Positions 1-64,000 of a stretch of DNA of 64,000 bases are shown in pieces. The translations under genes and the position numbers were made by a program. How positions within the stretch are numbered: position 1 is the first letter of the stretch; every line of letters starts with the position of its first letter. Location: the NCBI GenBank assembly GCA_044892525.1, contig CM097887.1, positions 47,616,001 to 47,680,000 on the forward strand, given 5' to 3'. This DNA comes from Schmidtea polychroa. Taxonomy: Eukaryota. The notes under the pieces were generated by a model that was not told where the DNA came from, did not search any database, and saw nothing but the letters and a program-made list of their open reading frames with translations.

Positions 1-801
1 TCTTGATTGCTTTCTCGATTTCTTTGATTTCTTTCTGAATTGTTTGCTTTATCCTAAAATAATTAACACTTCTAGTACATATCATAAATTCTCTTTATTA
101 AACCCTTCATTTACTTTCCCTTTTCCCTTTATTTTACTGCTCCTTCGCTTCAAATTTTCTAGTGTTGGGCTAGAACTGACTTCTAGACCCAAATTTCTAA
201 TTGTGACCGAAATGTGTAGGTACACAGCATGAAAAAAGCAAAAAGTATAGTTAAATATTAAAAACTACACCAAATAACCAATGGTAATTAAAGGAAAAAA
301 ACAACAAAAACCTAAAACACAGAAATTAAATAAAATTATACAAAAACAAGAAGTTATGCAAAATCTAACTCAAAAATAGCCAAATAAACACAGAGTTACA
401 AAAAACAAACTCGAATAACTTAAAAGATGGTAAAAATAGCAAAAAAATTCCAGAAAAACCCAGAACATTCCATAAAAATGGCGATGACCATCATAAAAGC
501 TACCTTAAACAATAAAATTTAGAAAAATAAATAAATTAGTATTAAAAATAAAATTTCTTAAAAAGAAATTCGTAAAATATCAGTTAAAAATAAAAATTGA
601 ATTAAAAGTAATATGGAATGTTCTGGAACCGTTCCAAATCCATCATGGAGGAAAAATTAGCAAAAAATATTTAGGAAATAAAATTTTAAAAATAAAAATA
701 AAAATTATGACGCAAAAATCGCCATTAAAAATATCAAAATTACAAAATAAAAACTTCTGGAATAAAAAGAATTCGAGTTTGTTTTAATGCATCAATACAT
801 A

Positions 802-826
802 CACGTGTACAAAATAGGTATATATA
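802..826 (+). promoter_or_regulatory. Putative LTR promoter: E-box CACGTG plus TATA (TATATATA)
   Basis: CACGTG at 802-807 and TATATATA at 819-826; the same arrangement is retained in both inverted copies near 15000 and 15720-15750. Confidence 0.5.
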
Positions 827-1899
827 CCGACGCATTTTGGTCACAATTTAATCTTTTTATGCCAAAATTTTTCTTGAAAAATTCGGAACCCACTAATAGT
901 AAGGACGATTGATTAATTTTATCATGATTGTTATTTAATTTATAATTGTTATTTTATTATTTGTGATTTCATTTCATTATGTTGATTAACTTTTTTTTTT
1001 TTTTTTTTGTTTAATCTTACTATTACGAAATAAGAGTGAACAGCATTGTGAACGGGTTATAGTCACTATACTGGTCAGCCTTGTTTCCAATTTAAAGACT
1101 ACATGCACCATTTTTGGGTCTACGACCCCACATGCATAAAATATCAACCCCTTTTATTAACCGGAGGTCGCCACGAACTAATGGTTCTAACCAGGAGTAG
1201 GGCGGTAAACCCATACCGGTAGTTGGTATAGTCATAGGGACTATGCGGACGAAATAAACTTCGGGAAAGTAATCGCGGGAAACATACTACAATAAGGCCT
1301 ATCGTACCGTATCCAGTTGGGTCGGGAAAGTAGGAAAATTTTAATTAATTTGACTTTTCAGTAAACAACATACAAAAAATCAACACTTAATTATGATATA
1401 GGAAACAGACCACTAGGATCATCTAAACGGGAAATATCCCAGACTCAAATTAATATAGGGACTTTCGGTAGTCGGCTAATTGCTTAAACTCATATCTGAT
1501 ATTAACTAAATTTAGTATTGTTATTCATAATTTTGTTTAATGTATTTTGGTTCACGATCAATAAATATTTTATAAATCCCTCAACAATTTTTATTGCCTT
1601 TATGTATATCGAAATGTAAATGATATAAAATCTTCAAAGAAAATTTTGAGTCCTAATAATATTATCCATTTGGGTGCCCTTACTACTATCATGCTGGGTT
1701 TTCTAACATTACCTTAGTTAAGGGTATATCCTTGCCATATAATGGCATATATAAGTATGTTAAACTTTCTTAATACATATTTACCTTATGTTTAGAAAAG
1801 GATAAATTATAGATTTTCTCAAATGACCCCGGCATATATATATACCACCCAAATGTCCTAAAGGAACTTATTTTAATGCATAGTTTTAGATAGTGATAT

Positions 1900-3340
1900 G
1901 TTCAAATGATAATTTAGCAATTCCCATCCTTAGGATCCTTATTATTATTAATTATTATTATTAATTTCCACAAATGTATTATCTTATGGAAGTATATAGG
2001 AGTATACAGTTCCCTTAAAGTATATTTAACTTATATTAGGTTCAGAGAAAGCTAAATCACAACTTTCTGAAATGACCCCCCCCCCCGAAATATACCTTCA
2101 TTAACCGTTGTGCCCTATTATTATTATTATTATTATTATTATCATCTCCATCATTCTTACTAATATTATTGTTACAACGAGCATTATTATTAATATATTT
2201 CGTGTTAGTATTATCACTATTAATTTAATATTGCTATTACAATGAGTATTATTATTATTACTATTAATTTAATATTGTTATTACAATGAGTATTATTGCA
2301 AAAATATNNNNNNNNNNNNNNNNNNNNNNNNNNNNNNNNNNNNNNNNNNNNNNNNNNNNNNNNNNNNNNNNNNNNNNNNNNNNNNNNNNNNNNNNNNNNN
2401 NNNNNNNNNNNNNNNNNNNNNNNNNNNNNNNNNNNNNNNNNNNNNNNNNNNNNNNNNNNNNNNNNNNNNNNNNNNNNNNNNTTATGGTTATTCTTATTAA
2501 NNNNNNNNNNNNNNNNNNNNNNNNNNNNNNNNNNNNNNNNNNNNNNNNNNNNNNNNNNNNNNNNNNNNNNNNNNNNNNNNNNNNNNNNNNNNNNNNNNNN
2601 NNNNNNNNNNNNNNNNNNNNNNNNNNNNNNNTTATCCTTATCATTAGTATTCTTATAATAATTATCATTATTATTGCTGTTATGACTATTAATGTAGTTA
2701 CTATCACTGTTGTCATTATTATTATTATTAGGATGATCATTATTAATGTTCTTGATATTACTGTTTTAGTGCTATTACCATTAACACTTCCACTCTTATC
2801 ATTGCCACTATTATTATCACTACCCTTGTCATTGCGTTGTTAATTAATTATTACAAATTTTTTAATTAGCGATTTGGGATCCCCCTATGGCTGAAATTAA
2901 TCGCAAGAACCCTACCTCGTTACTATATAACCTACTTCAACAAATATACTGATTTCCCTAATGTTACTAAAAATAGAACCGATATTATCGATTCCCTGTT
3001 CCTTATATAAAATGCAGCCAATAAAACTGATCCTATTTATGGAAACAACCCTGCAAATTAAGGGAGCCCTCGCCGAGTTTACCCTAACCATCTAAATAGA
3101 CGAGACATACATACTCATAGACGAGCCAATCAACATCAGCTAAGACAGCAGGAACTCTAACCTTCATGTAAAACCCATGACACCCCAGTAGATTTAACCC
3201 TGGTACCCCAGAAGTAGATCCCATACATACCAGAAAGGACAAGGGATATTTTCCCCAAGAGCGACTGCTTAAGCTGGAATGTATACCCGGTACAACTATA
3301 AACTAGGAATAATGAGGAGCATATATTATAGTTATAACTG
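1900..3340 (+). repeat. AT-rich (ATT-like) low-complexity tract with N gaps plus a ~480-bp tail related to 20590-21150 (minus); likely nested insert
   Basis: (ATT)n-like sequence, Ns at 2308-2481 and 2501-2631. Tail shares short blocks (GGGAGCC.TC; GATCC.ATA..AGA...GG..AAGGGA) with the reverse complement of 20590-21150. Confidence 0.4.
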
Positions 3341-4449
3341 CTAATTACCTAAAATGAAAAACAGAAAAAAAACTAACAACATTGTTTAATAACTATTCCT
3401 TTACGCAAAATAAATTATTTACTTAAATACAACAAAAGCGAAATATCATTTAATGAAATCAAACATTTATTTAATAAATCATTTTAGCCATTATAAAGTC
3501 TCACTGATGATGTGGAAGGGTGAATGGAAGGAGAGCCACTCTTAATTCCCTCAAGTGCAAAATTTTTTTTTCTTAAATTCCCACGGCATAGCTCCAAATT
3601 TGAAATGAAAAATTTCCATCTGAACTCCTCATAAATTGAGCATGTCGGCATATATTGGGCCACCGCCAAATAATATTATATCGCATACATTATCCGAGGG
3701 AAACGTCATGCCCAAAACGGAGGTTTTGGAAATCCAGATCTGAAATAAACGAACTTAACAAGATCTAAATTTGATTGACCCATTAATTAGCAGTAGATGA
3801 TTTAGCCACCTACAACCACTATGGTCAAGGATTGCGAAGAGCCGAAATAAATTCGGACAGTTAACAATGCCGTTTCCCATAGTGGGTCTTAGTAGCATAA
3901 TTTTGATTGAAAAGGAAAATTTTTTTTTAAAAAAGGAAATTATTATGAAATAATAAATTAACCTTTTAATTGAGATAAACAAACTCATTCGAATAGGTAA
4001 TTCTAATTTAATTTACGAAATTCAAATTTTTCAGTTAATTGATTCATATCAAATATTTATTTTAATTCAACTTATGCAATTTTATTCAAATATCAAATAT
4101 TTATTTTAATTTAATTTATGCAATTTCTTTCAAATATTTACTTTAATGCGAAATTGTCTACCTTAATTTTGCCCTACCCCCCTTAAGTTGATAACCTAAG
4201 TCACCAATCTGAAATGTAGGAACTTGATTTAATTTAGTAATCTGGAACCAATTTATTGAATTGGGTATATGGACCAAATATAGAAATAAATGTATAAACT
4301 AATTTACTTTGCCTAGAAATCATGGTCTGTTGAATTGGTTGTGTGTTATGCGTGTACATAAATTGTAACGAGGTATTTGGATGTTTTGGAGTGATCAAAC
4401 GTAACAGAAGTGTAAGGATTTGTTCTAATATTTTGGTTATATTACAGTC

Positions 4450-4932
4450 ATGCCCAACACCAGGTCAAGGAATATGCAGGCCGGCCCCTCATCAGTCGAT
4501 TCGAGCCTAGAAATTACCGGCGAGGAAGCAGACGAAGCCGTCCGATTGAGAGAGGACGCAGAAATCGCCCGGCTACGGTCCAGGTGGATCTGGTACAAGA
4601 TCCATGATTGGACTTACCAGAACGTGATCCCCGTAATTCCGAAGGTGGAGCCTTACCTCAACCACGCGTCGTTAGCCTTGATCGACGCTTTTGACGAAGT
4701 GACGGATGCGATAGACCGATTACACCGGCTCGAGAAAGCGACTCTGGCTGGCGAGGTAGAAGACTGCGACGGCTACGCTCGAGCCCAATGTCACCCGAAA
4801 CGGACCGCGGCTCTTCAGCGTGGATTAAAATACCCAAGACGGCCTCAACGAGGACCAGGACGACCAAGGACACGCGGACGCACGCGAACGTCCACCCGCT
4901 CGACCAAGGAGAGCGCGGGATTCGGAGAGTAG
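4450..4932 (+). CDS. LTR-encoded ORF-A, 160 aa: WYxIHDW motif, coiled coil, basic GRP (AT-hook-like) tail
   Basis: Homologous to 10469-10849 (RLRSRWIWYKIHDW vs RLRTRYIWYRIHDW; KVEP; DEVxxAxxRLxRLE). Acceptor-like TTACAG|TCATG before the ATG; AATAAA near 5034. Confidence 0.7.
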   Translation: MPNTRSRNMQAGPSSVDSSLEITGEEADEAVRLREDAEIARLRSRWIWYKIHDWTYQNVIPVIPKVEPYLNHASLALIDAFDEVTDAIDRLHRLEKATLAGEVEDCDGYARAQCHPKRTAALQRGLKYPRRPQRGPGRPRTRGRTRTSTRSTKESAGFGE

Positions 4933-5347
4933 GCGGAAACTCGGGATCAAAACTAATCATTTTGTGCTGACCTTAGTGTCGGGTGTATTAGGTGACATTA
5001 TGTACTGGATTAAACCTCTTTAATCCAGGATTGAATAAAATATGTTAGGCCTTAACAGTTCATCATAATTATTTAATGTTTGTTTGTGTCTTGATGGTCG
5101 GTGACAACTTAATTGGGTGGATTGTTTGAATTTTTGCAATGTCCATGACGTGGAATATCGTCATTGTTGACTACACATTTCTATAACGACAACAACCCTA
5201 TAGGTTGAGTAAGATAAATAGGTCTCGGTCTTGGGGCGCGCGTAGCGAAGGACTACGACGAGGGGATTACTTTCTTTTAGCCTTAATGCCCATAATAATG
5301 TTCGACCCTTGATGTCGATGTAAAATCATTGATCTTACCTTTGTTTA

Positions 5348-5812
5348 GTGCAGAAACTCTTGGAAGAGATGCGAGCTGATAGGGAACAGGCACAACGACA
5401 GGTAGACGAATACCGGACCAAGTTGACCCGAGTCAAGGCCCACTGTCGGAACTTCGAGTGCACCTGGTTCCCACCAGCGGAGATGAAGAAGAGGATGAAG
5501 TTGATCACCCAACTACAACTTCAGAATGCTCAAGACCAGATTGAATTGCGGGCCCTCCGCTTAAGGGTGAGGGAACTGGAAGCCAAGGTGCATCAACAGG
5601 AGCTGGAGCGAGAGGTCATTGCCAAGATCCGGCCTTTAGATGAGTTGCTCCATCGACCAAAAGAACCTGCCCCCACAATAGTAACCCCAAGGAAGAAGAT
5701 TAGGCCGGGAAAAGCGGCACGAGCGAGGATAAGGCAGGCCAGCCAGGCCCAATTAGCTCTCCATGCTACTGAATCAGAGGCTACGCCAAGAGAACCGACC
5801 AGCACACGATAA
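5348..5812 (+). CDS. LTR-encoded ORF-B (ExTWFxP coiled-coil protein), probably a 3' exon
   Basis: Opens right after acceptor TTTGTTTAG (5340-5348). FECTWFPPAEMKKR matches LEGTWFSP in three other LTRs; basic C-terminal region. Confidence 0.7.
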   Translation: MQKLLEEMRADREQAQRQVDEYRTKLTRVKAHCRNFECTWFPPAEMKKRMKLITQLQLQNAQDQIELRALRLRVRELEAKVHQQELEREVIAKIRPLDELLHRPKEPAPTIVTPRKKIRPGKAARARIRQASQAQLALHATESEATPREPTSTR

Positions 5813-6529
5813 GCGATTCAAGTTGTCAAAATAAATCTTCACAGTGCGTCCATAGCGGGCATTTTGATTTCCTTTTATTATAATGTTAATTGTTGTAACG
5901 GGGACGAAAAGAAATCGGACATAGGCCTTCTAACGGCAGTCCGTGAACCCCAGTGGGTGCTAGACAATTATAGTATGTTAAGCATGCTCACTTTTTGCTA
6001 GTGCCCAAACCCTTGATACAGTACCAACGTTGATTGCTCAACGGGTATCAAGTGGTCAGCTATAAATTGTATCCTGGGTTACGCTGGAAACAGCATGAGG
6101 AGGTAAAAAGATTTACAGTACCTGTAACCCACCACTAGCTTTTCTACACTTCTCGTTATTCGCCCCATTTTGATTTTAAGTTGATTTTAAATTATCTATA
6201 ACTCGTATCAATTATCTATATAGTCGCATCAATTATCTATCCCTTTTATAATCATCATAGAAATATAATATCAATCACATAAATATCAAAATAAACATAT
6301 CATTAATAAATAAAATTCAATAATTCAACTACTATCTATTCGTTCGCTTTTCCCCATCCAAAAACTGGTTTCATTTTCACTTGCGCCGGCGCTCTATCAT
6401 AATTTTCCTTTACTTATTACATATTTAATGCACCTAATCTATTTCAATTTAATCAATTTCATATTTAATCATCGATGCTTTGGTTCACGCGACCTCTGCA
6501 TCTACATTTATTTACCATTGACTCCCTGG

Positions 6530-7430
6530 CCGGTTTAATCAACTCATTTTAATCTCATGAAGTCTTTTACGACTCCTAGACGCCTGGGCTTTTACACCGT
6601 TACGCCATATAATCCATTATTACCCATCAACGCTTTGGTTTGTTAGACCTCCACGTCGGCATCGGCTTCCGGCCGGTTTAATCATAATTTGAAGTCTTTT
6701 ACGACTCCTCGACGCCTGGGCTTTTACACCATTACGCCATATTCGCGGTCTTCGGTCCCTGACCGGTTTCAAATGCCCTAAATGAGGTTTCTTCAACCCC
6801 TCGACGCCTTCGGTTTTTACACCTACTATCGTCCCTACCGCGATTAAATTGAGTTGACAGTTGGCTTTCGGACTAATTAAAAATTTAAGGCTCCTCCTAC
6901 TCAAATTCCTAATCTGTTGAGGCCTCACAACTGGCTCAATTCTTGGCCGCTTATTGAAAAGAGTCTAATACCGGTAACTCTAATCTCATCGCCGTTTCAC
7001 TGGGCCTATCGGTACTCGGTGTGGGCATCCGGGTTTTGTACCGACCCCTGCTAGCAATAATCACGAAGAAAAAAAAACATCCTATCCGTCAGGATTTAAA
7101 AAACATGGAAATGCCTAATCGCCTCGATCGTGCTCTCAAAAGTGATGAACCAGATCTCCCGACTAGTGAAGATAAAAGGAAATTGGATATGCAGTTGACT
7201 TTCGGCCTTCCGCCTCACAACTGGTCCAATCTTGGTTGCCTATTGGGTACGAATCCTTTACCGGTTGACTCGCATCTCACAACCGTTTCACTGGGCTCCT
7301 TAATACTCGGTGTAGGTAACTGGGTCTCTCTCGCTCGCTACCCGTCCGGGTTTTTGTATCAAGTCCCGCTAGCAACTCAAAAAAGTGCGCCCAATACTCG
7401 GTGTGGTATCCGGGTTTTTGTATTGGGTGA
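6530..7430. repeat. Degenerate direct repeats in the leader (~140-bp unit x2-3; a ~140-170-bp block repeated ~290 bp later)
   Basis: GAAGTCTTTTACGACTCCT.GACGCCTGGGCTTTTACACC.TTACGCCATAT near 6560 and 6690; GCCTCACAACTGG...CCGTTTCACTGGGC...TACTCGGTGT near 6920 and 7210. Confidence 0.7.
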
Positions 7431-8144
7431 TCCAGCATCATCAGTCCCTTGGCTGATAATCTCCTGGACACTACAGTCCGGTGGTTAGCCGCTGTACTCG
7501 GGTGCCTCATCACTCGCTAGGGAAAAATCATTATTTCTCATCTGATTTGAAGTCCAAAAACGGTTTCTTCAAATCCGCAGCTGCTCTCGGATTAAATTTT
7601 TAACATTTAGCGCGCGTTTTTCAATTTTTATTCTATTTTTATTTACCCTTTTAGTCAACCCCATTCTCCCAGACAAAAAATATAATAATCGCGTTGGTTC
7701 ATTTCCCACAAGTGGTGATCAGTCACTCGACAGAAACTCCCCAACATTTGCGATGGATCCTACTACATTCTCTCGTCAGGGTGATCAGGATTTCCCCATC
7801 CGGGCAAGTGTCGTAAGGACGATTCACTTGTCATCCCCTCATTGTCGTATCACTTTATGCCAAAATAATAAAACAGGAAGAGAAGAAAATTGGAAGTAAA
7901 AATCGTACTGATCTTATCGATCAGCTCATTCGCACGACTATGATCAGTCCTGCATTCAATTTTGATTTTAGTTGTTCTAATTGCTGTGTTGCTTGTCTAT
8001 TTATTTAACGTATTTTGTGTCCTTTATATGTCTATGTTCATCGTATGTTTTATACCTTTCGGTTGCTATAATGGATTTTTAATGTAATTTAATAATTCAA
8101 TTATTTCATATTCATTCACCAGAAATTTATTTGACAACATCTCC

Positions 8145-8627
8145 TTACGGGAGGTATATTACAATTTTCTCTCTAACGTTCGTATCGCATACGTTGCATC
8201 GTTTAATTTTCTCTGCGCAATTCTCACAATAACATAAATGACCACATGGGATCGTCATTACTCGTATTTCATTGGTTCTGCATGTGAAGCATTTTCTAAA
8301 ATTTTTAACTTGATGTTCGATTGCTTCTTTAATTTCTTCTTCGATCGTTCCCATTTTCATCATTATCTCTTGCCATTTGATGTTGAATTTTGCATTATCT
8401 AATAGTAAATTTTGAATTTGATAGACTCTTTTAGTGGTCAATTCTGCATTAGGTGTTGCTATTTTCATCATTACACATATTTCCTCAGCTTGCGGTCTTG
8501 GCTTCAAGCTCATCTCGTCTTGGATTTTCACCAACTGTTCCGCTTTGCGATTTAGCCGTTGTAACGAATTGTGTGTTAAATCTACGAATTTTTCGAGTCT
8601 CTTTGTAATGTAGCCGGCTGATTCCAT
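8145..8627 (-). CDS. 160-aa protein with coiled coil and C-terminal IAP-type C3HC4 RING (putative E3 ligase), element cargo
   Basis: CFTC...PCGHLCYCENCAEKIKRCNVC...KIVIYLP at the extreme C-terminus resembles XIAP/cIAP RINGs; no BIR domain; acceptor TTACTTAG|ATG. Confidence 0.75.
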   Translation of the reverse strand: MESAGYITKRLEKFVDLTHNSLQRLNRKAEQLVKIQDEMSLKPRPQAEEICVMMKIATPNAELTTKRVYQIQNLLLDNAKFNIKWQEIMMKMGTIEEEIKEAIEHQVKNFRKCFTCRTNEIRVMTIPCGHLCYCENCAEKIKRCNVCDTNVREKIVIYLP

Positions 8628-9311
8628 CTAAGTAAGATTTATTAATTAAAGTTCCCTTTTTATTAATATTTCGCGTCATTTTCCCCCTTTACCATTTTCC
8701 CTCCAATATTTTATTAGTGCTTCAATAAACCTTTACATTCTACTTATCACTCTTAACAGCCCCGTCTCCCTTGGTTTAATGTTCTATTCCGCGCAAACTT
8801 CTCTCGTTCTTGTGATTTATTATAATCGTTTTATTATATATAACCCATATCCCATTCGTTATCTCCTTATTTTACACGTTTTCTGATTAAGTTTAATTAC
8901 ATTGTTCATTTGTTCTATCTTTATTAGCGTGCTATCCCCCCCTTTTTTCCCTATTTTTTAAATTTTTATTAGTTCTTTATATTTACATTTTATCAATCGT
9001 TAATATTTACAATTTTTATTCTATTTTGTTTTCGTTTTAATTTTTGTTTATCATCATTTCATTCTATTACTACGCTATTCGTACAATATTTTCATACTCA
9101 CTTTCAATACATTCCTATGTTGACACCCTTCAAAACTTCCATCACTCATTTAAACATTTCACATACATTTTATCATATTCACATATCCATGTACTAAGTT
9201 TAAGTGTTTGGGAAAACAATTTGCTCGTTCTTGAATGCATATCACTTTATATCAGCTTTTACTTTCTCCATTATATCTATTCTCGGGTTCTTTCACCAAT
9301 TAAATTTTCAG

Positions 9312-9329
9312 ATCCCGGCTGAGCCCCCA
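9312..9329 (-). promoter_or_regulatory. Primer-binding site, tRNA-Pro-like
   Basis: Minus strand reads TGGGGGCTCAGCCGGGAT, 16/18 identical to the classic tRNA-Pro PBS TGGGGGCTCGTCCGGGAT, a few nt downstream of the LTR end. Confidence 0.8.
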
Positions 9330-9715
9330 AATTTGTATGGTGGGTTACTGGGGGTTGAGTGTTTAAGTGCTGTTACCAGCGTAACCCAGAATACAACATT
9401 GTTTTCCTCCTGGTACCCGTTGAGCAATCAACGTTGGTACTGTACCAAGGGGTTGAGTACTCGCAAAAAGTGAGCGCGTCAAGCACTGTAATCGTCGAGC
9501 ACTCTATGGGTTCACGGACGCCGATAGAAGGCACGTGTCCGATTTGTTTCGGTCCCTCATCGAGGTTGTTTTCCCAAACGCCTTCCTACCAATCCTCTTG
9601 TTTTAAACGACCGCAATGTTCAATCACATACTCATTAAACAACAAGAATCATTTATTAAACCACTACTATGTTACAAGGGTTGTTTATTCAGGAGGGTGC
9701 ACTCTCGAACGTCTC

Positions 9716-10155
9716 TCAGGATCGTGGATTGGCTTCAGTCTCTTTCAACTTCTCCTGCTCGGCCAGCCAGGCCCTTTTCAATTTGTCGCGGGTATTCCGC
9801 CCTAGCCGTTTACGTTTCGGCTTGCTTGTCTGGGCTGGTGGGTATATCTTGGCCAGCTCCACCGGAAGTGGGCGAATCTGCTCGCGAAGAGTGTCCTGGA
9901 TAAATCTTTCATTCAGTTTGCTCTCGAGCGAGCGTACTTGTAGCTTCAGCGCTCGGATCTCGAGTTGATCTTGCTCCGCCTGGGTCTGGAGTTGCGAGAT
10001 GTGGGTCGTCCGTTTCTTCATCTCGGCTGGACTGAACCAAGTGCCTTCGAGTTCTCGGCACTTGATTTTTAGCTTCTCGACCCTATTTCAAAAGTCCTCG
10101 GCTTGTTGCTGGGCCCGTTCGCGGTCCTTACGTAGGTTTTCGAGCAACTGGTACA
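9716..10155 (-). pseudogene. LTR ORF-B copy with one premature TGA (10088-10090)
   Basis: After acceptor TTCCATTCAG the frame reads VYQLLENLRKDRERAQQQAEDF*NRVEKLKIKCRELEGTWFSPAEMKKR..., collinear with ORF 5348-5812. Confidence 0.75.
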
Positions 10156-10468
10156 CTGAATGGAAACAATAATAAAATTCCATCGCTCGCTGTCATGTGC
10201 GTAAAGTTGGTTAAATTAATTGCATGAAATTAATAAGTGGATGATGAGAAAAGGGTCACCTCAATCATGAATACACCCCATCAGCTATAAAGTCCAAAAT
10301 GTAATAGCAGAAAAAATAATTTATTATACTACGAAGATACAAGATAGACTATATTGTCAAGATTTAATGAACAGGAGAAAAATACAATTTGTTATACTAC
10401 TACAAGGTAAAATATCACTGGATGAAATCAGTCAGAACCATTCCATTCAAGCCACGACTGTCGATGGG

Positions 10469-10831
10469 TTAGGCCAGGTTCTTACGGGGCCTTCCCCGTT
10501 TTCGTGGAGGGGTATCGGTCTCCTCCAACTCTTCAGGAGTCACCCCCAGTGTTTCGGCTTTGAGTTGGAGCTCGAGTCTCCTCAGCCGCCTTTGGGCCTC
10601 CACCACCTCGTCGGCCGCTCGATCGCGGGCTTCCCGGAGCACGTTGTTGGTGGGTTCTACTTTCACCCACGCCGGGGCATCGGGTTCTGGGCCACTTCGG
10701 ATGACCGGACCATAATTATCGAGGTCCAACCCCCGGTTCCAGTCGTGTATCCGATACCATATGTACCGGGTCCGGAGCCGTGTTATCATCTGCCGGTATT
10801 CTACTTCGTCGGATTCGCTTGATTGGGACAT
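10469..10831 (-). CDS. LTR ORF-A copy, ~120 aa, ending in a canonical AT-hook (PRKRGRPRK)
   Basis: Homologous to 4450-4932; ATG at 10831 after TTTGGTAG|A; C-terminal TPPRKRGRPRK. Confidence 0.7.
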   Translation of the reverse strand: MSQSSESDEVEYRQMITRLRTRYIWYRIHDWNRGLDLDNYGPVIRSGPEPDAPAWVKVEPTNNVLREARDRAADEVVEAQRRLRRLELQLKAETLGVTPEELEETDTPPRKRGRPRKNLA

Positions 10832-12149
10832 TCTACCAAATAAACCCAATTAACAGAGATATTTGTGGGGGAATGATTGATTTTGTTAAATGGAGCGTAT
10901 ATTAATTTAAATCTCGGTTATTAATACGTTATGTAATTTATCAATTTAAAAATTTTCTTTTCCCACTGTTAGATCAGTGCCGCCGAAACCTCACCAAACC
11001 TATAGCTAAATAAAAATAACAACAAAATTAATTTCTGAAGATCTAATCCTATTTGACAGGGTTAATTCAGCAATTCAACTTTTATATTCACAAAAAAAAT
11101 AAATCTCACTTTGTTTATCTAATCTAATTATTGAAAGTTTTATAATTCATTTTTAAAGTTTGTTATGTCATCGACATAAAATTTTATTTTATGTTAATTA
11201 TTTGACCTCTGAATCAACCAGCTCCGTCGGTGCTGGGTGAGCTGTTGGAACTTAGTTTCCCACCTCATCCTCACTTAGACGGGGTTGTCATGTTCAGGGT
11301 GACCATCTTACTATGAATTTTAGGTTGTTTGTTTCGTCTCCGGATCAGTTCAATATCCATGCTACGGTGATATTATAATCGTGGATTTATGCCCATTTTC
11401 ATGAAGTTTCAACGCCGAGTTTGCATCGGTAACGTGCACCCTGCTGTTTTCCTTCTAAAGGAGATTATTAGCCTGCTCATGGCTGTGTATTTTAGTTGGA
11501 ATTCTACTGCTATACTCGTACACTGAATGCTTGGATATACAATTCCTCATTCGTCAAGGTAAGCTAAATTTTGTGATACAAAGCTAATTTTACGTTAATA
11601 ATTACTGAAAATAATTTGCAATGCAGTAAGGGGAATTATGATGATATTCAGGATAGCGGAAATTATGGGGAGCGATATAGATAGTAATAACAGTGCTAGT
11701 GATGATCTTAATCATAGAAAATGCTATTACTCCTTTCGCAAGGTTCGGCTAACATACAGTAATATCCTTGAAACAAAAACAAAAAAAAATTTTATGCGTT
11801 TCAGGAACAGCGCTCATTTTATCCTTAATCGGTAGAGGTAGTTCATATAATATAAATACTCATGAATTATATCTTGGAGAGAAATACAGTTCGTAGTTTA
11901 TGTATTTATAATTTAAGTTCTAGTCAACATACAACTTGTAATCTGCCTTCCCACACATAATTTTATAATACTATTTAGAATTTCTATTCCAATAACCCAA
12001 ATCCATACATAATCTATATATATGATTATCCCTGGTTTTTCTCTTATAATCTAGTTGCATTAGCAACCCTAAATGACTATCCAGAGTTCGTGTTTTTTAG
12101 ATTAGAGGTTATATATGACTGTTTATAATTAGGGTTATAGTCACACTAC

Positions 12150-13450
12150 ATTTATAATTTATATATTACTCGTTGTAAATTATAATTTTATAATCCAAGT
12201 TTATATATAATCATCTATAATTGATATTTTGTACGTAAAATGAAATCGTAACCATCAATATACCTATATAATTTATAATCAACTATTTATAATAATCATT
12301 TATAATTTATATTTTGTGAGTAAAATGTATTCGCAACCATTTATAGATTATCTTTCTATGGACAATATACGTTTATAATTTATATACAACCATTTCTACT
12401 TTATATTTTATAATCAAAATTTTTACATAATTATTTATAATTTATACTTTTATAAGTAAAATTTATTCGTAACTATTTATAGATTATATTTTTATGATCA
12501 ATATCCGTATATAATTTATATATAACTATTTATAACTATTTATATATAACTATTTATACTTTATATTTTATAATCAAAATTTTTTATAATTATTTATAAT
12601 TTATATTTTTATAAGTAAAATTTATTCGTAAATATTTATAGATTATATTTTTAGGATCAATGTCCGTATATACTTTATATATAGCTATTTATAACTATTT
12701 ATATATAACTATTTATGCTTTATATTTTATAATCAAAATTTTTATATAATTATTTATAATTTATATGTTTATAAGTAAAATTTATTCGTAACTATTTATA
12801 GATTATATTTTTAGGATCAATATCCGTATATACTTTATATATAACTATTTATAACTATTTATATATAACTATTTATACTTTATATTTTATACTCAAAATT
12901 TTTATATAATTATTTATAATTTATATGTTTATAAGTAAAATTTATTCGTAACTATTTATAGATTATATTTTTAGGATCAATATCCGTATATACTTTATAT
13001 ATAACTATTTATACTTTATATTTTATACTCAAAATTTTTATATAATTATTTATAATTTATATGTTTATAAGTAAAATTTATTCGTAACTATTTATAGATT
13101 ATATTTTTAGGATCAATATCCGTATATACTTTATATATAACTATTTATATATAACTATTTATACTTTATATTTTATACTCAAAATTTTTACCTAATTATT
13201 TACAATTTATGTTTTTGTAAGTAAAGTTTATTCCTAACTATTTATAGTTTATATTTTTAAGGTCCAAGTATATATAGGATTATATGTAACTATCTATAAT
13301 TCATATCCCTAATTATGAATTCATACGTAACTATTTGGAAATCATATTTTCATGGCCAAAATTTTTGCACAATCATTTGTAGATCGAATTGTATAATCAA
13401 GATACATCGGTAACTTACCTATAACCATTTATATGTTATATTTTTAAACT
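12150..13450. repeat. AT-rich tandem satellite, ~160-bp unit, inside the LTR
   Basis: Anchor GTAAA(A/G)TTTATTC at about 12456, 12615, 12775, 12935, 13071, 13221 (spacings 159, 160, 160, 136, 150); degenerate flanking copies. Confidence 0.85.
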
Positions 13451-15657
13451 CGGATTTGCATAAAACTATTGATAAATTATATTCTTATAAAATTTTGGGT
13501 ATCATTCTTTATAGATTGTAGTTTAATAATTTCCCATAAGTATTTATACTCTATATTCTAAATTCAGTGTTATATATAACTATTTATAAAGGATATTTCT
13601 GTAATTAAAATTTTATGTATAATTATTTTTAGATTGTATTTGTATAATTAAGATAACCACTTATCATTTACTCTTAATACTCGAGATAGAGTTACCAATT
13701 ATAGGTCGTATCTTAGGTTTAAGGCCTATATTGTATTATCATCGTGCATATATAATCTATACATAGCCGCTCATATATATAAGCCAGGGTTCGAACTTAG
13801 CATAAGATTATATTTTATGAGATAATCTAGAATTCACGGTTATAGGATGTTTTTAATTTACACTTTATATACAAATTCTATTTTGCAATTTATAAATTTT
13901 TCTTTTTATAAATAATCTATAGTTATAATTTTAATTGATAGGTACTTTATAGTTGAATGGGCCAATTTATAATGGAACAGACATTCACATCAAAAATTTT
14001 ATTTTATAAATTAAAAAGACTTTATCGATAATCATTTAATTGATGATATTACATTCTTTAATAACACTTCTGTAATATTGATTCATAAGGGGAAAACTAA
14101 AGAAGTTAGTTATCTTTATAATATGACCCTAACTCCTGATCGATTCGGATGTTGGCAATGCTACATTTTAATCCTGAGATGAAAATACATACTATTCACT
14201 GGGGTTTTTTATACATGATTGAATCTATCCCATCCTTTACGCTTGTCGAAATTCGAGGTGTTATCATCGTAATTAGATCCGAGAAAATCCATACACCTTT
14301 ATAAAAAAAATTTTTATTTACTAACGATGTTCGTCCAACGCCTAAGTGGAGAGGTCCCAACCGACTACATTAACTGAATTGTAATTGCTGTGTTTAATTT
14401 GGGTCTGAGATCTACTCAATTATGATCCTAGTGGGAAGTAGTGTGTGAAATTTTTAATGTTGATTTTAAATGTGTACTACATTGGAACTCGGGAAGAATG
14501 CTTGCTTACACGGCCCCACTGTGACCACTACGACAAGCCCTATTGTAATGTTGAGTCGAAACATCACTGTCGACCGATAAATAAATATATGGAGCCATAG
14601 CGGAGGGGTTTTATCGACACAACTCCATGGTAGAACCATGAAGTGGCCGACCTCCGATGACTGAACGAAAAAAAATATATAAGAGATATTGCCTGTCTGC
14701 ATGTGAAATCGTTATTTGAAAATCAATATTAAATGCAGGACTAATTAGAGACGCACTAAGACGCCGCTGATTAGTCAAAAAAAAATAAAAACAAGTTAGG
14801 TCTTGAGAGGGTTAAAATCAATTAAAATCATTAAAATAATTTGCATTAATAAATCATATAAAAATATTATTATTAATAATGAAAATGATGAACATCACTC
14901 AAAGAAGAAAAACTACTTACTGTTAGTTTTCTTGACAAAATTTTTGTTCACAAAAATATTGGCATAAAAGTGATTATTGTGACTGAAACGTGTCAGTATA
15001 TATACCTATTTTATACACGTGTATGTATTGATGCATTAAAACAAACTCGAATTCTTTTTATTCCAGAATTTTCTATTTTGCGATTTTGATATTTTTAACG
15101 GCAATTTTCGTGCCATAATTTTTGTTTTTATTTCTAAATTTCAAATTTTTAATTATTTTTCATTAATTTTACGTTCATGATGGATTTGGAACGGTTCCAG
15201 AACATTCTATATCACTTTTAATTTAATTTTTATTTTAATTGATGTTTTATGAATTTCTTTTTAAGAATTTTTATTTTTATTACTAATTTATTTATTTTTC
15301 TAACTTTTATTGTTTAAGGTAGCTTTTATGATGGTCATCGCCATTTTTATGGAATGTTCTGGGTTTTTCTGGAATCTTTTACTGTTTTTATCATCTTTTA
15401 AGTTATTCGAGTTTGCTTTTGGTAATTCTATGTTTATTTGGTTATTTTTGAGTTAGTTTTTTGCATAACTTCTTGCGCTTGTATAATTTTATTTAATTTC
15501 TGTGTTTATTTTTTGCTACTTTCTCCTTTAATTACCATTGTTTATTTGGTGTAGGTTTTAATATTTAACTATACTTGGTGCTTTTTTACTTGCTGTGTAC
15601 CTACACATTTCAGTCACAATTAGTATTTTGGGTCTAGAAGTCAGTTCTAGCCCAACA

Positions 15658-16382
15658 GTAGTAACAATAACAAAAAAAATTTTTTTGGCATAAAGATTAA
15701 CTTGTGACTAAAATGCGTCGGTATATATACCTATTTTGTACACGTGTATGTATTGATGCATTAAAACTAACTCGAATTCTTTTTATTCCAGAATTTTCTA
15801 TTTTGTGATTTTGATATTTTTAATGGCAATTTTAGTGCCATAATTTTTGTTTTTATTTTTACATTTTTATTTTCTAATTATTTTTCATTAATTTTACGTC
15901 CATGATGGATTTGGAACGGTTTCAGAACATTCCATATTACTTTTAATTTAGTTTTTATTTAATTGACGTTTTTCTGAATTTCTTTTTACGAATTTTTTAT
16001 TTTTATTACTAATTTAGTTATTTTTCTAACTTTTATTGTTCAAGGTAGCTTTTATGATGGTCATCGCCATTTTTATGGAATGCTCTGGGTTTTTCTGGAA
16101 TTTTTTACTGTTTTTACCGTTTTTTAAGTTATTCGAGTTTGTTTTTTTGTAATTCTATGTTTATTTGGTTATTCTTGAGTTAGATTTTGCATAACTTCTT
16201 GCTTTTGTATAATTTTATTTAATTTCTGTGTTTATATTTTTTGTTGTTTTCTCTTCTAATTAATATTGTTTATTTGGTGTATTTTTAATATTTAATTATA
16301 CTTTTTGCTTTTTGCATGTTATGTACCTACGCATTCCAGTCACAATTATAGTTTGGGTCTAGAAGTCAGTTCTAGCCCAACA
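15658..16382 (-). repeat. Extra ~725-bp copy of the LTR 5' end (U3 incl. TATA) in tandem with the LTR
   Basis: Second TGTTGGGCTAGAACTGACTTCTAGACCC start at 16382; high similarity to 14950-15657 and to 163-880. Confidence 0.85.
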
Positions 16383-16920
16383 GTTTGGATTCTGAAAAAC
16401 TATGTTGCAATACAAATGACAAGACCATATATACATTATCATTCGCTAGGTGGTGGATACGTAGATAATGTCACATTTGGCATGAAATTGAACCATAATA
16501 ATTATTATCATTGTTGGTTTTAAATCATGTGCTAATAATTTTCAATTTTAAATAACATTTTAATGCTAAATTATGTTGATGATCTTGGCTTAATAATTAC
16601 TTTGGAAAATTACATCTTTAAAATTTTTTTTTCTGATTTGGCGACCCACCTGGAAGGATCCCGCGCCTCACAGGTTGGAAAACGCTGTACTATTCGAAAG
16701 AACTTGAAAAATTATTAACTCAACAATAAATACAATAACAAAGTCGCTTGGTAAAAAAATTCGTACAATGTTTGCTGAAATGAAAATAACGCTTTCAAAT
16801 GTATTCATACGAAATCAAGTATTGCGGTTTATCATGTTTTTATCATGTGAGTATATTATAATCATCTAAAGTTTAAGTTTCAACTCTCATTATGGGATTG
16901 ATAGATCGAGGAAAATTAAT

Positions 16921-17308
16921 TACCGTATTTTTTGGCACACTTAAAACCCTTTCATTTTCTCAAAAATCGACAGTGCACCTTATAATGCGGTGCGCCTAAT
17001 GTATGGTTGTGCTTTCCGGCCTTGAACCGATTTTACAACAATCTGAAATATAAAAGTTTATAATCTAAAAATAGATGAAGAATTTGATGGATTTTTGGTA
17101 GAGGAATAGAATAAACCGAAAAATTCAGTGTATTGTTTTATTTTTTATAGTGTAACACTGAACAATGTTGAGATTTATTGTGAAATAGTTGAATAAAGTT
17201 TGACTTATCCAAGTTTTGTGTCATTTAATGTGTGCACCTTAGGTATGAAAATAAAACCGTTAGCAGTCGATCAATAATATTGCACCTTATGGTCCGAAAA
17301 ATACTGTA
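16921..17308. mobile_element. pogo/Tc-like MITE with TA ends
   Basis: TACCGTATTTTTTGG... at 16921 and inverted TGCACCTTATGGTCCGAAAAATACTGTA ending 17308; internal GTGCACCTTA repeats typical of this MITE type. Confidence 0.6.
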
Positions 17309-18180
17309 TTTAAAAACAAGACAAAGGTTTTATACATAATATATATTTATAAAACATTGCAATAATAATTGCATAATCGTCATAAATCTTTCAAAATTGA
17401 ACGGAAACTTTCCAATAAATTTTGAATAATCAAAACATTTTCATTGTTTAGAAACAATATTTTGCAATTCCTCATTAACTATAAAGCGATCAAGATCCAC
17501 ATCTGTGTCTTCAACTATCAGGGATTCAAACTCCATTATCTTGTCCTTCATTTGAATATTGTTAATGTGAATCTCTATTGAGATGAAAATATCTCCCATT
17601 TTCTCTTAAATCAAACTGCTGAAATAAATCGAAATACGTTGAATACTCCAATTGTTTGTGCAGTATTACAAATCTCTATGACAAAATCTGTAGAATATTT
17701 ACTGTTTGTTATCAATCAAGTTTGGTATCATAAATATTAATTATATAATTTGCATCATTGAACATATTTGCGTTTTTTTAATTAAACAAATTAAATTGTT
17801 AAATAAAGTGTCAAATTCGTAAGATAGCAAGTTTATCTTTTTATTACTGCTGTTGGGCTGAGTTGAAATAAGAAATTAAGGAAATAAGATAGGTAGGATC
17901 ATAAATAAATAAAAATAAAAAAAAATTTTAAATAAACAAGAATCAGGATACAAAAGAAATAATAAGTTAAGAAATAAGAATTAAAACAAAGAATAAAAAT
18001 AAGAAATTAAGATAAAGGAACAAACTACAATAATAAATAAAATAACACAAAATCCAGTAAGTAATAAGAAAATTAAAGAGATAAATAAAAAATATAATAA
18101 AAATAAGGAAAAAATGAGAAAAGCAACTAAGAAACATCAAAATTAAATTAAATTAAATAATTAAGCGGTACTCAATTTTG

Positions 18181-18214
18181 ATTGGTCCGCACACATAGAA
18201 AATTTATATATAAG
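18181..18214 (+). promoter_or_regulatory. LTR promoter: inverted CCAAT (ATTGG) plus TATATAAG
   Basis: GCGGTACTCAATT..ATTGGTCCGC....TATATAAGC is conserved with 42387-42440 on the minus strand. Confidence 0.6.
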
Positions 18215-19625
18215 CCGAACACTAAAATCAATTCACTCAGTGTTAAAAATACAAAACGTTTAGGTAAGTAAATTTTAAAATTAATTCACTCAGTGTTAAA
18301 AATCCAAAACGTTTAGATAGCCAGCTTACGATCTGTGTTAAAACTTCGACATTTAGCGTACAAAGGACAATCAGAAACATTAAAGAATTTTCGAAAATTA
18401 GAGATTCAATTCACAGTTAGAAACTTCGAGCACAAAGTAGATCGAACATTCAACTCAACCCACGGATCAAACTTTTGACGGAAAACCTTTGGAAAATATT
18501 TTGGTAAAGTTTTATTTAGTATGATTATATGAATAATTTAATTTCAATCTGTAACCTATTTGAGTAAATTTAATGTAATTAAACATTTTCCTCTCTTCAA
18601 TTGATTTATATTAATAATGAACTTTAATAATTTTTATGGTTAAGACATTTTTAATTAAGGTAATAATAGTAGATAATTTTTATAATTTATATATTATTTT
18701 TATGTTTGTTTGGCTTCACTAAAATTTATGAGAAACGTGGAGTTGAAATGTTTCTTACCATGGTGTGAGGGGCCTTCGGGTGCTCAGCCGGTGGGTATGG
18801 AATATTTCAATCACGCAGCTGATTCGGGCCGAAATGTGGGGGCTTCCTCACGGGTCCGTCGCTGAAGATGCGCCTAAAAATTCTTCTAGTAAAGTTCTGG
18901 GAAAGTAATACTTAGTTAGAGTTTAATCGTACAAGAGGTAAAAGTTCGTTAGAAAATTCGCACAGTGATTGGGGATGTCACACAATCGACATATTAGTAT
19001 CGTCTTGCCAAACGAGGGCCATCTTTTTCGTCGAAAAATTCTGTTTTCTGATCATCAGCATCATATTAGGCATACCATAACCCTACTTCAAATTATCCTT
19101 AGAATCTTTGTCATTCAACTTCATGAATTTTATCTCATCTAATGTATATGTTCCACTCAAGTCCATTAGTCGCAAATCTACTTACGATTGAAATAGTTTT
19201 TACAATGAATACGAAAATGCATTTAAAAATAATTAACTACAAAATAACACATGAATATAAAGTTTTATTTCATCAAAACGAATTCACAAAATACCTGTTT
19301 ACAACAACTAGTACATAGATTATTCTTTTCATCGAATTTTTCGTCTAACAATCTTCGAGGCATCATAACGAGAATCCACTGTATCTTCTCCACAAATCGT
19401 CTACACCAATCGGCATTTGATTATCATCAAATGGCCATTGATTTGCATATTTAATATTATAAATATTAACTTACTTATAATAATTGTATGTGTGCCATAG
19501 CCAGAAGGGGCATTGAATTAGCTAGGTGACATTCAATTAGCTCTTACACTATAGAAAGATAGAAAAATCGCTGTTGGAAGAAAAATAAATAAATACATAC
19601 AAACACGGTTCTATAATAAAAAATA

Positions 19626-20328
19626 CACACTATAGGACATTGATTTATCATGCGGACATTCAATTAGCTAAAAGTTTTCCATTTAAAATTAATTAATTAT
19701 AAAAAAATATACAAGAATATGTCAGAAACTTCATCAGAATCGACTATTTCATTACAAGAAATACATAGATGAATGCTCTTCAATAGACGGACGAACAAGA
19801 GCTTCGGTAGATCACGAGTAGACAATAGAATTTATAACAATATACCAACAAATCGAGGTCTCAATTTTCAAAGATGAGCTAATCCATTTACAGTAATATA
19901 TCTTCATTGACTATTCAAATAGAAAAATTGCCATATAATCCATTTTTGAACCCCATCGAAAGTGTTGAGCAAAATTAAAAATGGGGTAAGGACTAAAGTT
20001 TCTTCGGTTGATGGATTTTCCAGACAGATTTACCTTCAATGAATGATTAACTGCAATATCCCAAGCAGTTAACGAGGAACTTTGAAAACCAGATCATAAT
20101 AATTTCAAAAATCATATTAATAATCATATTAAAGATTCTTCCCTAAATTCTTGATATTTTAATAAAACTATGAAAAATTTAATGTATATTATAATAAATA
20201 AATAAATATCTTACTTCTTTATTCATTATTTTAACAAAAAATCTTAAAATTAACTAAAATCCAGAACAAAGCTTATTTGACAAAGCTAAATGAATGTCTC
20301 ATTTATGATAATTAAATGCGCTTTGGTG
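19626..20328 (+). mobile_element. Degenerate Tc1-like DNA transposon remnant
   Basis: 19928-19980 translates to LPYNPFLNPIESV*AKLK (Tc1 LPPYSPDLNPIExxWxxLK motif); weak TA-flanked inverted ends (CATT.A.TTATCAT...GACATTC). Confidence 0.55.
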
Positions 20329-21654
20329 TATATAAAATTCCAGCACAGGAGATGATGACAGCATAGATAATGAGGTAGACTGCAATTACAGACTGTAGAA
20401 TTTTCAGTGAGAACAAAACCATGCGACATGAAAATTTTTTTGTGAGCCCAGCATACCCCAATCCAATTTGGTGAGAAAACTGCATCCGGGGTTAATAATT
20501 AGATAAAACCATGAGAATTCCGATGAGGCTTTACAAACGCAAGTATCAGTAGCATACTAAAAAAAAAAAAAAAAATCAAATTTTATTTTAATAAATCCAC
20601 AGGCCGTATGGCCAAGAAGGGGAGAACTTCTCACCCTTATGAGATCTGCAACTTTTAATTGATTATTCGATGGTACCAGAATTATAAACTCTGGTATCAG
20701 AACGTGTTTCCTCTAGCTCCCTTTTTTCTTTTCGGAGTCTGGATATGGATCGGAATCAGTAGTACGCCATCAGTAGTACGGATCATCCGGAGGCTTTTAT
20801 AACTAGGCTCTGAGTATTGGAGGTCAGCCATTTGCAAGGAGGGCATGATCGTAAATCTAAATAAATAAGTTTCGGGGCAGGAAGGCTCCCATGCGAAGTT
20901 TCTAGCGAGAAATAAGTACTTATTATAATATATATTATAAGGAGTTAGTGAAGGTTGAGGTAGGTATATTAGTATTAATAGTTAATAGAAGTGTTGATTA
21001 TAGTAGCAATAGTATAATAATAATGATTATAGTATTAATAAAAACAACTAAAAAGACCACCAAATAGGCAGAACCCCTACAAGGATTCCTACATTAACCC
21101 ATTCGGTGATTGATATCCACAATTAGTACATTATTATAAATATTGATATANNNNNNNNNNNNNNNNNNNNNNNNNNNNNNNNNNNNNNNNNNNNNNNNNN
21201 NNNNNNNNNNNNNNNNNNNNNNNNNNNNNNNNNNNNNNNNNNNNNNNNNNNNNNNNNNNNNNNNNNNNNNNNNNNNNNNNNNNNNNNNNNNNNNNNNNNN
21301 NNNNNNNNNNNNNNNNNNNNNNNNNNNNNNNNNNNNNNNNNNNNNNNNNNNNNNNNNNNNNNNNNNAATATCAGAAATAAGAGTATTACAGAAATTAAAT
21401 TAAATTTATTATTACTATTAAATTAGTTTATTAGTTTATTTAGTTTATTTATTATTAGATTAGTTTTATTGATAATAGCCATAATACACAAAAATAGATA
21501 GGATAATGCTTTGAGTACGTACTATATAACAATATCTGGGTTTCAAGGTTGGTTTAACCAGAGACATATGAGAGATTTAAGAGGTGAGATATAATAACCA
21601 TAGAATGCGAATAAATAAGAGATGCTTTGGCTACAAAAAATAATATATATATAG

Positions 21655-24600
21655 TTAATTTTTATATATGTGTTGGCGATATATTTGGTAGCTGCTATTG
21701 ATTGCAGCTACACAAACTTTTTTGGCTACCTCCTTTATTTCGTTATTGGATAGGCCAATAATTTTAAGAATCGAATCATTATTTTTGTCCCATGAACCAA
21801 GGGTGCCAATTACGAGGGCGTGCAAGGTGTGTGGGCATTTATGGAGTCTACCAATTTCTTCGCCTAATTCCTTATATTTATTATAGTTATTTTTCCTAGA
21901 GTTATCATACTTTTCTCTGGAATCGAAAGGGACCTTAATGTCTAAGATATGTATGGCTTTATTTCGTTTAGATTTCAGGAGAAGATCAGGTTTAAGAGTA
22001 GAGTTGGTACCTTCGGGTATTTTCTCTATGTCTACCTCAAAGTTGATAGAGATAAGAAAGTTTGCCACGGTTTGTAAGACATTGTCATGCTTATTTCGTC
22101 TTGCATTAATACGCGCTTGGCAATGATTGAAGATGTGTGCAGGTGTTTCTGGGTGAGCATGGCAGTGTCGGCAGAGTATTGACTTATTAGTCTTTAGGCG
22201 GTGTGGAGAGTAATTCAGTTTTAGGATGTTGTTGCGTGCGCGAATAAGGAAAAGGAATTGGGCATCAGGCAGGATGTCACATTTAAAGAAATAGTCCGCA
22301 ATGCAGCTTTCACTAATTGCTTTTGCCATATAACCCTGGCATTTCATCGCACACCAACGTTCAGCATAGATGAGTCCAATAATAGAGTGTAGTTTGGCTG
22401 ACGTTTTATCTACATTACCAAGGGAGAAATAATTGATGCGACTCTTGTATTTTATTTCAAGCTGTAAGAGGTCCTCAAGCATTATTATATTGGTTGATAT
22501 ACCATATTGGTGAAGCAGACGTCGGGCGGATTTTTTAAATTTCGAGAAGATGGAGAAAGTTGGATAGCTTTTAGATAGCTGGCCATTCAGCCAAGACAAT
22601 GCGACATTTAGATCTCCCTGTCCTCTAGCTTCAATAAGTTCGGAGGTGATGAGATTTTTAAAGTTAAGATCACTGGAGTTTAATGCCCTAATAAGCTGAA
22701 CGATGCTTTGGATAAGATATTCGTCAATGGAAGATACAAGTCCAAGTCCTCCAAGCTTGCAAGCTGCATATAAGAAATTGTCATTCAGTTGCATTATCTT
22801 ATCTCCGATGGATCTTTTAATACCCTGTTTAATTTGCAGGTCAAATCCATATTGTTGTATTTCAGAGTTACGAAGGATGTTGCGGGGAGAGTCTAGAATG
22901 TTATGGTTTATAACACAGTTTCTAAAGGTAAAGTTCAAGCGAGAGTGGATGAAGACTTTAAAGGCGTTAATTTTTTGCGAAGGATGTAGATGAGAGTTGA
23001 GAATTTTGTTTGTGTCCTGAATTGCAGAGTCAAGTCTTTCTTTGATGCAGTGTTTAGTTTTATGGGAGAAGTCTACCCCTAGATATCTGTACATATTAGA
23101 ATCATCAATTTTTGGTAGGGTTTCGCCGTAGAGTAGAATGGGTTGGTAGTTGCAGTCGTGGTCAACGTGGAAGTATCCAGATTTCGAAGGTTTAAAACGC
23201 AGGTTGACTTTTGTTGCAAGGGAGACAGTAAGAGATAGGGCCGACTTGATGTTGGGATAAGAATCGGATATGAGTACTATATCGTCAGCATATGCAAGGA
23301 TGCTAATGTTGTGATTATGAAAAAGAAATGGATGAGTTTGTAATACACTGCGGAGTATGAAATCAATGGATAGACAGAACAGAGTCATGGACAAGGGGCA
23401 GCCTTGTTTCACGCCTTTATATATTGGTGTATAATCAGATTTTTCTCCCTCACAATCGAAGTAAGTTTGTACATTGTTGTACATGTCTTGAAGAAGAGCA
23501 ATAGTAGTGGAGTGGAGACCCATCCCTGAAAGAGTGTGCCAGATGAGTTCGTGTGGGATTGATCCAAAGGCATCTGCTATATCCAGCCAAACGATATGTA
23601 GGTCAGTTTTCTTACGATAAGAAGAGTCTTTTATAAGGTGTAGGATGAGATTGTGTTCAGCACATCCATCCGGTGCGCAGATAGCTTTTTGATTAGATGT
23701 TAGGAGATTTCCTGTACTGATCCATTCAAGAAGACGGTTATTCATCAGTGAGGCGAATATCCTATAGGCAGTGTTCATTATTGAGATCGGTCTCCAAGAG
23801 TTAGCCTCATGGCTTATTTCAGCTTTACCAGCTTTAAGAATGAGTCGGGTACGAAAGGATTTCCAGCATATTGGTGATCTGGAATTACGAAGGATGTTGT
23901 TACATAAGGCAAGGATGAGCTCAAAGTTAGGAGATATCTTTCTCCAATCGCTTAGGGAGATTTTATCGGTACCAGGGGCAGTATTGTCGAGTTGGCAGAA
24001 GATACTTTTAATGTCATCAATGACAAAGGGAATGATGGTTAATGATTCAGAGAGTGCTGGGTACTGATAGTTAAGGTTAAATGTGCAATCGGAGGTTTTG
24101 CTAGCAAAAAGTTTTAAAATATGATCCATATTTGGTGTATGTGTTTTCATTTGATTATTTAAGATTTTTGAAATTTCCTCTTTAGGAGCAAATTTATATT
24201 TTTGTCTCTTGGTAAATACCAGCTCTTTACTAACCTTATAATTTTTGTGAATAATGTCTGATGCTTTCTTTGTGATGTATTTATGAGGATTAATGCTTCC
24301 ATTAATTCTCTCAATCTCACTTAAGGCAGCATCGCATTCAATTAGATTGTTATTTAGATTAATAATTAGACAATTGATAAATGGTCGGAATTTCCGCACA
24401 TCATCATTTGGCAATTTGCAATAATTATAATTATTTATAGTAGTTTTAATATCATTAATCATATTAGTTACATTAGGACAAGTTAATTTTTTACGTTTAA
24501 TAAGGCATTCGATAAAGTGGCATATATAGAAAGCAGAGTCTGTAGGTACGAAGCAACGAGGGTATGCAGGATTTTGAAGTACAATTTGGACAGGGCTTAC

Positions 24601-24879
24601 AATTTTTTGGAGATCAAGAATGGTTTCGAGGATATTCTGAGCTAATAAGAGGTGGGTAGAGAGGCTATCGTCAAGAAGCGGGTCAATGAGTACAGCAAGT
24701 TTACGATGTTTGTCAAGTAGAAAGAAGAACCAGTTGTCTTTACCATCAGACATGGGCATGATAATCTCATTCCAGTGAGCAAATTCAGAGAAAGGGAAGG
24801 TGGCAAAGAAGGTTACATAGTTATGCTGAATAAGTGCATTTCCTATGAATGGGTCTACAAAAATAGACGAGTTTTTCAA
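21655..24879 (-). CDS. RLE retrotransposon ORF, C-terminal part: Ulp1-like remnant, RT, CCHC, restriction-like endonuclease
   Basis: TAPGTDKI, WRPISI, LDIADAFGSIPH, GVKQGCPLS, LAYADDIVL, YRYLG; CRHC...ETPAHIFNHC; RNKHDNV; KPDLLL...LDIKVPFD. Confidence 0.92.
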   Translation of the reverse strand: MKNSSIFVDPFIGNALIQHNYVTFFATFPFSEFAHWNEIIMPMSDGKDNWFFFLLDKHRKLAVLIDPLLDDSLSTHLLLAQNILETILDLQKIVSPVQIVLQNPAYPRCFVPTDSAFYICHFIECLIKRKKLTCPNVTNMINDIKTTINNYNYCKLPNDDVRKFRPFINCLIINLNNNLIECDAALSEIERINGSINPHKYITKKASDIIHKNYKVSKELVFTKRQKYKFAPKEEISKILNNQMKTHTPNMDHILKLFASKTSDCTFNLNYQYPALSESLTIIPFVIDDIKSIFCQLDNTAPGTDKISLSDWRKISPNFELILALCNNILRNSRSPICWKSFRTRLILKAGKAEISHEANSWRPISIMNTAYRIFASLMNNRLLEWISTGNLLTSNQKAICAPDGCAEHNLILHLIKDSSYRKKTDLHIVWLDIADAFGSIPHELIWHTLSGMGLHSTTIALLQDMYNNVQTYFDCEGEKSDYTPIYKGVKQGCPLSMTLFCLSIDFILRSVLQTHPFLFHNHNISILAYADDIVLISDSYPNIKSALSLTVSLATKVNLRFKPSKSGYFHVDHDCNYQPILLYGETLPKIDDSNMYRYLGVDFSHKTKHCIKERLDSAIQDTNKILNSHLHPSQKINAFKVFIHSRLNFTFRNCVINHNILDSPRNILRNSEIQQYGFDLQIKQGIKRSIGDKIMQLNDNFLYAACKLGGLGLVSSIDEYLIQSIVQLIRALNSSDLNFKNLITSELIEARGQGDLNVALSWLNGQLSKSYPTFSIFSKFKKSARRLLHQYGISTNIIMLEDLLQLEIKYKSRINYFSLGNVDKTSAKLHSIIGLIYAERWCAMKCQGYMAKAISESCIADYFFKCDILPDAQFLFLIRARNNILKLNYSPHRLKTNKSILCRHCHAHPETPAHIFNHCQARINARRNKHDNVLQTVANFLISINFEVDIEKIPEGTNSTLKPDLLLKSKRNKAIHILDIKVPFDSREKYDNSRKNNYNKYKELGEEIGRLHKCPHTLHALVIGTLGSWDKNNDSILKIIGLSNNEIKEVAKKVCVAAINSSYQIYRQHIYKN

Positions 24880-27755
24880 GGCATTTGAAAAGATATATGC
24901 CTTGATTGCATGTTGTGACCATCATGTCGACTCCTTCTCAACATTATTACCGAAGATAAGGGTATCAGGAAGGGGACGTTTGACAATTTCGCTTTCAGAG
25001 AAGGTAGCCTCAAATTCTTGCGACTCAAGAATTGGGCGCAAGTTGTTCACATTTTCAGGGAGGCTATCCTGTATCTGGGAGATCACAAGCGGAGTGGGGA
25101 TATTGCCTGGATACACATAAGGTTCTGGGTGATATTCGAGGATATGTTGTCGAACAAGGTGATGGGAGATCCATGATCCACAGAAGCAGTATATTTCCTC
25201 GTCAGAGTAAAAGATAAGTTTTTTATGTTTGACCTTTATGTGGTTAATAATGGTCATAAGGGGGGTGTCGATGTCAAAGATGGTTTTACATTTATTGCGA
25301 TTTTTACTATAGTTGAAGCATATGAGGTTATTGGAGGGTGAAATCCGGATTTCAGCGCGGCTCATATATTCCAGGTCGCATTGGTCTATGTGTTGAAAGT
25401 GGATGATGTGATTATAAATTTGTTTGAAAGTTATTGGATTTGGTGCAAATTTATTCTCACCAGGAGTTCTACATTGAATGCAATCGATAAGTGTATTTTC
25501 GTCAATTTTTAATCTATGAAAGTCCCACGCATGCTTAAAGATTTTTTTGCGATTATGGACAGAAACAGGACTGCAAAGTGTTGTCCTGCATTTGGACCTG
25601 CATTAAATTTTGCCCCTACTATTAAGTTTGAGAAGTATTTTGTTATCAAGTTCACTCTCATCTGCTGTTTTTGGGACGAAGGTATTGCGTGTGTGTTTGG
25701 CCAATGTTATGGGTGTGAGGTAATTAGGAGATGGGGCAGGGATATTATTCGCAATCACTTGTATTTTTTTATTAAATACTTCCATTTGTGATTGTATTCT
25801 TAATGCCTCTTGGATTTCGTTGCATTCAGATTCAGAAGGAGTAGGTGCGGTGACTTTAGGTGTACTGCTAAGCTCAGTAGCGTTGGTAGTTTTAGATTGA
25901 ATAAATTCAGGCGTATTATGAAGAGAGGCAGTTGTCATAGGGTGTAGGTCAGTGTTGTTGTTGGAAGAGGAGGAGGCTGTGGGTTGGAGAGGTGGTTCTT
26001 GGTCGATGGAGGCTACACTGCTGCTCGATAGATTCACATCATCTATGTCCGAGTTAAAAAGATCATTATTTGGCTGGGGATTTACAAGAGATTGAGAAGG
26101 GTTGTGAGGAGTTTGAGAATTAGACTCATCCATTGGAAGGGGGTCAATGGTGTCATAAAGGTCACAGCTGTAGTGTGAAGTGTCAAGAATGTATTCAGAG
26201 CAAGAGGAGGACGAGGGGTTAGGCGAGAGTTCAGAGTCATTGTCAATAGTATCATTTAGTGGAGAGCGTTTAACATGAGGAAGGGCAATGAGGGAATCAT
26301 CAGTATTATTCTCATAATTATTAATTTTATTTTTATTTTTATAAATAGAGTAGAGGGTTGTGTATTTACCCTTACGTATGATTTTTTAACAAAACAAGAT
26401 TTTATTACTTTACTATTGTTATCGTTAAAAGTTGGAGGAAGGTTTTTAAGATCCTTGGGCTTATGGATGAAGTCATTGGGAATAGGCTCAGAATAATGAC
26501 GTTTCATTGAAGTTCCAAGGTTGTTATTTGAAAGATTTTGAGGTATAGTGGGGGTATTTGAAGAGTTAGCTAAGTAATTGGGCTTATTCACAGAAGTAAG
26601 AAAGGTATCAGTAGCTTGTGAATTTGAGGTTTGTTTTCCGGCTGAATGTTCTAAGGTAGGTGAAAGACTAACAGGATTTCCGTTGAAGGTGACTGTCTTT
26701 GAAGAGGCGAGTCGGCCGTAGTGATTAAATGAATGATATTTAAACAAAGATTTATTTTTGTTTAATATGGATAATTTATTTATGTTAATAAAATTAGAAA
26801 TATTAATAAAGATAATGTTAATTAACTCGTTAGGAAGTCTTTCTGTAGAGTTTTGATTTTTATTATAATCGGTAATTATTTTTTTAATAACATATTTAAT
26901 TTTATTCTTAAAAAATTTATCATAATTATAATTAGTTTGGTCATTATTTAATTCACAATTATCATTTTTATCCTTTAGATTATAATTATCACAATTTAAA
27001 TTTTCATCATTTAAATTGTAAGTATATTTAGAATTAGATTTAATTAAATTACAATTATTACAATTTAATTTTAATTCATAGTTTTTAAAATTTAAATTAT
27101 GGTTATCAAAAATTACTTTACAATTTTTACTATTTAAATTGCAATTACAATTATTACAGATTAATTTAGCATTCTCATAATTAAAGTTAAAATTACTGTT
27201 ATCTAATTCGTGAATAGAATTTTTTTGATTATAATCATTATAGAAATTTTGATTATAATTACCTTTATTTTTATTTAGGATGTGAATCCTACGAGCAGGG
27301 CAAAAGGCTTTCCAGGAAGTATCTCTGGTCGGGTCCGAGGATGCATTCTCTGGAGCAATAATATCATAAATAGGGGGAGAGATTCCGTATTTCTTCAGGA
27401 TCTTCCTGGCAGGACAGAATCTGCTAGCCATCATCTCACAATCGTCTGGTTTCCTGGGCGCATCAAGATTCGGTACATCAGGGCAGGAGGCATAAGGTGA
27501 TTCAAGGAATCGGATTTCATCATTTCTAGGAGGAAGATTAGGAAATGTTGAAAATAATTTATCCTTAATGCAATTTCCCGGATTGGAGCTTCTTCCATTT
27601 CTGTTTGAAGGAGCTTTATCGGATCTAGAAAGGAGATTAGACTGTGTTAAAAATAATTTATTCTTATTGATATCTCCAGGATTGGAGCTTCTTCCATCAA
27701 TAAGCGTATCGTCATGTTCTGAGTCCTGATATATAGCAGTAGTTCTGCTAAGCAC
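24880..27755 (-). pseudogene. Disrupted N-terminal part of the same ORF (about 4 C2H2 fingers; 2 in-frame stops, 1 frameshift)
   Basis: 26133-25603, 25365-24922 and 24879-21655 share one frame, separated by TAA (25603-5) and TGA (24922-4). Read-through gives CRSKC..HAWDFH, CIQC..HIIHFQH, C..C..HIKVKH and CFC..HILEYH. Frameshift near 26335. Confidence 0.75.
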
Positions 27756-28668
27756 TGGGTAACGGCGGGTAATAAGTATTTGAAAAGATTAACACGCCGG
27801 GTGAGGGGTTTCACAAATGACAAAGCACCTCATACCAATACCAACTGATTTAATCGCGATTGACTTTTCAAACATGTAGGAAATCATCACATACACACAC
27901 CTGAGGATAAGCCAATGGCATTCCCACGCAAATTAGTCAATGAAAAAATAATTTTGCTACATACCACAATTGTTATCAATATCACTTAGCGTGGAATTAT
28001 TCTAACTGTTCCGTATGATCTTACACCTACTCATGGATGTTAGATAGCAGAATTGTCAAAATTATTTAGCAATAATTTCGGGTTGGTAAAAATATTCCGT
28101 TTTATCTAATGTATTATCTGCCAATTACCATCATAGCTTTTTGGTCAATAATTGAATTTGATATACGCGACAGTTTCTTAACAGTTTTCCTTGACGGGTT
28201 TTAATGCAGCTAACGGATTTAATAGTTATATTTATCCAATTTTCATAGGTTTGATAACTTCCCGAGATACAAGTGGGCCAGATTTGCTAATTCAACAATA
28301 CGATTTTTTTCTTAATTGATAAATTTTAAATGCATGTGTAGTTTTATATGAATAATTGCGAAGATTTCCACTATATGTAAGTATATGTAAAGTTCTTTTT
28401 CGGTAATTGATTGCCATAACTATAGGCGCGATATCATAAGGTTACCGTCCACATTTCTTTTTGTAAATGCGATAAGGTAGTAAAAGTCGATCGTCTGGGG
28501 GGAATTTCTCTTTTCAGCCCGATATAGTTTTCTTTTCTTGTTTGAAATAGTGTAGATGAATAGCATGAGCCTCGAAACTATTAATAACGGTTTGTCTTGA
28601 GAATAACGATATTGTAAACATAGTGATTTATGATGATTATCTTCGTCTCTTTTTTACAGTCTTCAAAA

Positions 28669-29418
28669 ATGATCCCAGTTACCAAAACTACCATCAAGCC
28701 TTGTTTCTCCTGCGCGGATAAAAACGCGATTATTAAAGAACTACAGGCGCAGATCGGACGATATAAGAGAAAAATCGACGAGTTGGAAGGCACATGGTTC
28801 AGCCCAGTGCAAATGAAAGAAGTCAAAAAGAAGCTGTATCGAAGCGAGCACTGCCGCGATAGCCTGATCGCCGAAAGCAGGTCGCAGCGCAGTCTTATCA
28901 AAGAACAATCGGAGGCCTTCCATAAGGTCTACCTCCAAGCGGCTACGACTCGGAAAATATTCAGTATTCCGATCCACGAGGAGGATAATGTCTTTCCGAC
29001 TCATCACGATCAATCTCTTGATCAGTCATATTCGTCAAGGAAATCATGTCAAGGGTGTGTAGAGACGGATCTCTCGCCCAAGCCTGCCGACGTGATCTTT
29101 ACCGGCACCAGTAAGTCGATTCCACCCATAGCTTCCACTTCTACAGCACCTCCTACCACCGATATATCTTCTAAGCCCAAACGACGACAATTATCTCGGG
29201 CTGAAAGAAAACGAAAACAGCGCGAGCGGATCGAAGAGAAAGAAAAGAAGCAGGCATCGATTAATTCATCCGCAGAAAACAGCGTTGTCCCTACCATCGA
29301 TCTAACTACTGGGACCCCAGGGCGCATCATCTCAGCCGCAGGCGTCACTTGGGAGGAAAACGCCCCTGAATTCTTTGATCTGGGGGAACTGTTGGCCGAA
29401 ACCGAGTGGGAGAAATAA
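28669..29418 (+). CDS. LTR-encoded ~249-aa protein (CxxC, coiled coil with EGTWFSP, basic NLS-like segment, acidic-aromatic C-terminus)
   Basis: Collinear along its whole length with 39174-39923; acceptor TTTTTACAG (28651-28659) before the ATG at 28669; AATAAA near 29528. Confidence 0.85.
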   Translation: MIPVTKTTIKPCFSCADKNAIIKELQAQIGRYKRKIDELEGTWFSPVQMKEVKKKLYRSEHCRDSLIAESRSQRSLIKEQSEAFHKVYLQAATTRKIFSIPIHEEDNVFPTHHDQSLDQSYSSRKSCQGCVETDLSPKPADVIFTGTSKSIPPIASTSTAPPTTDISSKPKRRQLSRAERKRKQRERIEEKEKKQASINSSAENSVVPTIDLTTGTPGRIISAAGVTWEENAPEFFDLGELLAETEWEK

Positions 29419-30486
29419 AATAAATTAACAGGCCACAGCTCCCTCCATGAATTTTCTCGACATTGGATGTGATCCATGATGTTTTTATCTATAATTTCTG
29501 TATTATCCTTTTGTAAATTCACCATTTAATAAATCGGTTTTGAGTAGATTCTTTGCGTTGTGCTTTGGTATGATTTTTCTTTTCTACATAAATGGTTGAT
29601 AAAGATCTCTGATAGTATGTGATGTGCTAGGACTTGTAACAAACTCAGAAGTGGTGTAGTGTCAAGTAGCGATAACGTAAGTAGACGTAAGCCCTTCTAT
29701 CGGCAGTCAAGGAAAGGAAGTCGAGGCCTCAGAAAGGAGTAGTCCTAAGGCAGGGGTTCACCTGCTTTCTGGCGTCTCGTCGGCATAATACAGGACCAAC
29801 ATGAAGTAATTCATGGGTATTATGTTGGAATACAGATTGTGTGGAGTCCTACTCCGGGTTGACAAAATTGTAGGCTATGTAAATGTAAGGGGCAATCATC
29901 CTCTAGACGAGACATCAAAATTGTTTAAGTCAACCGAGTAGCGCCCCAGCACTGCTTATTTTATATAAAAGATCTACATTTCCTTCATTTAAAAGAAAAA
30001 AACATCATAATGATGGATTCTGATAATTCAAGAATCTCGTTATAAGTTTGGAAAAATTCGTTAAAAGTTTCATTTAGTTCCATATTTGTCATTTCATGAT
30101 TTACAGAAATTAAATTCTTATTTTCTAAACCTCTAAATAAGATAATAGACCATTTATTAACACAATTGGGTGGAGAGGAGATGGCAGTGATGCAAGGTAC
30201 AATAAACTACCTACTAAAATACATTAAAATATTTTCAAAAACTTTATACAAATAAAAAAGATTGTCTCTCTTCCAGTTGTTAAAACTAATCTAAAGGGCT
30301 GAATAATTCTAATTACTTAATAAAACTTTCAAACAAAATACTCGAAATTATAAAAAAAATATTATTTAATATTTACAAAATTTAAACAAAAGACAAGAAA
30401 TTTCAAGAATAATTAGAATATAAAATCAAGTTGAAAATCTTTACATTCATTATCCAATTCATTAGATTTACATTTTGTTTGAATAG

Positions 30487-31794
30487 ATGAATAATATGGA
30501 AGATAATGAATGTTTTATATGTCGTATTTCAATGAAGAATATAGCGAAGGTAATATTTGAAAGTTGTAGACATGCGTTTTGTATCTGTTGCGCGAAGAGA
30601 TGTCTTTTCAGGAGTGAAACTTGTCCATGTGATCGTGGCTCAACAAGATCGTTGCAAATTATTAATGGAAGTAATGTAAATATCATAGATAATCAAGATT
30701 TTTATGAATTTATTTATATTTCAAAATTTCTAATTGACATTAATTCAATTTTTCAAATTTTATCAAAACGATTGGAAATCAACGATATAATCTCTGTAAA
30801 TCTTGAAATGACAGAAGAAGAACTCCAAGATATTTTTATGAAATTTCCCGAAAAATTAAAAAATATTCGTGAATTATCTGAAACCATTTATGACATGTTT
30901 GTATTTTTGGAGGTTGATGTAAACTTCTTTTGTAACATTAGTAGCGATAAAAAGATAAACTTGCTTGCTTATGAGTATGATATTCTATTCAACAATTTAA
31001 TATTTTCCTTAAATATGCATGAACAATTGGTCGAGAATGTAAATTGGAGAATTAAATGTTATCGAGGGCAACTAAATCGAATCCCATCAATAAATATTCT
31101 AAAGTTTTTGTCCAAAAGATATCGTTTCTTTCATGAACAATTGGAGTATTCAACAAATATGTTTCAATGGTTCCTCAAACGTATTTCGATTTATTTCAGC
31201 GGCTTGATTAAGGAGAAAATGGGAGATATTTTCAATAATGAATTAGATGGATTGGATCTTATCTCAACAGAGATTCCCATTAACAATATTCAAATGAAGA
31301 ACAAGATAATGGAGCTTGAATCCCTGGTATTTGAAGACACAGATGTCGATCTTGATCGCTTTATAGTTGATGAAGAATTGGAACATATGATTTTTTATTT
31401 AAAATTTTTGTTGGATATGGAAAATTCTATTTTGAAAATTAACAATGGGAAAATGAAAAGATATTCAGTTTACCTAAAGTCTGTTGTCCGGTTTAGTGTT
31501 TCCGATAATTGCAATGAATTGGTGTATCATTATCATACCATACGGCGTCATATTATTGGAAATTACGGACCCAGCTGGGATGCTTCGATTTGCGTTATGA
31601 AAGATTTAATTAAAAATTTCATTGAACTTATACGTGACTATATTAGTGAGGAAACTAAGAAAGAAATTAAATTTAAATTCAAAATAAATCTAAATATTAT
31701 TGAAGCAAGTATTGAACGCTTTCCAATCAATGAAAAGGTTCTGACTATTAAAGGTTTATTGGAAAGTATTTATTCTTGTTTGAAAGATTTATGA
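30487..31794 (+). CDS. Intronless RING-finger protein, 435 aa, with unknown helical C-terminal domain (paralogue 1)
   Basis: CFIC...CRHAFCICC...CPCDR; blocks shared with 35488-36753 (QLExSTN, LISTxIPIxNIQM, LESLxFEDxDV). Confidence 0.8.
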   Translation: MNNMEDNECFICRISMKNIAKVIFESCRHAFCICCAKRCLFRSETCPCDRGSTRSLQIINGSNVNIIDNQDFYEFIYISKFLIDINSIFQILSKRLEINDIISVNLEMTEEELQDIFMKFPEKLKNIRELSETIYDMFVFLEVDVNFFCNISSDKKINLLAYEYDILFNNLIFSLNMHEQLVENVNWRIKCYRGQLNRIPSINILKFLSKRYRFFHEQLEYSTNMFQWFLKRISIYFSGLIKEKMGDIFNNELDGLDLISTEIPINNIQMKNKIMELESLVFEDTDVDLDRFIVDEELEHMIFYLKFLLDMENSILKINNGKMKRYSVYLKSVVRFSVSDNCNELVYHYHTIRRHIIGNYGPSWDASICVMKDLIKNFIELIRDYISEETKKEIKFKFKINLNIIEASIERFPINEKVLTIKGLLESIYSCLKDL

Positions 31795-32459
31795 CAATTT
31801 TGAAATAAGGATTATTATTATTATTATTATTGAAATGTTAATATAAATATATATCCATTGTCTTTGTTTATTCAAAATCTTTGTATATTTATGATTATGT
31901 ACATACATCACTGCCTATCCTGAAATAATTTTGCCTTTCAACATTCAAAATCATCTTTACAGAAAGATATCAGGACTGCTAAATAACAAACAGAATTATT
32001 ACTAAGACATTTTTCAATATAGTTCCCTAACGTACGGTGCTTCTTAGACCTTAATAGAACATTTTAAAAGGGTTAAATCATTTTGAATTTAAAAATAGAG
32101 GTAGGGCTGCTGAATACAATAGTTTATGATGAGAATTTCAATGGGTTAAAATATTCAAATTTGTTATTATTTTCATAGAATATTCGTACTAATGCAGCCA
32201 AAAGTAGGGATTGAGCCGTTACGCTATAGTTGGGAAAAGGAGATTGATTTTTTAACATTAATGAATGATGAATAATGAATAGACTTAGCGGTAGGCGAGG
32301 CCTGCAACACTTTAGTGAGGGGATGTTTTACGATGGCTACTGGTTTTGAGACGCAATAAAGATGGATTTATATTAATTCAATGATGAGTAAAGCCTGACT
32401 AAAAATAAAAAATGGATTGATTACCACGCATACCATATGTAATTGGGTTTGGTTATTCT

Positions 32460-32690
32460 TTGTTAAAAGACATCGTAAGAATCGAATTTTTATGGGTCTC
32501 TAACTTCCGGATTCATTTATTACCTTTATTACGCATCATTTTTGGATGTTCTACATTTTATTCTAATCCTTCTAACCATATATTTCGGAGTATCATTTTC
32601 CTCAACATAAACGGTTCGATAACTTTCAAAGGGTCAAATATTCTAGCCATTACATTTGATACCTTTCGTTTCATCAAGGTATATTCTACG
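32460..32690 (-). pseudogene. BEL/Pao pol fragment
   Basis: Translates to KRKVSNVMARIFDPLKVIEPFML..MILRNIWLEGLE, matching the Pao ARIFDPLG..P....K..LQ.LW motif. Confidence 0.55.
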
Positions 32691-32739
32691 GTATATTCAA
32701 GGTATATTCTATTCTATGAATTTGCATTTCATTGAGTCT

Positions 32740-33520
32740 ATTTTCAATCCTGTTATTTGAATTCTGTTAATTATTTCGTCTAGTAGCTCATCATGCTCTT
32801 TTTCACTTTGCCCTTAAATCATAATATCATAGACCAAACGGTAGTCTATTGAAGCACAATCGTCCTTCTCTTGCATAAAATGCAGTCATTTCTTGAATAT
32901 CTGTGTCTAGTTCTACTTGTTATTCTGCCTGACCTAAATCGATTAACGTAAATATTCTTGCGTTTGTGAAACAGTACAGTGAAAACTTTGTATTAGATAT
33001 CGGATATGATTCCTATTCCTTAGATTCACGATACTCTACACATATTCTGATGAATCCATATTTCTTCCTTATTATACTAACGGATAATTCAAAGGACTCT
33101 TACAATGCCGATAAAGTTTACTTATAATAATTCTTTTATCAGATCTACAATTCTTTACTCCGTGTACATTGCTTAGGGCTGTAGGTGTTGTATTATTATT
33201 AAACTCCAGATCAAATTTCGACACCACTAAAATTTCGCCGTATTTTCTGATAACTTCTTTATTGTTTTCATTCTTTATTCGTGTCATCGTGATTAATGCT
33301 TTGTAAATTCTTTCTTTGCCAGTGTGGATTTTGTTTATAAATGTTTATAAAAGTTTCTCTATTATTGATCTTCATTAACTTTATTCAAACCCTTTCCTTG
33401 TATCAATACCGCCTATGAATTCGGGCTTCATCTGCTTTACAACTCTTACTCCAATAATTATGGTCTTGTGGTTCCACTTGTCTGGTGTAGTCAGACATTT
33501 CATTGATTTAAACCTCCATA
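32740..33520 (-). pseudogene. Old Gypsy RT fragment
   Basis: IIRKKYGFIRICVEYRE..ESYPI...ARIFTLIDLGQAE*QVELD...TAF...FNRLPFGL*, then EHDELLDEIINRIQITGLKIDSMKCKF; several stops and the YxDD region deleted. Confidence 0.75.
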
Positions 33521-33898
33521 TAAAAACATTTCGCATAATAATATAGCACTACTTTGAAGACCTGGTTTACCAGTTTCCTACCATAAAAACCCCCAGCTAA
33601 CGTTCCCCCCACACAAGGAATTTTTCTAGTTAACGAAGAAAGATTTTTTAAGAAAATCTTCAACTAAAAATGATAAAAAAGGCATGAAAAAGTTATTATA
33701 AACATCAATTTAAATTACATTACATAGTGTTTTAATCTTTTGCCTGTAATATTTGAGTTTAGGTTTGTATTGTTATTAATTTAGATCAATTCAGGATATT
33801 TTAATTTTTTCGTGTTCTCTCCACACAACGAATAATTCCTATTTTGTAAAAATCTATTAGAAATTATTAGTATCTAAAAATTTACCTCCAGTTAACGA

Positions 33899-35003
33899 AT
33901 GAATTCTAGAAGAAAAAGACAATCAATTGACGTCGAGAAAAAAATTCAAATAATCGATTCCTATAAGAAAGGTAATAAAAAAGCCACCATTATAACTGAT
34001 CACGGTATATCAGGATCAACTTTAAGTGGCATTTTAAAAACAACTAATGAGGAAAATATTTTTATACGGATGTCTAACATTAAAATAATATAAACATTAC
34101 AAGCTTTGTGATACCCAGTGCAAATCCCAATAGTAGACTAGTTTCGAGCTTTTGGTTCTCATCAGTACTATGCAGGAGACGCGAAGAAAACGACACAATA
34201 TGTCATCAAGAAAAATAGTTGGAGAAAGCTCCAATGCAGACAGAAATTCGGCCAAAGAGTTTTCTAGGAATGTTGGAGCCAAGCTGGAAGAACATGAACC
34301 CAAAAACATATTCAATTTTGACGAATCCAGGTTGTTTTGGAAACTTTTTCCTGATAGAACCTTTGCAGCACATGATTTTAAAATTGAAGGTACTAAAAAA
34401 GCTAAAAATAGGGTTAACATATTATTGGGTGTCAGTGAAACTGGATCCACTTGTGATAGGCAATAGTAAATTTCCAAGGGGATTTAAAAATGTCAAGGTT
34501 GAGTCTCTTGGAGTTTTTATATGATTATAATGCTTCAGCTTGGATGACAAGAGAGATATTTAAAAAATATTTTGAAAAGTTAAATAGTCAATTTATTACA
34601 CAGAACCGTAAAATTTTGGCTATTCTTGATAATTGTAGTTTCAATGCTGTTCCTGACTATTCTAATATTAAATTTATGTTTTTGCCTCCAAATACTTCAT
34701 CACTAATCCAGCCGCTAGATCAAGGAATTATCTACAATTTCAAGTTGAAATATCGACAAAGTTTTTTAAATTCCATTTTCCTTTAGTACCTGACACTTTA
34801 CAAGCGAATATTTCCAATTTCAATATGTTAAACGCAATTCAACATGTAATAACTGCTTGGAACCAAGTAAAAGAATCTACTATAATCCATTGTTTAAAAA
34901 AATGTATTCATATCATTTAAGTCAGACAGAACCAATACCTGATTCAAGTTTTAAAGCTGAAGAAACAAGTGTAATAACTATACTTAACAATATGGCACAA
35001 GAT

Positions 35004-35095
<92 letters not shown>

Positions 35096-35403
35096 AAAAC
35101 AATATATTGAATCCGATTCTAAATTTAGGTTTGTTGTATTAGGAACACACGAAATAGGAGATCGTGCGCTTCAAAAAGCAAACGAACCAATTCAGCCTGT
35201 TGAATCCGAAAGAATATCTGAACTAAAAGAACTTAAAAAGAAAATAATTTATATTAAAGAAAACTTATATTCTCTTGCGCTTGCTTAGTGTTCGAGTTGG
35301 AAAATCTATTTAAAGATGAAATTAATAAATAAATTTGCCCCCCCCCCCGTATAACGAGTTTTCATCGGTCCCGACAGTTTCGTTATAGGGGGGTTTCACT
35401 GTA
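33899..35403 (+). mobile_element. Decayed pogo/Tigger transposon (CENP-B HTH plus DDE fragments, right TIR)
   Basis: KRQSIDVEKKIQII...STLSGILK; IFNFDESRLFW; AWMT...ILDNC...FLPPNTSSLIQPLDQGII; right end TTTCGTTATAGGGGGGTTTCACTGTA at 35378-35403. Confidence 0.8.
35009..35090. repeat. (TA)n microsatellite, ~40 units
   Basis: Directly visible. Confidence 0.95.
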
Positions 35404-35487
35404 CATATATATTTAAAATTAAAAGTTTTTAAAAAATTTTAGCAATTATATATATTTTGTTTAAATAAATAAATATTGATTTTAAAT

Positions 35488-36753
35488 ATGGAAAACGATG
35501 AGGAATGCCTGATATGCTTTTCACCAATAAATAATGAAAGAAATGTAATAATTGAAAATTGTCGACATTCATTTTGCATGGATTGCCTAGAGAAATGGCT
35601 TGTAATTAGTTCAACTTGTCCATGTGATCGGATCTCAATAAAATCACTGAAAATTATTGATGGAAATAATGTAAATATCGCAGAAGCTCAAGATTTAGTT
35701 AATTTTAATTGTTGTTCAAAATTTCTAATTAAAATTAATTTGCTTTTCAATATTCTATCGAAAATGTTGGAAGAGAATGTTCCAATTTCTTTCACTCCTG
35801 AAATGACAGATGAGGAACTGATTGCAATCTTTACAGAATTTTGTGAAATTTATCCAGTTTATTTCGAATCTTTGGAATTCTTTTATAATTTAGAAAATGT
35901 TTTGAATTTACAATCACCTGATATCCTTCATCAAATTGATCAAAAAAGAAATTGGGACTTGATAGTTTTCATGTATGAGAAGCTCTTTACCACTGTGGAA
36001 ATGTTAGTAGAATTTAAAATAGACCTTCATAAAAGTTCTTATCGTTATCTGATTTTAAATTCAAACCTAATGAAAAATATTCGAAAATTCTTAAGTAAAA
36101 TTGCAAAATTGCAAGAACAATTAGAGCTTTCAACAAATTTGCTTCGTTGGTTACTGAAAGGACTTTTCATTTATTTTAATAATTTGATGGGAAACAAGTT
36201 AAAAGATGTTTTTCCGATATTATTTACTGAATTAGGAAAATCAAATTTGATCTCAACAAAGATTCCCATTGAGAATATTCAAATGGAAGACACGATACAA
36301 AAACTTGAATCATTGATATTTGAAGATAAGGATGTAAATCCTGACCATTTTTTACTTGATGAGAGCTTGGAAATTATTATCACAACTTTAAAAGTTTTGT
36401 TGGATATTTTGAGAGAACTAAGTTTATCAAATCTTTCCGTTTTTGAAATAATACTTCTCAAAGTTGAACTTTATTATATCGATAATAGATTTTTCCTTCA
36501 TGACAATATAATCGAGGATCACATTTTTACAGCTGAGGTCTATCCCGAATGCTTGATTGAAAGCGTATACCATCTTATAAATAATATTTCTACTTTCATA
36601 ACTAAAAAGGATAAAATGGAACTCGACAAAGGTATTAAAAAGATGTGTAAAGAAATTATTCAACTTCAATGTGAATATATTGAAATCATTGAAAAGGTTC
36701 CGACTATTCAACGTCTGACAGAAGATTTTCTTTTGGTTTTGAAAGAGTTATGA
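35488..36753 (+). CDS. Intronless RING-finger protein, ~421 aa (paralogue 2)
   Basis: CLIC...CRHSFCMDC...W...CPCDR; collinear with 30487-31794. Confidence 0.8.
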   Translation: MENDEECLICFSPINNERNVIIENCRHSFCMDCLEKWLVISSTCPCDRISIKSLKIIDGNNVNIAEAQDLVNFNCCSKFLIKINLLFNILSKMLEENVPISFTPEMTDEELIAIFTEFCEIYPVYFESLEFFYNLENVLNLQSPDILHQIDQKRNWDLIVFMYEKLFTTVEMLVEFKIDLHKSSYRYLILNSNLMKNIRKFLSKIAKLQEQLELSTNLLRWLLKGLFIYFNNLMGNKLKDVFPILFTELGKSNLISTKIPIENIQMEDTIQKLESLIFEDKDVNPDHFLLDESLEIIITTLKVLLDILRELSLSNLSVFEIILLKVELYYIDNRFFLHDNIIEDHIFTAEVYPECLIESVYHLINNISTFITKKDKMELDKGIKKMCKEIIQLQCEYIEIIEKVPTIQRLTEDFLLVLKEL

Positions 36754-37928
36754 GAACCTTTTTCAATTCTATTATTATTTAGATGAGTTTTTTTAATACA
36801 AAATGTTGAAAAAACTTTTAAACTTTAAATTTTTTTAAATTTTAAATATAGACAAAGCTAAAAATTTGTGTTAAAATGGAAAATTAATTTTAATCTATCA
36901 TAATGAAAATATATATTAAATATCAAAAGAAAAAAATAAAAGGTTATCAGGCCCTCTACGCCCTATAGATTAATTAATCTTTTGGTGGTTCGCCGTTAAT
37001 CCACATTTTACCCTTTCTTTTCATTTCGACACATGAAAAGATACAATTGTTTACTCTTCCATCCGACAACCGTTGAGCAATCAGTATTAACGTCGTTTGA
37101 AGTAATTCGTGCTGATATCTCTGTTTTAACGATTAATTTTAAAATCTAGTCATAATCGATATTACACTCAAATACTTTGAGTAAGAATTTCCACTGTCTT
37201 TCAGTATCAATTAATCTATAATAGGGCTCCTTATAACAGCCGTCCTTCAAAACTTTGAGCAGAGGTCAGCCCTTTTTTTGATAATTTACTTTCCAAATTT
37301 TATATTTTTCTTAATTTCAACTAATTTTATGGCGACCAAGAAGGATTTCGCCATTTTCATAGAATATGTGTCCATGTTATGTTTGTGTTCATTCCATGAA
37401 TTACTTCTTACTTATTGTTTATCTTTTTGGTCATATATAAATTCTTTTAATTTTGTTTAATTGGTGTTGTGACGTGTTTTTAATTTGAATTTACTTAATG
37501 TTATGCCTGCATGCTATTTTCCAATGCATTCTGACCATATTACTGTACTTGGGCTTAAATTTAGTTTTTTTCCAACACTTTCATTACACAATTAGGTAAT
37601 ATTTAATTAAAAAATTTATGTCAATTTGAAACATGTAATAGGGTATTTTAAGTCTCAGTGAATTTATACAGGGAATTCAGGTCTCTTTAAAAAAACTTAA
37701 ACTAAATGGTTGTTAAAATATCATAATTATTTTTTAGGTTTCTGAGATTTTTTGTACGAGATTCGGCTCTTGTTAAAAAGTCCATGTACTTTTGTTGATC
37801 CTAGAATTTTTTACATGTATTTATGATATGAAATTTTGAAAAATCGAGGTCTTATGAGAAATTAAGGGAAATAAGTAAATTAAAGTAAATAGGTTAAATT
37901 TAAGTAATTATTTAAGGTACATCGCTAA

Positions 37929-37980
37929 CATGGGCGTCCGCAAGGTGGGAACCAGTGGGGGGCAATCCCCCCCCCCCCAC
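37929..37980 (+). mobile_element. Possible hAT-like terminal sequence
   Basis: CATGGGCGTCCGCAAGG...GGGGGGCAATCCCCCCCCC resembles hAT termini; partner end not found. Confidence 0.3.
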
Positions 37981-38606
37981 AGAATTTCCCAAACCATTCC
38001 ATTTTTCGATTAATTAAAACACATTTTAACAGATGCTCTCAAACAATGATGGAAAACCGAAGACAAAAAAAATTTAATTTAAAGAGACTTCCTGTCTTTT
38101 ATTAATGTTATTAATTATATCTGGAAATCAATGATTTCAAATCATCTTATTTGTACAAAAACTTTCAATATTAACTGACTTTCTGGTTTTAAAAAAGTGT
38201 TCTATTTTGTAAATAATCGAAAAAAATCCTATTTTCTATAATGCCCCAAATATTTATTATACACATGTATTTTTTTTCAAAGAAATGTATTGAATTTAAC
38301 ATATTTTAAGAAACGATGTCTTCCTAGAAATTTAAAAAAAGTAATGAAATATTTAATGTTATTTTTTACATAGATAATTTTTAAACAAATTTTTTGATTG
38401 GTTACACACCAGATTTTTTTATACACATTTAATTGATTTTTAAATAAATTTATTTTTATAGGTATTATTGCTCTTCAAAAGAAATTGACGATTGTCATAA
38501 GTATACTACATAAAGTCATATTATAATAAGATAAATTTTATATGTCTAGTATGCACCACTTCCCAAACCATTTGATATTTTGATTTTTATAATAAACATA
38601 AATATC

Positions 38607-41600
38607 TGTTGCGGGTACACTACTCGGATGACCCCTTGTTAGTGCAACTTTAGTCTAGAGGATGAATGTCACCTCGATTTCGCCCATCATTTATTTGGTC
38701 ATCGCCGAGCGGGACCCGTACATAACTTACACTCCAACATAGCACCCGTGAATTGCTTCACGTTGGAACTGTGCTATGCCGGCGAGACGCCAGTAAGCAG
38801 GTGAGCCAGCTCCTTCGGACTACTCCTTACTGAGGCCTCGACTTCCCAACCCTGACTGCCGATAGAAGGACTTACGTCTACTCATTCCGTCGCCCCATCG
38901 CAATATTCCTAGCTGAGTTTACCAACTGATTAATGCTCCTCACGATTTCATGACTCTCAATACCATTTGCCAATTTCAACTCAACTGTCTTAAGATGAAC
39001 ACAAAGAAAAAAAAAGTATGCAGACAAATATGGTTTATTATTAAGATTATCAAACAAATATATCTAACACCTATACAATAAAGTTCACGACAACGGGAAA
39101 AGAGACAAGGTAAAATGTTATCAGACAATGTTCAGGTCAATTCAGAGAACGAAGGCTTTTTACGGGGAAGTTCTCATTTCTCCCACTCCGAGTCGGCCAA
39201 TAGATCTTCCAAATCGAAAAACTCAGAGGCGTTTTCCTCCCAGGTAACACCAGCGGCGGAGATGATTCGCCCTGAGATCACTGATGCTAAATCAATTGCT
39301 GCAGGAGGGTTGATGACTTTGATTGGATGATCCGACGATTGCTGGTTCTGTTTGGCGGTTATGCGTTCCCGCTGTTTCTTTTTGCGTTCGGCTCTCGATA
39401 ATTGCCGACGCTTTGGCTTCGATGCCGTTGGATTGATCGGGGGTGCTGCGGAGGTGGATGCTATCGCAGGTAGCACTTTACTGGTTCCGGTAAAGATGAT
39501 TTCTGGTCCTTTAGGTGAGAGCTCGGTCTCTACGCACCCATGGCAGGACTTTCCGACTGGAGAAGAAGATCCGCCAGAGATATCATGATGCGCTGGGAAA
39601 AGATTACTGGCTTCATTAATTGGGATCTTCGCGATCTTCCTTGTAGTTGCGGCCTGGACGTATAATTTGTACAGCGCCTCCGACTGCTCTTTTATCAGGC
39701 TCCTCTGCGCCCGACTCTCGGAAATCAACGCGTCTCTACAGTGCTCGCTTCGGTGCAGCTTCTTCTGAACCCCCTTCATCTGGGTGGGACTAAACCATGT
39801 CCCCTCCAACTCATCTATCCTTCTTTTGTGCTTTCCGATTTGGGCCTGGAGCTCTTTGATAATTGAATTCTTGTCGGAGCAAGAAAAACAAGGTCGAAGA
39901 ACGGTCTTGGAATTTGGCAACATTTTTGAGTGACTGTGAAAAAAAAATGAAAAGTGAAAATAATTAAATCAGCGGGAGTGTCACCATCTGACTACATCCA
40001 TACTGTACTGATCATAGACAAAAATATGGGTATACCAGTCCAGACAAGTTCTACTACGCGATGGATTCTCGTACCCTTTCGGGGCTTTAATTATAAGAAG
40101 ATAAATCGATCAAACCAGATTTCGCACAGGAAAAAGGAAGATATTACTATTTGTGAGAGAAATTCTAGGTCGATGAAAATGATTATTTATTTAATTCGCT
40201 TAGAGTCATTATTTCACGTTTACCGAGAATCGATTTAAATTGTCGACTTCTCCCCCCGTACGAGTGCTTTTAATGAGTGTATCATATACTGGGGGCGAGT
40301 GACTATCTATGGAAAAGGGGTCCATAATGCCTGTCGATTAGTTCCTACAGGATAAACGGAAGGTTATTTAAATTTTTAATTGTTTATTCATTCTCTTTAA
40401 TTACTCACATATGTGTTTTACCTGGTTTACATAATATTTATTTAACAATATTCGATATTAATATTAATGATAACTATGTCAAAAATTGAAATAATTTCGG
40501 TGCCATTCATGCTAAGATAATAAAGAGAGAATAATCATAATTATGATCGAGTTTATCATTAAAAATTAGTGTCTTTATAACAACTGAGCACGGTATCAGT
40601 GTGAGCTAGTAGTCGACCATACCTGCTGGGTAGATAAGGTAATGTCAGCCTAGTGATTGACTCTTAATCCGGAACGGTAAAATCTGATACCTGTCGGTAG
40701 TTTGATTAGTTAATAGAAATTCCATCTGGCATGTCCGGTCTGATTTTACATGATTAGAGACGGTGTGACTTTACCCACTACGCTTGGCTACTGTGTATGT
40801 CGGCAACTGGGTGACGCATGCAAGTTGCGTTTTCACACTCTTAATTATACCGATCGCTAGTAATGTAGGTTTTAAATGTTTGTATGCTGACATTTTCTCA
40901 GATTTTATCTACTGCGTAATCACTCACCATTCTCCTACGTATGGTGATGATTTACTAATTCTCACCGGATTATTGGAAAAATTAAAATTATCTATATTGC
41001 AAATGTTGGATACAGCCTGCTCCAAGGGTGGATTTTCCGTCTTTAATTCCTCAAACATAGTTTATCGAGCTACTCTCTAAGTGCTGGAGGATTTCTACCT
41101 GTCCCTGCTGGATTGCCAGCCCCCTGAAATACTGGAATTTTATATTTAATTAAAAAGATCCTCGGTTAACTTGAAGAAATATATTTTCTTGGCTCGAGTT
41201 AGTTGCATTTTTCATTTTTAAATTATTTGATGCCAATAGTTCGTGTAATTATGATAATTAATTATATGTAAATCCTTTCATATAAAATTCTAAAAAATTT
41301 ATGATAGCGAATCATTTTATGTAATTTAAACTTTTATTTGGAACAAACTCGTTTTATGCAATTCTGAATAACTATTTGGATTAAATCATTTTACCTGGTT
41401 CTACCATTTATTTACAAACAGTCATTTCGAGTAATCCTGATACTTGTCTGAAGCAATCTATTTTGAACTCCCTTGCAACTATATCTTTAAGAGAACTTTC
41501 AGACGAACGGAATAACCGTTCAGAAGGTCATAGGCTAAAAATTGGTCGGAACAGATTCTGAGTGAAAGGTATGGACATCAAAGACATGTCACAGATAGCC

Positions 41601-42748
41601 TCATCAAGGTTTGAACAATTTTTGACGCACAACCTACATTGATGATAGAGAAAAATTTTTCCTAGCAAACACGACATTCGAAAACGATAGTGTGGCACCC
41701 TCAATCACTGCGCGAATACATCCAAACCCTCCGATTCCTTTATTACATATCTTTGTTTTCAATCACTACATGACTATCAATTTTCTGCCACCATTTACCT
41801 ATAGATTTTAGTCGCACCTTCAGCAATTGGACCCGTGAAGAAGCCCTCACATTTCGGCCCAATCTAGCTGCGTGATTGAAATACCCTATGTCCACCGGTG
41901 GAGCTCCCGAAGGCACCTCACACCATGACATAGAGTATCTCAACGCCACGTTTCTCGCAAAATTGAATAGTCTCCAATAATAATTCATAAAAATTAATTC
42001 ATAAAAGATCAATAATTCTTAACGAGCAAATCATTTATTATCAAGCAAATTATTAATTTAAATAAAGCATTCTAAAATCAAACGAAAAGAAAAACCATTT
42101 TTTAAATTAAAAATATTATTAAACTATACGCATTACTTAAAAATTCAAAATAAGCAATCAAAAATCCTTACCGAATGATTGATACAAGTGTGGGCTGAGT
42201 CGAAAAGGGTACTATGTCGAATCAGTTAATGCTCGAATATCGTCTAGTTCTGTAAAAATCTCTTGAATCTTGGAATTGTCCTCGTGAGTTATCGTGCGTT
42301 AGTTGCTGGAGTTCTGTTCTGTCGTAGAATAGATTTACCTATTGAGGTGGTTTGATTAACAGTAATTGTTATGTTTTTAATGCCTGCTTATATATTAATT
42401 TTTTGTTTGCGCGGACCAATTAGAATTGAGTACCGCTTAATTTTATTAATTTAATTTATTTTCCTTGTTTTTAGTTATTTCTTCTTACTTTCTTTATTAA
42501 AATTATGTTTTTATTTATTTTCCTTAATTTTCTTATTATTTACTATATTTTACGTTGTTTTCCGCCATTCTATTGTCCTATTTTAATTTTTTCTCATCTT
42601 TATATTTTTTGTTTTAATTCCTATTTTCTAATTATTGTTTTTCTTATGTTTTATTCCATTTTGTTTGTCAATTTATTTGTTTTTATTTTTTTTTTATTTT
42701 AGTTAAGTTTGCCCTAATTTCTCAACTACCCTTCGATTCAGCCCAACA
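38607..42748 (-). mobile_element. 3' LTR, 4142 bp, TGTTG...CAACA termini
   Basis: Perfect 5-bp inverted termini; both ends homologous to the TSD-bounded solo LTR at 17851-29951; TATA at 42387-42394. Confidence 0.88.
39174..39923 (-). CDS. LTR-encoded 249-aa protein (EGTWFSP family)
   Basis: Intact; collinear with 28669-29418; acceptor TTTTCACAG|TCACTCAAAAATG; AATAAA near 39035. Confidence 0.85.
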   Translation of the reverse strand: MLPNSKTVLRPCFSCSDKNSIIKELQAQIGKHKRRIDELEGTWFSPTQMKGVQKKLHRSEHCRDALISESRAQRSLIKEQSEALYKLYVQAATTRKIAKIPINEASNLFPAHHDISGGSSSPVGKSCHGCVETELSPKGPEIIFTGTSKVLPAIASTSAAPPINPTASKPKRRQLSRAERKKKQRERITAKQNQQSSDHPIKVINPPAAIDLASVISGRIISAAGVTWEENASEFFDLEDLLADSEWEK

Positions 42749-42981
42749 AATCACTCGGGGACCCATCAAAATTGCGTCCCGCAATTGCATAGTTATCTTA
42801 CTTCATGCATTCATAAAAAGGATATATCGAAACAATTATACTACAATAACAAAAACAATTTTATTCTAAGATATAGGTCAAATCAAGACCAAGCAAGTAT
42901 CACTTAAGGTGATAGTTTGTATATACAATAAAAGTTTCTACATATGATAACCCCAATGTTTGAGTTAGAGTTTATGAACTG

Positions 42982-43641
42982 TTAACCATTTGATGCTTCT
43001 GCCGGCGGTTGTTGGTTGGTTTGGGTATTGATGTTGAGATAGGTCTGACTGTAAGAATTCGGCTGGATTGGTTGGTTACTCGGGATTCGAGGTCGGAATG
43101 GGGTTGGGTTAAGATTTGTCAGTGGCACTTCTTGAGGATTTCTGTTCGAGGTTACTCTTATTGATGTCGGGATTCTACATTTATTTCTAACTTCGTAAAT
43201 CTTCATGAGTATTGGTAGACATAGGAGGAGGGTTTCTGCGACCACCACATACATGAGATAATGGGTGTCATTGATTTCGGGAGGTGTTTTTGGCTTTTCT
43301 ACAAGATTTTCAAAATTCTCTTGTTGCATTTGTTGTTCTAACTGGTCGAATTGTTGGATTTGTTCGAGGATTTGTTTGTTTATCATTTTACAAATGGGAT
43401 TCTTTTTACACATTGTTTGGATGTTGTTGATGTGTGAACGGGTTGATTGAAGGGTTTGGATGATATGGATTTTTACTGTCATAGGGTATGTGCATTGGCC
43501 GGATTCTCGTTTAGGTTCTTGATTTTTATTTCGGTAATCTCGCACGATTTTCGGTTGGGCGTTTACTTGTTTGTTCTCCGTCAGAATCATCAATACCGTC
43601 ATTGTTATCATCATCTCGCCTCGCATGATACTATTATACAT
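42982..43641 (-). CDS. Accessory ORF5: predicted type I membrane protein (signal peptide, small Cys ectodomain, TM, Pro/Asn/Gln-rich tail)
   Basis: MMITMTVLMILT...VNA signal-like; YLMYVVVAETLLLCLPILMKIY TM-like. Confidence 0.7.
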   Translation of the reverse strand: MYNSIMRGEMMITMTVLMILTENKQVNAQPKIVRDYRNKNQEPKRESGQCTYPMTVKIHIIQTLQSTRSHINNIQTMCKKNPICKMINKQILEQIQQFDQLEQQMQQENFENLVEKPKTPPEINDTHYLMYVVVAETLLLCLPILMKIYEVRNKCRIPTSIRVTSNRNPQEVPLTNLNPTPFRPRIPSNQPIQPNSYSQTYLNINTQTNQQPPAEASNG

Positions 43642-43682
43642 TCATTATGGTTTATTTACAATTGGTTTTAGTGATCCTTAAT

Positions 43683-44444
43683 TTAATGATTCTGGTTTGG
43701 GTTATTTTCGGCGATTCTCATCAGGGTGGATTCCGCTTTAATGACTCTGTGTCTTAACTCGGGCAGCATTTCCAACTGTCTGTTCTTTTCACGGGCCTCC
43801 CTTTTCATGTGCCTTATCTCCTTTTTCAGTCTCTTAATTTCTTCCCGTTTTTTGTCGAGATTCCTTTTTAGTTCGATTTGTAGGAAATCTTGTTCGTTTT
43901 CCTGCGAAAGGTTTCGTTGTTGTTGTTGTTGTTGTTTTCTCTCGATCTCTTGGTACTTGCGAATCCATTTCTTCATTTCCTCACTTTCTCGTTGTTTTTC
44001 CTCCAATTGTCGATTTAATTTATTTATAGTTATTTGGTGTTCTTTCGCTTCTGTTTTCCAATAATCTTGGATTACTTCTTCTGCCTTGAAGCTTGCCCTC
44101 TCTTGCCATAGTTCCTCTGCAATCTTTTCCCAGTTTCTTCCTCGTGTTCGTTGTTCTTGCAACCATTCATTCTTCTCTTCAGCTTCTCTCTTTATTTCTC
44201 CTAACGCTTCGCACTCCTTCTTTAGTATTTTAATCATTTTTCGGTCTTCTATATATTTGTTTATTAGTCTCTCGTTTTCGTCCCTCTCTTCCCGTAACTT
44301 GGCCTTTAACGTTTGTGTTTCTGTTGTTTCTGCCTCAATCTCTCCCTCTTCCACGTCGCTCGTAATTTCTATTATTTCCTCGATTTTCATATCTGTAATA
44401 TGTACAGTTAATGGTGCGCTATAGTGCGACTTATACTTATGCAT
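43683..44444 (-). CDS. Accessory ORF4: coiled-coil protein of unknown function
   Basis: 253-aa open frame, E/K/R-rich heptads, same codon bias as the polyprotein; likely start MKIEE after TTACAG. Confidence 0.7.
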   Translation of the reverse strand: MHKYKSHYSAPLTVHITDMKIEEIIEITSDVEEGEIEAETTETQTLKAKLREERDENERLINKYIEDRKMIKILKKECEALGEIKREAEEKNEWLQEQRTRGRNWEKIAEELWQERASFKAEEVIQDYWKTEAKEHQITINKLNRQLEEKQRESEEMKKWIRKYQEIERKQQQQQQRNLSQENEQDFLQIELKRNLDKKREEIKRLKKEIRHMKREAREKNRQLEMLPELRHRVIKAESTLMRIAENNPNQNH

Positions 44445-44557
44445 TTATATAAAATTTTAATAGTTCGGGTTACAGTCCCTTGAATACTTTTACAATACTT
44501 TAATTTTTTTGTTTGGGATATACGTCCCGATTTTTGTTTTTATCTTTTTATTCACCC

Positions 44558-45613
44558 TTATACGAAGGTTTCCTCCTGTCCCACATAACCTTCGTCACTA
44601 TCGACCGCTGGATGCAGCTGTATCGCAATAGGGTCATAGGGTAGGTAATATTGGGGGATTTGAGCTCTCAATTCACTAACTTCGTCTCTTAGAGCTCGAG
44701 TGATATTCAGCTCTTCGTCGAGCAGATAAGTGAGATACCTTGTCTCTTCGTCTTTCGCCTCTACTTGTCTATCTAAGGCCTTGATTTTCTCGTCGCCCTT
44801 CCATTTTTCAATTTCTATTTCCAAGTTTTTGATATTTTCGGTATACATTTTCCTCTCGTTTTCTAATTTTCTGTTTTTTCCCGCTAGGACCATGTTTCTT
44901 TGTTCTAACGATCCTTGTAATCCATTAAGGTCTCTTTTCATCTCTTCGACCTGATTTACTAATTCCACAATCCGTCCTGCTTGTTGGGTTATCATCTCTT
45001 CCATTGCGGCATTCTCGTGCTCTCTTATGTCGCATTTTATTGCCAAATGTCGCTCAAATTCCATAGCCTTTGTTTGCCAGGTTTGACTTCGGGCGGCGAC
45101 CTTTCTCAACCGTTTCAATTCTTCCTTTATTATTAAATTCTCCTCCCATTTGCCCTGTTCGCTCTCATATCCGAGTCTCATGGGCAATTCTTTCATCTCT
45201 TTTTTCATTTCATTGCTTTGTCTTTTCCATTTTCTCGCTTCTGCCACTAAGTGCATCATTTTCCTGTCTTCTATTTGTTTTTCCGCTTCGCGCTTGGTGT
45301 TCTCATCGGTAAGTCTCTTTCTCGCTTCCTGCACTAGCTGCTTTAAGTAGTGGCTGTGTGCTTCTTGGCGGGTATTTTCTAGTGACGCCCATTTTGATGC
45401 TCTTTTGCATGCTTCTGCTTCCGCTCTTAAGTTGTGTATTAACCATTGGTATTGACTATTCTCATCTTCTCTAGCTTCTTCGATGTGATTTCTGGTGAGA
45501 TTAGTTAGTTGGAACATTACTCTGTTCCATTTTTTGTTATGTTCTCGGGGAATTTGTGTCTTGTTGACATTGGTTGGGGCTATCGCAGTTTCGGTTAGTT
45601 TCTCTTGTGTCAT
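44558..45613 (-). CDS. Accessory ORF3: 351-aa coiled-coil protein with acidic/aromatic tail
   Basis: Long open frame with heptad pattern; tail YYLPYDP...DSDEGYVG. Confidence 0.72.
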   Translation of the reverse strand: MTQEKLTETAIAPTNVNKTQIPREHNKKWNRVMFQLTNLTRNHIEEAREDENSQYQWLIHNLRAEAEACKRASKWASLENTRQEAHSHYLKQLVQEARKRLTDENTKREAEKQIEDRKMMHLVAEARKWKRQSNEMKKEMKELPMRLGYESEQGKWEENLIIKEELKRLRKVAARSQTWQTKAMEFERHLAIKCDIREHENAAMEEMITQQAGRIVELVNQVEEMKRDLNGLQGSLEQRNMVLAGKNRKLENERKMYTENIKNLEIEIEKWKGDEKIKALDRQVEAKDEETRYLTYLLDEELNITRALRDEVSELRAQIPQYYLPYDPIAIQLHPAVDSDEGYVGQEETFV

Positions 45614-45806
45614 CTCTAAATCATAGACATCGATTAATTTTTTTATTATGAAAGAGGAATTTATTCATTATTTACTGTTTCTTGGGAAATTTTCGCATCA
45701 TTTTTGGGTTTTCGTATTTAGGGTTTTCATACTATTATTATATAATATTTTATTGGTTATATACACCGATATATACAGATTATTATATACAACATTATTC
45801 GATTGG

Positions 45807-47195
45807 TTACTCCGTTCTACCCTTCTCCTCTTTCCTCACGGTCATCTTGATATACACCGTGTCATTTCTTGCCATATCTTCTACTTTTTGTTGTAGGATG
45901 AATGTAGGTGCTCCTGTTGCTGATCCTTCTTCTGCCGTAGGTCTCTGGTAACACATTTGGTTTCCAGTTGTCTTGAAGCTTTGTTCGTGGATGCTTCGGT
46001 CATTCATTAGTGCAATATCGATTTTTGCCTGGAACGGCCACTCTATTATTTCGTCGTATTCCCCTTTACATAACAGAAAGAAAATCGAAAAGTGCGTATC
46101 TAATCCGGTTCCGTCCCCGTTGGGATATATCTTCATTTTCATTTTGTACCCATTTTTCCAAGAATGGAATGCAGGACTTGTTATTCTTGTCTCTTCTCCG
46201 GTTTTTGCTTTTCGTATTCTTTCTTTTACTCCCGTTATTTTCCATATGTAGGGTGCTGTTGGGGTTATCTCATTTAGATTTATTTCCCGTATTTTCTGAT
46301 GTAGCTCCTTGGCCTGATTATTACTGATTTCTATTCGGTTTATTTGCATCTTTATGTTTGCTCGGGCTTCTTCGAACGCTTCCCTTTCTTCTAGTAGTTC
46401 TTTGACTAACACTTTCAACGATGTTATCTCTATCTCCATTTGTTTTACTTTCTCTTCGCTTTCTTGTAACGCAGTCGACCACATTTCTGCGTGGGTTGAA
46501 GCATTTTCTACTAAATGATGTGGTAACTCACCTCGGTGTAGTAGTTTCTGACAACCCCATCTACCTAGTACACATGTCATTCTTTTCTTTTCGCATTCCC
46601 TTAGATGCTGTGCCACCTTCATTATTTCCCCTTGGTTACATCCGTTTGGGCATTCCCCACTGAACTCTGCACATACTCTCTCCTCTTGGACATTGTGATG
46701 TTTGAGGGTGAGATTTTTCCACGTATCTATTTCTCCACAGTGTTCACATCTTTCCAATCTCTCTTCACACTGCCTTTGATGCTCTTTTTCTTCGCTTGCT
46801 CGAATGGTTTTATGGCACCTTTCACACTGGCCAATTCTGTACATACATTCTCCCATATGTTGTACTACCTTCCATATTACTCCTTTCCATTCGCATGGGG
46901 CATTTTTGCATCCCAGGTTGGTGTTTAACATGTCTTTCACTGCGGCTTTATCCTCGTTAGTGTCTTCTAAACTCGATATTAGTGTCTCTTTACACACCGG
47001 GCACCTCTGTGGTCTATTCTTTATTGCTTCACTGATACATTCTTTACATACTCTGCATCCACATTGCGTTTGGTGAGGTTCCTTTAACAACTTTTCACAT
47101 ATTCCGCACATAACATGTTTGTGTATTCTGATCGTTGTAGATTTTCGGACTTGCTCGACAATCTCTCTGAACTCTTCTCTTTGTCGTTTATCCAT
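45807..47195 (-). CDS. Accessory ORF2: intronless full-length TRAF homologue (RING, TRAF zinc fingers, coiled coil, MATH)
   Basis: CGIC..LL.EP.QT.CGCRVC..C...CPVC; several CxxC..H..C fingers; MATH motifs YIWKI, SPAFHS..GYKM..KIYPNGDG.G..TH.SIFF...KGEYD....WPF. Confidence 0.93.
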   Translation of the reverse strand: MDKRQREEFREIVEQVRKSTTIRIHKHVMCGICEKLLKEPHQTQCGCRVCKECISEAIKNRPQRCPVCKETLISSLEDTNEDKAAVKDMLNTNLGCKNAPCEWKGVIWKVVQHMGECMYRIGQCERCHKTIRASEEKEHQRQCEERLERCEHCGEIDTWKNLTLKHHNVQEERVCAEFSGECPNGCNQGEIMKVAQHLRECEKKRMTCVLGRWGCQKLLHRGELPHHLVENASTHAEMWSTALQESEEKVKQMEIEITSLKVLVKELLEEREAFEEARANIKMQINRIEISNNQAKELHQKIREINLNEITPTAPYIWKITGVKERIRKAKTGEETRITSPAFHSWKNGYKMKMKIYPNGDGTGLDTHFSIFFLLCKGEYDEIIEWPFQAKIDIALMNDRSIHEQSFKTTGNQMCYQRPTAEEGSATGAPTFILQQKVEDMARNDTVYIKMTVRKEEKGRTE

Positions 47196-47280
47196 TCTAT
47201 AATTATATGTACAAATAGTTCTTATCGATACAGGTTCGATATTTTATTTACAATTATTTACATTTTAAGCTAGGTTTGGT

Positions 47281-47640
47281 TTAGGGTTCGGAAGAGTCGG
47301 CTTCGTGTCCGCTCTCCTCTCTATTCATTAGCCATTCCGACCAGTCTTCTATTTCTGTCTGTTCTGCTTCCTCCATCATTCTGTCTAGCTCGATTTCCTG
47401 TCTACGGCTATATTGGGTTATCCTCTCTATCTCTCTTTGCATTTGTTCGATTTTCAACCTCTGGTCTTCAATTATTTTCAAATAACTAAATCCTCTATTC
47501 ATACTCTCGATTAGGTTTCTGTGCATCGTCAATCCTTGTTCTTGCAAATTGGACACTAATTGTGCTAATACGGCACATTGTTGCTTCCATAATTCTTCAG
47601 TTACTGTATTGTGGTTCATTTCGTTATTTCCTTGATCCAT
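47281..47640 (-). CDS. Accessory ORF1: ~119-aa coiled-coil protein with acidic Trp-containing tail
   Basis: Likely start MDQGNN (47640); tail EIEDWSEWL. Confidence 0.6.
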   Translation of the reverse strand: MDQGNNEMNHNTVTEELWKQQCAVLAQLVSNLQEQGLTMHRNLIESMNRGFSYLKIIEDQRLKIEQMQREIERITQYSRRQEIELDRMMEEAEQTEIEDWSEWLMNREESGHEADSSEP

Positions 47641-47800
47641 TCTTAATTTATATACACTTTTCAACTCTTATTTAACTTTAATTTTATTTTATGATTCCCG
47701 TTATTGTATAATATTGATACCGCGCTTATATAAAGATATAGTACTGTTGTATACATAAGATATACTTACTTTTTACAATTATATACAGTCATATTCCTTT

Positions 47801-50800
47801 CTATATACGTGAGTTTGGAGGGCGCTGAGCGTTCCAGGCCTCCACCCACTGTTCTTGTTTGATATCACTTGGTCGTTTCACTCGATGTTGGAAATTTCTG
47901 ATTCGGGTCATCTCTAGTTCTCCGCGATGTCGTTTATCTTTAATTATTTTTATTGTTCCCCCTGTTATGATTAGGAAGGCCCCTGTTATTATTATCCCAC
48001 TGATCCACATCATCTGCTTCACGCTTATATTCTCTGGTTTCTCCTTGTTCGTTAATGTTGATATCGCTTCTGTACCTTGCTCGTTTCCTCTTTTGCCATT
48101 TCCTTTCATCATTTCCCGTATTCTTGCTATTTCCTCGTTCATACCCTCCTTTGCCATCTTTTGTATTTTTTCCATCTCTTCCTCCGAAACATAGTTGTCC
48201 TGAGCTTCCTCACCGGTTTTCTTGTGCTTTCCTCCTTCGTTCTTTTCGTCGTGGTTTTTTCTTTTCTTTCCTCTTTTCCCCGGGTATCGTCGGCATTCTC
48301 TTTTTGATTCGTTCCTCCAGATACAAACCGTGTATTCTTTCGGCGGCTGCTGCTGCGTCACATATTGATGGCATCTCTCACCTGGTCCTAATCTTGAAAT
48401 ACAGACTTTGTGCTCTTTTCTAGGTTGGAGCTGCGTTCTTACTACTTCACCACCTTTTCCTAGGTGTACCTCTTTTCCTTTGACGTTCGTTATTCTCTTC
48501 CCGTCTCGATTTCGGTATGCTTCTTGTATTCTTACTTCTGTTATTGGTTCTGTGTCCTCATTTATCAGTACTAGTTTCTGGTACGCTCTAGACATGCATC
48601 TTCCTAGTATGCACCTTTCCTTTAAGTCCCATTCTTCCTTTAAATCCCACTGCTGCTCTTGTGCTTGCTTTTTCTTTACTTGCTTTAGTTCATCCTCTTT
48701 GCTATCTTGATTCTCCGCTTCTTTGGTTTCTTTTATCGTTCTCGTCCCTCCCTGAGCTGTTACTAACTCTATCATGGTAAGCATAATTATCATTAATATC
48801 ATGTTTGTCTCTATTTCTTTGTTAGTGAAAGGTAGGCATACCCTCTGTTTTCCATTATTCGATTTTTCCTCCTCTTTGGTCTTGGTTCCCGGCCTGTTTC
48901 CCTCTCTTTTCGTATCCAAATCCTTGCTTTCCGGTTTATCCTCTTCCGGTTCTCTTTTCCCTTTATCCTCTTTCCGGCCTTTTCCATCATTGTCATCGTG
49001 TTTATCTCCCCCGCTGTCATTTAAAATGTCGTCCTCGACATTTATATCGTTCAATAATCTGCGATATGCTGTTAGCACTCTGTTTCTTGCTAATTTTGCT
49101 TCGAATTCAAACTCTTTTCTACCCGTTGCAGCATGTCTCTTTCTATTCCATTCTTTAACAAACTCTCTCAATTGCATACGACGATGTTTCCCAATTCGTT
49201 GTTGCTCGTTCTGATTTTGCGTGAATTTTAGGTCTTCTCTATTTAATACTATTAAAATAATTTTAGGCGTCCCCCCCTTAGTTAGGGTATTCTTTACCAT
49301 CGCATTTTCTCCGTTTTCGTAGAATTCGTTTACATTTATCGCATATTTATTATTTTGTGGTACTCTCCAGGTTAATAATAATTTCATTGCTTCTAGATTT
49401 TTCCGTACCGTATTCCATTGAAACTGAGATGTGTTTTTGCACATATTTTCAACTTCTTCTTTTGTCGCATTTTTGCAAATAAATCTGATCATTTCTAAGT
49501 TTGGCTGTATGGTTGCCCAGTCCAAGGTGGAATTTCCTTCATTGGACCTTTCGTCTAGTTTCGATCCTGATTGATGTAGGATGTGGAGTGTTTTTGGGTG
49601 TATTTTCGTTATAGCTGCATACATCATGGCGGTTTCACCTTGTTCATTTTTCGTGTTGGTTTCCTCGCCCATCTCCCCAAGGATTCTCATGATCGTTATT
49701 GCTCTATTCTCTTTTGCAGCTAGTATTGCTTGTTGTAGAGGTGTTCGGGAATCCTTTGTTACCATTGTAAATGCTCGAGGCAAGAAGGTTTTGATTTTCC
49801 CGATATCTAAACCCGTGGTTTGATCTCTTGCGTATGTGTGTACGGCTTTTATTATTTTGGACAATATTATTTCGTCTGGCAGCTCTAGCATTTCCTCAAA
49901 GAACACTTCTTTTGCTTTGCGTATTATTGCCTCTTGATCTATACTCATTGATTTTGTTTCAATGACGTGGTTTGTGACCGTTTGGTTCGTTGTTGACTTT
50001 GATTCCCTCGGTTTCTCATACCTTATTTTCGTTTTCTTTCCGTTTGGATTATTGATTCGTTCCTCTGCTGTAAGTATTTGGATAATATCCAGGTAATTCT
50101 CGCGGATGTTATTCATTGTGTCCATCATATATAACACGCTTACCGTTTCCCAATATTTATTTCGTACTTGGTTAGTAAATTGGAATATTGATTTTTCGAA
50201 TGTGTCAATTCGCTCTTTTAATAACTGCTCATCTTTATGATTTGTGAATTTTATCCCTCGTTCTACTAATTGGTTTGGGATTTCGAATAAATGATGTCCT
50301 TTCATGGCTTCTCTCATAAGCGTGTTCTCTCCTCTCGTGAATGCTTCGTTTACGTTGATCATATAATTATTTTTAATTGGGTTTCTCCAAGTGATTAATA
50401 CTCCTGTAATTGTTGTCAGTTTTTCTTTGATCGCTGTTAATAATCCATCATACATGTTTCCGACTTCTCGATTGTCCTCATATGATAGTAGTTCCATCAA
50501 TGACGTGAACGCCTCGGTACTTTTCCCTTCGATAGCATGATGTAGTGCGTTTTTCCGCTCGTGGTCTTGTGTAGTTATTTTCGATCCAGTATCGAGTAAT
50601 GCGGTTATAACGTCTTTTGTTTTGCCTCTGTTTGCGGCTATCATTAATGGTGTGTAACCTTGGTTGTTTGTTTGTTCTGTTGATCGCTTGCAGTCGTGAA
50701 ATGCGTCTATTGTTTCTAGTATTTGCTCGTTGTTACCTACTTTCATGAGTTTGTGTAATGGTGTGTCTCCGTAACGATCTGTTATTGTAAATAATATTGG

Positions 50801-53800
50801 CCATTGGCTTTTGACTACTCGCAATAATGGGTGTGTCCTTTCTCTATTTGCATAGTTCTCGATCATCGTCAATAATCCTCCTAATATTTCGAAATCTAAT
50901 CGATCTTTTGCCCATCCAGGTATTTTAATTTTTACCTCTTTTACAATCTTTTCCGCTTCTGATGGTTGGATACCTAATCGTCCAGTGATCGGTTCTGCGA
51001 GTTGTTGCATCATGTTCATTCTATAGGTTTGCGAACGTGTGGTTAATGTACGGCCTTCTGGTTGACTAGTGGCTGTTTTTGGAATTGATTTGCATCGTGC
51101 CACGTTTACGTATATTGGCCTGGTAAAGGGGTTATTTACCAATTTCACTCTTACATTAGTTTCGCCTACGAATAAGATCTCATATGGTCCTTTTCCGTTG
51201 CGTTGTAACTTTTTTGTGGTTCCTGGAATTAATTCCGGGGTTTCTATCATTACCCAATCACCTGTTTGAAACGTATGTTGCTTCACGTTTTTCTTTCGAT
51301 CGTGTAAATCTTTATAACTTTCCTGGTAGAACTTGATATTTAATCCCGCAGTTTCCCAAATTTCTTGCATTCTTTCCTTGAATTTCGTAACATAATCATC
51401 GATCTCCATATACTGCGATATCGGTGGTTGGTATTCCAGGTCCATTGGCATATTACATTCTCTTCCGTACATTAATTTGAATGGGCTCATTTTCGTTGAT
51501 GCGTGAATCGACATTCTGTACGCCATAAGACATAGGTTTATATATTCGTCCCAATCTCGTTGGTGACGGTCAACGTAGTTTGATAACATTTGTATAAGTG
51601 TTCCATTAAATCTTTCCGTCATCCCATTGGTTTGAGGGTGGTATGGAGATGTTCTTAGTTTTGCTATTTTGAAGTAATTTGTTACTTCGCTCATTATCTC
51701 ACTCATAAAATTAGTTCCCTGATCGGTTAAGATTTGTTTTGGTGTTCCATATCGGCAACATATCTCTTCTACCAAAATTTTTGCGATTGTTTTAGCTTTT
51801 TGGTCTGGCATCGCGAATGCTTCTGGGAATTTCGTAAGAAAGTCTGTGATCACTAGAATGTAAACGTTTCCTCTATCTGACTCTGGTAGTGGACCAACTA
51901 CGTCCATGGATATCATTGTCATTGGTTCTATTGGTACTGGCATTGGCGTTAAAGGTGCTTTCCATTTCGATCCAGTATTCTTCCTGGTTGCACAAGTTAG
52001 ACAATTTTTTACCCATTCGGTTACATCTTCAGTTAACGTAGGCCAAAAATATTTCTGTTTCATTCTTGCTAACGTCTTTTTCGATGACATATGTCCTCCC
52101 AATCTCCCATCGTGATATTGCGTTAGTAACTCTTTTCGTCGGTTTTCAGGTATACACATTAATCGTTTTTCCCCATCCATTATCAGCAACCAATCTTTCT
52201 CTATAATATATCGGTGTCGGTGTTTATCCATATGTTCTTTTAATTTTTGGTCTTTCGCATATACATCTGTCTTTCCGGTTTTTACATAATCGATAATTTG
52301 TTTTAATTCCGCGTCCTCTTGTTGGTCCTTTCGCAATTGACAGAAATCCAAATCTTCCGCTACTATTAAGCATATGCGTTGCATTTCTGAATCCACCAAA
52401 TCTGGGAAAATAAATCTTGACATACAATCGGCGTTGGCATTTGCTCTTCCCGCTTTAAATTTTATAAATGGGGAGTATTCTTGCAATTGCATGGCCCATC
52501 TCATCAGTCTACTGGACGCTTCTTTATGTTGCCCTAACCACACTAATGGTTGATGATCTGTGGTTATACATATCTCATGTCCCCATAGTAAGTATCGGAA
52601 GTGTTTGATAGCTTGTATTATAGCCAATGCTTCCCGTTCTGTTACCGAATAGTTCTTTTCGTGCTTTTTGAATGTTCGACTGTAATACCCGATTACTCTC
52701 TCTTTTCCTTCATCATCTAATTGTCCCAGAATCGCGCCTGCCGCGTACCCGCTTGCATCCGTTGCCAATAGAAATGGCTTCTTAAAATCTGGGTGTACGA
52801 GGATAGGTGCTTCGATTAGTTTATCTCTCAGCGTTTCGAACGCCTGTTGTTGTTCCTTCCCCCAAATGAACGAAATGTCCTTCTTTACTAATTCCTGGAT
52901 TGGTTTTGCAATTCCTGCATAATTTTTGATAAATTTGCGATAGTATCCGCATAATCCTAGAAATTCCTGAACTTGGGTGACAGTTTTCGGTGCTGGACAT
53001 GTTTTTATTTTCTCAATGTTTCTTGGGTCTGGCTCCTTTCCTTTAGCTGACACTATGTGTCCTAAAAACGTGACTTTTTCCTTTGCCCAATCGCATTTCG
53101 AAGGTTTGAGCTTGAGTTTCCATTGTCTTAATCTAATAAATACATTTCGGATATCCTCCAGATGTTGTTCGAATGTCGCTGAATAGATTAGCAAATCATC
53201 AATATATACCATACATTGTTTGATTCCATGCGTGACGAAGTTCATACACCTTTGAAATGATGCTGGTGCGTTGGTCAGTCCGAATGGCATTTTTCTGAAC
53301 TGATATAGATCTCGTTCCAGCGTGAAAGCTGTTTTCTCTTTGTCCTCATCTTTGACTTTAATCTGCCAGTATCCACTTTTTAGATCTAAAGAAGTAAAAT
53401 ATGCTGCCCCTTGCAACATCAATAACATTTCATTGATGTCCGGCAATGGATAGGTATCTCTCTTGGTTACTGCGTTTAACTTCCGATAATCGATACAGAA
53501 TCGTTGGGTGCCATCTTTCTTTTTTACCATGACCACTGGGAATTGCCAGGGTGAGCAACTCGGTTCGATTACTTTTGCGTCTAGCATCTTTTGTACTTCT
53601 GCTTCGGCTATTTCTTTTTGCATTTCTGCTAGCTTGTATGGTCTTAATGCAATTGGAGTTTCATCTATGAGGGGTATTGCATGTAGGGTAACATCGCATG
53701 TACCCAAGTCTAAATCTGAGATGGCGAATATATCTTTATATTCTACCAACAATCGGTGCAATTTTTTCTTTTCATCATTCGTCAACAACATACTATCTAT

Positions 53801-56800
53801 TGTCCATAATTCATCATCTTTGATCATCTCGTTGGTCACTTTCGGTAATTCTATGTCCATCATTGGGGTCAATCTTCCCAATTTTTCGTTCTCATAAATG
53901 ATTTTGTCTTCCTCTTCGAAATTCGTGATGTTGAGTGGTATCACTCCTTCTTGGTTTATTGTGATTATTTCTCTTGCGAGTGGTAATTCTCGTCGCTTTT
54001 CAAATGACTTGCTTGGTTCAAAGATAACTTCTCCTTCCATACCCGTATCCACTTTTATCTGACAAATCATCTGCGATTTTGCTGGTACTATTATTTTTTC
54101 TGGACATCTGATGACTACATTCATTTTGCATATTCTACCGGTTTTGTCTTTTAAACACATGGTTGTTAAGTCAATTACGACTTCTTTTAACAATTCTGGC
54201 ATCAAATCCGTTCCGATTATGCATGGTACGCTAAGTTTTGGTATTACTGCCAAATACGTTTCAATTTCGTTGTCCTGGTATCTCAATGTAGTCCACCATC
54301 TTCCGACCACGTCCACTGTTTCTTTACTACATGCTATGATGTGAATTGTTGTTGATTCGATATCCTTCCAGTGTTTACTGGGGATTTGATTAATCGCTAT
54401 CGCTGATACATTAGCTCCGGTGTCTATCATAGCATTGGTTTCTTTACCATTGATTTGAATCATAACTGTTACTGCTGGACCTCCAGGTAAACTCATCGCT
54501 GCTATTGTTCTTACGTCATCTGCTTGATCTACACTTTTGGTACGTCGTGTTGGCATATAATGCATACCGGGTTGACTTGGTAATTGCGGATACATATTTT
54601 GTGTCATGGTCAAAGCTGCTTGTGGTCCCGCGATATCCGGTGGTATGTAGCTTCCATTGGCGATCCAGGTATTTGTCTTTTCCTTCTCCCAATATGGTGC
54701 CGTTTCCATTGGTTTTTCGTTTGGGTTTCTGTTTGGATATAGACATTTATCGTTCCCGTTATCATCGTCGTCACTATCGCTGTTAGATGATTGGCTTCTA
54801 AATCGGTCCAAGAATTTTGGCTTATTCTTTTTCAATTGTCGTCTTGTTGCTTCATCGTACATTACTTTCCGGAATCGTCTGCCTACTTCCTCGTCGGTTC
54901 CTTTAATCTTTGTTAATATTTTAATCAATCGCTTTATCCGATGAATGTCTTTTGAGTGACCATGTAATACCATGGTTTTAGCTAAAAATGGTAGAAAGCC
55001 TACTATCATTTTCCAATTTACTTTCTTTTCTCGCTTGTATATATCAAAACACGCTAACATTTGTGTTAGTATTACTCTGACTATCTGAATTATGAGTATG
55101 ATCCCTAATATCCCGGCCATCATTTGTCCAAAAACCAAGAATCTTCCCCACATTGCTTTCATCATGTTTGATGTGGCTTGTTGAAAATGGTCTGGCGATA
55201 GTAGCAGCTCGTAATTCGGGCCTGATTGATAATTTGTTCCCCCCGTTATTGTAACCATATTTGACAAAATGGATTCTCGTCTGGCTGGAAAGAGTACGTT
55301 AAGTCGTGCTGTTTCTAGATCTTCTGGGGAATACATACCGCCGTTTGACACGTCTATAGGTTTGAAATCCAGCTCTGTGGCGAGTTCTATTAATCCAAAT
55401 TTCTTGGGCTCCTCGGATATGGTTTTTCCCGGTAACATCATCCATTTCCCATCGGGCCTTTCATATAAAGGTCCGTATGCATTAGAACAGTTAAAGAGAT
55501 TTGGGTAGAAACCCACTGGATTCATAATTCTAGTGACTGGTTGGACGAATCGATTTTGTCCTTTATAACGGATTTCTAATTCATTTGCACATCTCTTTTC
55601 GGGTAGTATGGATTTTTCTGGCATTCGTGCATACGTCTTGGTACACTGGTATGTGTACATCACTTCTCCTACCATTCTACCAAAATGTCCGTCTGGTAAT
55701 GGGAGTGATGGCATCGCGTTATCTGGGTGTGTTATCGCAATAGCTAGCTTTGTTTTCAATATTTCTTTATTCAATGAACAATCGTTTTGTATCAGATCGT
55801 AATATACTTTTTGCAAGGTCGTTTGTCCGCGATGAAATAGAAAATCCATTTTATTATTTGCATATAAGTATAGTTTTACGTCCTCCGTTGCTATCTTTCC
55901 CACTGCTCTATCGATTATTTGTCTCGACATATAGATGCCTGCGTAATTGGTTTTATATACTATACTGTCACATTTGGTGGTTTCTTTTTCTTTGATAAAT
56001 CTCATACCTAGATCGGGATCGTCTGTGATTAATGCTGTTGGTGTCTTCTGCGTTGAAAGTCTCTTTTCTCTGGGAGATGGTGGCATTGGTTTTCCATTTC
56101 GCATTCTCACTCTGTCGTTTCCATCCTCGTCGTTCTCGTTCTCATATATTTCTCCTTTTACTTCATTGAACAAAGCACTTTTTAACAGTTGGAGTCGGCA
56201 TTTTTGGGTATTAGCTTCATAGATTATAGTTGATACTCCTGTCCTACATACGTTTTCTGTAGCTCTACACGCTGGGTTGGTCTTCATTTGGTAATTATTT
56301 GCGTCAAATTGCGCTTCGTATTCCTTTAGTTCAACCGTATAGGACTCAATCACTACTACCCCCGATATTACTTCGCCTCGGATCGTATACGTACCTCCGT
56401 TACATGACCCATCTGATGATTTTACTTTTCCGGATACGTAAACGCTTTCGGTTTTAATCATTCCAGTTTGTCCGTGAATCGTCACTCCGTTATGCATTTT
56501 TAGCGCTCCGGTTCTAAATAGCTCTTTACAGTCCTCTCGTTGTATTGATACGATTTCTTTATCCAGACCAGGTAGTATAAGAGTCGAATACGAATATTGT
56601 CCACAGTAATATGCGAGTACCTTTTTTGATACCACGCATTCCCTTGCTTGCGTTCTGATGAAATCTGATTCTTGATATACATGGTAAGTAACTTTTGTTC
56701 TTACTATGTCTAATTTGTTGGGTGATGCTTGTCTGCATTCTTCTATGTCTCTCAACGAGTATTTATCTCTCATTATCATATTATCACAATCGTAGATGGT

Positions 56801-59800
56801 AAAACCTGTTGCTCCACTTGTGCACAACATCCATATCATCATAGTCATCATTAACGAATTTATCGATGCTTTTCGGCTTGCTGGGTCTTTCATGGGTAGT
56901 TCCCATTCTAGTTCATTCAACAACTTCTTCAATCTAACTTGCATCGACCTTTCTTGCTCATTTTTTCGTGGCGCTTGTATAAGTCTTTTCCATCCTCCGG
57001 CACGAATAATATGTGGTTCAATAGTATTCTCTATGATTGAAACGGTCATTTCCACATGATTTGCAAATTGTTTATTTGGTATTTTCCTCGCAGCTAGTCC
57101 CATCAAATTATACATCAAATACGTGATTACCACTAGATGATGTTCGTCATCATTTGCATTTGTCGTGAGCAGTTCAATCACTCTCTTCGTTTCATCCCAA
57201 TCCGTTTTGGTGGTTTTCGTTTTCTCTTTGATTAACTTTGGGATTATCCCCGAAACGATGTGCCATAATTGTCTAGCTTCCGTACTGGCTACTTTCCGTT
57301 GCCACAAACGTCTAAGTTGTGGGTTTGTTATTATTAACATATCTTTGATCAATTCTCGTATCCATTTTTCTCCTCTTTCGATCGTTGGTTGGGCTTCCTT
57401 TAGATCCCATACTATTTTATCCAATTTTTCTAATCGAACTTGCCCTTGTTCTTGCTTTAATTGTTCTTTGGTTTTAAACTCAGACTTTTCTCCTTGTTTC
57501 TTAGGTCTTCCTTTTGCCCGTTTTTCCATCATCGTTCCGGCTTCTCTGGTATTTTCGTAATTCGGATTTCTTTCGTTATCCGTTCTGGGTAATGAGCTAT
57601 CGTTATTTCTTAGCCACTCATTCCATTCATCTATTATTTTATCGGTTTGACCTTCTGGTGTTACTTTCGTTGGTTCTCTTTGCTTCTGGAATTGTTCATC
57701 CGTTTCGGTTTCCGTAGTATTGTCGATGATTTCTTTGATGTTTAGTTTCGTTGGTTGTTGATAACTCGTTGATGGCTGGTTATTAGTCCACATTTCGGCT
57801 CCTGTCGGCCATCTTACTAATAGCGGTGATCTTTCTCCTGGTTCATCGTCACTATCTTCCAGGATTATCTCTTCAACTTCTTCAGTTTCATTAGATTTAC
57901 TTGGTGCTTTGTTCGGACTTGGAGTACTCAAACTGCCTTTTGTTAGTTTAGTAATTTTACTTTTCCTTTTTAACGGCTTTCCCAACGTTTCTGCCATTGT
58001 TAACACATTTGTCTCTTCCAATCTCATGGGTGTTATTCCGACGTCTGCATTATCGTCTAGTGATTTTCCGAATAGTTGCAGATGGAATGGAGTTTCATAT
58101 GCTAATTTCTTTTTTAATTCTCTAATCTTTGTTGTTGGATGCACCTCTAGTTCCTCGATGCTCTTGTCCGGATACTTGATTCGGATGTGATACCTCTCCT
58201 GAGTGTCTTGTGCCCATTCCTGATTTCTCCATTTTCGAATAATTTGTTCTAGCTGTTCTGGATACCATTCATTATATTGCCGGTATTCCTCTATTGCCTT
58301 TGCCATTCCTCTCAGATTGTGGATGTTCTCTGATGTCTTTAAGATGATGTTAGCCAACGCTACTACTTGGCGTTTTTGATTTTTCGCTCCCATTGCTAAG
58401 ATATCGCCTAATTGTTTATATCTTTCTGTCTCTTCTCGTTCTCTTGCTTCCGTCGCTTCCTCGCCGTCCATATCAGCATATTCACGTTCCTTTTTCCTCA
58501 TTGCATGAATATGTCTCGCTTCATTTTCGCTTTCTGATGTGACATCCGTCTCGCTTTCGTCATCTGATGTCTGTCCCCTTGCTTCCTCTTCATATTCTGG
58601 GGGTTCCTCTTCTTCTTCCTCCGATTCACTTTCTGTCTCACCAATGTCTGTTTCTACGAAGATTCCTTTCCGGATTTCCCATTCCTTATTTTCTGCATTC
58701 CACACTCTTTCCCATGGGGTTCGTCTGCAGGATCTGGTGCTTAATTTCGTGATTTTTCCTTGTAGTTCTTTTTCTTTTAACCATTGTTGGTGGATTTCAA
58801 TTATTTCTGTAGATTTTTGATATAACGTTTTCATCCGGTCTCGTATTTCTTTTTGATAGATTACATCTCTTGTTCGAAATACATCCATTGGTACTATCCT
58901 GATGATCTGATGATTGTCCCACATACCCAATTCGCTTAACGAGGTGTCGTCTTCTGCTCGTAATATTATTTTATCGTACATCAGGACTACATCATCCACC
59001 ATACCATCACTACTTTCGCTACGTACCTTTTCCGTTATCTCTTGGTTTATCTTTGATACCAAGTCATCCACTGTACTCCGATTGCTCATTTTTATTCGTC
59101 GTTTTTCTTCGTTCGGTAACCATATGGTTATTTCCAACCTCTGTGGCTGGGTTTCTTTTAACCTTCCATATTTGTGGATCAAATTTATGGTTCTCCAATC
59201 ACTCATCCGGAGCATTTCTGTATCTCGCAATCGGCTCATTAGTTCGTACATGGCTGGGGCTCGTCTAGTGATGAGTAATTCCCAGTTGTCTTCTACTTGT
59301 TCTTGAATTTGTTTGATCAGTTTATCCAGGTTTCGTCTCAGAGTACATTGTTTTATTTGTTCTAATTTCAATTTGATATTAAAATCATATTCTGCCTTGG
59401 CATCTTTGGCCCAATCGTAAAGGTTGGCTGGTTGTTTTTCTTTATGCAACTTCAGTATTTGCGTTTCTCCTGGCCATATTAGTGCATCTACTAAGTGCAT
59501 ATCTGGTTTGATCTGTTCTCCTTGGTATTGATACAGATATTCTTTCTTTCTCGAACTTCCCAAATGTTCTCGTATCCAATCGAAAAGTTCGTCAGTGACT
59601 GTATTTTTTATCCACATTCTTTCAAGTCCTCTACTCGTTCCGATTTTTATTACATACCGCGTGGTATCTGCCTGCTTCATTTTTTCCATATACTTTTTTA
59701 TAATTGATTTTTCCTCGTTTGGTATTAAATCTTTCTCGTTTCTTTCCAGTTTCATCACTTTTTGCACGAATCGCCTGAATGATATTACGTCGATGAACTC

Positions 59801-61654
59801 TTGGTTTCTCACTACCGCCGGGAGTATTTCGGCTACCTGTTTTATCGCTTCCTCCCTTGCTTTTCTCAACTTTATTTCGATATCCTCGTCTTCACTTCCA
59901 CTTGTTATCTCGCTTTCGCTTTCTTCCTCTTTGATTTCCCCTTTTGGAGGTTCGCTTATTTCGTTTAGCTGTAGTATTTCTCCACCCAAACTACTTACAT
60001 AATCTTCTTCTTCGTCTGACGATGCTACATCTTTTGTCCTTTTCATCATATTGATTTGCAAATTTCTCATCCTTGGTACTCTCTTTAGTTTCTTTCTTTC
60101 GAATATCGTTGTTTCTTCTGATTCTAATTCTTGTAGCATTTGGTGGTTTAGTTGACTGGTTTGTTCCTTGCTCTTGTTATTTTCATCTTCTGTCTCGGCT
60201 TTCGCTTTATTATGTTCTTTTTCGATTTTATCTTTTATCTTTTTCCAGAATATTTTCTGAATTCTCTGGTTTCCTTTTAAAATCGTGGTTGAATTCTCTG
60301 TTTTCATTTCCGTTGTTGTTTCTGTTACCTTTTCTGGTTCAGTCATGGGTACTACCCTTGGGTTTTTCCCGTAATTGTAGCAATACTGGCTTTTCATGTC
60401 TTTTACTAACTTCATCATATTAATTCGCAATGGTTGTTCTTGTCGTTGTTGGTTGCGTTCTTGTTTTATCCTCTCTTCCTCGGCCTGTAGTCTTTGCCAT
60501 TCTTGTACATGTTGATGCACTTCGTAATTGTTGAGATTTTCGGTACTCCTCATCATACGTATATTCTGGGTTTGTTGTGGTGCTGGTTCTTGTCTTGGTC
60601 TCATCATTTGTTGCATCATCTGTTTCATCTGCGAGATTTCCTGCATAACGTTCATTTGTTTTCCTTCGCTAGGGTTGTTTTGTCTTTGCGGATTCGCTAT
60701 ATAATTATTATTTCGCGGTGGTGGTCGTTGTTGTTGGCCCCTTTCTCGGCAATCTCTGGAGAGGTGACCTGGCTGACCACAGTTAAAACAACCTCTTAAT
60801 TGGCATACATTTTCGGTATGTCCACGCCGTCCGCAACGATTACAATTTGAATTTCTATAGCAATCTCTGTCCCAGTGTCCTGGTTTACCGCATGTTCGAC
60901 ACTGCTTGTTATCGTTCATATTTCGTCGATTATTAAAATTGTTCTCATTATTCGGGTTGTTACGATTACCATTATTCCCATTTGATCGTCCTTGTGGTGG
61001 TTTGAAAATTTGGTGCGCTCCTGGTATAAATTGATTCATTTTCGGTTCTTGATTGTTGTTATCTCCGTTATCCGCTTTCGCTATTGCTGTCATTATCCTT
61101 CCCTCCTCTTGCATAATATTCATTTGAGCTGGAAGGTGGAGCTCGCATCTTGTAGCCCAATCTATGGCTTCCTCTAATGTTTTGCACATTTGACAACCTA
61201 CTGAGGCTCTTACTTCTTCTCGGCGTAATCCCTCTATGAAATAACCGATCAGATTTTCTTCGGGTAATTTTCCATTCATTGCTTTCTTCGCTAATCTCCG
61301 CAATTCACTGGCATATAATGTTATCGATTCGTTTGCTCTTTGTTTCCTATTTGCTAGTTCGCCCAACGCCTGGTTGATTGGCTTACTGGCTCCGAAGGTT
61401 TTCTTCAGGAATGTTTTGATATCTTCCCACTTTTCTAATTTCGTATCTCTCTCTTTAGCTTCTAAATATACTTCTAATGCGCTATCGCACAAAAACAACG
61501 GCATCCTTTTACTAATTGCTTCGGGTGTCCATCCACATACAGTGATATAAACTTCAAAATTAGTTATGAACGTTGCTAACTTGTTTGCATTTCCGTTGAA
61601 CGGTTCTCCTCTGAACTTTTCTTTATACTCGTCGGTTTTTACGACATTCGTCAT
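47801..61654 (-). CDS. gag-pol: 4617-aa Gag-accessory-Env-Pol-ankyrin polyprotein
   Basis: Gag with 3 CCHC (60750-60902); DTG protease (~54420); RT DLKSGYWQI/YIDD (~53200); RNase H TDASG...ERE; integrase HHCC, D-D-E and GPY (52110-51180); order PR-RT-RH-IN indicates Ty3/Gypsy. Confidence 0.96.
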   Translation of the reverse strand: MTNVVKTDEYKEKFRGEPFNGNANKLATFITNFEVYITVCGWTPEAISKRMPLFLCDSALEVYLEAKERDTKLEKWEDIKTFLKKTFGASKPINQALGELANRKQRANESITLYASELRRLAKKAMNGKLPEENLIGYFIEGLRREEVRASVGCQMCKTLEEAIDWATRCELHLPAQMNIMQEEGRIMTAIAKADNGDNNNQEPKMNQFIPGAHQIFKPPQGRSNGNNGNRNNPNNENNFNNRRNMNDNKQCRTCGKPGHWDRDCYRNSNCNRCGRRGHTENVCQLRGCFNCGQPGHLSRDCRERGQQQRPPPRNNNYIANPQRQNNPSEGKQMNVMQEISQMKQMMQQMMRPRQEPAPQQTQNIRMMRSTENLNNYEVHQHVQEWQRLQAEEERIKQERNQQRQEQPLRINMMKLVKDMKSQYCYNYGKNPRVVPMTEPEKVTETTTEMKTENSTTILKGNQRIQKIFWKKIKDKIEKEHNKAKAETEDENNKSKEQTSQLNHQMLQELESEETTIFERKKLKRVPRMRNLQINMMKRTKDVASSDEEEDYVSSLGGEILQLNEISEPPKGEIKEEESESEITSGSEDEDIEIKLRKAREEAIKQVAEILPAVVRNQEFIDVISFRRFVQKVMKLERNEKDLIPNEEKSIIKKYMEKMKQADTTRYVIKIGTSRGLERMWIKNTVTDELFDWIREHLGSSRKKEYLYQYQGEQIKPDMHLVDALIWPGETQILKLHKEKQPANLYDWAKDAKAEYDFNIKLKLEQIKQCTLRRNLDKLIKQIQEQVEDNWELLITRRAPAMYELMSRLRDTEMLRMSDWRTINLIHKYGRLKETQPQRLEITIWLPNEEKRRIKMSNRSTVDDLVSKINQEITEKVRSESSDGMVDDVVLMYDKIILRAEDDTSLSELGMWDNHQIIRIVPMDVFRTRDVIYQKEIRDRMKTLYQKSTEIIEIHQQWLKEKELQGKITKLSTRSCRRTPWERVWNAENKEWEIRKGIFVETDIGETESESEEEEEEPPEYEEEARGQTSDDESETDVTSESENEARHIHAMRKKEREYADMDGEEATEAREREETERYKQLGDILAMGAKNQKRQVVALANIILKTSENIHNLRGMAKAIEEYRQYNEWYPEQLEQIIRKWRNQEWAQDTQERYHIRIKYPDKSIEELEVHPTTKIRELKKKLAYETPFHLQLFGKSLDDNADVGITPMRLEETNVLTMAETLGKPLKRKSKITKLTKGSLSTPSPNKAPSKSNETEEVEEIILEDSDDEPGERSPLLVRWPTGAEMWTNNQPSTSYQQPTKLNIKEIIDNTTETETDEQFQKQREPTKVTPEGQTDKIIDEWNEWLRNNDSSLPRTDNERNPNYENTREAGTMMEKRAKGRPKKQGEKSEFKTKEQLKQEQGQVRLEKLDKIVWDLKEAQPTIERGEKWIRELIKDMLIITNPQLRRLWQRKVASTEARQLWHIVSGIIPKLIKEKTKTTKTDWDETKRVIELLTTNANDDEHHLVVITYLMYNLMGLAARKIPNKQFANHVEMTVSIIENTIEPHIIRAGGWKRLIQAPRKNEQERSMQVRLKKLLNELEWELPMKDPASRKASINSLMMTMMIWMLCTSGATGFTIYDCDNMIMRDKYSLRDIEECRQASPNKLDIVRTKVTYHVYQESDFIRTQARECVVSKKVLAYYCGQYSYSTLILPGLDKEIVSIQREDCKELFRTGALKMHNGVTIHGQTGMIKTESVYVSGKVKSSDGSCNGGTYTIRGEVISGVVVIESYTVELKEYEAQFDANNYQMKTNPACRATENVCRTGVSTIIYEANTQKCRLQLLKSALFNEVKGEIYENENDEDGNDRVRMRNGKPMPPSPREKRLSTQKTPTALITDDPDLGMRFIKEKETTKCDSIVYKTNYAGIYMSRQIIDRAVGKIATEDVKLYLYANNKMDFLFHRGQTTLQKVYYDLIQNDCSLNKEILKTKLAIAITHPDNAMPSLPLPDGHFGRMVGEVMYTYQCTKTYARMPEKSILPEKRCANELEIRYKGQNRFVQPVTRIMNPVGFYPNLFNCSNAYGPLYERPDGKWMMLPGKTISEEPKKFGLIELATELDFKPIDVSNGGMYSPEDLETARLNVLFPARRESILSNMVTITGGTNYQSGPNYELLLSPDHFQQATSNMMKAMWGRFLVFGQMMAGILGIILIIQIVRVILTQMLACFDIYKREKKVNWKMIVGFLPFLAKTMVLHGHSKDIHRIKRLIKILTKIKGTDEEVGRRFRKVMYDEATRRQLKKNKPKFLDRFRSQSSNSDSDDDDNGNDKCLYPNRNPNEKPMETAPYWEKEKTNTWIANGSYIPPDIAGPQAALTMTQNMYPQLPSQPGMHYMPTRRTKSVDQADDVRTIAAMSLPGGPAVTVMIQINGKETNAMIDTGANVSAIAINQIPSKHWKDIESTTIHIIACSKETVDVVGRWWTTLRYQDNEIETYLAVIPKLSVPCIIGTDLMPELLKEVVIDLTTMCLKDKTGRICKMNVVIRCPEKIIVPAKSQMICQIKVDTGMEGEVIFEPSKSFEKRRELPLAREIITINQEGVIPLNITNFEEEDKIIYENEKLGRLTPMMDIELPKVTNEMIKDDELWTIDSMLLTNDEKKKLHRLLVEYKDIFAISDLDLGTCDVTLHAIPLIDETPIALRPYKLAEMQKEIAEAEVQKMLDAKVIEPSCSPWQFPVVMVKKKDGTQRFCIDYRKLNAVTKRDTYPLPDINEMLLMLQGAAYFTSLDLKSGYWQIKVKDEDKEKTAFTLERDLYQFRKMPFGLTNAPASFQRCMNFVTHGIKQCMVYIDDLLIYSATFEQHLEDIRNVFIRLRQWKLKLKPSKCDWAKEKVTFLGHIVSAKGKEPDPRNIEKIKTCPAPKTVTQVQEFLGLCGYYRKFIKNYAGIAKPIQELVKKDISFIWGKEQQQAFETLRDKLIEAPILVHPDFKKPFLLATDASGYAAGAILGQLDDEGKERVIGYYSRTFKKHEKNYSVTEREALAIIQAIKHFRYLLWGHEICITTDHQPLVWLGQHKEASSRLMRWAMQLQEYSPFIKFKAGRANANADCMSRFIFPDLVDSEMQRICLIVAEDLDFCQLRKDQQEDAELKQIIDYVKTGKTDVYAKDQKLKEHMDKHRHRYIIEKDWLLIMDGEKRLMCIPENRRKELLTQYHDGRLGGHMSSKKTLARMKQKYFWPTLTEDVTEWVKNCLTCATRKNTGSKWKAPLTPMPVPIEPMTMISMDVVGPLPESDRGNVYILVITDFLTKFPEAFAMPDQKAKTIAKILVEEICCRYGTPKQILTDQGTNFMSEIMSEVTNYFKIAKLRTSPYHPQTNGMTERFNGTLIQMLSNYVDRHQRDWDEYINLCLMAYRMSIHASTKMSPFKLMYGRECNMPMDLEYQPPISQYMEIDDYVTKFKERMQEIWETAGLNIKFYQESYKDLHDRKKNVKQHTFQTGDWVMIETPELIPGTTKKLQRNGKGPYEILFVGETNVRVKLVNNPFTRPIYVNVARCKSIPKTATSQPEGRTLTTRSQTYRMNMMQQLAEPITGRLGIQPSEAEKIVKEVKIKIPGWAKDRLDFEILGGLLTMIENYANRERTHPLLRVVKSQWPILFTITDRYGDTPLHKLMKVGNNEQILETIDAFHDCKRSTEQTNNQGYTPLMIAANRGKTKDVITALLDTGSKITTQDHERKNALHHAIEGKSTEAFTSLMELLSYEDNREVGNMYDGLLTAIKEKLTTITGVLITWRNPIKNNYMINVNEAFTRGENTLMREAMKGHHLFEIPNQLVERGIKFTNHKDEQLLKERIDTFEKSIFQFTNQVRNKYWETVSVLYMMDTMNNIRENYLDIIQILTAEERINNPNGKKTKIRYEKPRESKSTTNQTVTNHVIETKSMSIDQEAIIRKAKEVFFEEMLELPDEIILSKIIKAVHTYARDQTTGLDIGKIKTFLPRAFTMVTKDSRTPLQQAILAAKENRAITIMRILGEMGEETNTKNEQGETAMMYAAITKIHPKTLHILHQSGSKLDERSNEGNSTLDWATIQPNLEMIRFICKNATKEEVENMCKNTSQFQWNTVRKNLEAMKLLLTWRVPQNNKYAINVNEFYENGENAMVKNTLTKGGTPKIILIVLNREDLKFTQNQNEQQRIGKHRRMQLREFVKEWNRKRHAATGRKEFEFEAKLARNRVLTAYRRLLNDINVEDDILNDSGGDKHDDNDGKGRKEDKGKREPEEDKPESKDLDTKREGNRPGTKTKEEEKSNNGKQRVCLPFTNKEIETNMILMIIMLTMIELVTAQGGTRTIKETKEAENQDSKEDELKQVKKKQAQEQQWDLKEEWDLKERCILGRCMSRAYQKLVLINEDTEPITEVRIQEAYRNRDGKRITNVKGKEVHLGKGGEVVRTQLQPRKEHKVCISRLGPGERCHQYVTQQQPPKEYTVCIWRNESKRECRRYPGKRGKKRKNHDEKNEGGKHKKTGEEAQDNYVSEEEMEKIQKMAKEGMNEEIARIREMMKGNGKRGNEQGTEAISTLTNKEKPENISVKQMMWISGIIITGAFLIITGGTIKIIKDKRHRGELEMTRIRNFQHRVKRPSDIKQEQWVEAWNAQRPPNSRI
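54950..56860 (-). other. Env-like class III fusion glycoprotein domain (chuvirus G / herpes gB-like) within the polyprotein
   Basis: Signal-like segment, then FTIYDC..YSLRDIEEC..C......YCGQYSYS..C..DGSCNGG..C..C; YANNKMDFL; DC; GEVMYTYQC; C..EL; FVQPVTRI; C...Y....G.W; GGMYS; TM at 55045-55142. This Cys/motif pattern matches my recollection of Chuviridae G proteins. Confidence 0.8.
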
Positions 61655-63020
61655 GATTGGTGTTCTAGATTCGTCTGTTTCTTTTAAATTGTCTAACGAT
61701 GTGACTAAACTTTGGGCTGATAATTCCTCGGTTGGCGTTGCTAAACTATTAGTGATGTCGGACAGACTTTCTCTGCTTCGAGATCGACTAGGGGTGTCTC
61801 CGAGATTTTCTTGGTCAAATATAGGTACTTGATTGGTTCTTCTTGATCCTTGCGATATTCCTCTTTGCTGTTTAATAGATCGTCCTCTTTTGAGTTGTTG
61901 TAATTCGTCTCCTGAAAATAATACGTCTCCTGGCTTACTTGAAGATCTAAGATTGGGTTTATCCGTGATTCCTTTCTTACGCTTCTTGGTAATTAGCGGC
62001 TATTGAATTGGACGAGTTCGGTTCTGATTGTGTTTCCTTCGATAAATATTCTGTATGAATCTGCTACTGTGATTCTGAGGAGATTTACTAGTCCTTGACA
62101 GATGGCTGCTAATATTATGAGGTTGAATATATCGATGATTCGTTCGAAGTTGGAGATGTCGCTATCTGTATCTTCTTCCGTTCTGGAGTCTTCCGGTTGC
62201 TGTGCCTCTCGGTGCGGGTTCTGAATGAATTTATTCTTGGTCGATTGTCGATTTCTTCGAATTCCTTTTGTGCAGGTTCTGGATTGTCTTGGTTGACTGG
62301 ATTGGTTTGATATCTAAAATGAAAAAATGATCTCGTGTTGCATTTGCTTACACGACTTCATCATTCTTTCAACAACGTTCGAACACAGACACCTTTTAGG
62401 TTCTGTTTATGCTTCCCCTATTTTTTATGCAATTACTTCCGCGGGTTATAATCTCCCATCAGCCCGAATTTTTCGTCGATTTTAAATTATCTATATGGGG
62501 TAGTAACAATTATCTATCAAGTCGTAACAATTATCTATTCGTTATCAATTATAGTAAAAATAGGTCGTTGTCGGTCTCTGCTTATTACCCCCCTTCGTTT
62601 TCTTATTCCTTTTGCGCTGTTGTCGCTATTTTACTTTTCATATTTACTATTATTACGCTCGGTTCTACTCTGGAACCAATAAAATGCATTTTCCCGGTTT
62701 AACCAAAAAAAATATTCCGTAGAGTTTCTCTACTTCACTGGGATCCCTTTAATTAGTTGGTTACTTTCCTCTTTACTCATTATCATCGTTTCGCCTATTC
62801 TTTATTTTCCATTATCTCTTTAATTCGTTTCCTTCTTCCCTTTTCCTTTTTCATTATAATCTTATTATCTTTTCCACGAGCTCGTTTATTTCCTCTCTAA
62901 ACTCAAATTTTTGTAATTACATTCAATTTGTTTCTAGCTAGCTTTAATATTCCCTTTCTCTATTAATTCAGATATTAGCTCATTGTAGCTTAACTGCTAT
63001 CTCTCGCTTTTCTAGGCCTT

Positions 63021-63310
63021 TACGACTGGCTGGCACTATTCAACAGCTCAATCTTCTTCCTTCTGATCGGTTGGACTATTCGACAACTCGATCTTACGAC
63101 TGGCTGGCACTATTCAACAGCTCAATCTTCCTCCTTCTGATCGGTTGGACTATTCGACAACTCGATCTTACGACTGGCTGGCACTATTCAACAGCTCAAT
63201 CTTCCTCCTTCTGATCGGTTGGACTATTCGACAACTCGATCTTACGACTGGCTGGCACTATTCAACAGCTCAGTTTTCGTTTTCCTTGACCGGCTGGACT
63301 ATTTTACAGC
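63021..63310. repeat. 74-bp tandem repeat (3.4 near-identical copies plus a degenerate tail) in the leader
   Basis: TACGACTGGC at 63021, 63095, 63169, 63243; each unit has two related ~37-bp halves. Confidence 0.92.
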
Positions 63311-64000
63311 TCGGCTTTAACATTCTTTACTCTGCATGCTTCTACTTCTCTCTTTCTCCTTTTACTCAAGATTACCATTTTCTCTGTCTATATTTAATTT
63401 GTCGACTTAATCTTTACCGCTCGGGAGTGTGTCCCCTTTCCCCCCTTGCTCAAAACGCACGACGATCGCGATGATCCATTTCTACATTGGCATGGTGATC
63501 AGTCATACCGCAGAAACTTCTCATCATTTGCGATGGTACCCCGCCCTACGCTCCTCACTTAGGTTGATCGGTTATCCCCTCCCAATTGGTTTTATCGTAT
63601 GATAGCACGTACCGCCCTAAGGTGGCTCGGTTTGTACCCTTACAGCCTATATTGGGACTAATTCCACGTTATTTCGGTTTTCTTTTCGTTTGATTCCAAA
63701 ACAAAGTTATAAAAAAAATAAAATTAAAAGCCATAAATTACTCAGTTCACAACAAAAATTTATTCGTCATAGAAGTACAATTTAAAACGTTAATAAAATT
63801 TCACACAACAATTACATTCATTCTCATTCAATTGTCAGTATCAATTTGATGTTCATAGATGTCATTGTATCTATAACAATTTTATTCACCATAATAAACC
63901 ATGTGAGTTTCTTTTATTTCATGCCTACATATCGTACATCGTTTTAAATCGTTCACACATTCTTCGCAGTGACTGAGGTGTCCACACGGCAAAAACAGTA

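Follow-up and report, generated by a model that had tools for sequence, protein, structure and literature searches.

The window, a 64,000-nt stretch of Schmidtea polychroa DNA from a 781-Mb genome with four large contigs, holds most of one giant Gypsy-type element, on the minus strand, and four long terminal repeats (LTRs) of 4-6 kb, delimited by self-comparison and by comparison with genome copies. LTR D (38607..42748, minus strand; 4,142 nt, target site duplication (TSD) GATA) serves as 3' LTR to a full Burro-type element; its partner LTR lies 26,093 nt away, and the two match at all 4,142 aligned bases apart from a single 1-nt indel. LTR A (163..6134, plus strand; 5,972 nt, TSD CTAG) and LTR C (17851..29951, plus strand; TSD CTGC) are both solo, LTR C being split by ~8.5 kb of inserted DNA (~19400-27900) that lies inside its predicted intron. 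LTR B (9338..15657, minus strand; 6,320 nt) is the 5' LTR of a truncated element, followed by a primer binding site (PBS) and then by ~1.5 kb of internal sequence.

As found by ORF and domain searches, element D encodes a 4,617-aa polyprotein (47801..61654, minus strand) with Gag, CCHC knuckles, a mononegavirus-type fusion protein, PR, RT, RNase H, IN and ankyrin repeats. A TRAF-like ORF lies downstream of the polyprotein and separate from it, and the cargo seen across elements comprises TRAF/MATH, RING and ankyrin. The Burro elements of planarians have the same polyprotein layout (PMC6431247). The internal regions of A- and B-type elements are ~55% identical to the element D polyprotein over pol (one element of each type), and A- and B-type LTR pairs elsewhere in the genome lie 31-39 kb apart. 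Judged by their paired multi-kb LTRs, TSDs, PBS after the 5' LTRs, ~30-kb length and domain layout, the elements of all four LTRs are Burro-type giant Gypsy elements, an assignment made at the level of the Burro type and not of the named families Burro-1 to -4.

A preliminary description of this DNA had proposed that all four LTRs encode one conserved protein, named here after its ExTWFxP motif. The four frames are where that description placed them. They lie in the 3' third of each LTR and in the sense of their own LTR; A has the motif as ECTWFPP, the other three as EGTWFSP. ORF A (5348/5349..5812, plus strand) begins with TG after an acceptor AG at 5347-5348, ORF B spans 9716..10155 (minus strand), and ORF C (28669..29418, plus strand) and ORF D (39174..39923, minus strand) are each 249 aa long, ORF C being open. 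The frames are thus confirmed, with the correction that B carries an in-frame stop at 10088-10090. Neither CxxC motif is found in the A and B proteins, nor is the acidic tail, and their frames are not preceded by an ATG at the acceptor. When the genome was searched with the D and the A protein, all 150 candidates scored for each query were returned, out of 6,886 (D) and 5,453 (A) first-look candidates, numbers that are not copy numbers.

ORFs C and D are collinear, as had been stated, with 168 of 249 residues identical and 68, 38 and 151 differences at codon positions 1, 2 and 3, respectively. ORF D has a CxxC (residues 12-15), two helices (15-39 and 46-98) broken at GTWFSP, an HH..CxxC cluster, a basic helix (177-194) and an acidic tail (228-249). 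The domain description given earlier was borne out, both CxxC motifs, the basic motif and the acidic-aromatic end being present in 26 of 26 de-duplicated C/D-type copies. The further claim that the sequence upstream of C and D is unalignable survives only in part: over the 500 nt before the acceptors, the alignment does not exceed that of shuffled sequence (0.55 vs 0.55), but conserved blocks lie farther upstream, in the promoter region (73%) and in a block within the predicted intron (81%).

Selection on the ExTWFxP Frame

Open frames were found in 53 of 80 C/D-type loci (28/30 for young D, 6/30 for old C and 19/20 for a divergent D-type set), 42 of 50 A-type loci and 27 of 30 B-type loci. 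Of these 160 loci, 40 (two divergent sets) had been chosen by protein search; locus sets picked by DNA agree with the protein-picked ones on selection. Removal of near-duplicates left 27 C/D, 27 A and 7 B copies, with L034, which is frameshifted near its end, left out of later counts and L083 left out of the profile. Calculated on open frames only, dN/dS fell with rising dS bin from 0.38 to 0.07 in C/D, where silent sites are saturated in 192 of 351 pairs, from 0.73 to 0.14 in A, and from 0.55 to 0.17 in B. Values of 0.07-0.3 between diverged copies, well below 1, bear out the purifying selection that had been suspected and show it to be strong.

Shared variants are those that have passed through replication, which allows constraint on them to be compared with that on private variants. 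Shared variants showed a ratio of 0.12 and private ones 0.99 in B (p 2.6e-5), the private value near 1 coming from one young subfamily. The corresponding values were 0.08 and 0.30 in the divergent D-type set (p 1e-9), 0.06 and 0.19 in C, and 0.18 and 0.49 in A. For young D copies, the two classes of variants could not be told apart statistically (p 0.25). Among the six frames, the ExTWFxP frame alone is stop-free and also has the lowest pN/pS; the antisense mirror frame has a pN/pS of 0.31-0.34, yet 2.6-3.3 stops per copy. Since old copies decay, selection acts on the element and not on the host. These are protein-coding LTRs, as had been put forward, with ORFs inside true LTRs and a frame under selection, and we have hardly any doubt that the ExTWFxP gene is real.

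A second frame, ORF X, is under selection in A/B LTRs (shared and private variants did not differ significantly in two of three ORF X sets, p 0.14 and 0.055). It lies upstream of the ExTWFxP exon and has its own acceptor, ATG and AATAAA. In LTR A, ORF X (4450..4932, plus strand; 160 aa) has its acceptor at 4447, an AATAAA at 5034 and an AT-hook-like GRP motif, while in LTR B (10469..10831, minus strand; 120 aa, with its own acceptor and an AATAAA at 10320-10325) it ends in RKRGRPRK. Profile comparison gives a 98% probability that the two are homologous. AT-hooks have an RGRP core flanked by basic residues, and RGRP, often at the end of the protein, is present in seven of the eight B-type copies and seven of the 17 A-type copies of ORF X, for which Pfam returned no AT-hook match and a protein atlas search no match.

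A Probable Spliced Gene in Each LTR

Conserved motifs around the ExTWFxP frame resemble the parts of an intron-containing gene. In C/D LTRs, an ATTGG box lies at ~+330 and a TATA box at ~+355; in D, the TATA box (42388..42394, minus strand) is ~355 nt from the 5' end of the LTR with the ATTGG box ~26 nt upstream, and we infer a transcription start near 42364. A candidate donor (42333..42346, minus strand; last exon base 42339) reads AG/GTAA at +55/56 from the TATA box, and a second candidate has its last exon base at 42172 (minus strand). The AG/GTAA donor recurs 55-56 nt past the TATA box in 14 of the 18 C/D loci with an anchor (25 examined). The predicted acceptor of D, a polypyrimidine tract followed by CAG (39934..39960, minus strand), ends 10 nt before the ATG, in keeping with the polypyrimidine-YAG found mostly 9-10 nt before the ATG in C/D, and an AATAAA (39034..39039, minus strand) follows 134 nt after the stop codon, the C/D range being 107-137 nt. 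LTR C has the same motifs on the plus strand, with a TATA box at 18207-18213, donor at 18263, acceptor at 28659 and AATAAA at 29528-29533.

A/B LTRs have a TATA box at ~+655 and a donor 80-88 nt later. The last exon base of this donor is A in 26 of 28 anchored loci (35 examined, 7 without anchor) and in 18 of 19 distinct exon-1 sequences, the two exceptions being the LTR pair of one element, and the base next to this A varies. The acceptor reads YAG/TG in frame in 78 of 80 loci; with a donor ending in A and an acceptor starting with TG, the junction would form an ATG codon, whereas the C/D ORF has an ATG of its own and an AG/GT donor (14/18 loci). In LTR A (plus strand; TATA box near 819, AATAAA at 5830-5835), comparison of A-type loci predicts a coding mini-exon 1 (859..898) from an ATG at 859 to a donor after the A at 898. 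Of 21 A-type loci, 18 have this ATG in frame with no stop following it in the exon, and its coding lengths of 37, 40 and 43 nt differ by multiples of three. In B-type LTRs (donor after the A at 14921, minus strand, in LTR B), the exon-1 ATG is out of frame and stopped in 7 of 7 loci. We therefore rejected the split ATG as the sole start of A/B proteins: the A-type exon 1 has an in-frame ATG, and the B type alone would need the junction ATG. Some spliced leaders end in AUG, but trans-splicing of such a leader was rejected as the source of the A/B start because the wrong frame would result.

The AATAAA is kept in 24 of 27 C/D copies, and in 24 of 27 and 7 of 7 copies of the other two sets. In A/B it lies 14-27 nt after the stop codon. 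Conserved words near it, a TGTA and a T-rich downstream tract, are typical of a used poly(A) site, and no conserved TATA was found in the 400 nt before the final AATAAA. A promoter anchor within 1,200 nt upstream of the ORF, the mark of an intron-less copy, was seen in none of the 160 ORF loci. Runs X5 and X6, RNA by guess and from one study, have contigs over the ORF D bins and little or nothing over 39931-41614. That comparison of run contigs extended over 35300-47900 in four runs, all as contigs (one record for X7), and carries no weight either way; nor do the contig joints, none of the 15 listed out of 74 being a predicted junction.

With a TATA box, donor, acceptor and AATAAA conserved around the ORF, each LTR looks like a whole intron-containing gene, and we consider the spliced LTR-gene model probable. 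That each LTR would be a complete promoter-ORF-poly(A) gene, as the preliminary description had it, thus gains the support of conserved motifs. In A/B LTRs, the arrangement of ORF X and the ExTWFxP exon resembles that of alternative last exons. If this reading holds, at face value U3 would measure ~0.4-0.7 kb, U5 ~0.3-0.4 kb and R from ~3.3 kb (D) to 5 kb (A).

Conserved RNA Structures in the Predicted Intron and in U5

Two blocks of the C/D LTRs appear to be conserved as structured RNA. The first, of 160 nt, lies within the predicted intron (41806..41964, minus strand, in D; 18722-18879 in C). Folded in the sense direction, it shows compensatory change in 11 of 50 pairs across 19 copies, and its flanks are not conserved. 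The second lies in U5 (38690..38900, minus strand, in D) and shows compensatory change in 7 of 47 pairs across 21 copies of the 35 distinct ones found; its 5' motif is common to all four LTR types. Paired cells amount to 97% in the intron block and 99% in the U5 block, against 37-48% in slid controls, and the covariation scores of both blocks were reached by none of 500 shuffles and beat all slid controls, with the caveat that covariation counts are inflated by kinship among copies and that each structure was taken from the alignment on which it was then scored.

In A-type LTRs, the matching intron block is conserved without covariation (2/39 pairs, term +0.3; 15 of 16 copies found), and the C/D intron block has no match in A/B LTRs. 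Rfam has no family for either block: the one match was a chance one to Xist (19 bits vs 50), and five loci gave none. A hammerhead reading of the conserved blocks was rejected, there being no Rfam match. These structures might instead act as signals for packaging, dimerisation or export by a host factor, roles that would need no element protein.

A Predicted Coiled-Coil Dimer with a Basic Helix

The relationship between the A and C/D proteins is weak when taken alone (14.1 bits with the C/D profile vs 8.9 for the best shuffle), but B bridges the groups, scoring 32.6 bits with the C/D profile and ~110 bits with A. W43, P46, E69 and R71 are invariant in an alignment of 35 sequences, and a 27-protein tree, with long-branch warnings, shows groups only. 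An exhaustive search of 1.84 billion proteins gave nine matches (E 2e-8 to 2e-4), all unnamed gene models that share a GTWxxP coiled coil and most of which also have an arginine-rich helix. Eight of the nine are fused to unrelated host domains, and the ExTWFxP exon contaminates host gene models. A word-based search with ORF D found none among 982 candidates, a profile search found one protein among 7,999, an A-type sequence, and the best protein atlas score for ORF D, 0.84, is a lead only.

Similarity to known proteins was otherwise not found, and the identity with a known unrelated protein against which the preliminary description had proposed to check did not emerge. Pfam gave no match to a known family, there is no similarity to a host family, the best PDB sequence match had an E of 4.5, and no PDB or viral match reached E<=0.001. 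Foldseek with the ORF D model retrieved generic coiled coils only and no DNA-binding fold. One database relative, P0001, matched Pfam REV below the cut-off (E 0.0013, 19.1 bits vs 22); this match of one of the 35 alignment members probably reflects low complexity.

The AlphaFold2 model of D (pLDDT 62.5, pTM 0.33) has helices at 15-39, 46-98, 177-194 and 238-242, the rest being of low confidence. Folding two copies of residues 1-135 gave an ipSAE of 0.58, against 0.00 for the best control, with runs agreeing in at least 90% of contacts and pLDDT of at least 72; in a small calibration, 17 of 29 eukaryotic homodimers but none of 30 single chains came up to the ipSAE mark. The model supports a parallel in-register coiled-coil homodimer, from C12 to residue 91, with the CxxC motifs in register. 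The paired CxxC and the HH..Cxx[CH] cluster suggest putative zinc sites. A further subfamily (L248, L249, L253) keeps both the CxxC and the HH..Cxx[CH] cluster, and also has an acidic end.

The basic segment of D (residues 169-194) has 12 K/R and 2 D/E, and the acidic tail (228-249) has 1 K/R and 9 D/E. Four of the database relatives (P0005, P0007, P0008 and P0009) have 8-11 Arg in 17 residues, and their arginine-rich helix suggests RNA binding; the basic segments of the window proteins are mixed K/R, unlike those of these distant relatives, and would fit a plain nuclear localisation signal equally well. A leucine-rich export pattern is not conserved in C/D, with five scattered matches among 27 copies and none in D, and in A/B it matches mainly within the coiled coil. 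ORF D is a charged coiled coil with no hydrophobic anchor in either sequence or model.

Discussion

If the gene model is right, transcription would start ~385 nt (C/D) or ~685 nt (A/B) into the LTR, and on its way to the PBS the transcript from the 5' LTR would pass a donor, an acceptor and a poly(A) signal. By default it would become a short spliced, polyadenylated, LTR-only mRNA for the ExTWFxP protein. Genomic RNA would need transcription to run past the poly(A) signal of the 5' LTR and would have to retain the intron, the latter because two gapped patterns found no intron-less genomic copy (0 matches; exact patterns are insensitive, which makes this a weak test). Retroviruses must likewise suppress 5' LTR polyadenylation, and in foamy viruses the major donor lies upstream of the poly(A) signal (PMC3694450). 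Because retroviruses share the poly(A) problem, which the complex members of the group handle with Rev/Rex/Rem or Tat acting on structured RNA (PMC12789967), an RNA-binding regulator is favored. We tentatively propose that the LTR protein is a coiled-coil homodimer that binds the structured RNA of its own element via the basic helix and promotes unspliced full-length RNA. It might act as a feedback switch, comparable to Rev/Rex in its effect on unspliced RNA or to Tat in its effect on elongation. The acidic tail would recruit a host factor, and in A/B-type LTRs alternative 3' exon choice would add an AT-hook-like partner. That the protein is an RNA-binding trans-regulator of its own element, Rev/Tat-like in role and outside those families, seems to us plausible, though short of an even chance.

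An activator of the LTR promoter, DNA-directed or tethered in the manner of Tas or Tax, with a dimer, a basic helix and an acidic tail and with ORF X as partner in A/B, is rather unlikely. The acidic-aromatic end is found throughout the de-duplicated C/D copies and in the further subfamily, a dimer is predicted, ORF X often has RGRP, and U3 is very A-rich; yet the tail is absent from A/B proteins and so cannot be a family-wide function, and no DNA-binding fold was found. The basic helix, moreover, is C-terminal to the coiled coil, ~80 residues off in C/D, unlike the arrangement in bZIP proteins.

We consider it improbable that the protein is a host-directed accessory factor, expressed early from many copies and acting against piRNA or chromatin silencing or on cell death or ubiquitin. 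Such a role would suit elements that carry TRAF/MATH, RING and ankyrin cargo and whose RNA, in Burro, is repressed by SMEDWI-2 (PMC8532177), but the LTR protein is similar to no host family, and both its conserved basic helix and the splicing and poly(A) problem that the element itself faces speak for an inward role.

Also improbable is a usual LTR layout, in which a long U3 would contain the gene together with a promoter upstream of it, and the genomic RNA would start at a separate, unrecognised TATA-less site near the AATAAA, giving a short R and removing the need for a read-through switch. Characterised retroviral R regions all measure 15-250 nt, and the poly(A) signal of some retroviruses is found in U3 (PMC12789967). 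An R of 3-5 kb is far outside that range. Against this layout, the sequence before the AATAAA has no conserved TATA, TGTA and the T-rich downstream tract being found there instead; in A/B, a downstream promoter would sit in coding DNA, given the position of the AATAAA just after the stop codon; and covarying intron RNA is easier to explain if unspliced RNA through the region matters. A by-product origin of the frames, from captured fragments or from GC-rich LTR sequence retained on other grounds, would accord with the mostly broken old C-type copies and the low pN/pS of the mirror frame, but is refuted by the dN/dS and frame tests, in which silent sites are saturated while the protein is conserved, a single frame is stop-free and the mirror frame carries stops, and the decay of old copies is what element-level selection predicts.

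The elements resemble Burro/GYPSM1, for which the accessible part of the published account describes ~30 kb, multi-kb LTRs, a huge polyprotein with a fusion protein between gag and pol, PR-RT-RH-IN, and ankyrin, MATH/TRAF and RING cargo (PMC6431247). They differ in that the same portion of that account has accessory ORFs and polyprotein domains but no LTR gene, and in that TRAF is here a separate ORF downstream of the polyprotein (PMC6431247). With Rev/Rex/Rem and Tat, which are small regulators made from spliced RNA that target structures in their own RNA, RexRE lying in the LTR (PMC12789967), the proposed regulator would share a basic helix, predicted oligomerisation and, in C/D, covarying RNA. 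It differs in having no sequence or fold match above threshold and no conserved export signal in C/D, and in that the Rev and Tat genes lie between the LTRs, whereas the ExTWFxP gene is wholly inside each LTR (PMC12789967). Membership of the Rev family was rejected on the lack of homology and of a conserved leucine-rich export signal, and searches of Pfam, PDB and viral structures found no sequence or fold homology to Tat, Tax or Tas.

The MMTV sag ORF lies in U3. The parallel with sag that had been drawn holds for location, both ORFs being associated with an LTR. It does not hold further: the ORF here is apparently downstream of the LTR promoter and not in U3, and Sag is a type II transmembrane protein (PMC12789967), whereas the ExTWFxP protein is a soluble-looking basic coiled coil. 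Sag membership was rejected because the coiled coil is charged and has no hydrophobic anchor. Foamy viruses share a donor upstream of the LTR poly(A) signal, suppression of 5' polyadenylation and an early regulatory gene (PMC3694450, PMC12789967), but Tas differs in its internal promoter in env and in activating promoters (PMC12789967), and shows no homology. Plant Grande gene23, RIRE2 and Retand have conserved extra ORFs of obscure function, some of them nuclear and proposed to be retroviral-accessory-like; in the accessible text these lie in the internal region, often antisense, and not inside the LTR (PMC7264820).

No account of a gene within Burro or Gypsy LTRs turned up in our literature search, which covered sources other than Grohme 2018, supplements and the Repbase GYPSM1 entry, which may already mark the ORFs. 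LTRs are usually treated as non-coding control DNA with a short R, and a selected, spliced gene inside the LTR would explain the length of Burro LTRs. Somewhat less probable than the RNA-binding role itself is the full picture in which Burro LTRs are complete alternatively spliced regulatory genes, with an R of 3-5 kb that holds an intron, one or two regulators and a structured response element. Long-read RNA can be checked directly against the coordinates predicted here for donor, acceptor and poly(A) signal. The dominant planarian element would gain in this protein its first candidate self-regulator, and solo LTRs, usually a dead end, could stay protein-coding and act in trans. If all this is true, a Gypsy-type element has independently evolved an early-to-late switch like that of complex retroviruses, and thousands of solo LTRs would each be a potential trans-acting gene.

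Relatives of the LTR-encoded protein

The genome that carries the LTR-encoded ExTWFxP protein also harbors an additional, more divergent subfamily of it (loci L245-L262), which retains the N-terminal CxxC, the GTWFxP motif, the HH..CxxH cluster and the basic helix. The acidic end occurs in this subfamily at L248, L249 and L253. L258-L260 are three copies with a spacing of 27.4 kb. The protein-database relatives (P0001-P0009) are single gene models without names, and eight of the nine also include an unrelated host domain in the same model, among them subtilase, actin, SNF and phosphatase. These models may reflect LTR exons of another species that were either exonised or predicted wrongly.

Other ORFs of the elements and neighboring genes

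Downstream of the polyprotein ORF of element D, positions 42982-47640 (reverse strand) contain five further ORFs, which encode proteins of 119 aa, 462 aa (TRAF-like), 351 and 253 aa (both coiled-coil) and 219 aa. In three of the five, an AG lies 1 or 2 bases 5' of the ATG, that is, placed as if these ORFs were spliced to. The TRAF and 351-aa ORFs are found in A- and B-type elements too. The leader of element B has a 160-aa C3HC4 RING ORF (8145-8627, reverse strand), whose counterpart in an A-type element shows 82% identity. Intronless genes with an N-terminal RING finger form a local cluster on the forward strand (30487-31794 and 35488-36753), the members being ~70% alike at the DNA level; fragments of such genes lie near 17368-17844 and in locus L121.

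Organization of the LTRs

Several repeats reside inside the predicted introns of the LTRs. The predicted intron of solo LTR C holds a non-LTR retrotransposon (21655-27434, reverse strand) with a 1,034-aa RT ORF and upstream ORFs, which runs on the strand opposite to that of the LTR. That of LTR B contains tandem repeats with a 160-nt unit (12313-13313), and that of LTR A simple repeats that are partly masked (~2116-2863).

LTR B is followed by a primer binding site (PBS; 9320-9337, reverse strand), the same in A, B and D types and present after each 5' LTR inspected, which appears complementary to the 3' end of a tRNA-Pro. Directly adjoining LTR B is a 712-nt partial LTR (15671-16382, reverse strand) equal to the A/B-type LTR 5' end, which corresponds to U3 plus a few bases beyond the inferred transcription start. 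Since LTRs A and B are ~89% alike over their first 720 nt and diverge beyond that point, their sequences suggest that U3 has been exchanged between the A and B LTR subfamilies.

Follow-up and report, generated by a model that had tools for sequence, protein, structure and literature searches.

Candidate Pumilio-type elements in every spacer of the accessory gene array of a Burro-like retroelement in Schmidtea polychroa

The spacers between the accessory genes of a giant retroelement, located in the analysed window (64,000 nucleotides of Schmidtea polychroa contig CM097887.1; all positions are those of the window), are strongly enriched in the octamer TGTAHATA on the sense strand, and we consider it plausible from the motif and its context that these octamers represent candidate response elements of the Pumilio type, carried by accessory mRNAs that are each produced separately. 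In addition, part of the sites have a start-proximal placement, which the original prediction had missed and which is a new observation: sites are located at -16, -18, -16 and -19 before four of the five accessory ATGs, and a two-mismatch form is found at -16 before the fifth. The motif-bearing spacers belong to a giant Gypsy element of Burro-like type, in which a 4617-aa gag-env-pol frame is followed by five accessory frames; the element comprises the following features.

47801 to 61654, minus strand: ORF1, 4617 aa, with gag, CCHC knuckles, a mononegavirus-type fusion glycoprotein (env), protease, RT, RNase H, integrase and ankyrin repeats in a Burro-like layout
47281 to 47640, minus strand: accessory frame 1, 119 aa, without Pfam match
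45807 to 47195, minus strand: accessory frame 2, a 462-aa TRAF with RING, zinc fingers and MATH
44558 to 45613, minus strand: accessory frame 3, 351 aa, without family
43683 to 44390, minus strand: accessory frame 4, 235 aa from the ATG at 44390 (253 aa from the ATG at 44444), start provisional, without family
42982 to 43641, minus strand: accessory frame 5, 219 aa, without Pfam match
41800 to 42738 (lower limit provisional), minus strand: start of the candidate 3' LTR, beginning with TGTTGGG, with its own TATA-like box and a donor-like GT, without TGTAHATA

The element is multi-copy, with 79-298 contigs aligned per sequencing run at many identity levels. Upstream of ORF1 lies a RING frame (63885-63998), and there was only a weak match for a ubiquitin-like part (E 0.075) and none for a BCL2-like part; the 5' end of the element extends beyond the window, inside which no direct repeat between the element ends was found. 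The first Met of the TRAF frame aligned to the first Met in all four close relatives, and of the four TRAF relatives that bear a name, out of 10 entries checked, three are triclad. For accessory frame 4 no homologue was found that could fix its start, and Atlas matches for accessory frames 3 and 4 were set aside for their low recognition values. BLAST found no match between any two of the accessory proteins. Accessory frames 2-5 display 21 synonymous versus 10 non-synonymous changes among 31 listed substitutions, where one third would be expected to be synonymous. Searches for related loci with the accessory array, using TRAF, the TRAF alignment and integrase as queries, returned 0 in viral contigs and 0 in prokaryote genomes, and a metagenome search with the same TRAF/integrase queries gave first 0 and then 2 short gypsy loci, which end at or just past integrase and do not carry the array.

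The sites are distributed over the spacers as follows, with distances given in nucleotides after the stop codon (+) or before the ATG (-).

47641 to 47800, minus strand: spacer 1, sites 47780-47787 (+14) and 47649-47656 (-16); AATAAA at 47688; near-match 47748-47755 (full match in aligned contigs); free-standing TATATAAG at 47732
47196 to 47280, minus strand: spacer 2, sites 47255-47262 (+19), 47245-47252 (+29, overlapping AATAAA) and 47206-47213 (-18)
45614 to 45806, minus strand: spacer 3, sites 45784-45791, 45770-45777 and 45758-45765 (+16, +30, +42); AATAAA at 45754; two-mismatch TGTCTATG at -16
44391 to 44557, minus strand: spacer 4 (up to the second ATG), site 44399-44406 (-16); AATAAA at 44552; A7 run 44504-44510; TATATAAA at 44451
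43642 to 43682, minus strand: spacer 5, one site 43653-43660 (+23 and -19), overlapping AATAAA
42739 to 42981, minus strand: terminal spacer, site 42920-42927 (+55, part of a palindrome); AATAAA at 42865

The original prediction had listed ten TGTAHATA positions on the minus strand in about 820 nt, all of which match the sequence, from 42920-42927 to 47780-47787, and AATTGTAAATAAA is indeed identical at 47243-47255 and 43651-43663. It had assumed 80% AT for the spacers, which are actually 68-78% AT, and had expected well under one site by chance; dinucleotide shuffles of the 820 nt yielded 0.51 sites on average and trinucleotide shuffles 1.30, and none of 3000 shuffles of either kind reached 10. 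TGTAHATA is the commonest 8-mer with one degenerate position in the 820 nt, whereas in shuffles the best G/C-containing 8-mer of this type never occurred 10 times (0/300, maximum 7). The antisense strand carries a single site versus 0.17 expected (reached in 469/3000 shuffles). The density in spacers is 12.2 per kb compared to 0.21 per kb in AT-matched DNA (150-nt windows outside the element, 6 sites in 29,250 nt), a roughly 60-fold difference. If we include an eleventh site (44399-44406), which precedes the second ATG (44390) of accessory frame 4 and was counted as spacer after the fact, six of six spacers carry the motif, with 11 sites in 889 nt versus 2.6 in 4-mer-preserving shuffles (0/2000), and the per-spacer chances multiplied over the six spacers come to 1e-4 even with 4-mers kept. 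The strand split in spacers is then 11 sense versus 1 antisense, the eleventh site again depending on the second ATG of frame 4.

The full octamer appears to be constrained: TGTA continues as HATA in 11 of 18 cases in spacers versus 17 of 394 outside, only 5 one-mismatch variants occur, and position 5 of the 11 sites is T in six, A in three, C in two and never G. Depletion from coding sequence was not significant (0 sites in 18,009 nt of sense coding sequence versus 1.24 expected; 91/300), and the whole window also lies above its shuffles (32 TGTAHATA versus 12.5). Common descent of the spacers was tried as an explanation and rejected, since no motif-masked pair aligns clearly better than shuffles (best 15/200; 15 pairs). 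No Rfam match was found in 41500-48200, and the spacers show no unusual fold, their pieces scoring no better than shuffles (z -0.02 to -1.1). A spacing of 10-14 nt between some sites may reflect local duplication.

The sites have two preferred positions, 14-55 nt past the stop and 16-19 nt ahead of the ATG. The probability of the fixed start-proximal position is about 0.004-0.008 after correction, and an AG is found within 2 nt of the ATG in four of the five accessory frames (P 6e-4, for a feature defined after the fact), the candidate acceptor words being TAAG, TATAG, TTTAG and TACAG. Five of the 11 sites overlap TATAWAW, and free-standing TATA-like boxes are located at -92, -131 and -61 in spacers 1, 3 and 4. 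Reading the start-proximal sites themselves as TATA boxes was rejected, because they would be 12-14 nt from the ATG in spacer 1, spacers 2 and 5 hold no TATAWAW, and the first Met of TRAF is conserved. The planarian Initiator TTTGTTTAAATA (G-T-T-T nearly invariant) was likewise discarded, since the 11 sites score -0.3 to -15.8 bits against the published matrix; in the 200 nt ahead of every accessory ATG its best score was negative.

For the comparison between copies we used contigs of four sequencing runs; that runs X1 and X6 are RNA is a guess, and a contig need not correspond to an individual transcript. Bins of X6 that lack cover were not counted as evidence. In diverged copies, spacers often still align where the adjoining coding sequence does not, and 9 of 15 listed alignment joints skip coding sequence and then re-enter spacer, while one listed joint skips spacer 3 entirely. 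In diverged contigs, alignment resumes in a 36-nt block that contains the 42920 site and in one of 30 nt that contains the 45758 site; a conserved block of spacer 4 (44415-44520) holds a TATA-like box without a full site. Among the listed differences between copies (40 of 1343 substitutions, 12 of 79 indels), ten are located in spacers (3 substitutions, 7 insertions) and none inside a site, which would occur by chance in about 3 of 10 cases, as sites make up 11% of the spacer. Through one listed spacer difference, a near-match becomes a complete site in all four runs.

The original prediction of PUF/Pumilio sites agrees with the exact 8-mer, the H at position 5 by which the accessible part of PMC4995099 defines the Pumilio response element (PRE, UGUAHAUA), the sense strand, the non-coding location and the AU-rich flanks, but the constant distance of 16-19 nt at which four of eleven sites precede an ATG goes beyond the needs of a plain 3' UTR element. 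We picture the Pumilio model as follows. Lying behind a 13.9-kb frame, each accessory frame would need its own shorter mRNA, most likely spliced onto the AG beside its ATG, either in cis from the donor near the LTR start or by spliced-leader trans-splicing. The stop-proximal clusters would then fall in 3' UTRs, through which Pumilio-type proteins act by recruiting deadenylation and repressing translation, and the start-proximal sites would belong to the 3' UTR of the message from the preceding gene. A host PUF protein would thus bind and dampen the accessory mRNAs, the more strongly for AU-rich flanks and repeated sites; stronger repression with AU-rich flanks is described in the accessible part of PMC11602169. 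As planarian stem cells and brain express Pumilio (PMC1896013), TRAF and the other cargo would stay low or timed in these tissues, which the element may need in order to persist. PREs in a viral RNA need not matter, to go by the title of PMC12262702. The sites are predicted to be unpaired less often (0.26-0.67) than the remainder of the spacer (0.41-0.70), and a Nanos-type context is near background, with AAU before 2 of 11 sites and U at -1 in 5 of 11. The fixed site-to-ATG distance is left unexplained by the Pumilio model, and together with the AG beside the ATG it points to a role at 5' ends.

The main alternative, possible if rather doubtful, is that a factor other than Pumilio reads the motif as a directional signal making the 5' ends of accessory mRNAs, with the PRE likeness being incidental. 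The motif would then either closely precede an acceptor for cis or spliced-leader trans-splicing or form part of short internal promoters. The near-constant offsets and the adjacent AG fit such a signal, as does an 86%-identical contig that keeps TTAAGA-ATG although the codons after the ATG differ; yet seven of the 11 sites lie 14-55 nt past a stop, distant from any ATG, and the start-proximal sites of spacers 3 and 4 sit in stretches skipped by diverged contigs. The free TATA-like boxes, the TATAWAW overlaps and what is presumably a Forkhead-type site within TGTAAATA would suit a promoter, and two other genes of the window have a planarian Initiator 13 and 32 nt before the ATG (13-14 bits), so start-proximal promoter words do exist here. 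However, no site matches this published Initiator, a TATA box as close as 14 nt to the ATG would place the transcription start beyond that ATG, yet the first Met of TRAF is conserved, and the candidate LTR promoter does without TGTAHATA. Splicing is made conceivable by the spliced-leader trans-splicing and operons known in flatworms (PMC12582326, PMC8629364, each in part); against the signal, the candidate acceptors have no T-rich tract like the one in the element's leader. No leader-like loose end was recognised among the 24 of 292 shown.

Less probable still, and in our view unlikely, are UGUA-type upstream enhancers (CFIm), which the original prediction had offered as an alternative, or an element-specific 3'-end signal ending each accessory mRNA behind its stop. 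CFIm specificity lies in UGUA, with no need for the following four bases, whereas here these bases are constrained; since the full 8-mer counts rather than UGUA alone, and since the accessible part of a survey of S. mediterranea poly(A) sites describes neither upstream UGUA nor enriched octamers (PMC5068929), the CFIm reading is weakened. AATAAA is present in every spacer and twice overlaps a site, but it is not enriched (8 versus 5.75 expected; 597/3000). One contig of run X6 (RNA by guess) ends with 13 extra sense-strand As at 44504, 36 nt past AATAAA, as would a polyadenylated message, although it adjoins the genomic A7 run, which makes internal priming possible, it is one contig from one run, and it lies in the sole spacer without a stop-proximal site; contigs also span spacers 1 and 4, with the reservation that they do not show single transcripts. 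Very unlikely, finally, is a neutral origin of the words through TA-rich slippage and local duplication within AT-rich spacers. The TA-repeat-like word TGTATATA, the 10-14 nt spacing in spacers 2 and 3 and the window-wide excess would fit such an origin, which is contradicted by the presence of sites in six of six unrelated spacers, the strand bias, the excess over AT-matched windows, the three letters at position 5 and the fixed offsets from the ATG. The Pumilio model could also be part of a wider scheme, which we hold to be improbable, of an operon inside a retroelement, in which polyadenylation, together with spliced-leader trans-splicing onto the AG ahead of each ATG, would resolve one transcript into five mRNAs, the PUF-type word in every spacer letting the stem-cell regulator Pumilio set message choice and lifetime.

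Burro elements, whose accessory gene expression is at issue here, fill planarian genomes and carry apoptosis and ubiquitin cargo, and a literature search on Pumilio sites in Burro or on accessory frame expression, which covered sources other than subscription journals, found no paper among the top 5-30 matches of each query. The spacers offer a short, exact and testable code, in which an established RNA-binding word recurs at two favoured positions. Binding by Pumilio would mean that a mobile element has put its cargo under a stem-cell regulator of its host, as a layer of control alongside piRNA silencing; a role as a 5'-end mark would reveal how a retroelement resolves a five-gene array. Burro RNA is abundant in smedwi-2 RNAi animals. 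Planarian RNAi together with long-read and 3'-end sequencing can separate the two.

Compared to known systems, the spacers share with PREs and the hunchback Nanos response element the exact 8-mer, the H at position 5 and the repetition in AU-rich non-coding sequence (PMC4995099, PMC11602169, in their accessible parts), and the twice-repeated AATTGTAAATAA matches hb NRE2 (AAUUGUACAUAA), as given in the partial source, except at position 5. In contrast to these elements, the sites lie between genes of a mobile element, four of them at a fixed distance before a start codon, and the cluster linkers are 2, 4 and 6 nt, whereas 8-12 nt are reported as strongest in the available text (PMC4995099, PMC11602169). 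With Burro/GYPSM1 of planarians, known as elements with two long LTRs and a total of over 30 kb, the element has in common one huge frame with gag, an in-frame env before protease, RT, RNase H, integrase and ankyrin repeats, as well as TRAF cargo, accessory frames and many copies; TRAF is a downstream accessory frame here, but is located inside ORF1 in S. mediterranea and upstream in D. tigrina (PMC6431247, as far as its accessible part goes, which mentions neither signals in spacers nor the mode of accessory frame expression).

Trans-spliced operons of flatworms resemble the array in that the same-strand genes are 41-193 nt apart, inside the 300-nt operon cut-off, and in that AATAAA is followed by AG within the spacer; they differ in that the genes here belong to a retroelement and in the acceptor words, which are YTNCAG in flatworm operons (PMC12582326, PMC8629364, partial texts). 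Like CERV of C. elegans Cer1, the element has extra genes behind pol that need their own sub-genomic mRNA (PMC10309623, in part). The candidate acceptor AG beside the ATG in four of five frames is a likeness to accessory genes of complex retroelements in general. Acceptors in HIV and the internal promoter of foamy viruses are other routes to accessory gene mRNAs. What sets the present array apart from these complex retroelements is that five intronless frames follow each other in a row, with a common 8-mer in every spacer.

The original prediction placed ten sense-strand copies of the word TGTA(A/T/C)ATA, and one 13-mer occurring at two places, in about 820 nt of spacer between accessory genes, and all of these positions were correct. 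The enrichment that it claimed also withstood shuffling, since ten observed sites compare with 0.51 expected if dinucleotides and 1.30 if trinucleotides are preserved (0 of 3000 each), and a look-elsewhere test on the motif count gave 0 of 300. The opposite strand of the 820 nt carries the motif once, and AT-matched windows outside the element contain 0.21 per kb vs 12.2 in the spacers. An eleventh site precedes the second ATG of accessory frame 4, for which no homologue was found that would fix its start; including this stretch, which was counted as spacer after the site was seen, all six spacers contain the motif, with 11 in 889 nt vs 2.6 expected (4-mers kept, 0 of 2000). Shared descent of the spacers was rejected, since masking of the motif leaves no relationship between them. 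As the accessory proteins are likewise not paralogues of each other, the word was gained or kept independently in each spacer.

The sites lie close to the 3′ terminus of a long minus-strand element. Its parts, together with other features of the window, are as follows.

47801-61654, minus strand: ORF1 (4617 aa), with gag, CCHC knuckles, mononegavirus-type fusion glycoprotein, protease, RT, RNase H, integrase and ankyrin repeats in this order
Downstream of ORF1, minus strand: five accessory frames, the second being TRAF
Starting near 42738: candidate 3′ LTR, to which a partner stretch at about 17850-18880 is 73-81% identical
Near 62319 and 61917, minus strand: acceptor-like T-rich words, in the part of the leader around 61655-62330
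Near 61938 and 62351, minus strand: donor-like GTAAG, in the part of the leader around 61655-62330
63885-63998, minus strand: C3HC4 RING frame (Pfam zf-C3HC4_3) upstream of the polyprotein
8145-8627, minus strand: C3HC4 RING frame (Pfam zf-C3HC4_3) within a related element at about 3800-11300
21655-27434, minus strand: non-LTR-type RT frame (1034 aa) with broken frames upstream

No 5′ LTR was detected within the window. Among ten TRAF relatives looked up, three of the four with an organism name were triclads, which makes a planarian the probable host. Donor-like GTs are present in the candidate LTR, which, together with the T-rich acceptors in the leader, provides the element with splicing signals. 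By eye, the ORF1 frame is open upstream of ATG 61654, and the polyprotein may therefore have a spliced N-terminal extension. Also by eye, 18 nt at 42077 (plus strand) of the candidate LTR match the leader at about 63695 (minus strand) in inverted orientation. Directly before the LTR start, a block of about 36 nt (42750-42786) is common to many contigs with different flanks, with loose ends on both sides and a summed depth of 5076 in that bin of sequencing run X5; it lies at the expected place of a polypurine tract, opens with an inverted repeat of short length and is not rich in purines. One contig of X6, a run that is RNA only by guess, terminates at 42815-42819 in an additional 12 plus-strand As, a weak hint of antisense RNA leaving the LTR. 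Both RING frames are presumably of the IAP type. The related element has short matches in common with the leader and contains TGTAAATA twice on the same strand (8980-9011), and a run of N (about 21151-21367) adjoins the non-LTR-type RT region.

Eight sites lie 14-55 nt past a stop codon and four precede an ATG by 16, 18, 16 and 19 nt, with the site of spacer 5 counted in both groups; the remaining accessory frame has TGTCTATG at 16 nt before its ATG. Random placement of the observed sites gave P about 0.004-0.008 for the ATG offsets, with window choice allowed for. An AG ends at most 2 nt from the ATG in four of the five frames (P 6e-4, criterion set after the fact). For accessory frames 2-5 the listing, selected by support, contains 31 substitutions, of which 21 are synonymous and 10 are not, with one third synonymous expected. 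What the array shows is an 8-mer present in every spacer, specific to one strand and biased in position, with frames that look selected.

The diverged copies were followed in contigs of four runs (of 12 listed) on 42500-48100 at an identity of at least 80%. Among the 15 joints shown (18 in total), nine re-enter a spacer past skipped coding sequence, three fall within TRAF and one in the LTR, one omits part of the terminal spacer including AATAAA, and one omits the whole of spacer 3. The re-aligning blocks include 36 nt with the 42920 site and 30 nt with the 45758 site, and one contig departs from the reference at 45793, two bases beyond the spacer-3 cluster. A contig of 86% identity crosses spacer 1 and retains TTAAGA-ATG, followed by different codons. 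The listing covered no more than 40 of the 1343 substitutions and 12 of the 79 indels, and none of the ten listed spacer differences falls inside a site, which has a chance near 0.3; a difference at 47749, in all four runs, turns a near-match into a full match. In spacer 4, 106 nt (44415-44520) are kept in a diverged copy with the flanking coding sequence unaligned, and since this block has a TATA-like box and no full motif, the spacers carry other conserved signals as well. This block, and the position of the start-proximal sites in spacers 3 and 4 within stretches that contigs skip, speak against a simple reading of the copies.

Within the spacers, 11 of 18 TGTA continue as HATA, compared to 17 of 394 outside, and position 5 is T in six sites, A in three, C in two and never G. 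This constraint bears out the proposed PUF word, corresponding to the Pumilio response element (PRE) as PMC4995099 defines it. Predicted accessibility of the sites is below that of their flanks, and no unusual fold was found in any spacer piece.

Judged from sequence, there is about an even chance that the accessory mRNAs are made by splicing and that the stop-proximal clusters are putative Pumilio-type PREs in their 3′ UTRs. The accessory frames would require sub-genomic mRNAs, most simply by splicing onto the AG beside each ATG, and trans-splicing and operons also occur in flatworms (PMC12582326, PMC8629364); the stop-proximal clusters would then be 3′ UTR PREs in AU-rich flanks, which favour PRE repression (PMC11602169). 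Sites of Pumilio expression in planarians include the stem cells and the brain (PMC1896013), and BURRO1 RNA is found mainly in differentiated cells after smedwi-2 loss (PMC8532177), a pattern consistent with, though no proof of, an additional Pumilio brake in stem cells.

The fixed ATG offsets would also suit a 5′-end signal for the accessory mRNAs that is read by a factor other than Pumilio, which we regard as rather unlikely. A TATA box so near the ATG does not work, since the first Met of TRAF is aligned with that of all four close relatives. Three of the spacers have a free-standing TATA-like box (at -92, -131 and -61), and spacers 2 and 5 have none. The planarian Initiator was rejected as well, as all sites score below 0 against its matrix (PMC10558129, Table S3). 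Strong matches to this putative Initiator do occur directly ahead of the ATG of two other genes of the window, both RING-finger genes, and the first match passes straight into AG-ATG.

30474-30485, plus strand: 13.0 bits, 13 nt before ATG 30487 of an intronless RING-finger frame
35456-35467, plus strand: 14.1 bits, 32 nt before ATG 35488 of an intronless RING-finger frame

A 3′-end signal would suit sites close behind stop codons and is improbable: AATAAA is not enriched in the spacers, and the account of S. mediterranea poly(A) sites in PMC5068929 describes them without upstream UGUA and without enriched octamers. The X6 contig with 13 extra sense-strand terminal As ends at a genomic A7 in spacer 4, possibly from internal priming. 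We give equally little credit to an operon-like reading, in which the transcript of the retroelement array would be split into five mRNAs with a PUF-type word per spacer; no spliced-leader-like end was recognised among the 24 of 292 loose ends shown. A neutral origin is very improbable.

Both the word and the family of elements are already known (see also PMC11410931); their combination was not found in the literature searched, which did not extend to the first Burro publication with its supplementary files. In planarian Burro elements, env sits in the same frame after gag and ahead of the protease, and the cargo includes ankyrin repeats and TRAF (PMC6431247); the element described here resembles them in both respects. 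Splicing of its accessory mRNAs would be analogous to that of known spliced accessory genes such as CERV (PMC10309623).

Follow-up and report, generated by a model that had tools for sequence, protein, structure and literature searches.

A full-length, intronless TRAF ORF carried as cargo by a Burro-like retroelement in Schmidtea polychroa

Introduction

The 64-kb stretch of Schmidtea polychroa DNA analyzed here (hereafter the window) contains an intronless open reading frame (ORF) that encodes a full-length TRAF protein of 462 aa (45807–47195, minus strand). Many diverged copies of this ORF are tied to neighboring element ORFs, and it is therefore the cargo of a retroelement and not a host locus. 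The element has a layout like that of the planarian Burro family. With a probability of roughly 0.6, we consider that the TRAF was captured long ago from the mRNA of a triclad host and has been kept as a TRAF2-like survival adaptor of this Burro-like element. The two parts of this reading differ in strength: the ORF is element-borne, and the function predicted for it is probable.

The TRAF ORF and Its Predicted Fold

The ORF runs as a single unbroken frame from its ATG (47195) to its stop (45807), and its assignment draws on the ORF call, Pfam, PDB matches, an AlphaFold2 model and the spacing of zinc ligands. Pfam places a RING domain at approximately residues 29–68 and a MATH domain at 316–453 (E 1e-25), and both PF21355 and PF22486 score above cut-off in the C-terminus. 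The Pfam zf-TRAF family has no match in the ORF; zinc ligands mark out four complete fingers (96–117, 124–143, 150–175, and 182–201) and, on the same ligand reading, a fifth, partial finger (208–235). The AlphaFold2 model, built from a 15-row alignment, has a mean pLDDT of 84 and a pTM of 0.37, the latter being expected because the chain is extended. It is made up of the finger array, a long helix (232–307) corresponding to the coiled coil, and a beta sandwich (316–455) corresponding to the MATH/TRAF-C domain. Its best structural matches in the PDB (Foldseek) are TRAF1/2/3 domains (E ∼1e-16). At the sequence level, the C-terminal part matches TRAF3, TRAF1, and TRAF2 (E ∼1e-27), and the RING and fingers match TRAF6, TRAF5, and TRAF2 (E 1e-14 to 1e-15 for this region against TRAF5/6). 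An N-terminal RING followed by fingers, and a coiled coil preceding a C-terminal MATH/TRAF-C domain, are features of the TRAF family, and the complete RING-zinc finger-coiled coil-MATH protein described in the initial annotation is borne out on all of these grounds.

The lack of introns, claimed at the same time, also holds. Full-length host TRAFs align collinearly with the ORF, so that no intron is needed, and none of the 15 joints listed (of 112) in the sequencing-run contigs has minus-strand GT..AG ends. In the MATH groove, at positions which we take to follow TRAF2 numbering, the ORF resembles the pattern of the triclad host proteins.

The Element Around the TRAF ORF

The polyprotein of the element is a single minus-strand ORF of 4,617 aa (47801–61654, open from 61999; ORF call and Pfam). 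It contains a gag region with three CCHC knuckles, a fusion glycoprotein, protease, reverse transcriptase (RT), RNase H, integrase and two ankyrin blocks. The glycoprotein is of the Monjiviricetes type (Pfam, E 7e-70) and is encoded in frame before the protease, and the remaining layout follows the Ty3/gypsy order PR-RT-RH-IN. Past pol, the last ∼1,100 aa of the polyprotein are taken up by ankyrin and further domains. A ubiquitin-like stretch is weak (E 0.005, below cut-off), and a BCL2-like candidate in the polyprotein gave no match and a model pLDDT of 42. Upstream of the polyprotein lie a 74-bp tandem repeat (63020–63313; repeat search and self-BLAST) and, leaving the window at its edge, the tail of a further minus-strand ORF (63882–63998), whose last 38 aa carry an IAP-type RING (zf-C3HC4_3, E 2e-9); no BIR domain is present in these visible 38 aa.

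Five minus-strand ORFs follow the polyprotein, and the TRAF is the second of them. An ORF of 119 aa (47281–47640, found by ORF reading) lies between the polyprotein stop and the TRAF. Beyond the TRAF are a charged ORF of 351 aa (44558–45613) that is probably coiled coil and has no Pfam family above cut-off, a charged ORF of 253 aa (43683–44444), and an ORF of 219 aa with two hydrophobic stretches (42982–43641), the last two likewise with no Pfam family. A TG...CA unit of ∼1.06 kb (41691–42749, minus strand) is likely to be the 3′ LTR of the element: it resembles a diverged inverted copy at 17851–18984, and the depth of the sequencing runs drops below ∼41800, near its end. A shorter LTR (42189–42749) was rejected because both the similarity to the 18-kb copy and the read depth continue to ∼41700–41800. 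Self-BLAST of the 64-kb window revealed no LTR pair, and no polypurine tract or target-site duplication was seen near the TG...CA unit. The end motifs of the unit are absent from 61000–64000, so the window would not include the 5′ LTR. The element thus occupies >22 kb of the window, is open at 64000 and has a single LTR-like unit. The TRAF had been placed between pol and the 3′ LTR; its position within the element stands, but the ankyrin-containing end of the polyprotein and the 119-aa ORF intervene on the pol side, three more ORFs follow on the other, and the 3′ LTR is itself putative.

Approximately 560 bp into the LTR-like unit is an inverted close copy of the LTR 5′ end (42189–42211 vs. 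42727–42749). A block at 41800–41970 (minus strand) and 18716–18885 (plus strand) is 81% conserved between the two LTR-like copies and is predicted to fold as two long hairpins, in which 7 of 50 predicted pairs are changed on both sides in this comparison of two sequences. No Rfam family matched the block, and the Rfam and tRNA searches gave no match. Judged by its modeled fold, the block is a candidate cis-acting RNA of the element.

Codon Use, Copies and Selection

At four-fold sites the TRAF ORF has A3/T3 frequencies of 0.54/0.11, compared with 0.53/0.12 in the polyprotein, in agreement with the element codon bias reported in the initial annotation. Six unrelated ORFs of the window range over 0.22–0.39/0.18–0.46, although these are probably mobile-element ORFs as well and the comparison is therefore one without a true host gene.

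Summed contig depth, which by the tool's own warning is distinct from copy number, lies in run X1 between 117,000 and 249,000 for the TRAF, between 156,000 and 225,000 for the integrase-RT region, and between 7,000 and 22,000 for the flank (40500–41801). Pol is ∼2–4 times deeper than the TRAF in run X5 and ∼3–39 times in run X4, so that related elements may lack the TRAF or carry one of <82% identity. A high copy number of the element is supported by 14,318 contigs matched in run X1 (all identity bands) and by 2,770 places that vary across the four runs. Among the 32 pieces listed (there are 20,703 more), a 95%-identical X4 contig spans the TRAF and the downstream ORF, and a near-identical contig links the 119-aa ORF to the start of the TRAF. 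In three of the four runs there is a deletion joint (45421/46126) that runs from inside the TRAF to the downstream ORF. The pol-like depth in X1, the diverged contigs that tie the TRAF to its neighbors, and its kinship with triclad TRAFs (see below) together uphold the proposal of element cargo of host origin.

The variable sites offer a small hint that the ORF may be under purifying selection. Thirty-seven of the 40 sites listed fall in element ORFs; those in the TRAF are all synonymous (4/4 vs. 0.32 expected per site, p ∼0.01, a test on four sites from the tool's best-supported among the 2,770), and the polyprotein has 15 synonymous sites out of 21.

Kinship and Origin of the TRAF ORF

Relatives were sought among 1.84 billion representative proteins, and the best full-length ones include Dendrocoelum TRAF-2, -4, and -5 and Dugesia TRAF2-like A. 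Word-index searches, whose scope excludes fused or longer TRAF forms, returned one and four matches, all unnamed proteins. Trees were built with FastTree from 112 of the 151 matches plus the query, and with IQ-TREE (LG+G4) from 35 rows picked from the FastTree result. In the LG+G4 tree, the ORF forms a clade (99/97) with four unnamed proteins rich in K/E/R/Q/T, a clade that could be partly due to shared composition, as the composition test rejects four of its rows and LG+G4 is prone to composition artefact. The K/E/R/Q/T fraction is 0.41–0.49 in these four proteins, 0.40 in the TRAF, 0.37 in the polyprotein and 0.27–0.36 in 14 other relatives. The five-member clade sits within a 21-row group containing all four named triclad TRAFs and separated from the 15 others (95/98). 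A phylogeny against host TRAFs had been suggested as a check, and in it the ORF groups with those of triclads; deep nodes are at 56/34, with no specific host sister gene singled out. Cysteine occupies the RING His site in 18 of the 21 rows.

Three of the four unnamed clade proteins look broken, as does a fifth relative (P0001, P0017, P0023, and P0273 being the broken ones), and on sequence grounds the four appear to be element-borne copies from another genome. Of the 20 nearest relatives, 16 are divergent, host-like and outside the clade, which means that host TRAFs are diverse independently of the element; the four that are element-like serve as a proxy and suggest that the element-borne share of TRAF diversity is a minority. 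Element copies may nevertheless swell raw host TRAF counts. These results restrict the likely donor of the TRAF carried by Burro to the Cys-RING TRAFs of triclads, and A-rich codons together with clade membership provide a simple marker to tell element-borne from host TRAFs. The RING His site is likewise a Cys in three echinoderm TRAF3-like proteins (P0042, P0060, and P0094). Their position outside the group that holds the triclad TRAFs suggests that the His-to-Cys change arose more than once.

The RING Domain

The RING contains the motif CGCRVC, confirming Cys47 at the usual His position and giving a C4C4 arrangement in place of the canonical C3HC4, with all eight zinc ligands present. Does this make it a decoy, as had been proposed? 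Cys is found at this site in 21 of the 81 matches with a matched motif (151 examined) and is therefore a family variant; these include the three named Dendrocoelum TRAFs (-2, -4, and -5) and the three echinoderm proteins. C4C4 RING ligases are exemplified by TMEM129, which is active, and CNOT4 (PMC4024746, in the text available). A decoy role read from the His-to-Cys change alone was dismissed, because Dendrocoelum TRAFs share the Cys and C4C4 RINGs can be active. As far as its residues indicate, the element RING is no more disabled than those of the host family and has no special decoy character.

Compared with the TRAF6 contacts given in the available text of PMC5702613, Ile32 (equivalent to Ile72) is kept and Glu34 replaces Leu74, a site at which none of the host triclad TRAFs has Leu. 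Lys87 occupies the Arg-link site, as Lys does in the three Dendrocoelum TRAFs. Pro66 is retained, as is a basic residue following the final Cys, and the RING aligns to that of TRAF6 without insertion. With Glu in place of Leu74 and Lys in place of the Arg-link, a Ubc13-type, TRAF6-style K63 activity seems doubtful.

Proposed Function and Alternative Explanations

What could a retroelement gain from a TRAF? Capture would have proceeded through an RNA intermediate, by recombination with a host TRAF mRNA. The protein would trimerise via its coiled coil and MATH domain and could dock on TRAF-site peptides of host receptors or adaptors. Ubiquitin ligation might come mainly from a partner RING, either that of the IAP-type protein encoded upstream in the element or that of a host TRAF, and signaling would be tilted toward survival of the element-expressing cell. 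The pairing of TRAF2 with cIAP is established, and the IAP-type RING upstream makes survival-signaling adaptor the likely role of the TRAF. In planarians, knock-down of host TRAFs leads to more cell death (PMC7586133), host TRAFs (PMC7586133) and BURRO1 (PMC8532177) are both reported to be intestine-enriched, and the TAK1/MKK/p38 module is a documented immune route (PMC7958881), in the portions of these papers available.

A dominant-negative decoy would bind receptors or host TRAFs via its MATH domain, coiled coil and RING dimer surface, build no chains and so damp immunity. The Glu in place of TRAF6 Leu74 and the Lys in place of the Arg-link fit such a role, TRAF RINGs are described as heterodimerising (PMC5702613, available text) and viruses carry TRAFs; however, both the His-to-Cys change and the Lys are common to host triclad TRAFs, which also lack the Leu, and the RING is retained with all its zinc ligands although a decoy could dispense with them. 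We regard this as unlikely. Even less favored is a stand-alone E3 ligase, in which the C4C4 RING ubiquitinates host restriction or death-signaling proteins recruited by the MATH domain. The eight ligands, Ile32, Pro66, and the basic residue after the last Cys would suit it, as would the activity possible in C4C4 RINGs and the insertion-free alignment to TRAF6, but the TRAF6-specific E2 and ubiquitin contacts differ, and E2 partners are undefined for most TRAFs (PMC5702613, same text).

The ORF could instead be a chance capture that spread as the element multiplied and now has no function. Deleted copies, seen as joints, and the broken relatives listed above are in keeping with this, yet the frame and all ligands have stayed intact although the codons are completely of the element type and only ∼30% identity to host TRAFs is left, and the listed TRAF variants are synonymous; a neutral passenger is thus very improbable. 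An ordinary TRAF gene of the host, present once and lying next to or inside an element insertion, would be compatible with a window that has no LTR pair, but it is at odds with the element codon use, the element-level depth and the diverged contigs bridging the TRAF to its neighbors, and is already largely refuted. The survival adaptor captured from a triclad host therefore remains our preferred reading.

Other Features of the Window

A minus-strand ORF of 160 aa (8145–8627) ends in an IAP-type RING 40% like that at the window end and has element-like codons, and a stretch at 6173–6265 matches the element leader at 62468–62562; both are probably remains of a related element. Intronless RING ORFs of 421–435 aa and 45% alike lie at 30487–31794 and 35488–36753 (both plus strand), with a remnant at 17450–17650 (minus strand). 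The two ORFs are AT-rich without the element skew and have no Pfam family beyond RING. Around them, facing outward, are two members (28630–29418, plus strand; 39174–39923, minus strand; 67% alike) of a coiled-coil ORF family also found at 9716–10087 (minus strand) and 5333–5812 (plus strand). A second repeated pair is located at 4450–4932 and 10469–10849. A non-LTR reverse transcriptase ORF of 1,034 aa with a zf-RVT domain (Pfam) occupies 21655–24759 (minus strand) and may belong to the R2 clade.

Planarian TRAF Expansion and Comparison With Known Systems

MATH expansion has been reported in planarians (PMC6109357). Published tallies stand at 121 MATH domains or 282 contigs, and how many TRAFs there really are is described as unsettled (PMC6109357; PMC7586133). 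The available parts of these two papers draw no link from Burro to TRAF counts. PMC11410931, in its available text, mentions Burro a single time, with TRAF absent. Among the literature matches listed, a set that mostly leaves subscription papers uncovered, none ties planarian TRAF expansion to retroelements or a full-length TRAF to Burro. As a tentative extension, Burro TRAF and IAP might form a selected survival module acting on host death and immune signaling, and a large share of the >100 planarian MATH/TRAF transcripts might be cargo. If so, the celebrated planarian TRAF expansion would in good part be retroelement amplification.

Named Burro elements are absent from the best 120 of 222 RT relatives, the closest listed being unnamed env-bearing polyproteins with 47–52% identity in pol. 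These metagenomic polyproteins (P0212–P0234; 2,600–4,100 aa) have the same in-frame fusion glycoprotein, and in-frame env may thus reach beyond Burro; in P0213 the ankyrin block precedes the protease and does not follow integrase. No TRAF was found among 18 metagenomic polyproteins that carry env or at the 81 loci from the RT scans, and in viral contigs 20 pattern matches yielded none that was confirmed. Two of the lines listed there (L020 and L021) match the polyprotein through its gag.

Virus-borne TRAFs, such as megalocytivirus ORF111L and giant-virus TRAF-like proteins, which came up as matches by fold, are likewise host-derived TRAFs in a mobile genome, and the ISKNV TRAF protein is titled as apoptosis-inducing (PMC3352826, available text). 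Unlike the present ORF, they reside in DNA viruses, and their named matches have 11–25% identity and no sign of a common origin. The triclad host TRAFs (Dendrocoelum lacteum TRAF-2/-4/-5 and Dugesia japonica TRAF2-like A) share its domain order and length of ∼450–470 aa and have a similar MATH groove, and those of Dendrocoelum also have the Cys at the RING His site and the Lys at the Arg-link, the Dugesia record being without RING. The ORF differs from them in its 24–33% identity, its A-rich codons and its K/E/R/Q/T content (40% vs. 30–35%).

The closest parallel is Burro/GYPSM1, which has a polyprotein of 4,873 aa with in-frame env, ankyrin, BIR, BCL2-like and MATH_TRAF_C domains (PMC6431247, available text); TRAF/MATH cargo in Burro-type elements is therefore already published. 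Common to both are one polyprotein of ∼4,600–5,100 aa, a CCHC-knuckle gag followed in frame by a mononegavirus-like env and then pol, repeats of both the ankyrin and the tandem kind, accessory ORFs and TRAF/MATH cargo. To judge from the RING tail at the window edge, an IAP-type module may be shared as well. Burro approaches 30 kb in total with paired LTRs; the part of the present element that falls in the window is >22 kb and has one LTR-like unit. The MATH domain lies inside ORF1 in Schmidtea mediterranea and on a separate upstream ORF in the D. tigrina element (PMC6431247), whereas here a complete TRAF lies downstream of the polyprotein. The Burro literature names MATH_TRAF_C alone as far as the available text of PMC6431247 goes, in contrast to the complete RING-zinc finger-coiled coil-MATH protein of the window, although Burro-2 to -4 may already show the complete downstream layout (Grohme et al., 2018). 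The window contributes the complete TRAF domain set and its downstream placement, and it also points to the donor family and provides a marker for sorting. Burro has been proposed to meddle with apoptosis and ubiquitination (PMC6431247, same text), and since a stand-alone TRAF ORF lends itself to assays and knock-down independent of the polyprotein, this idea becomes directly testable.
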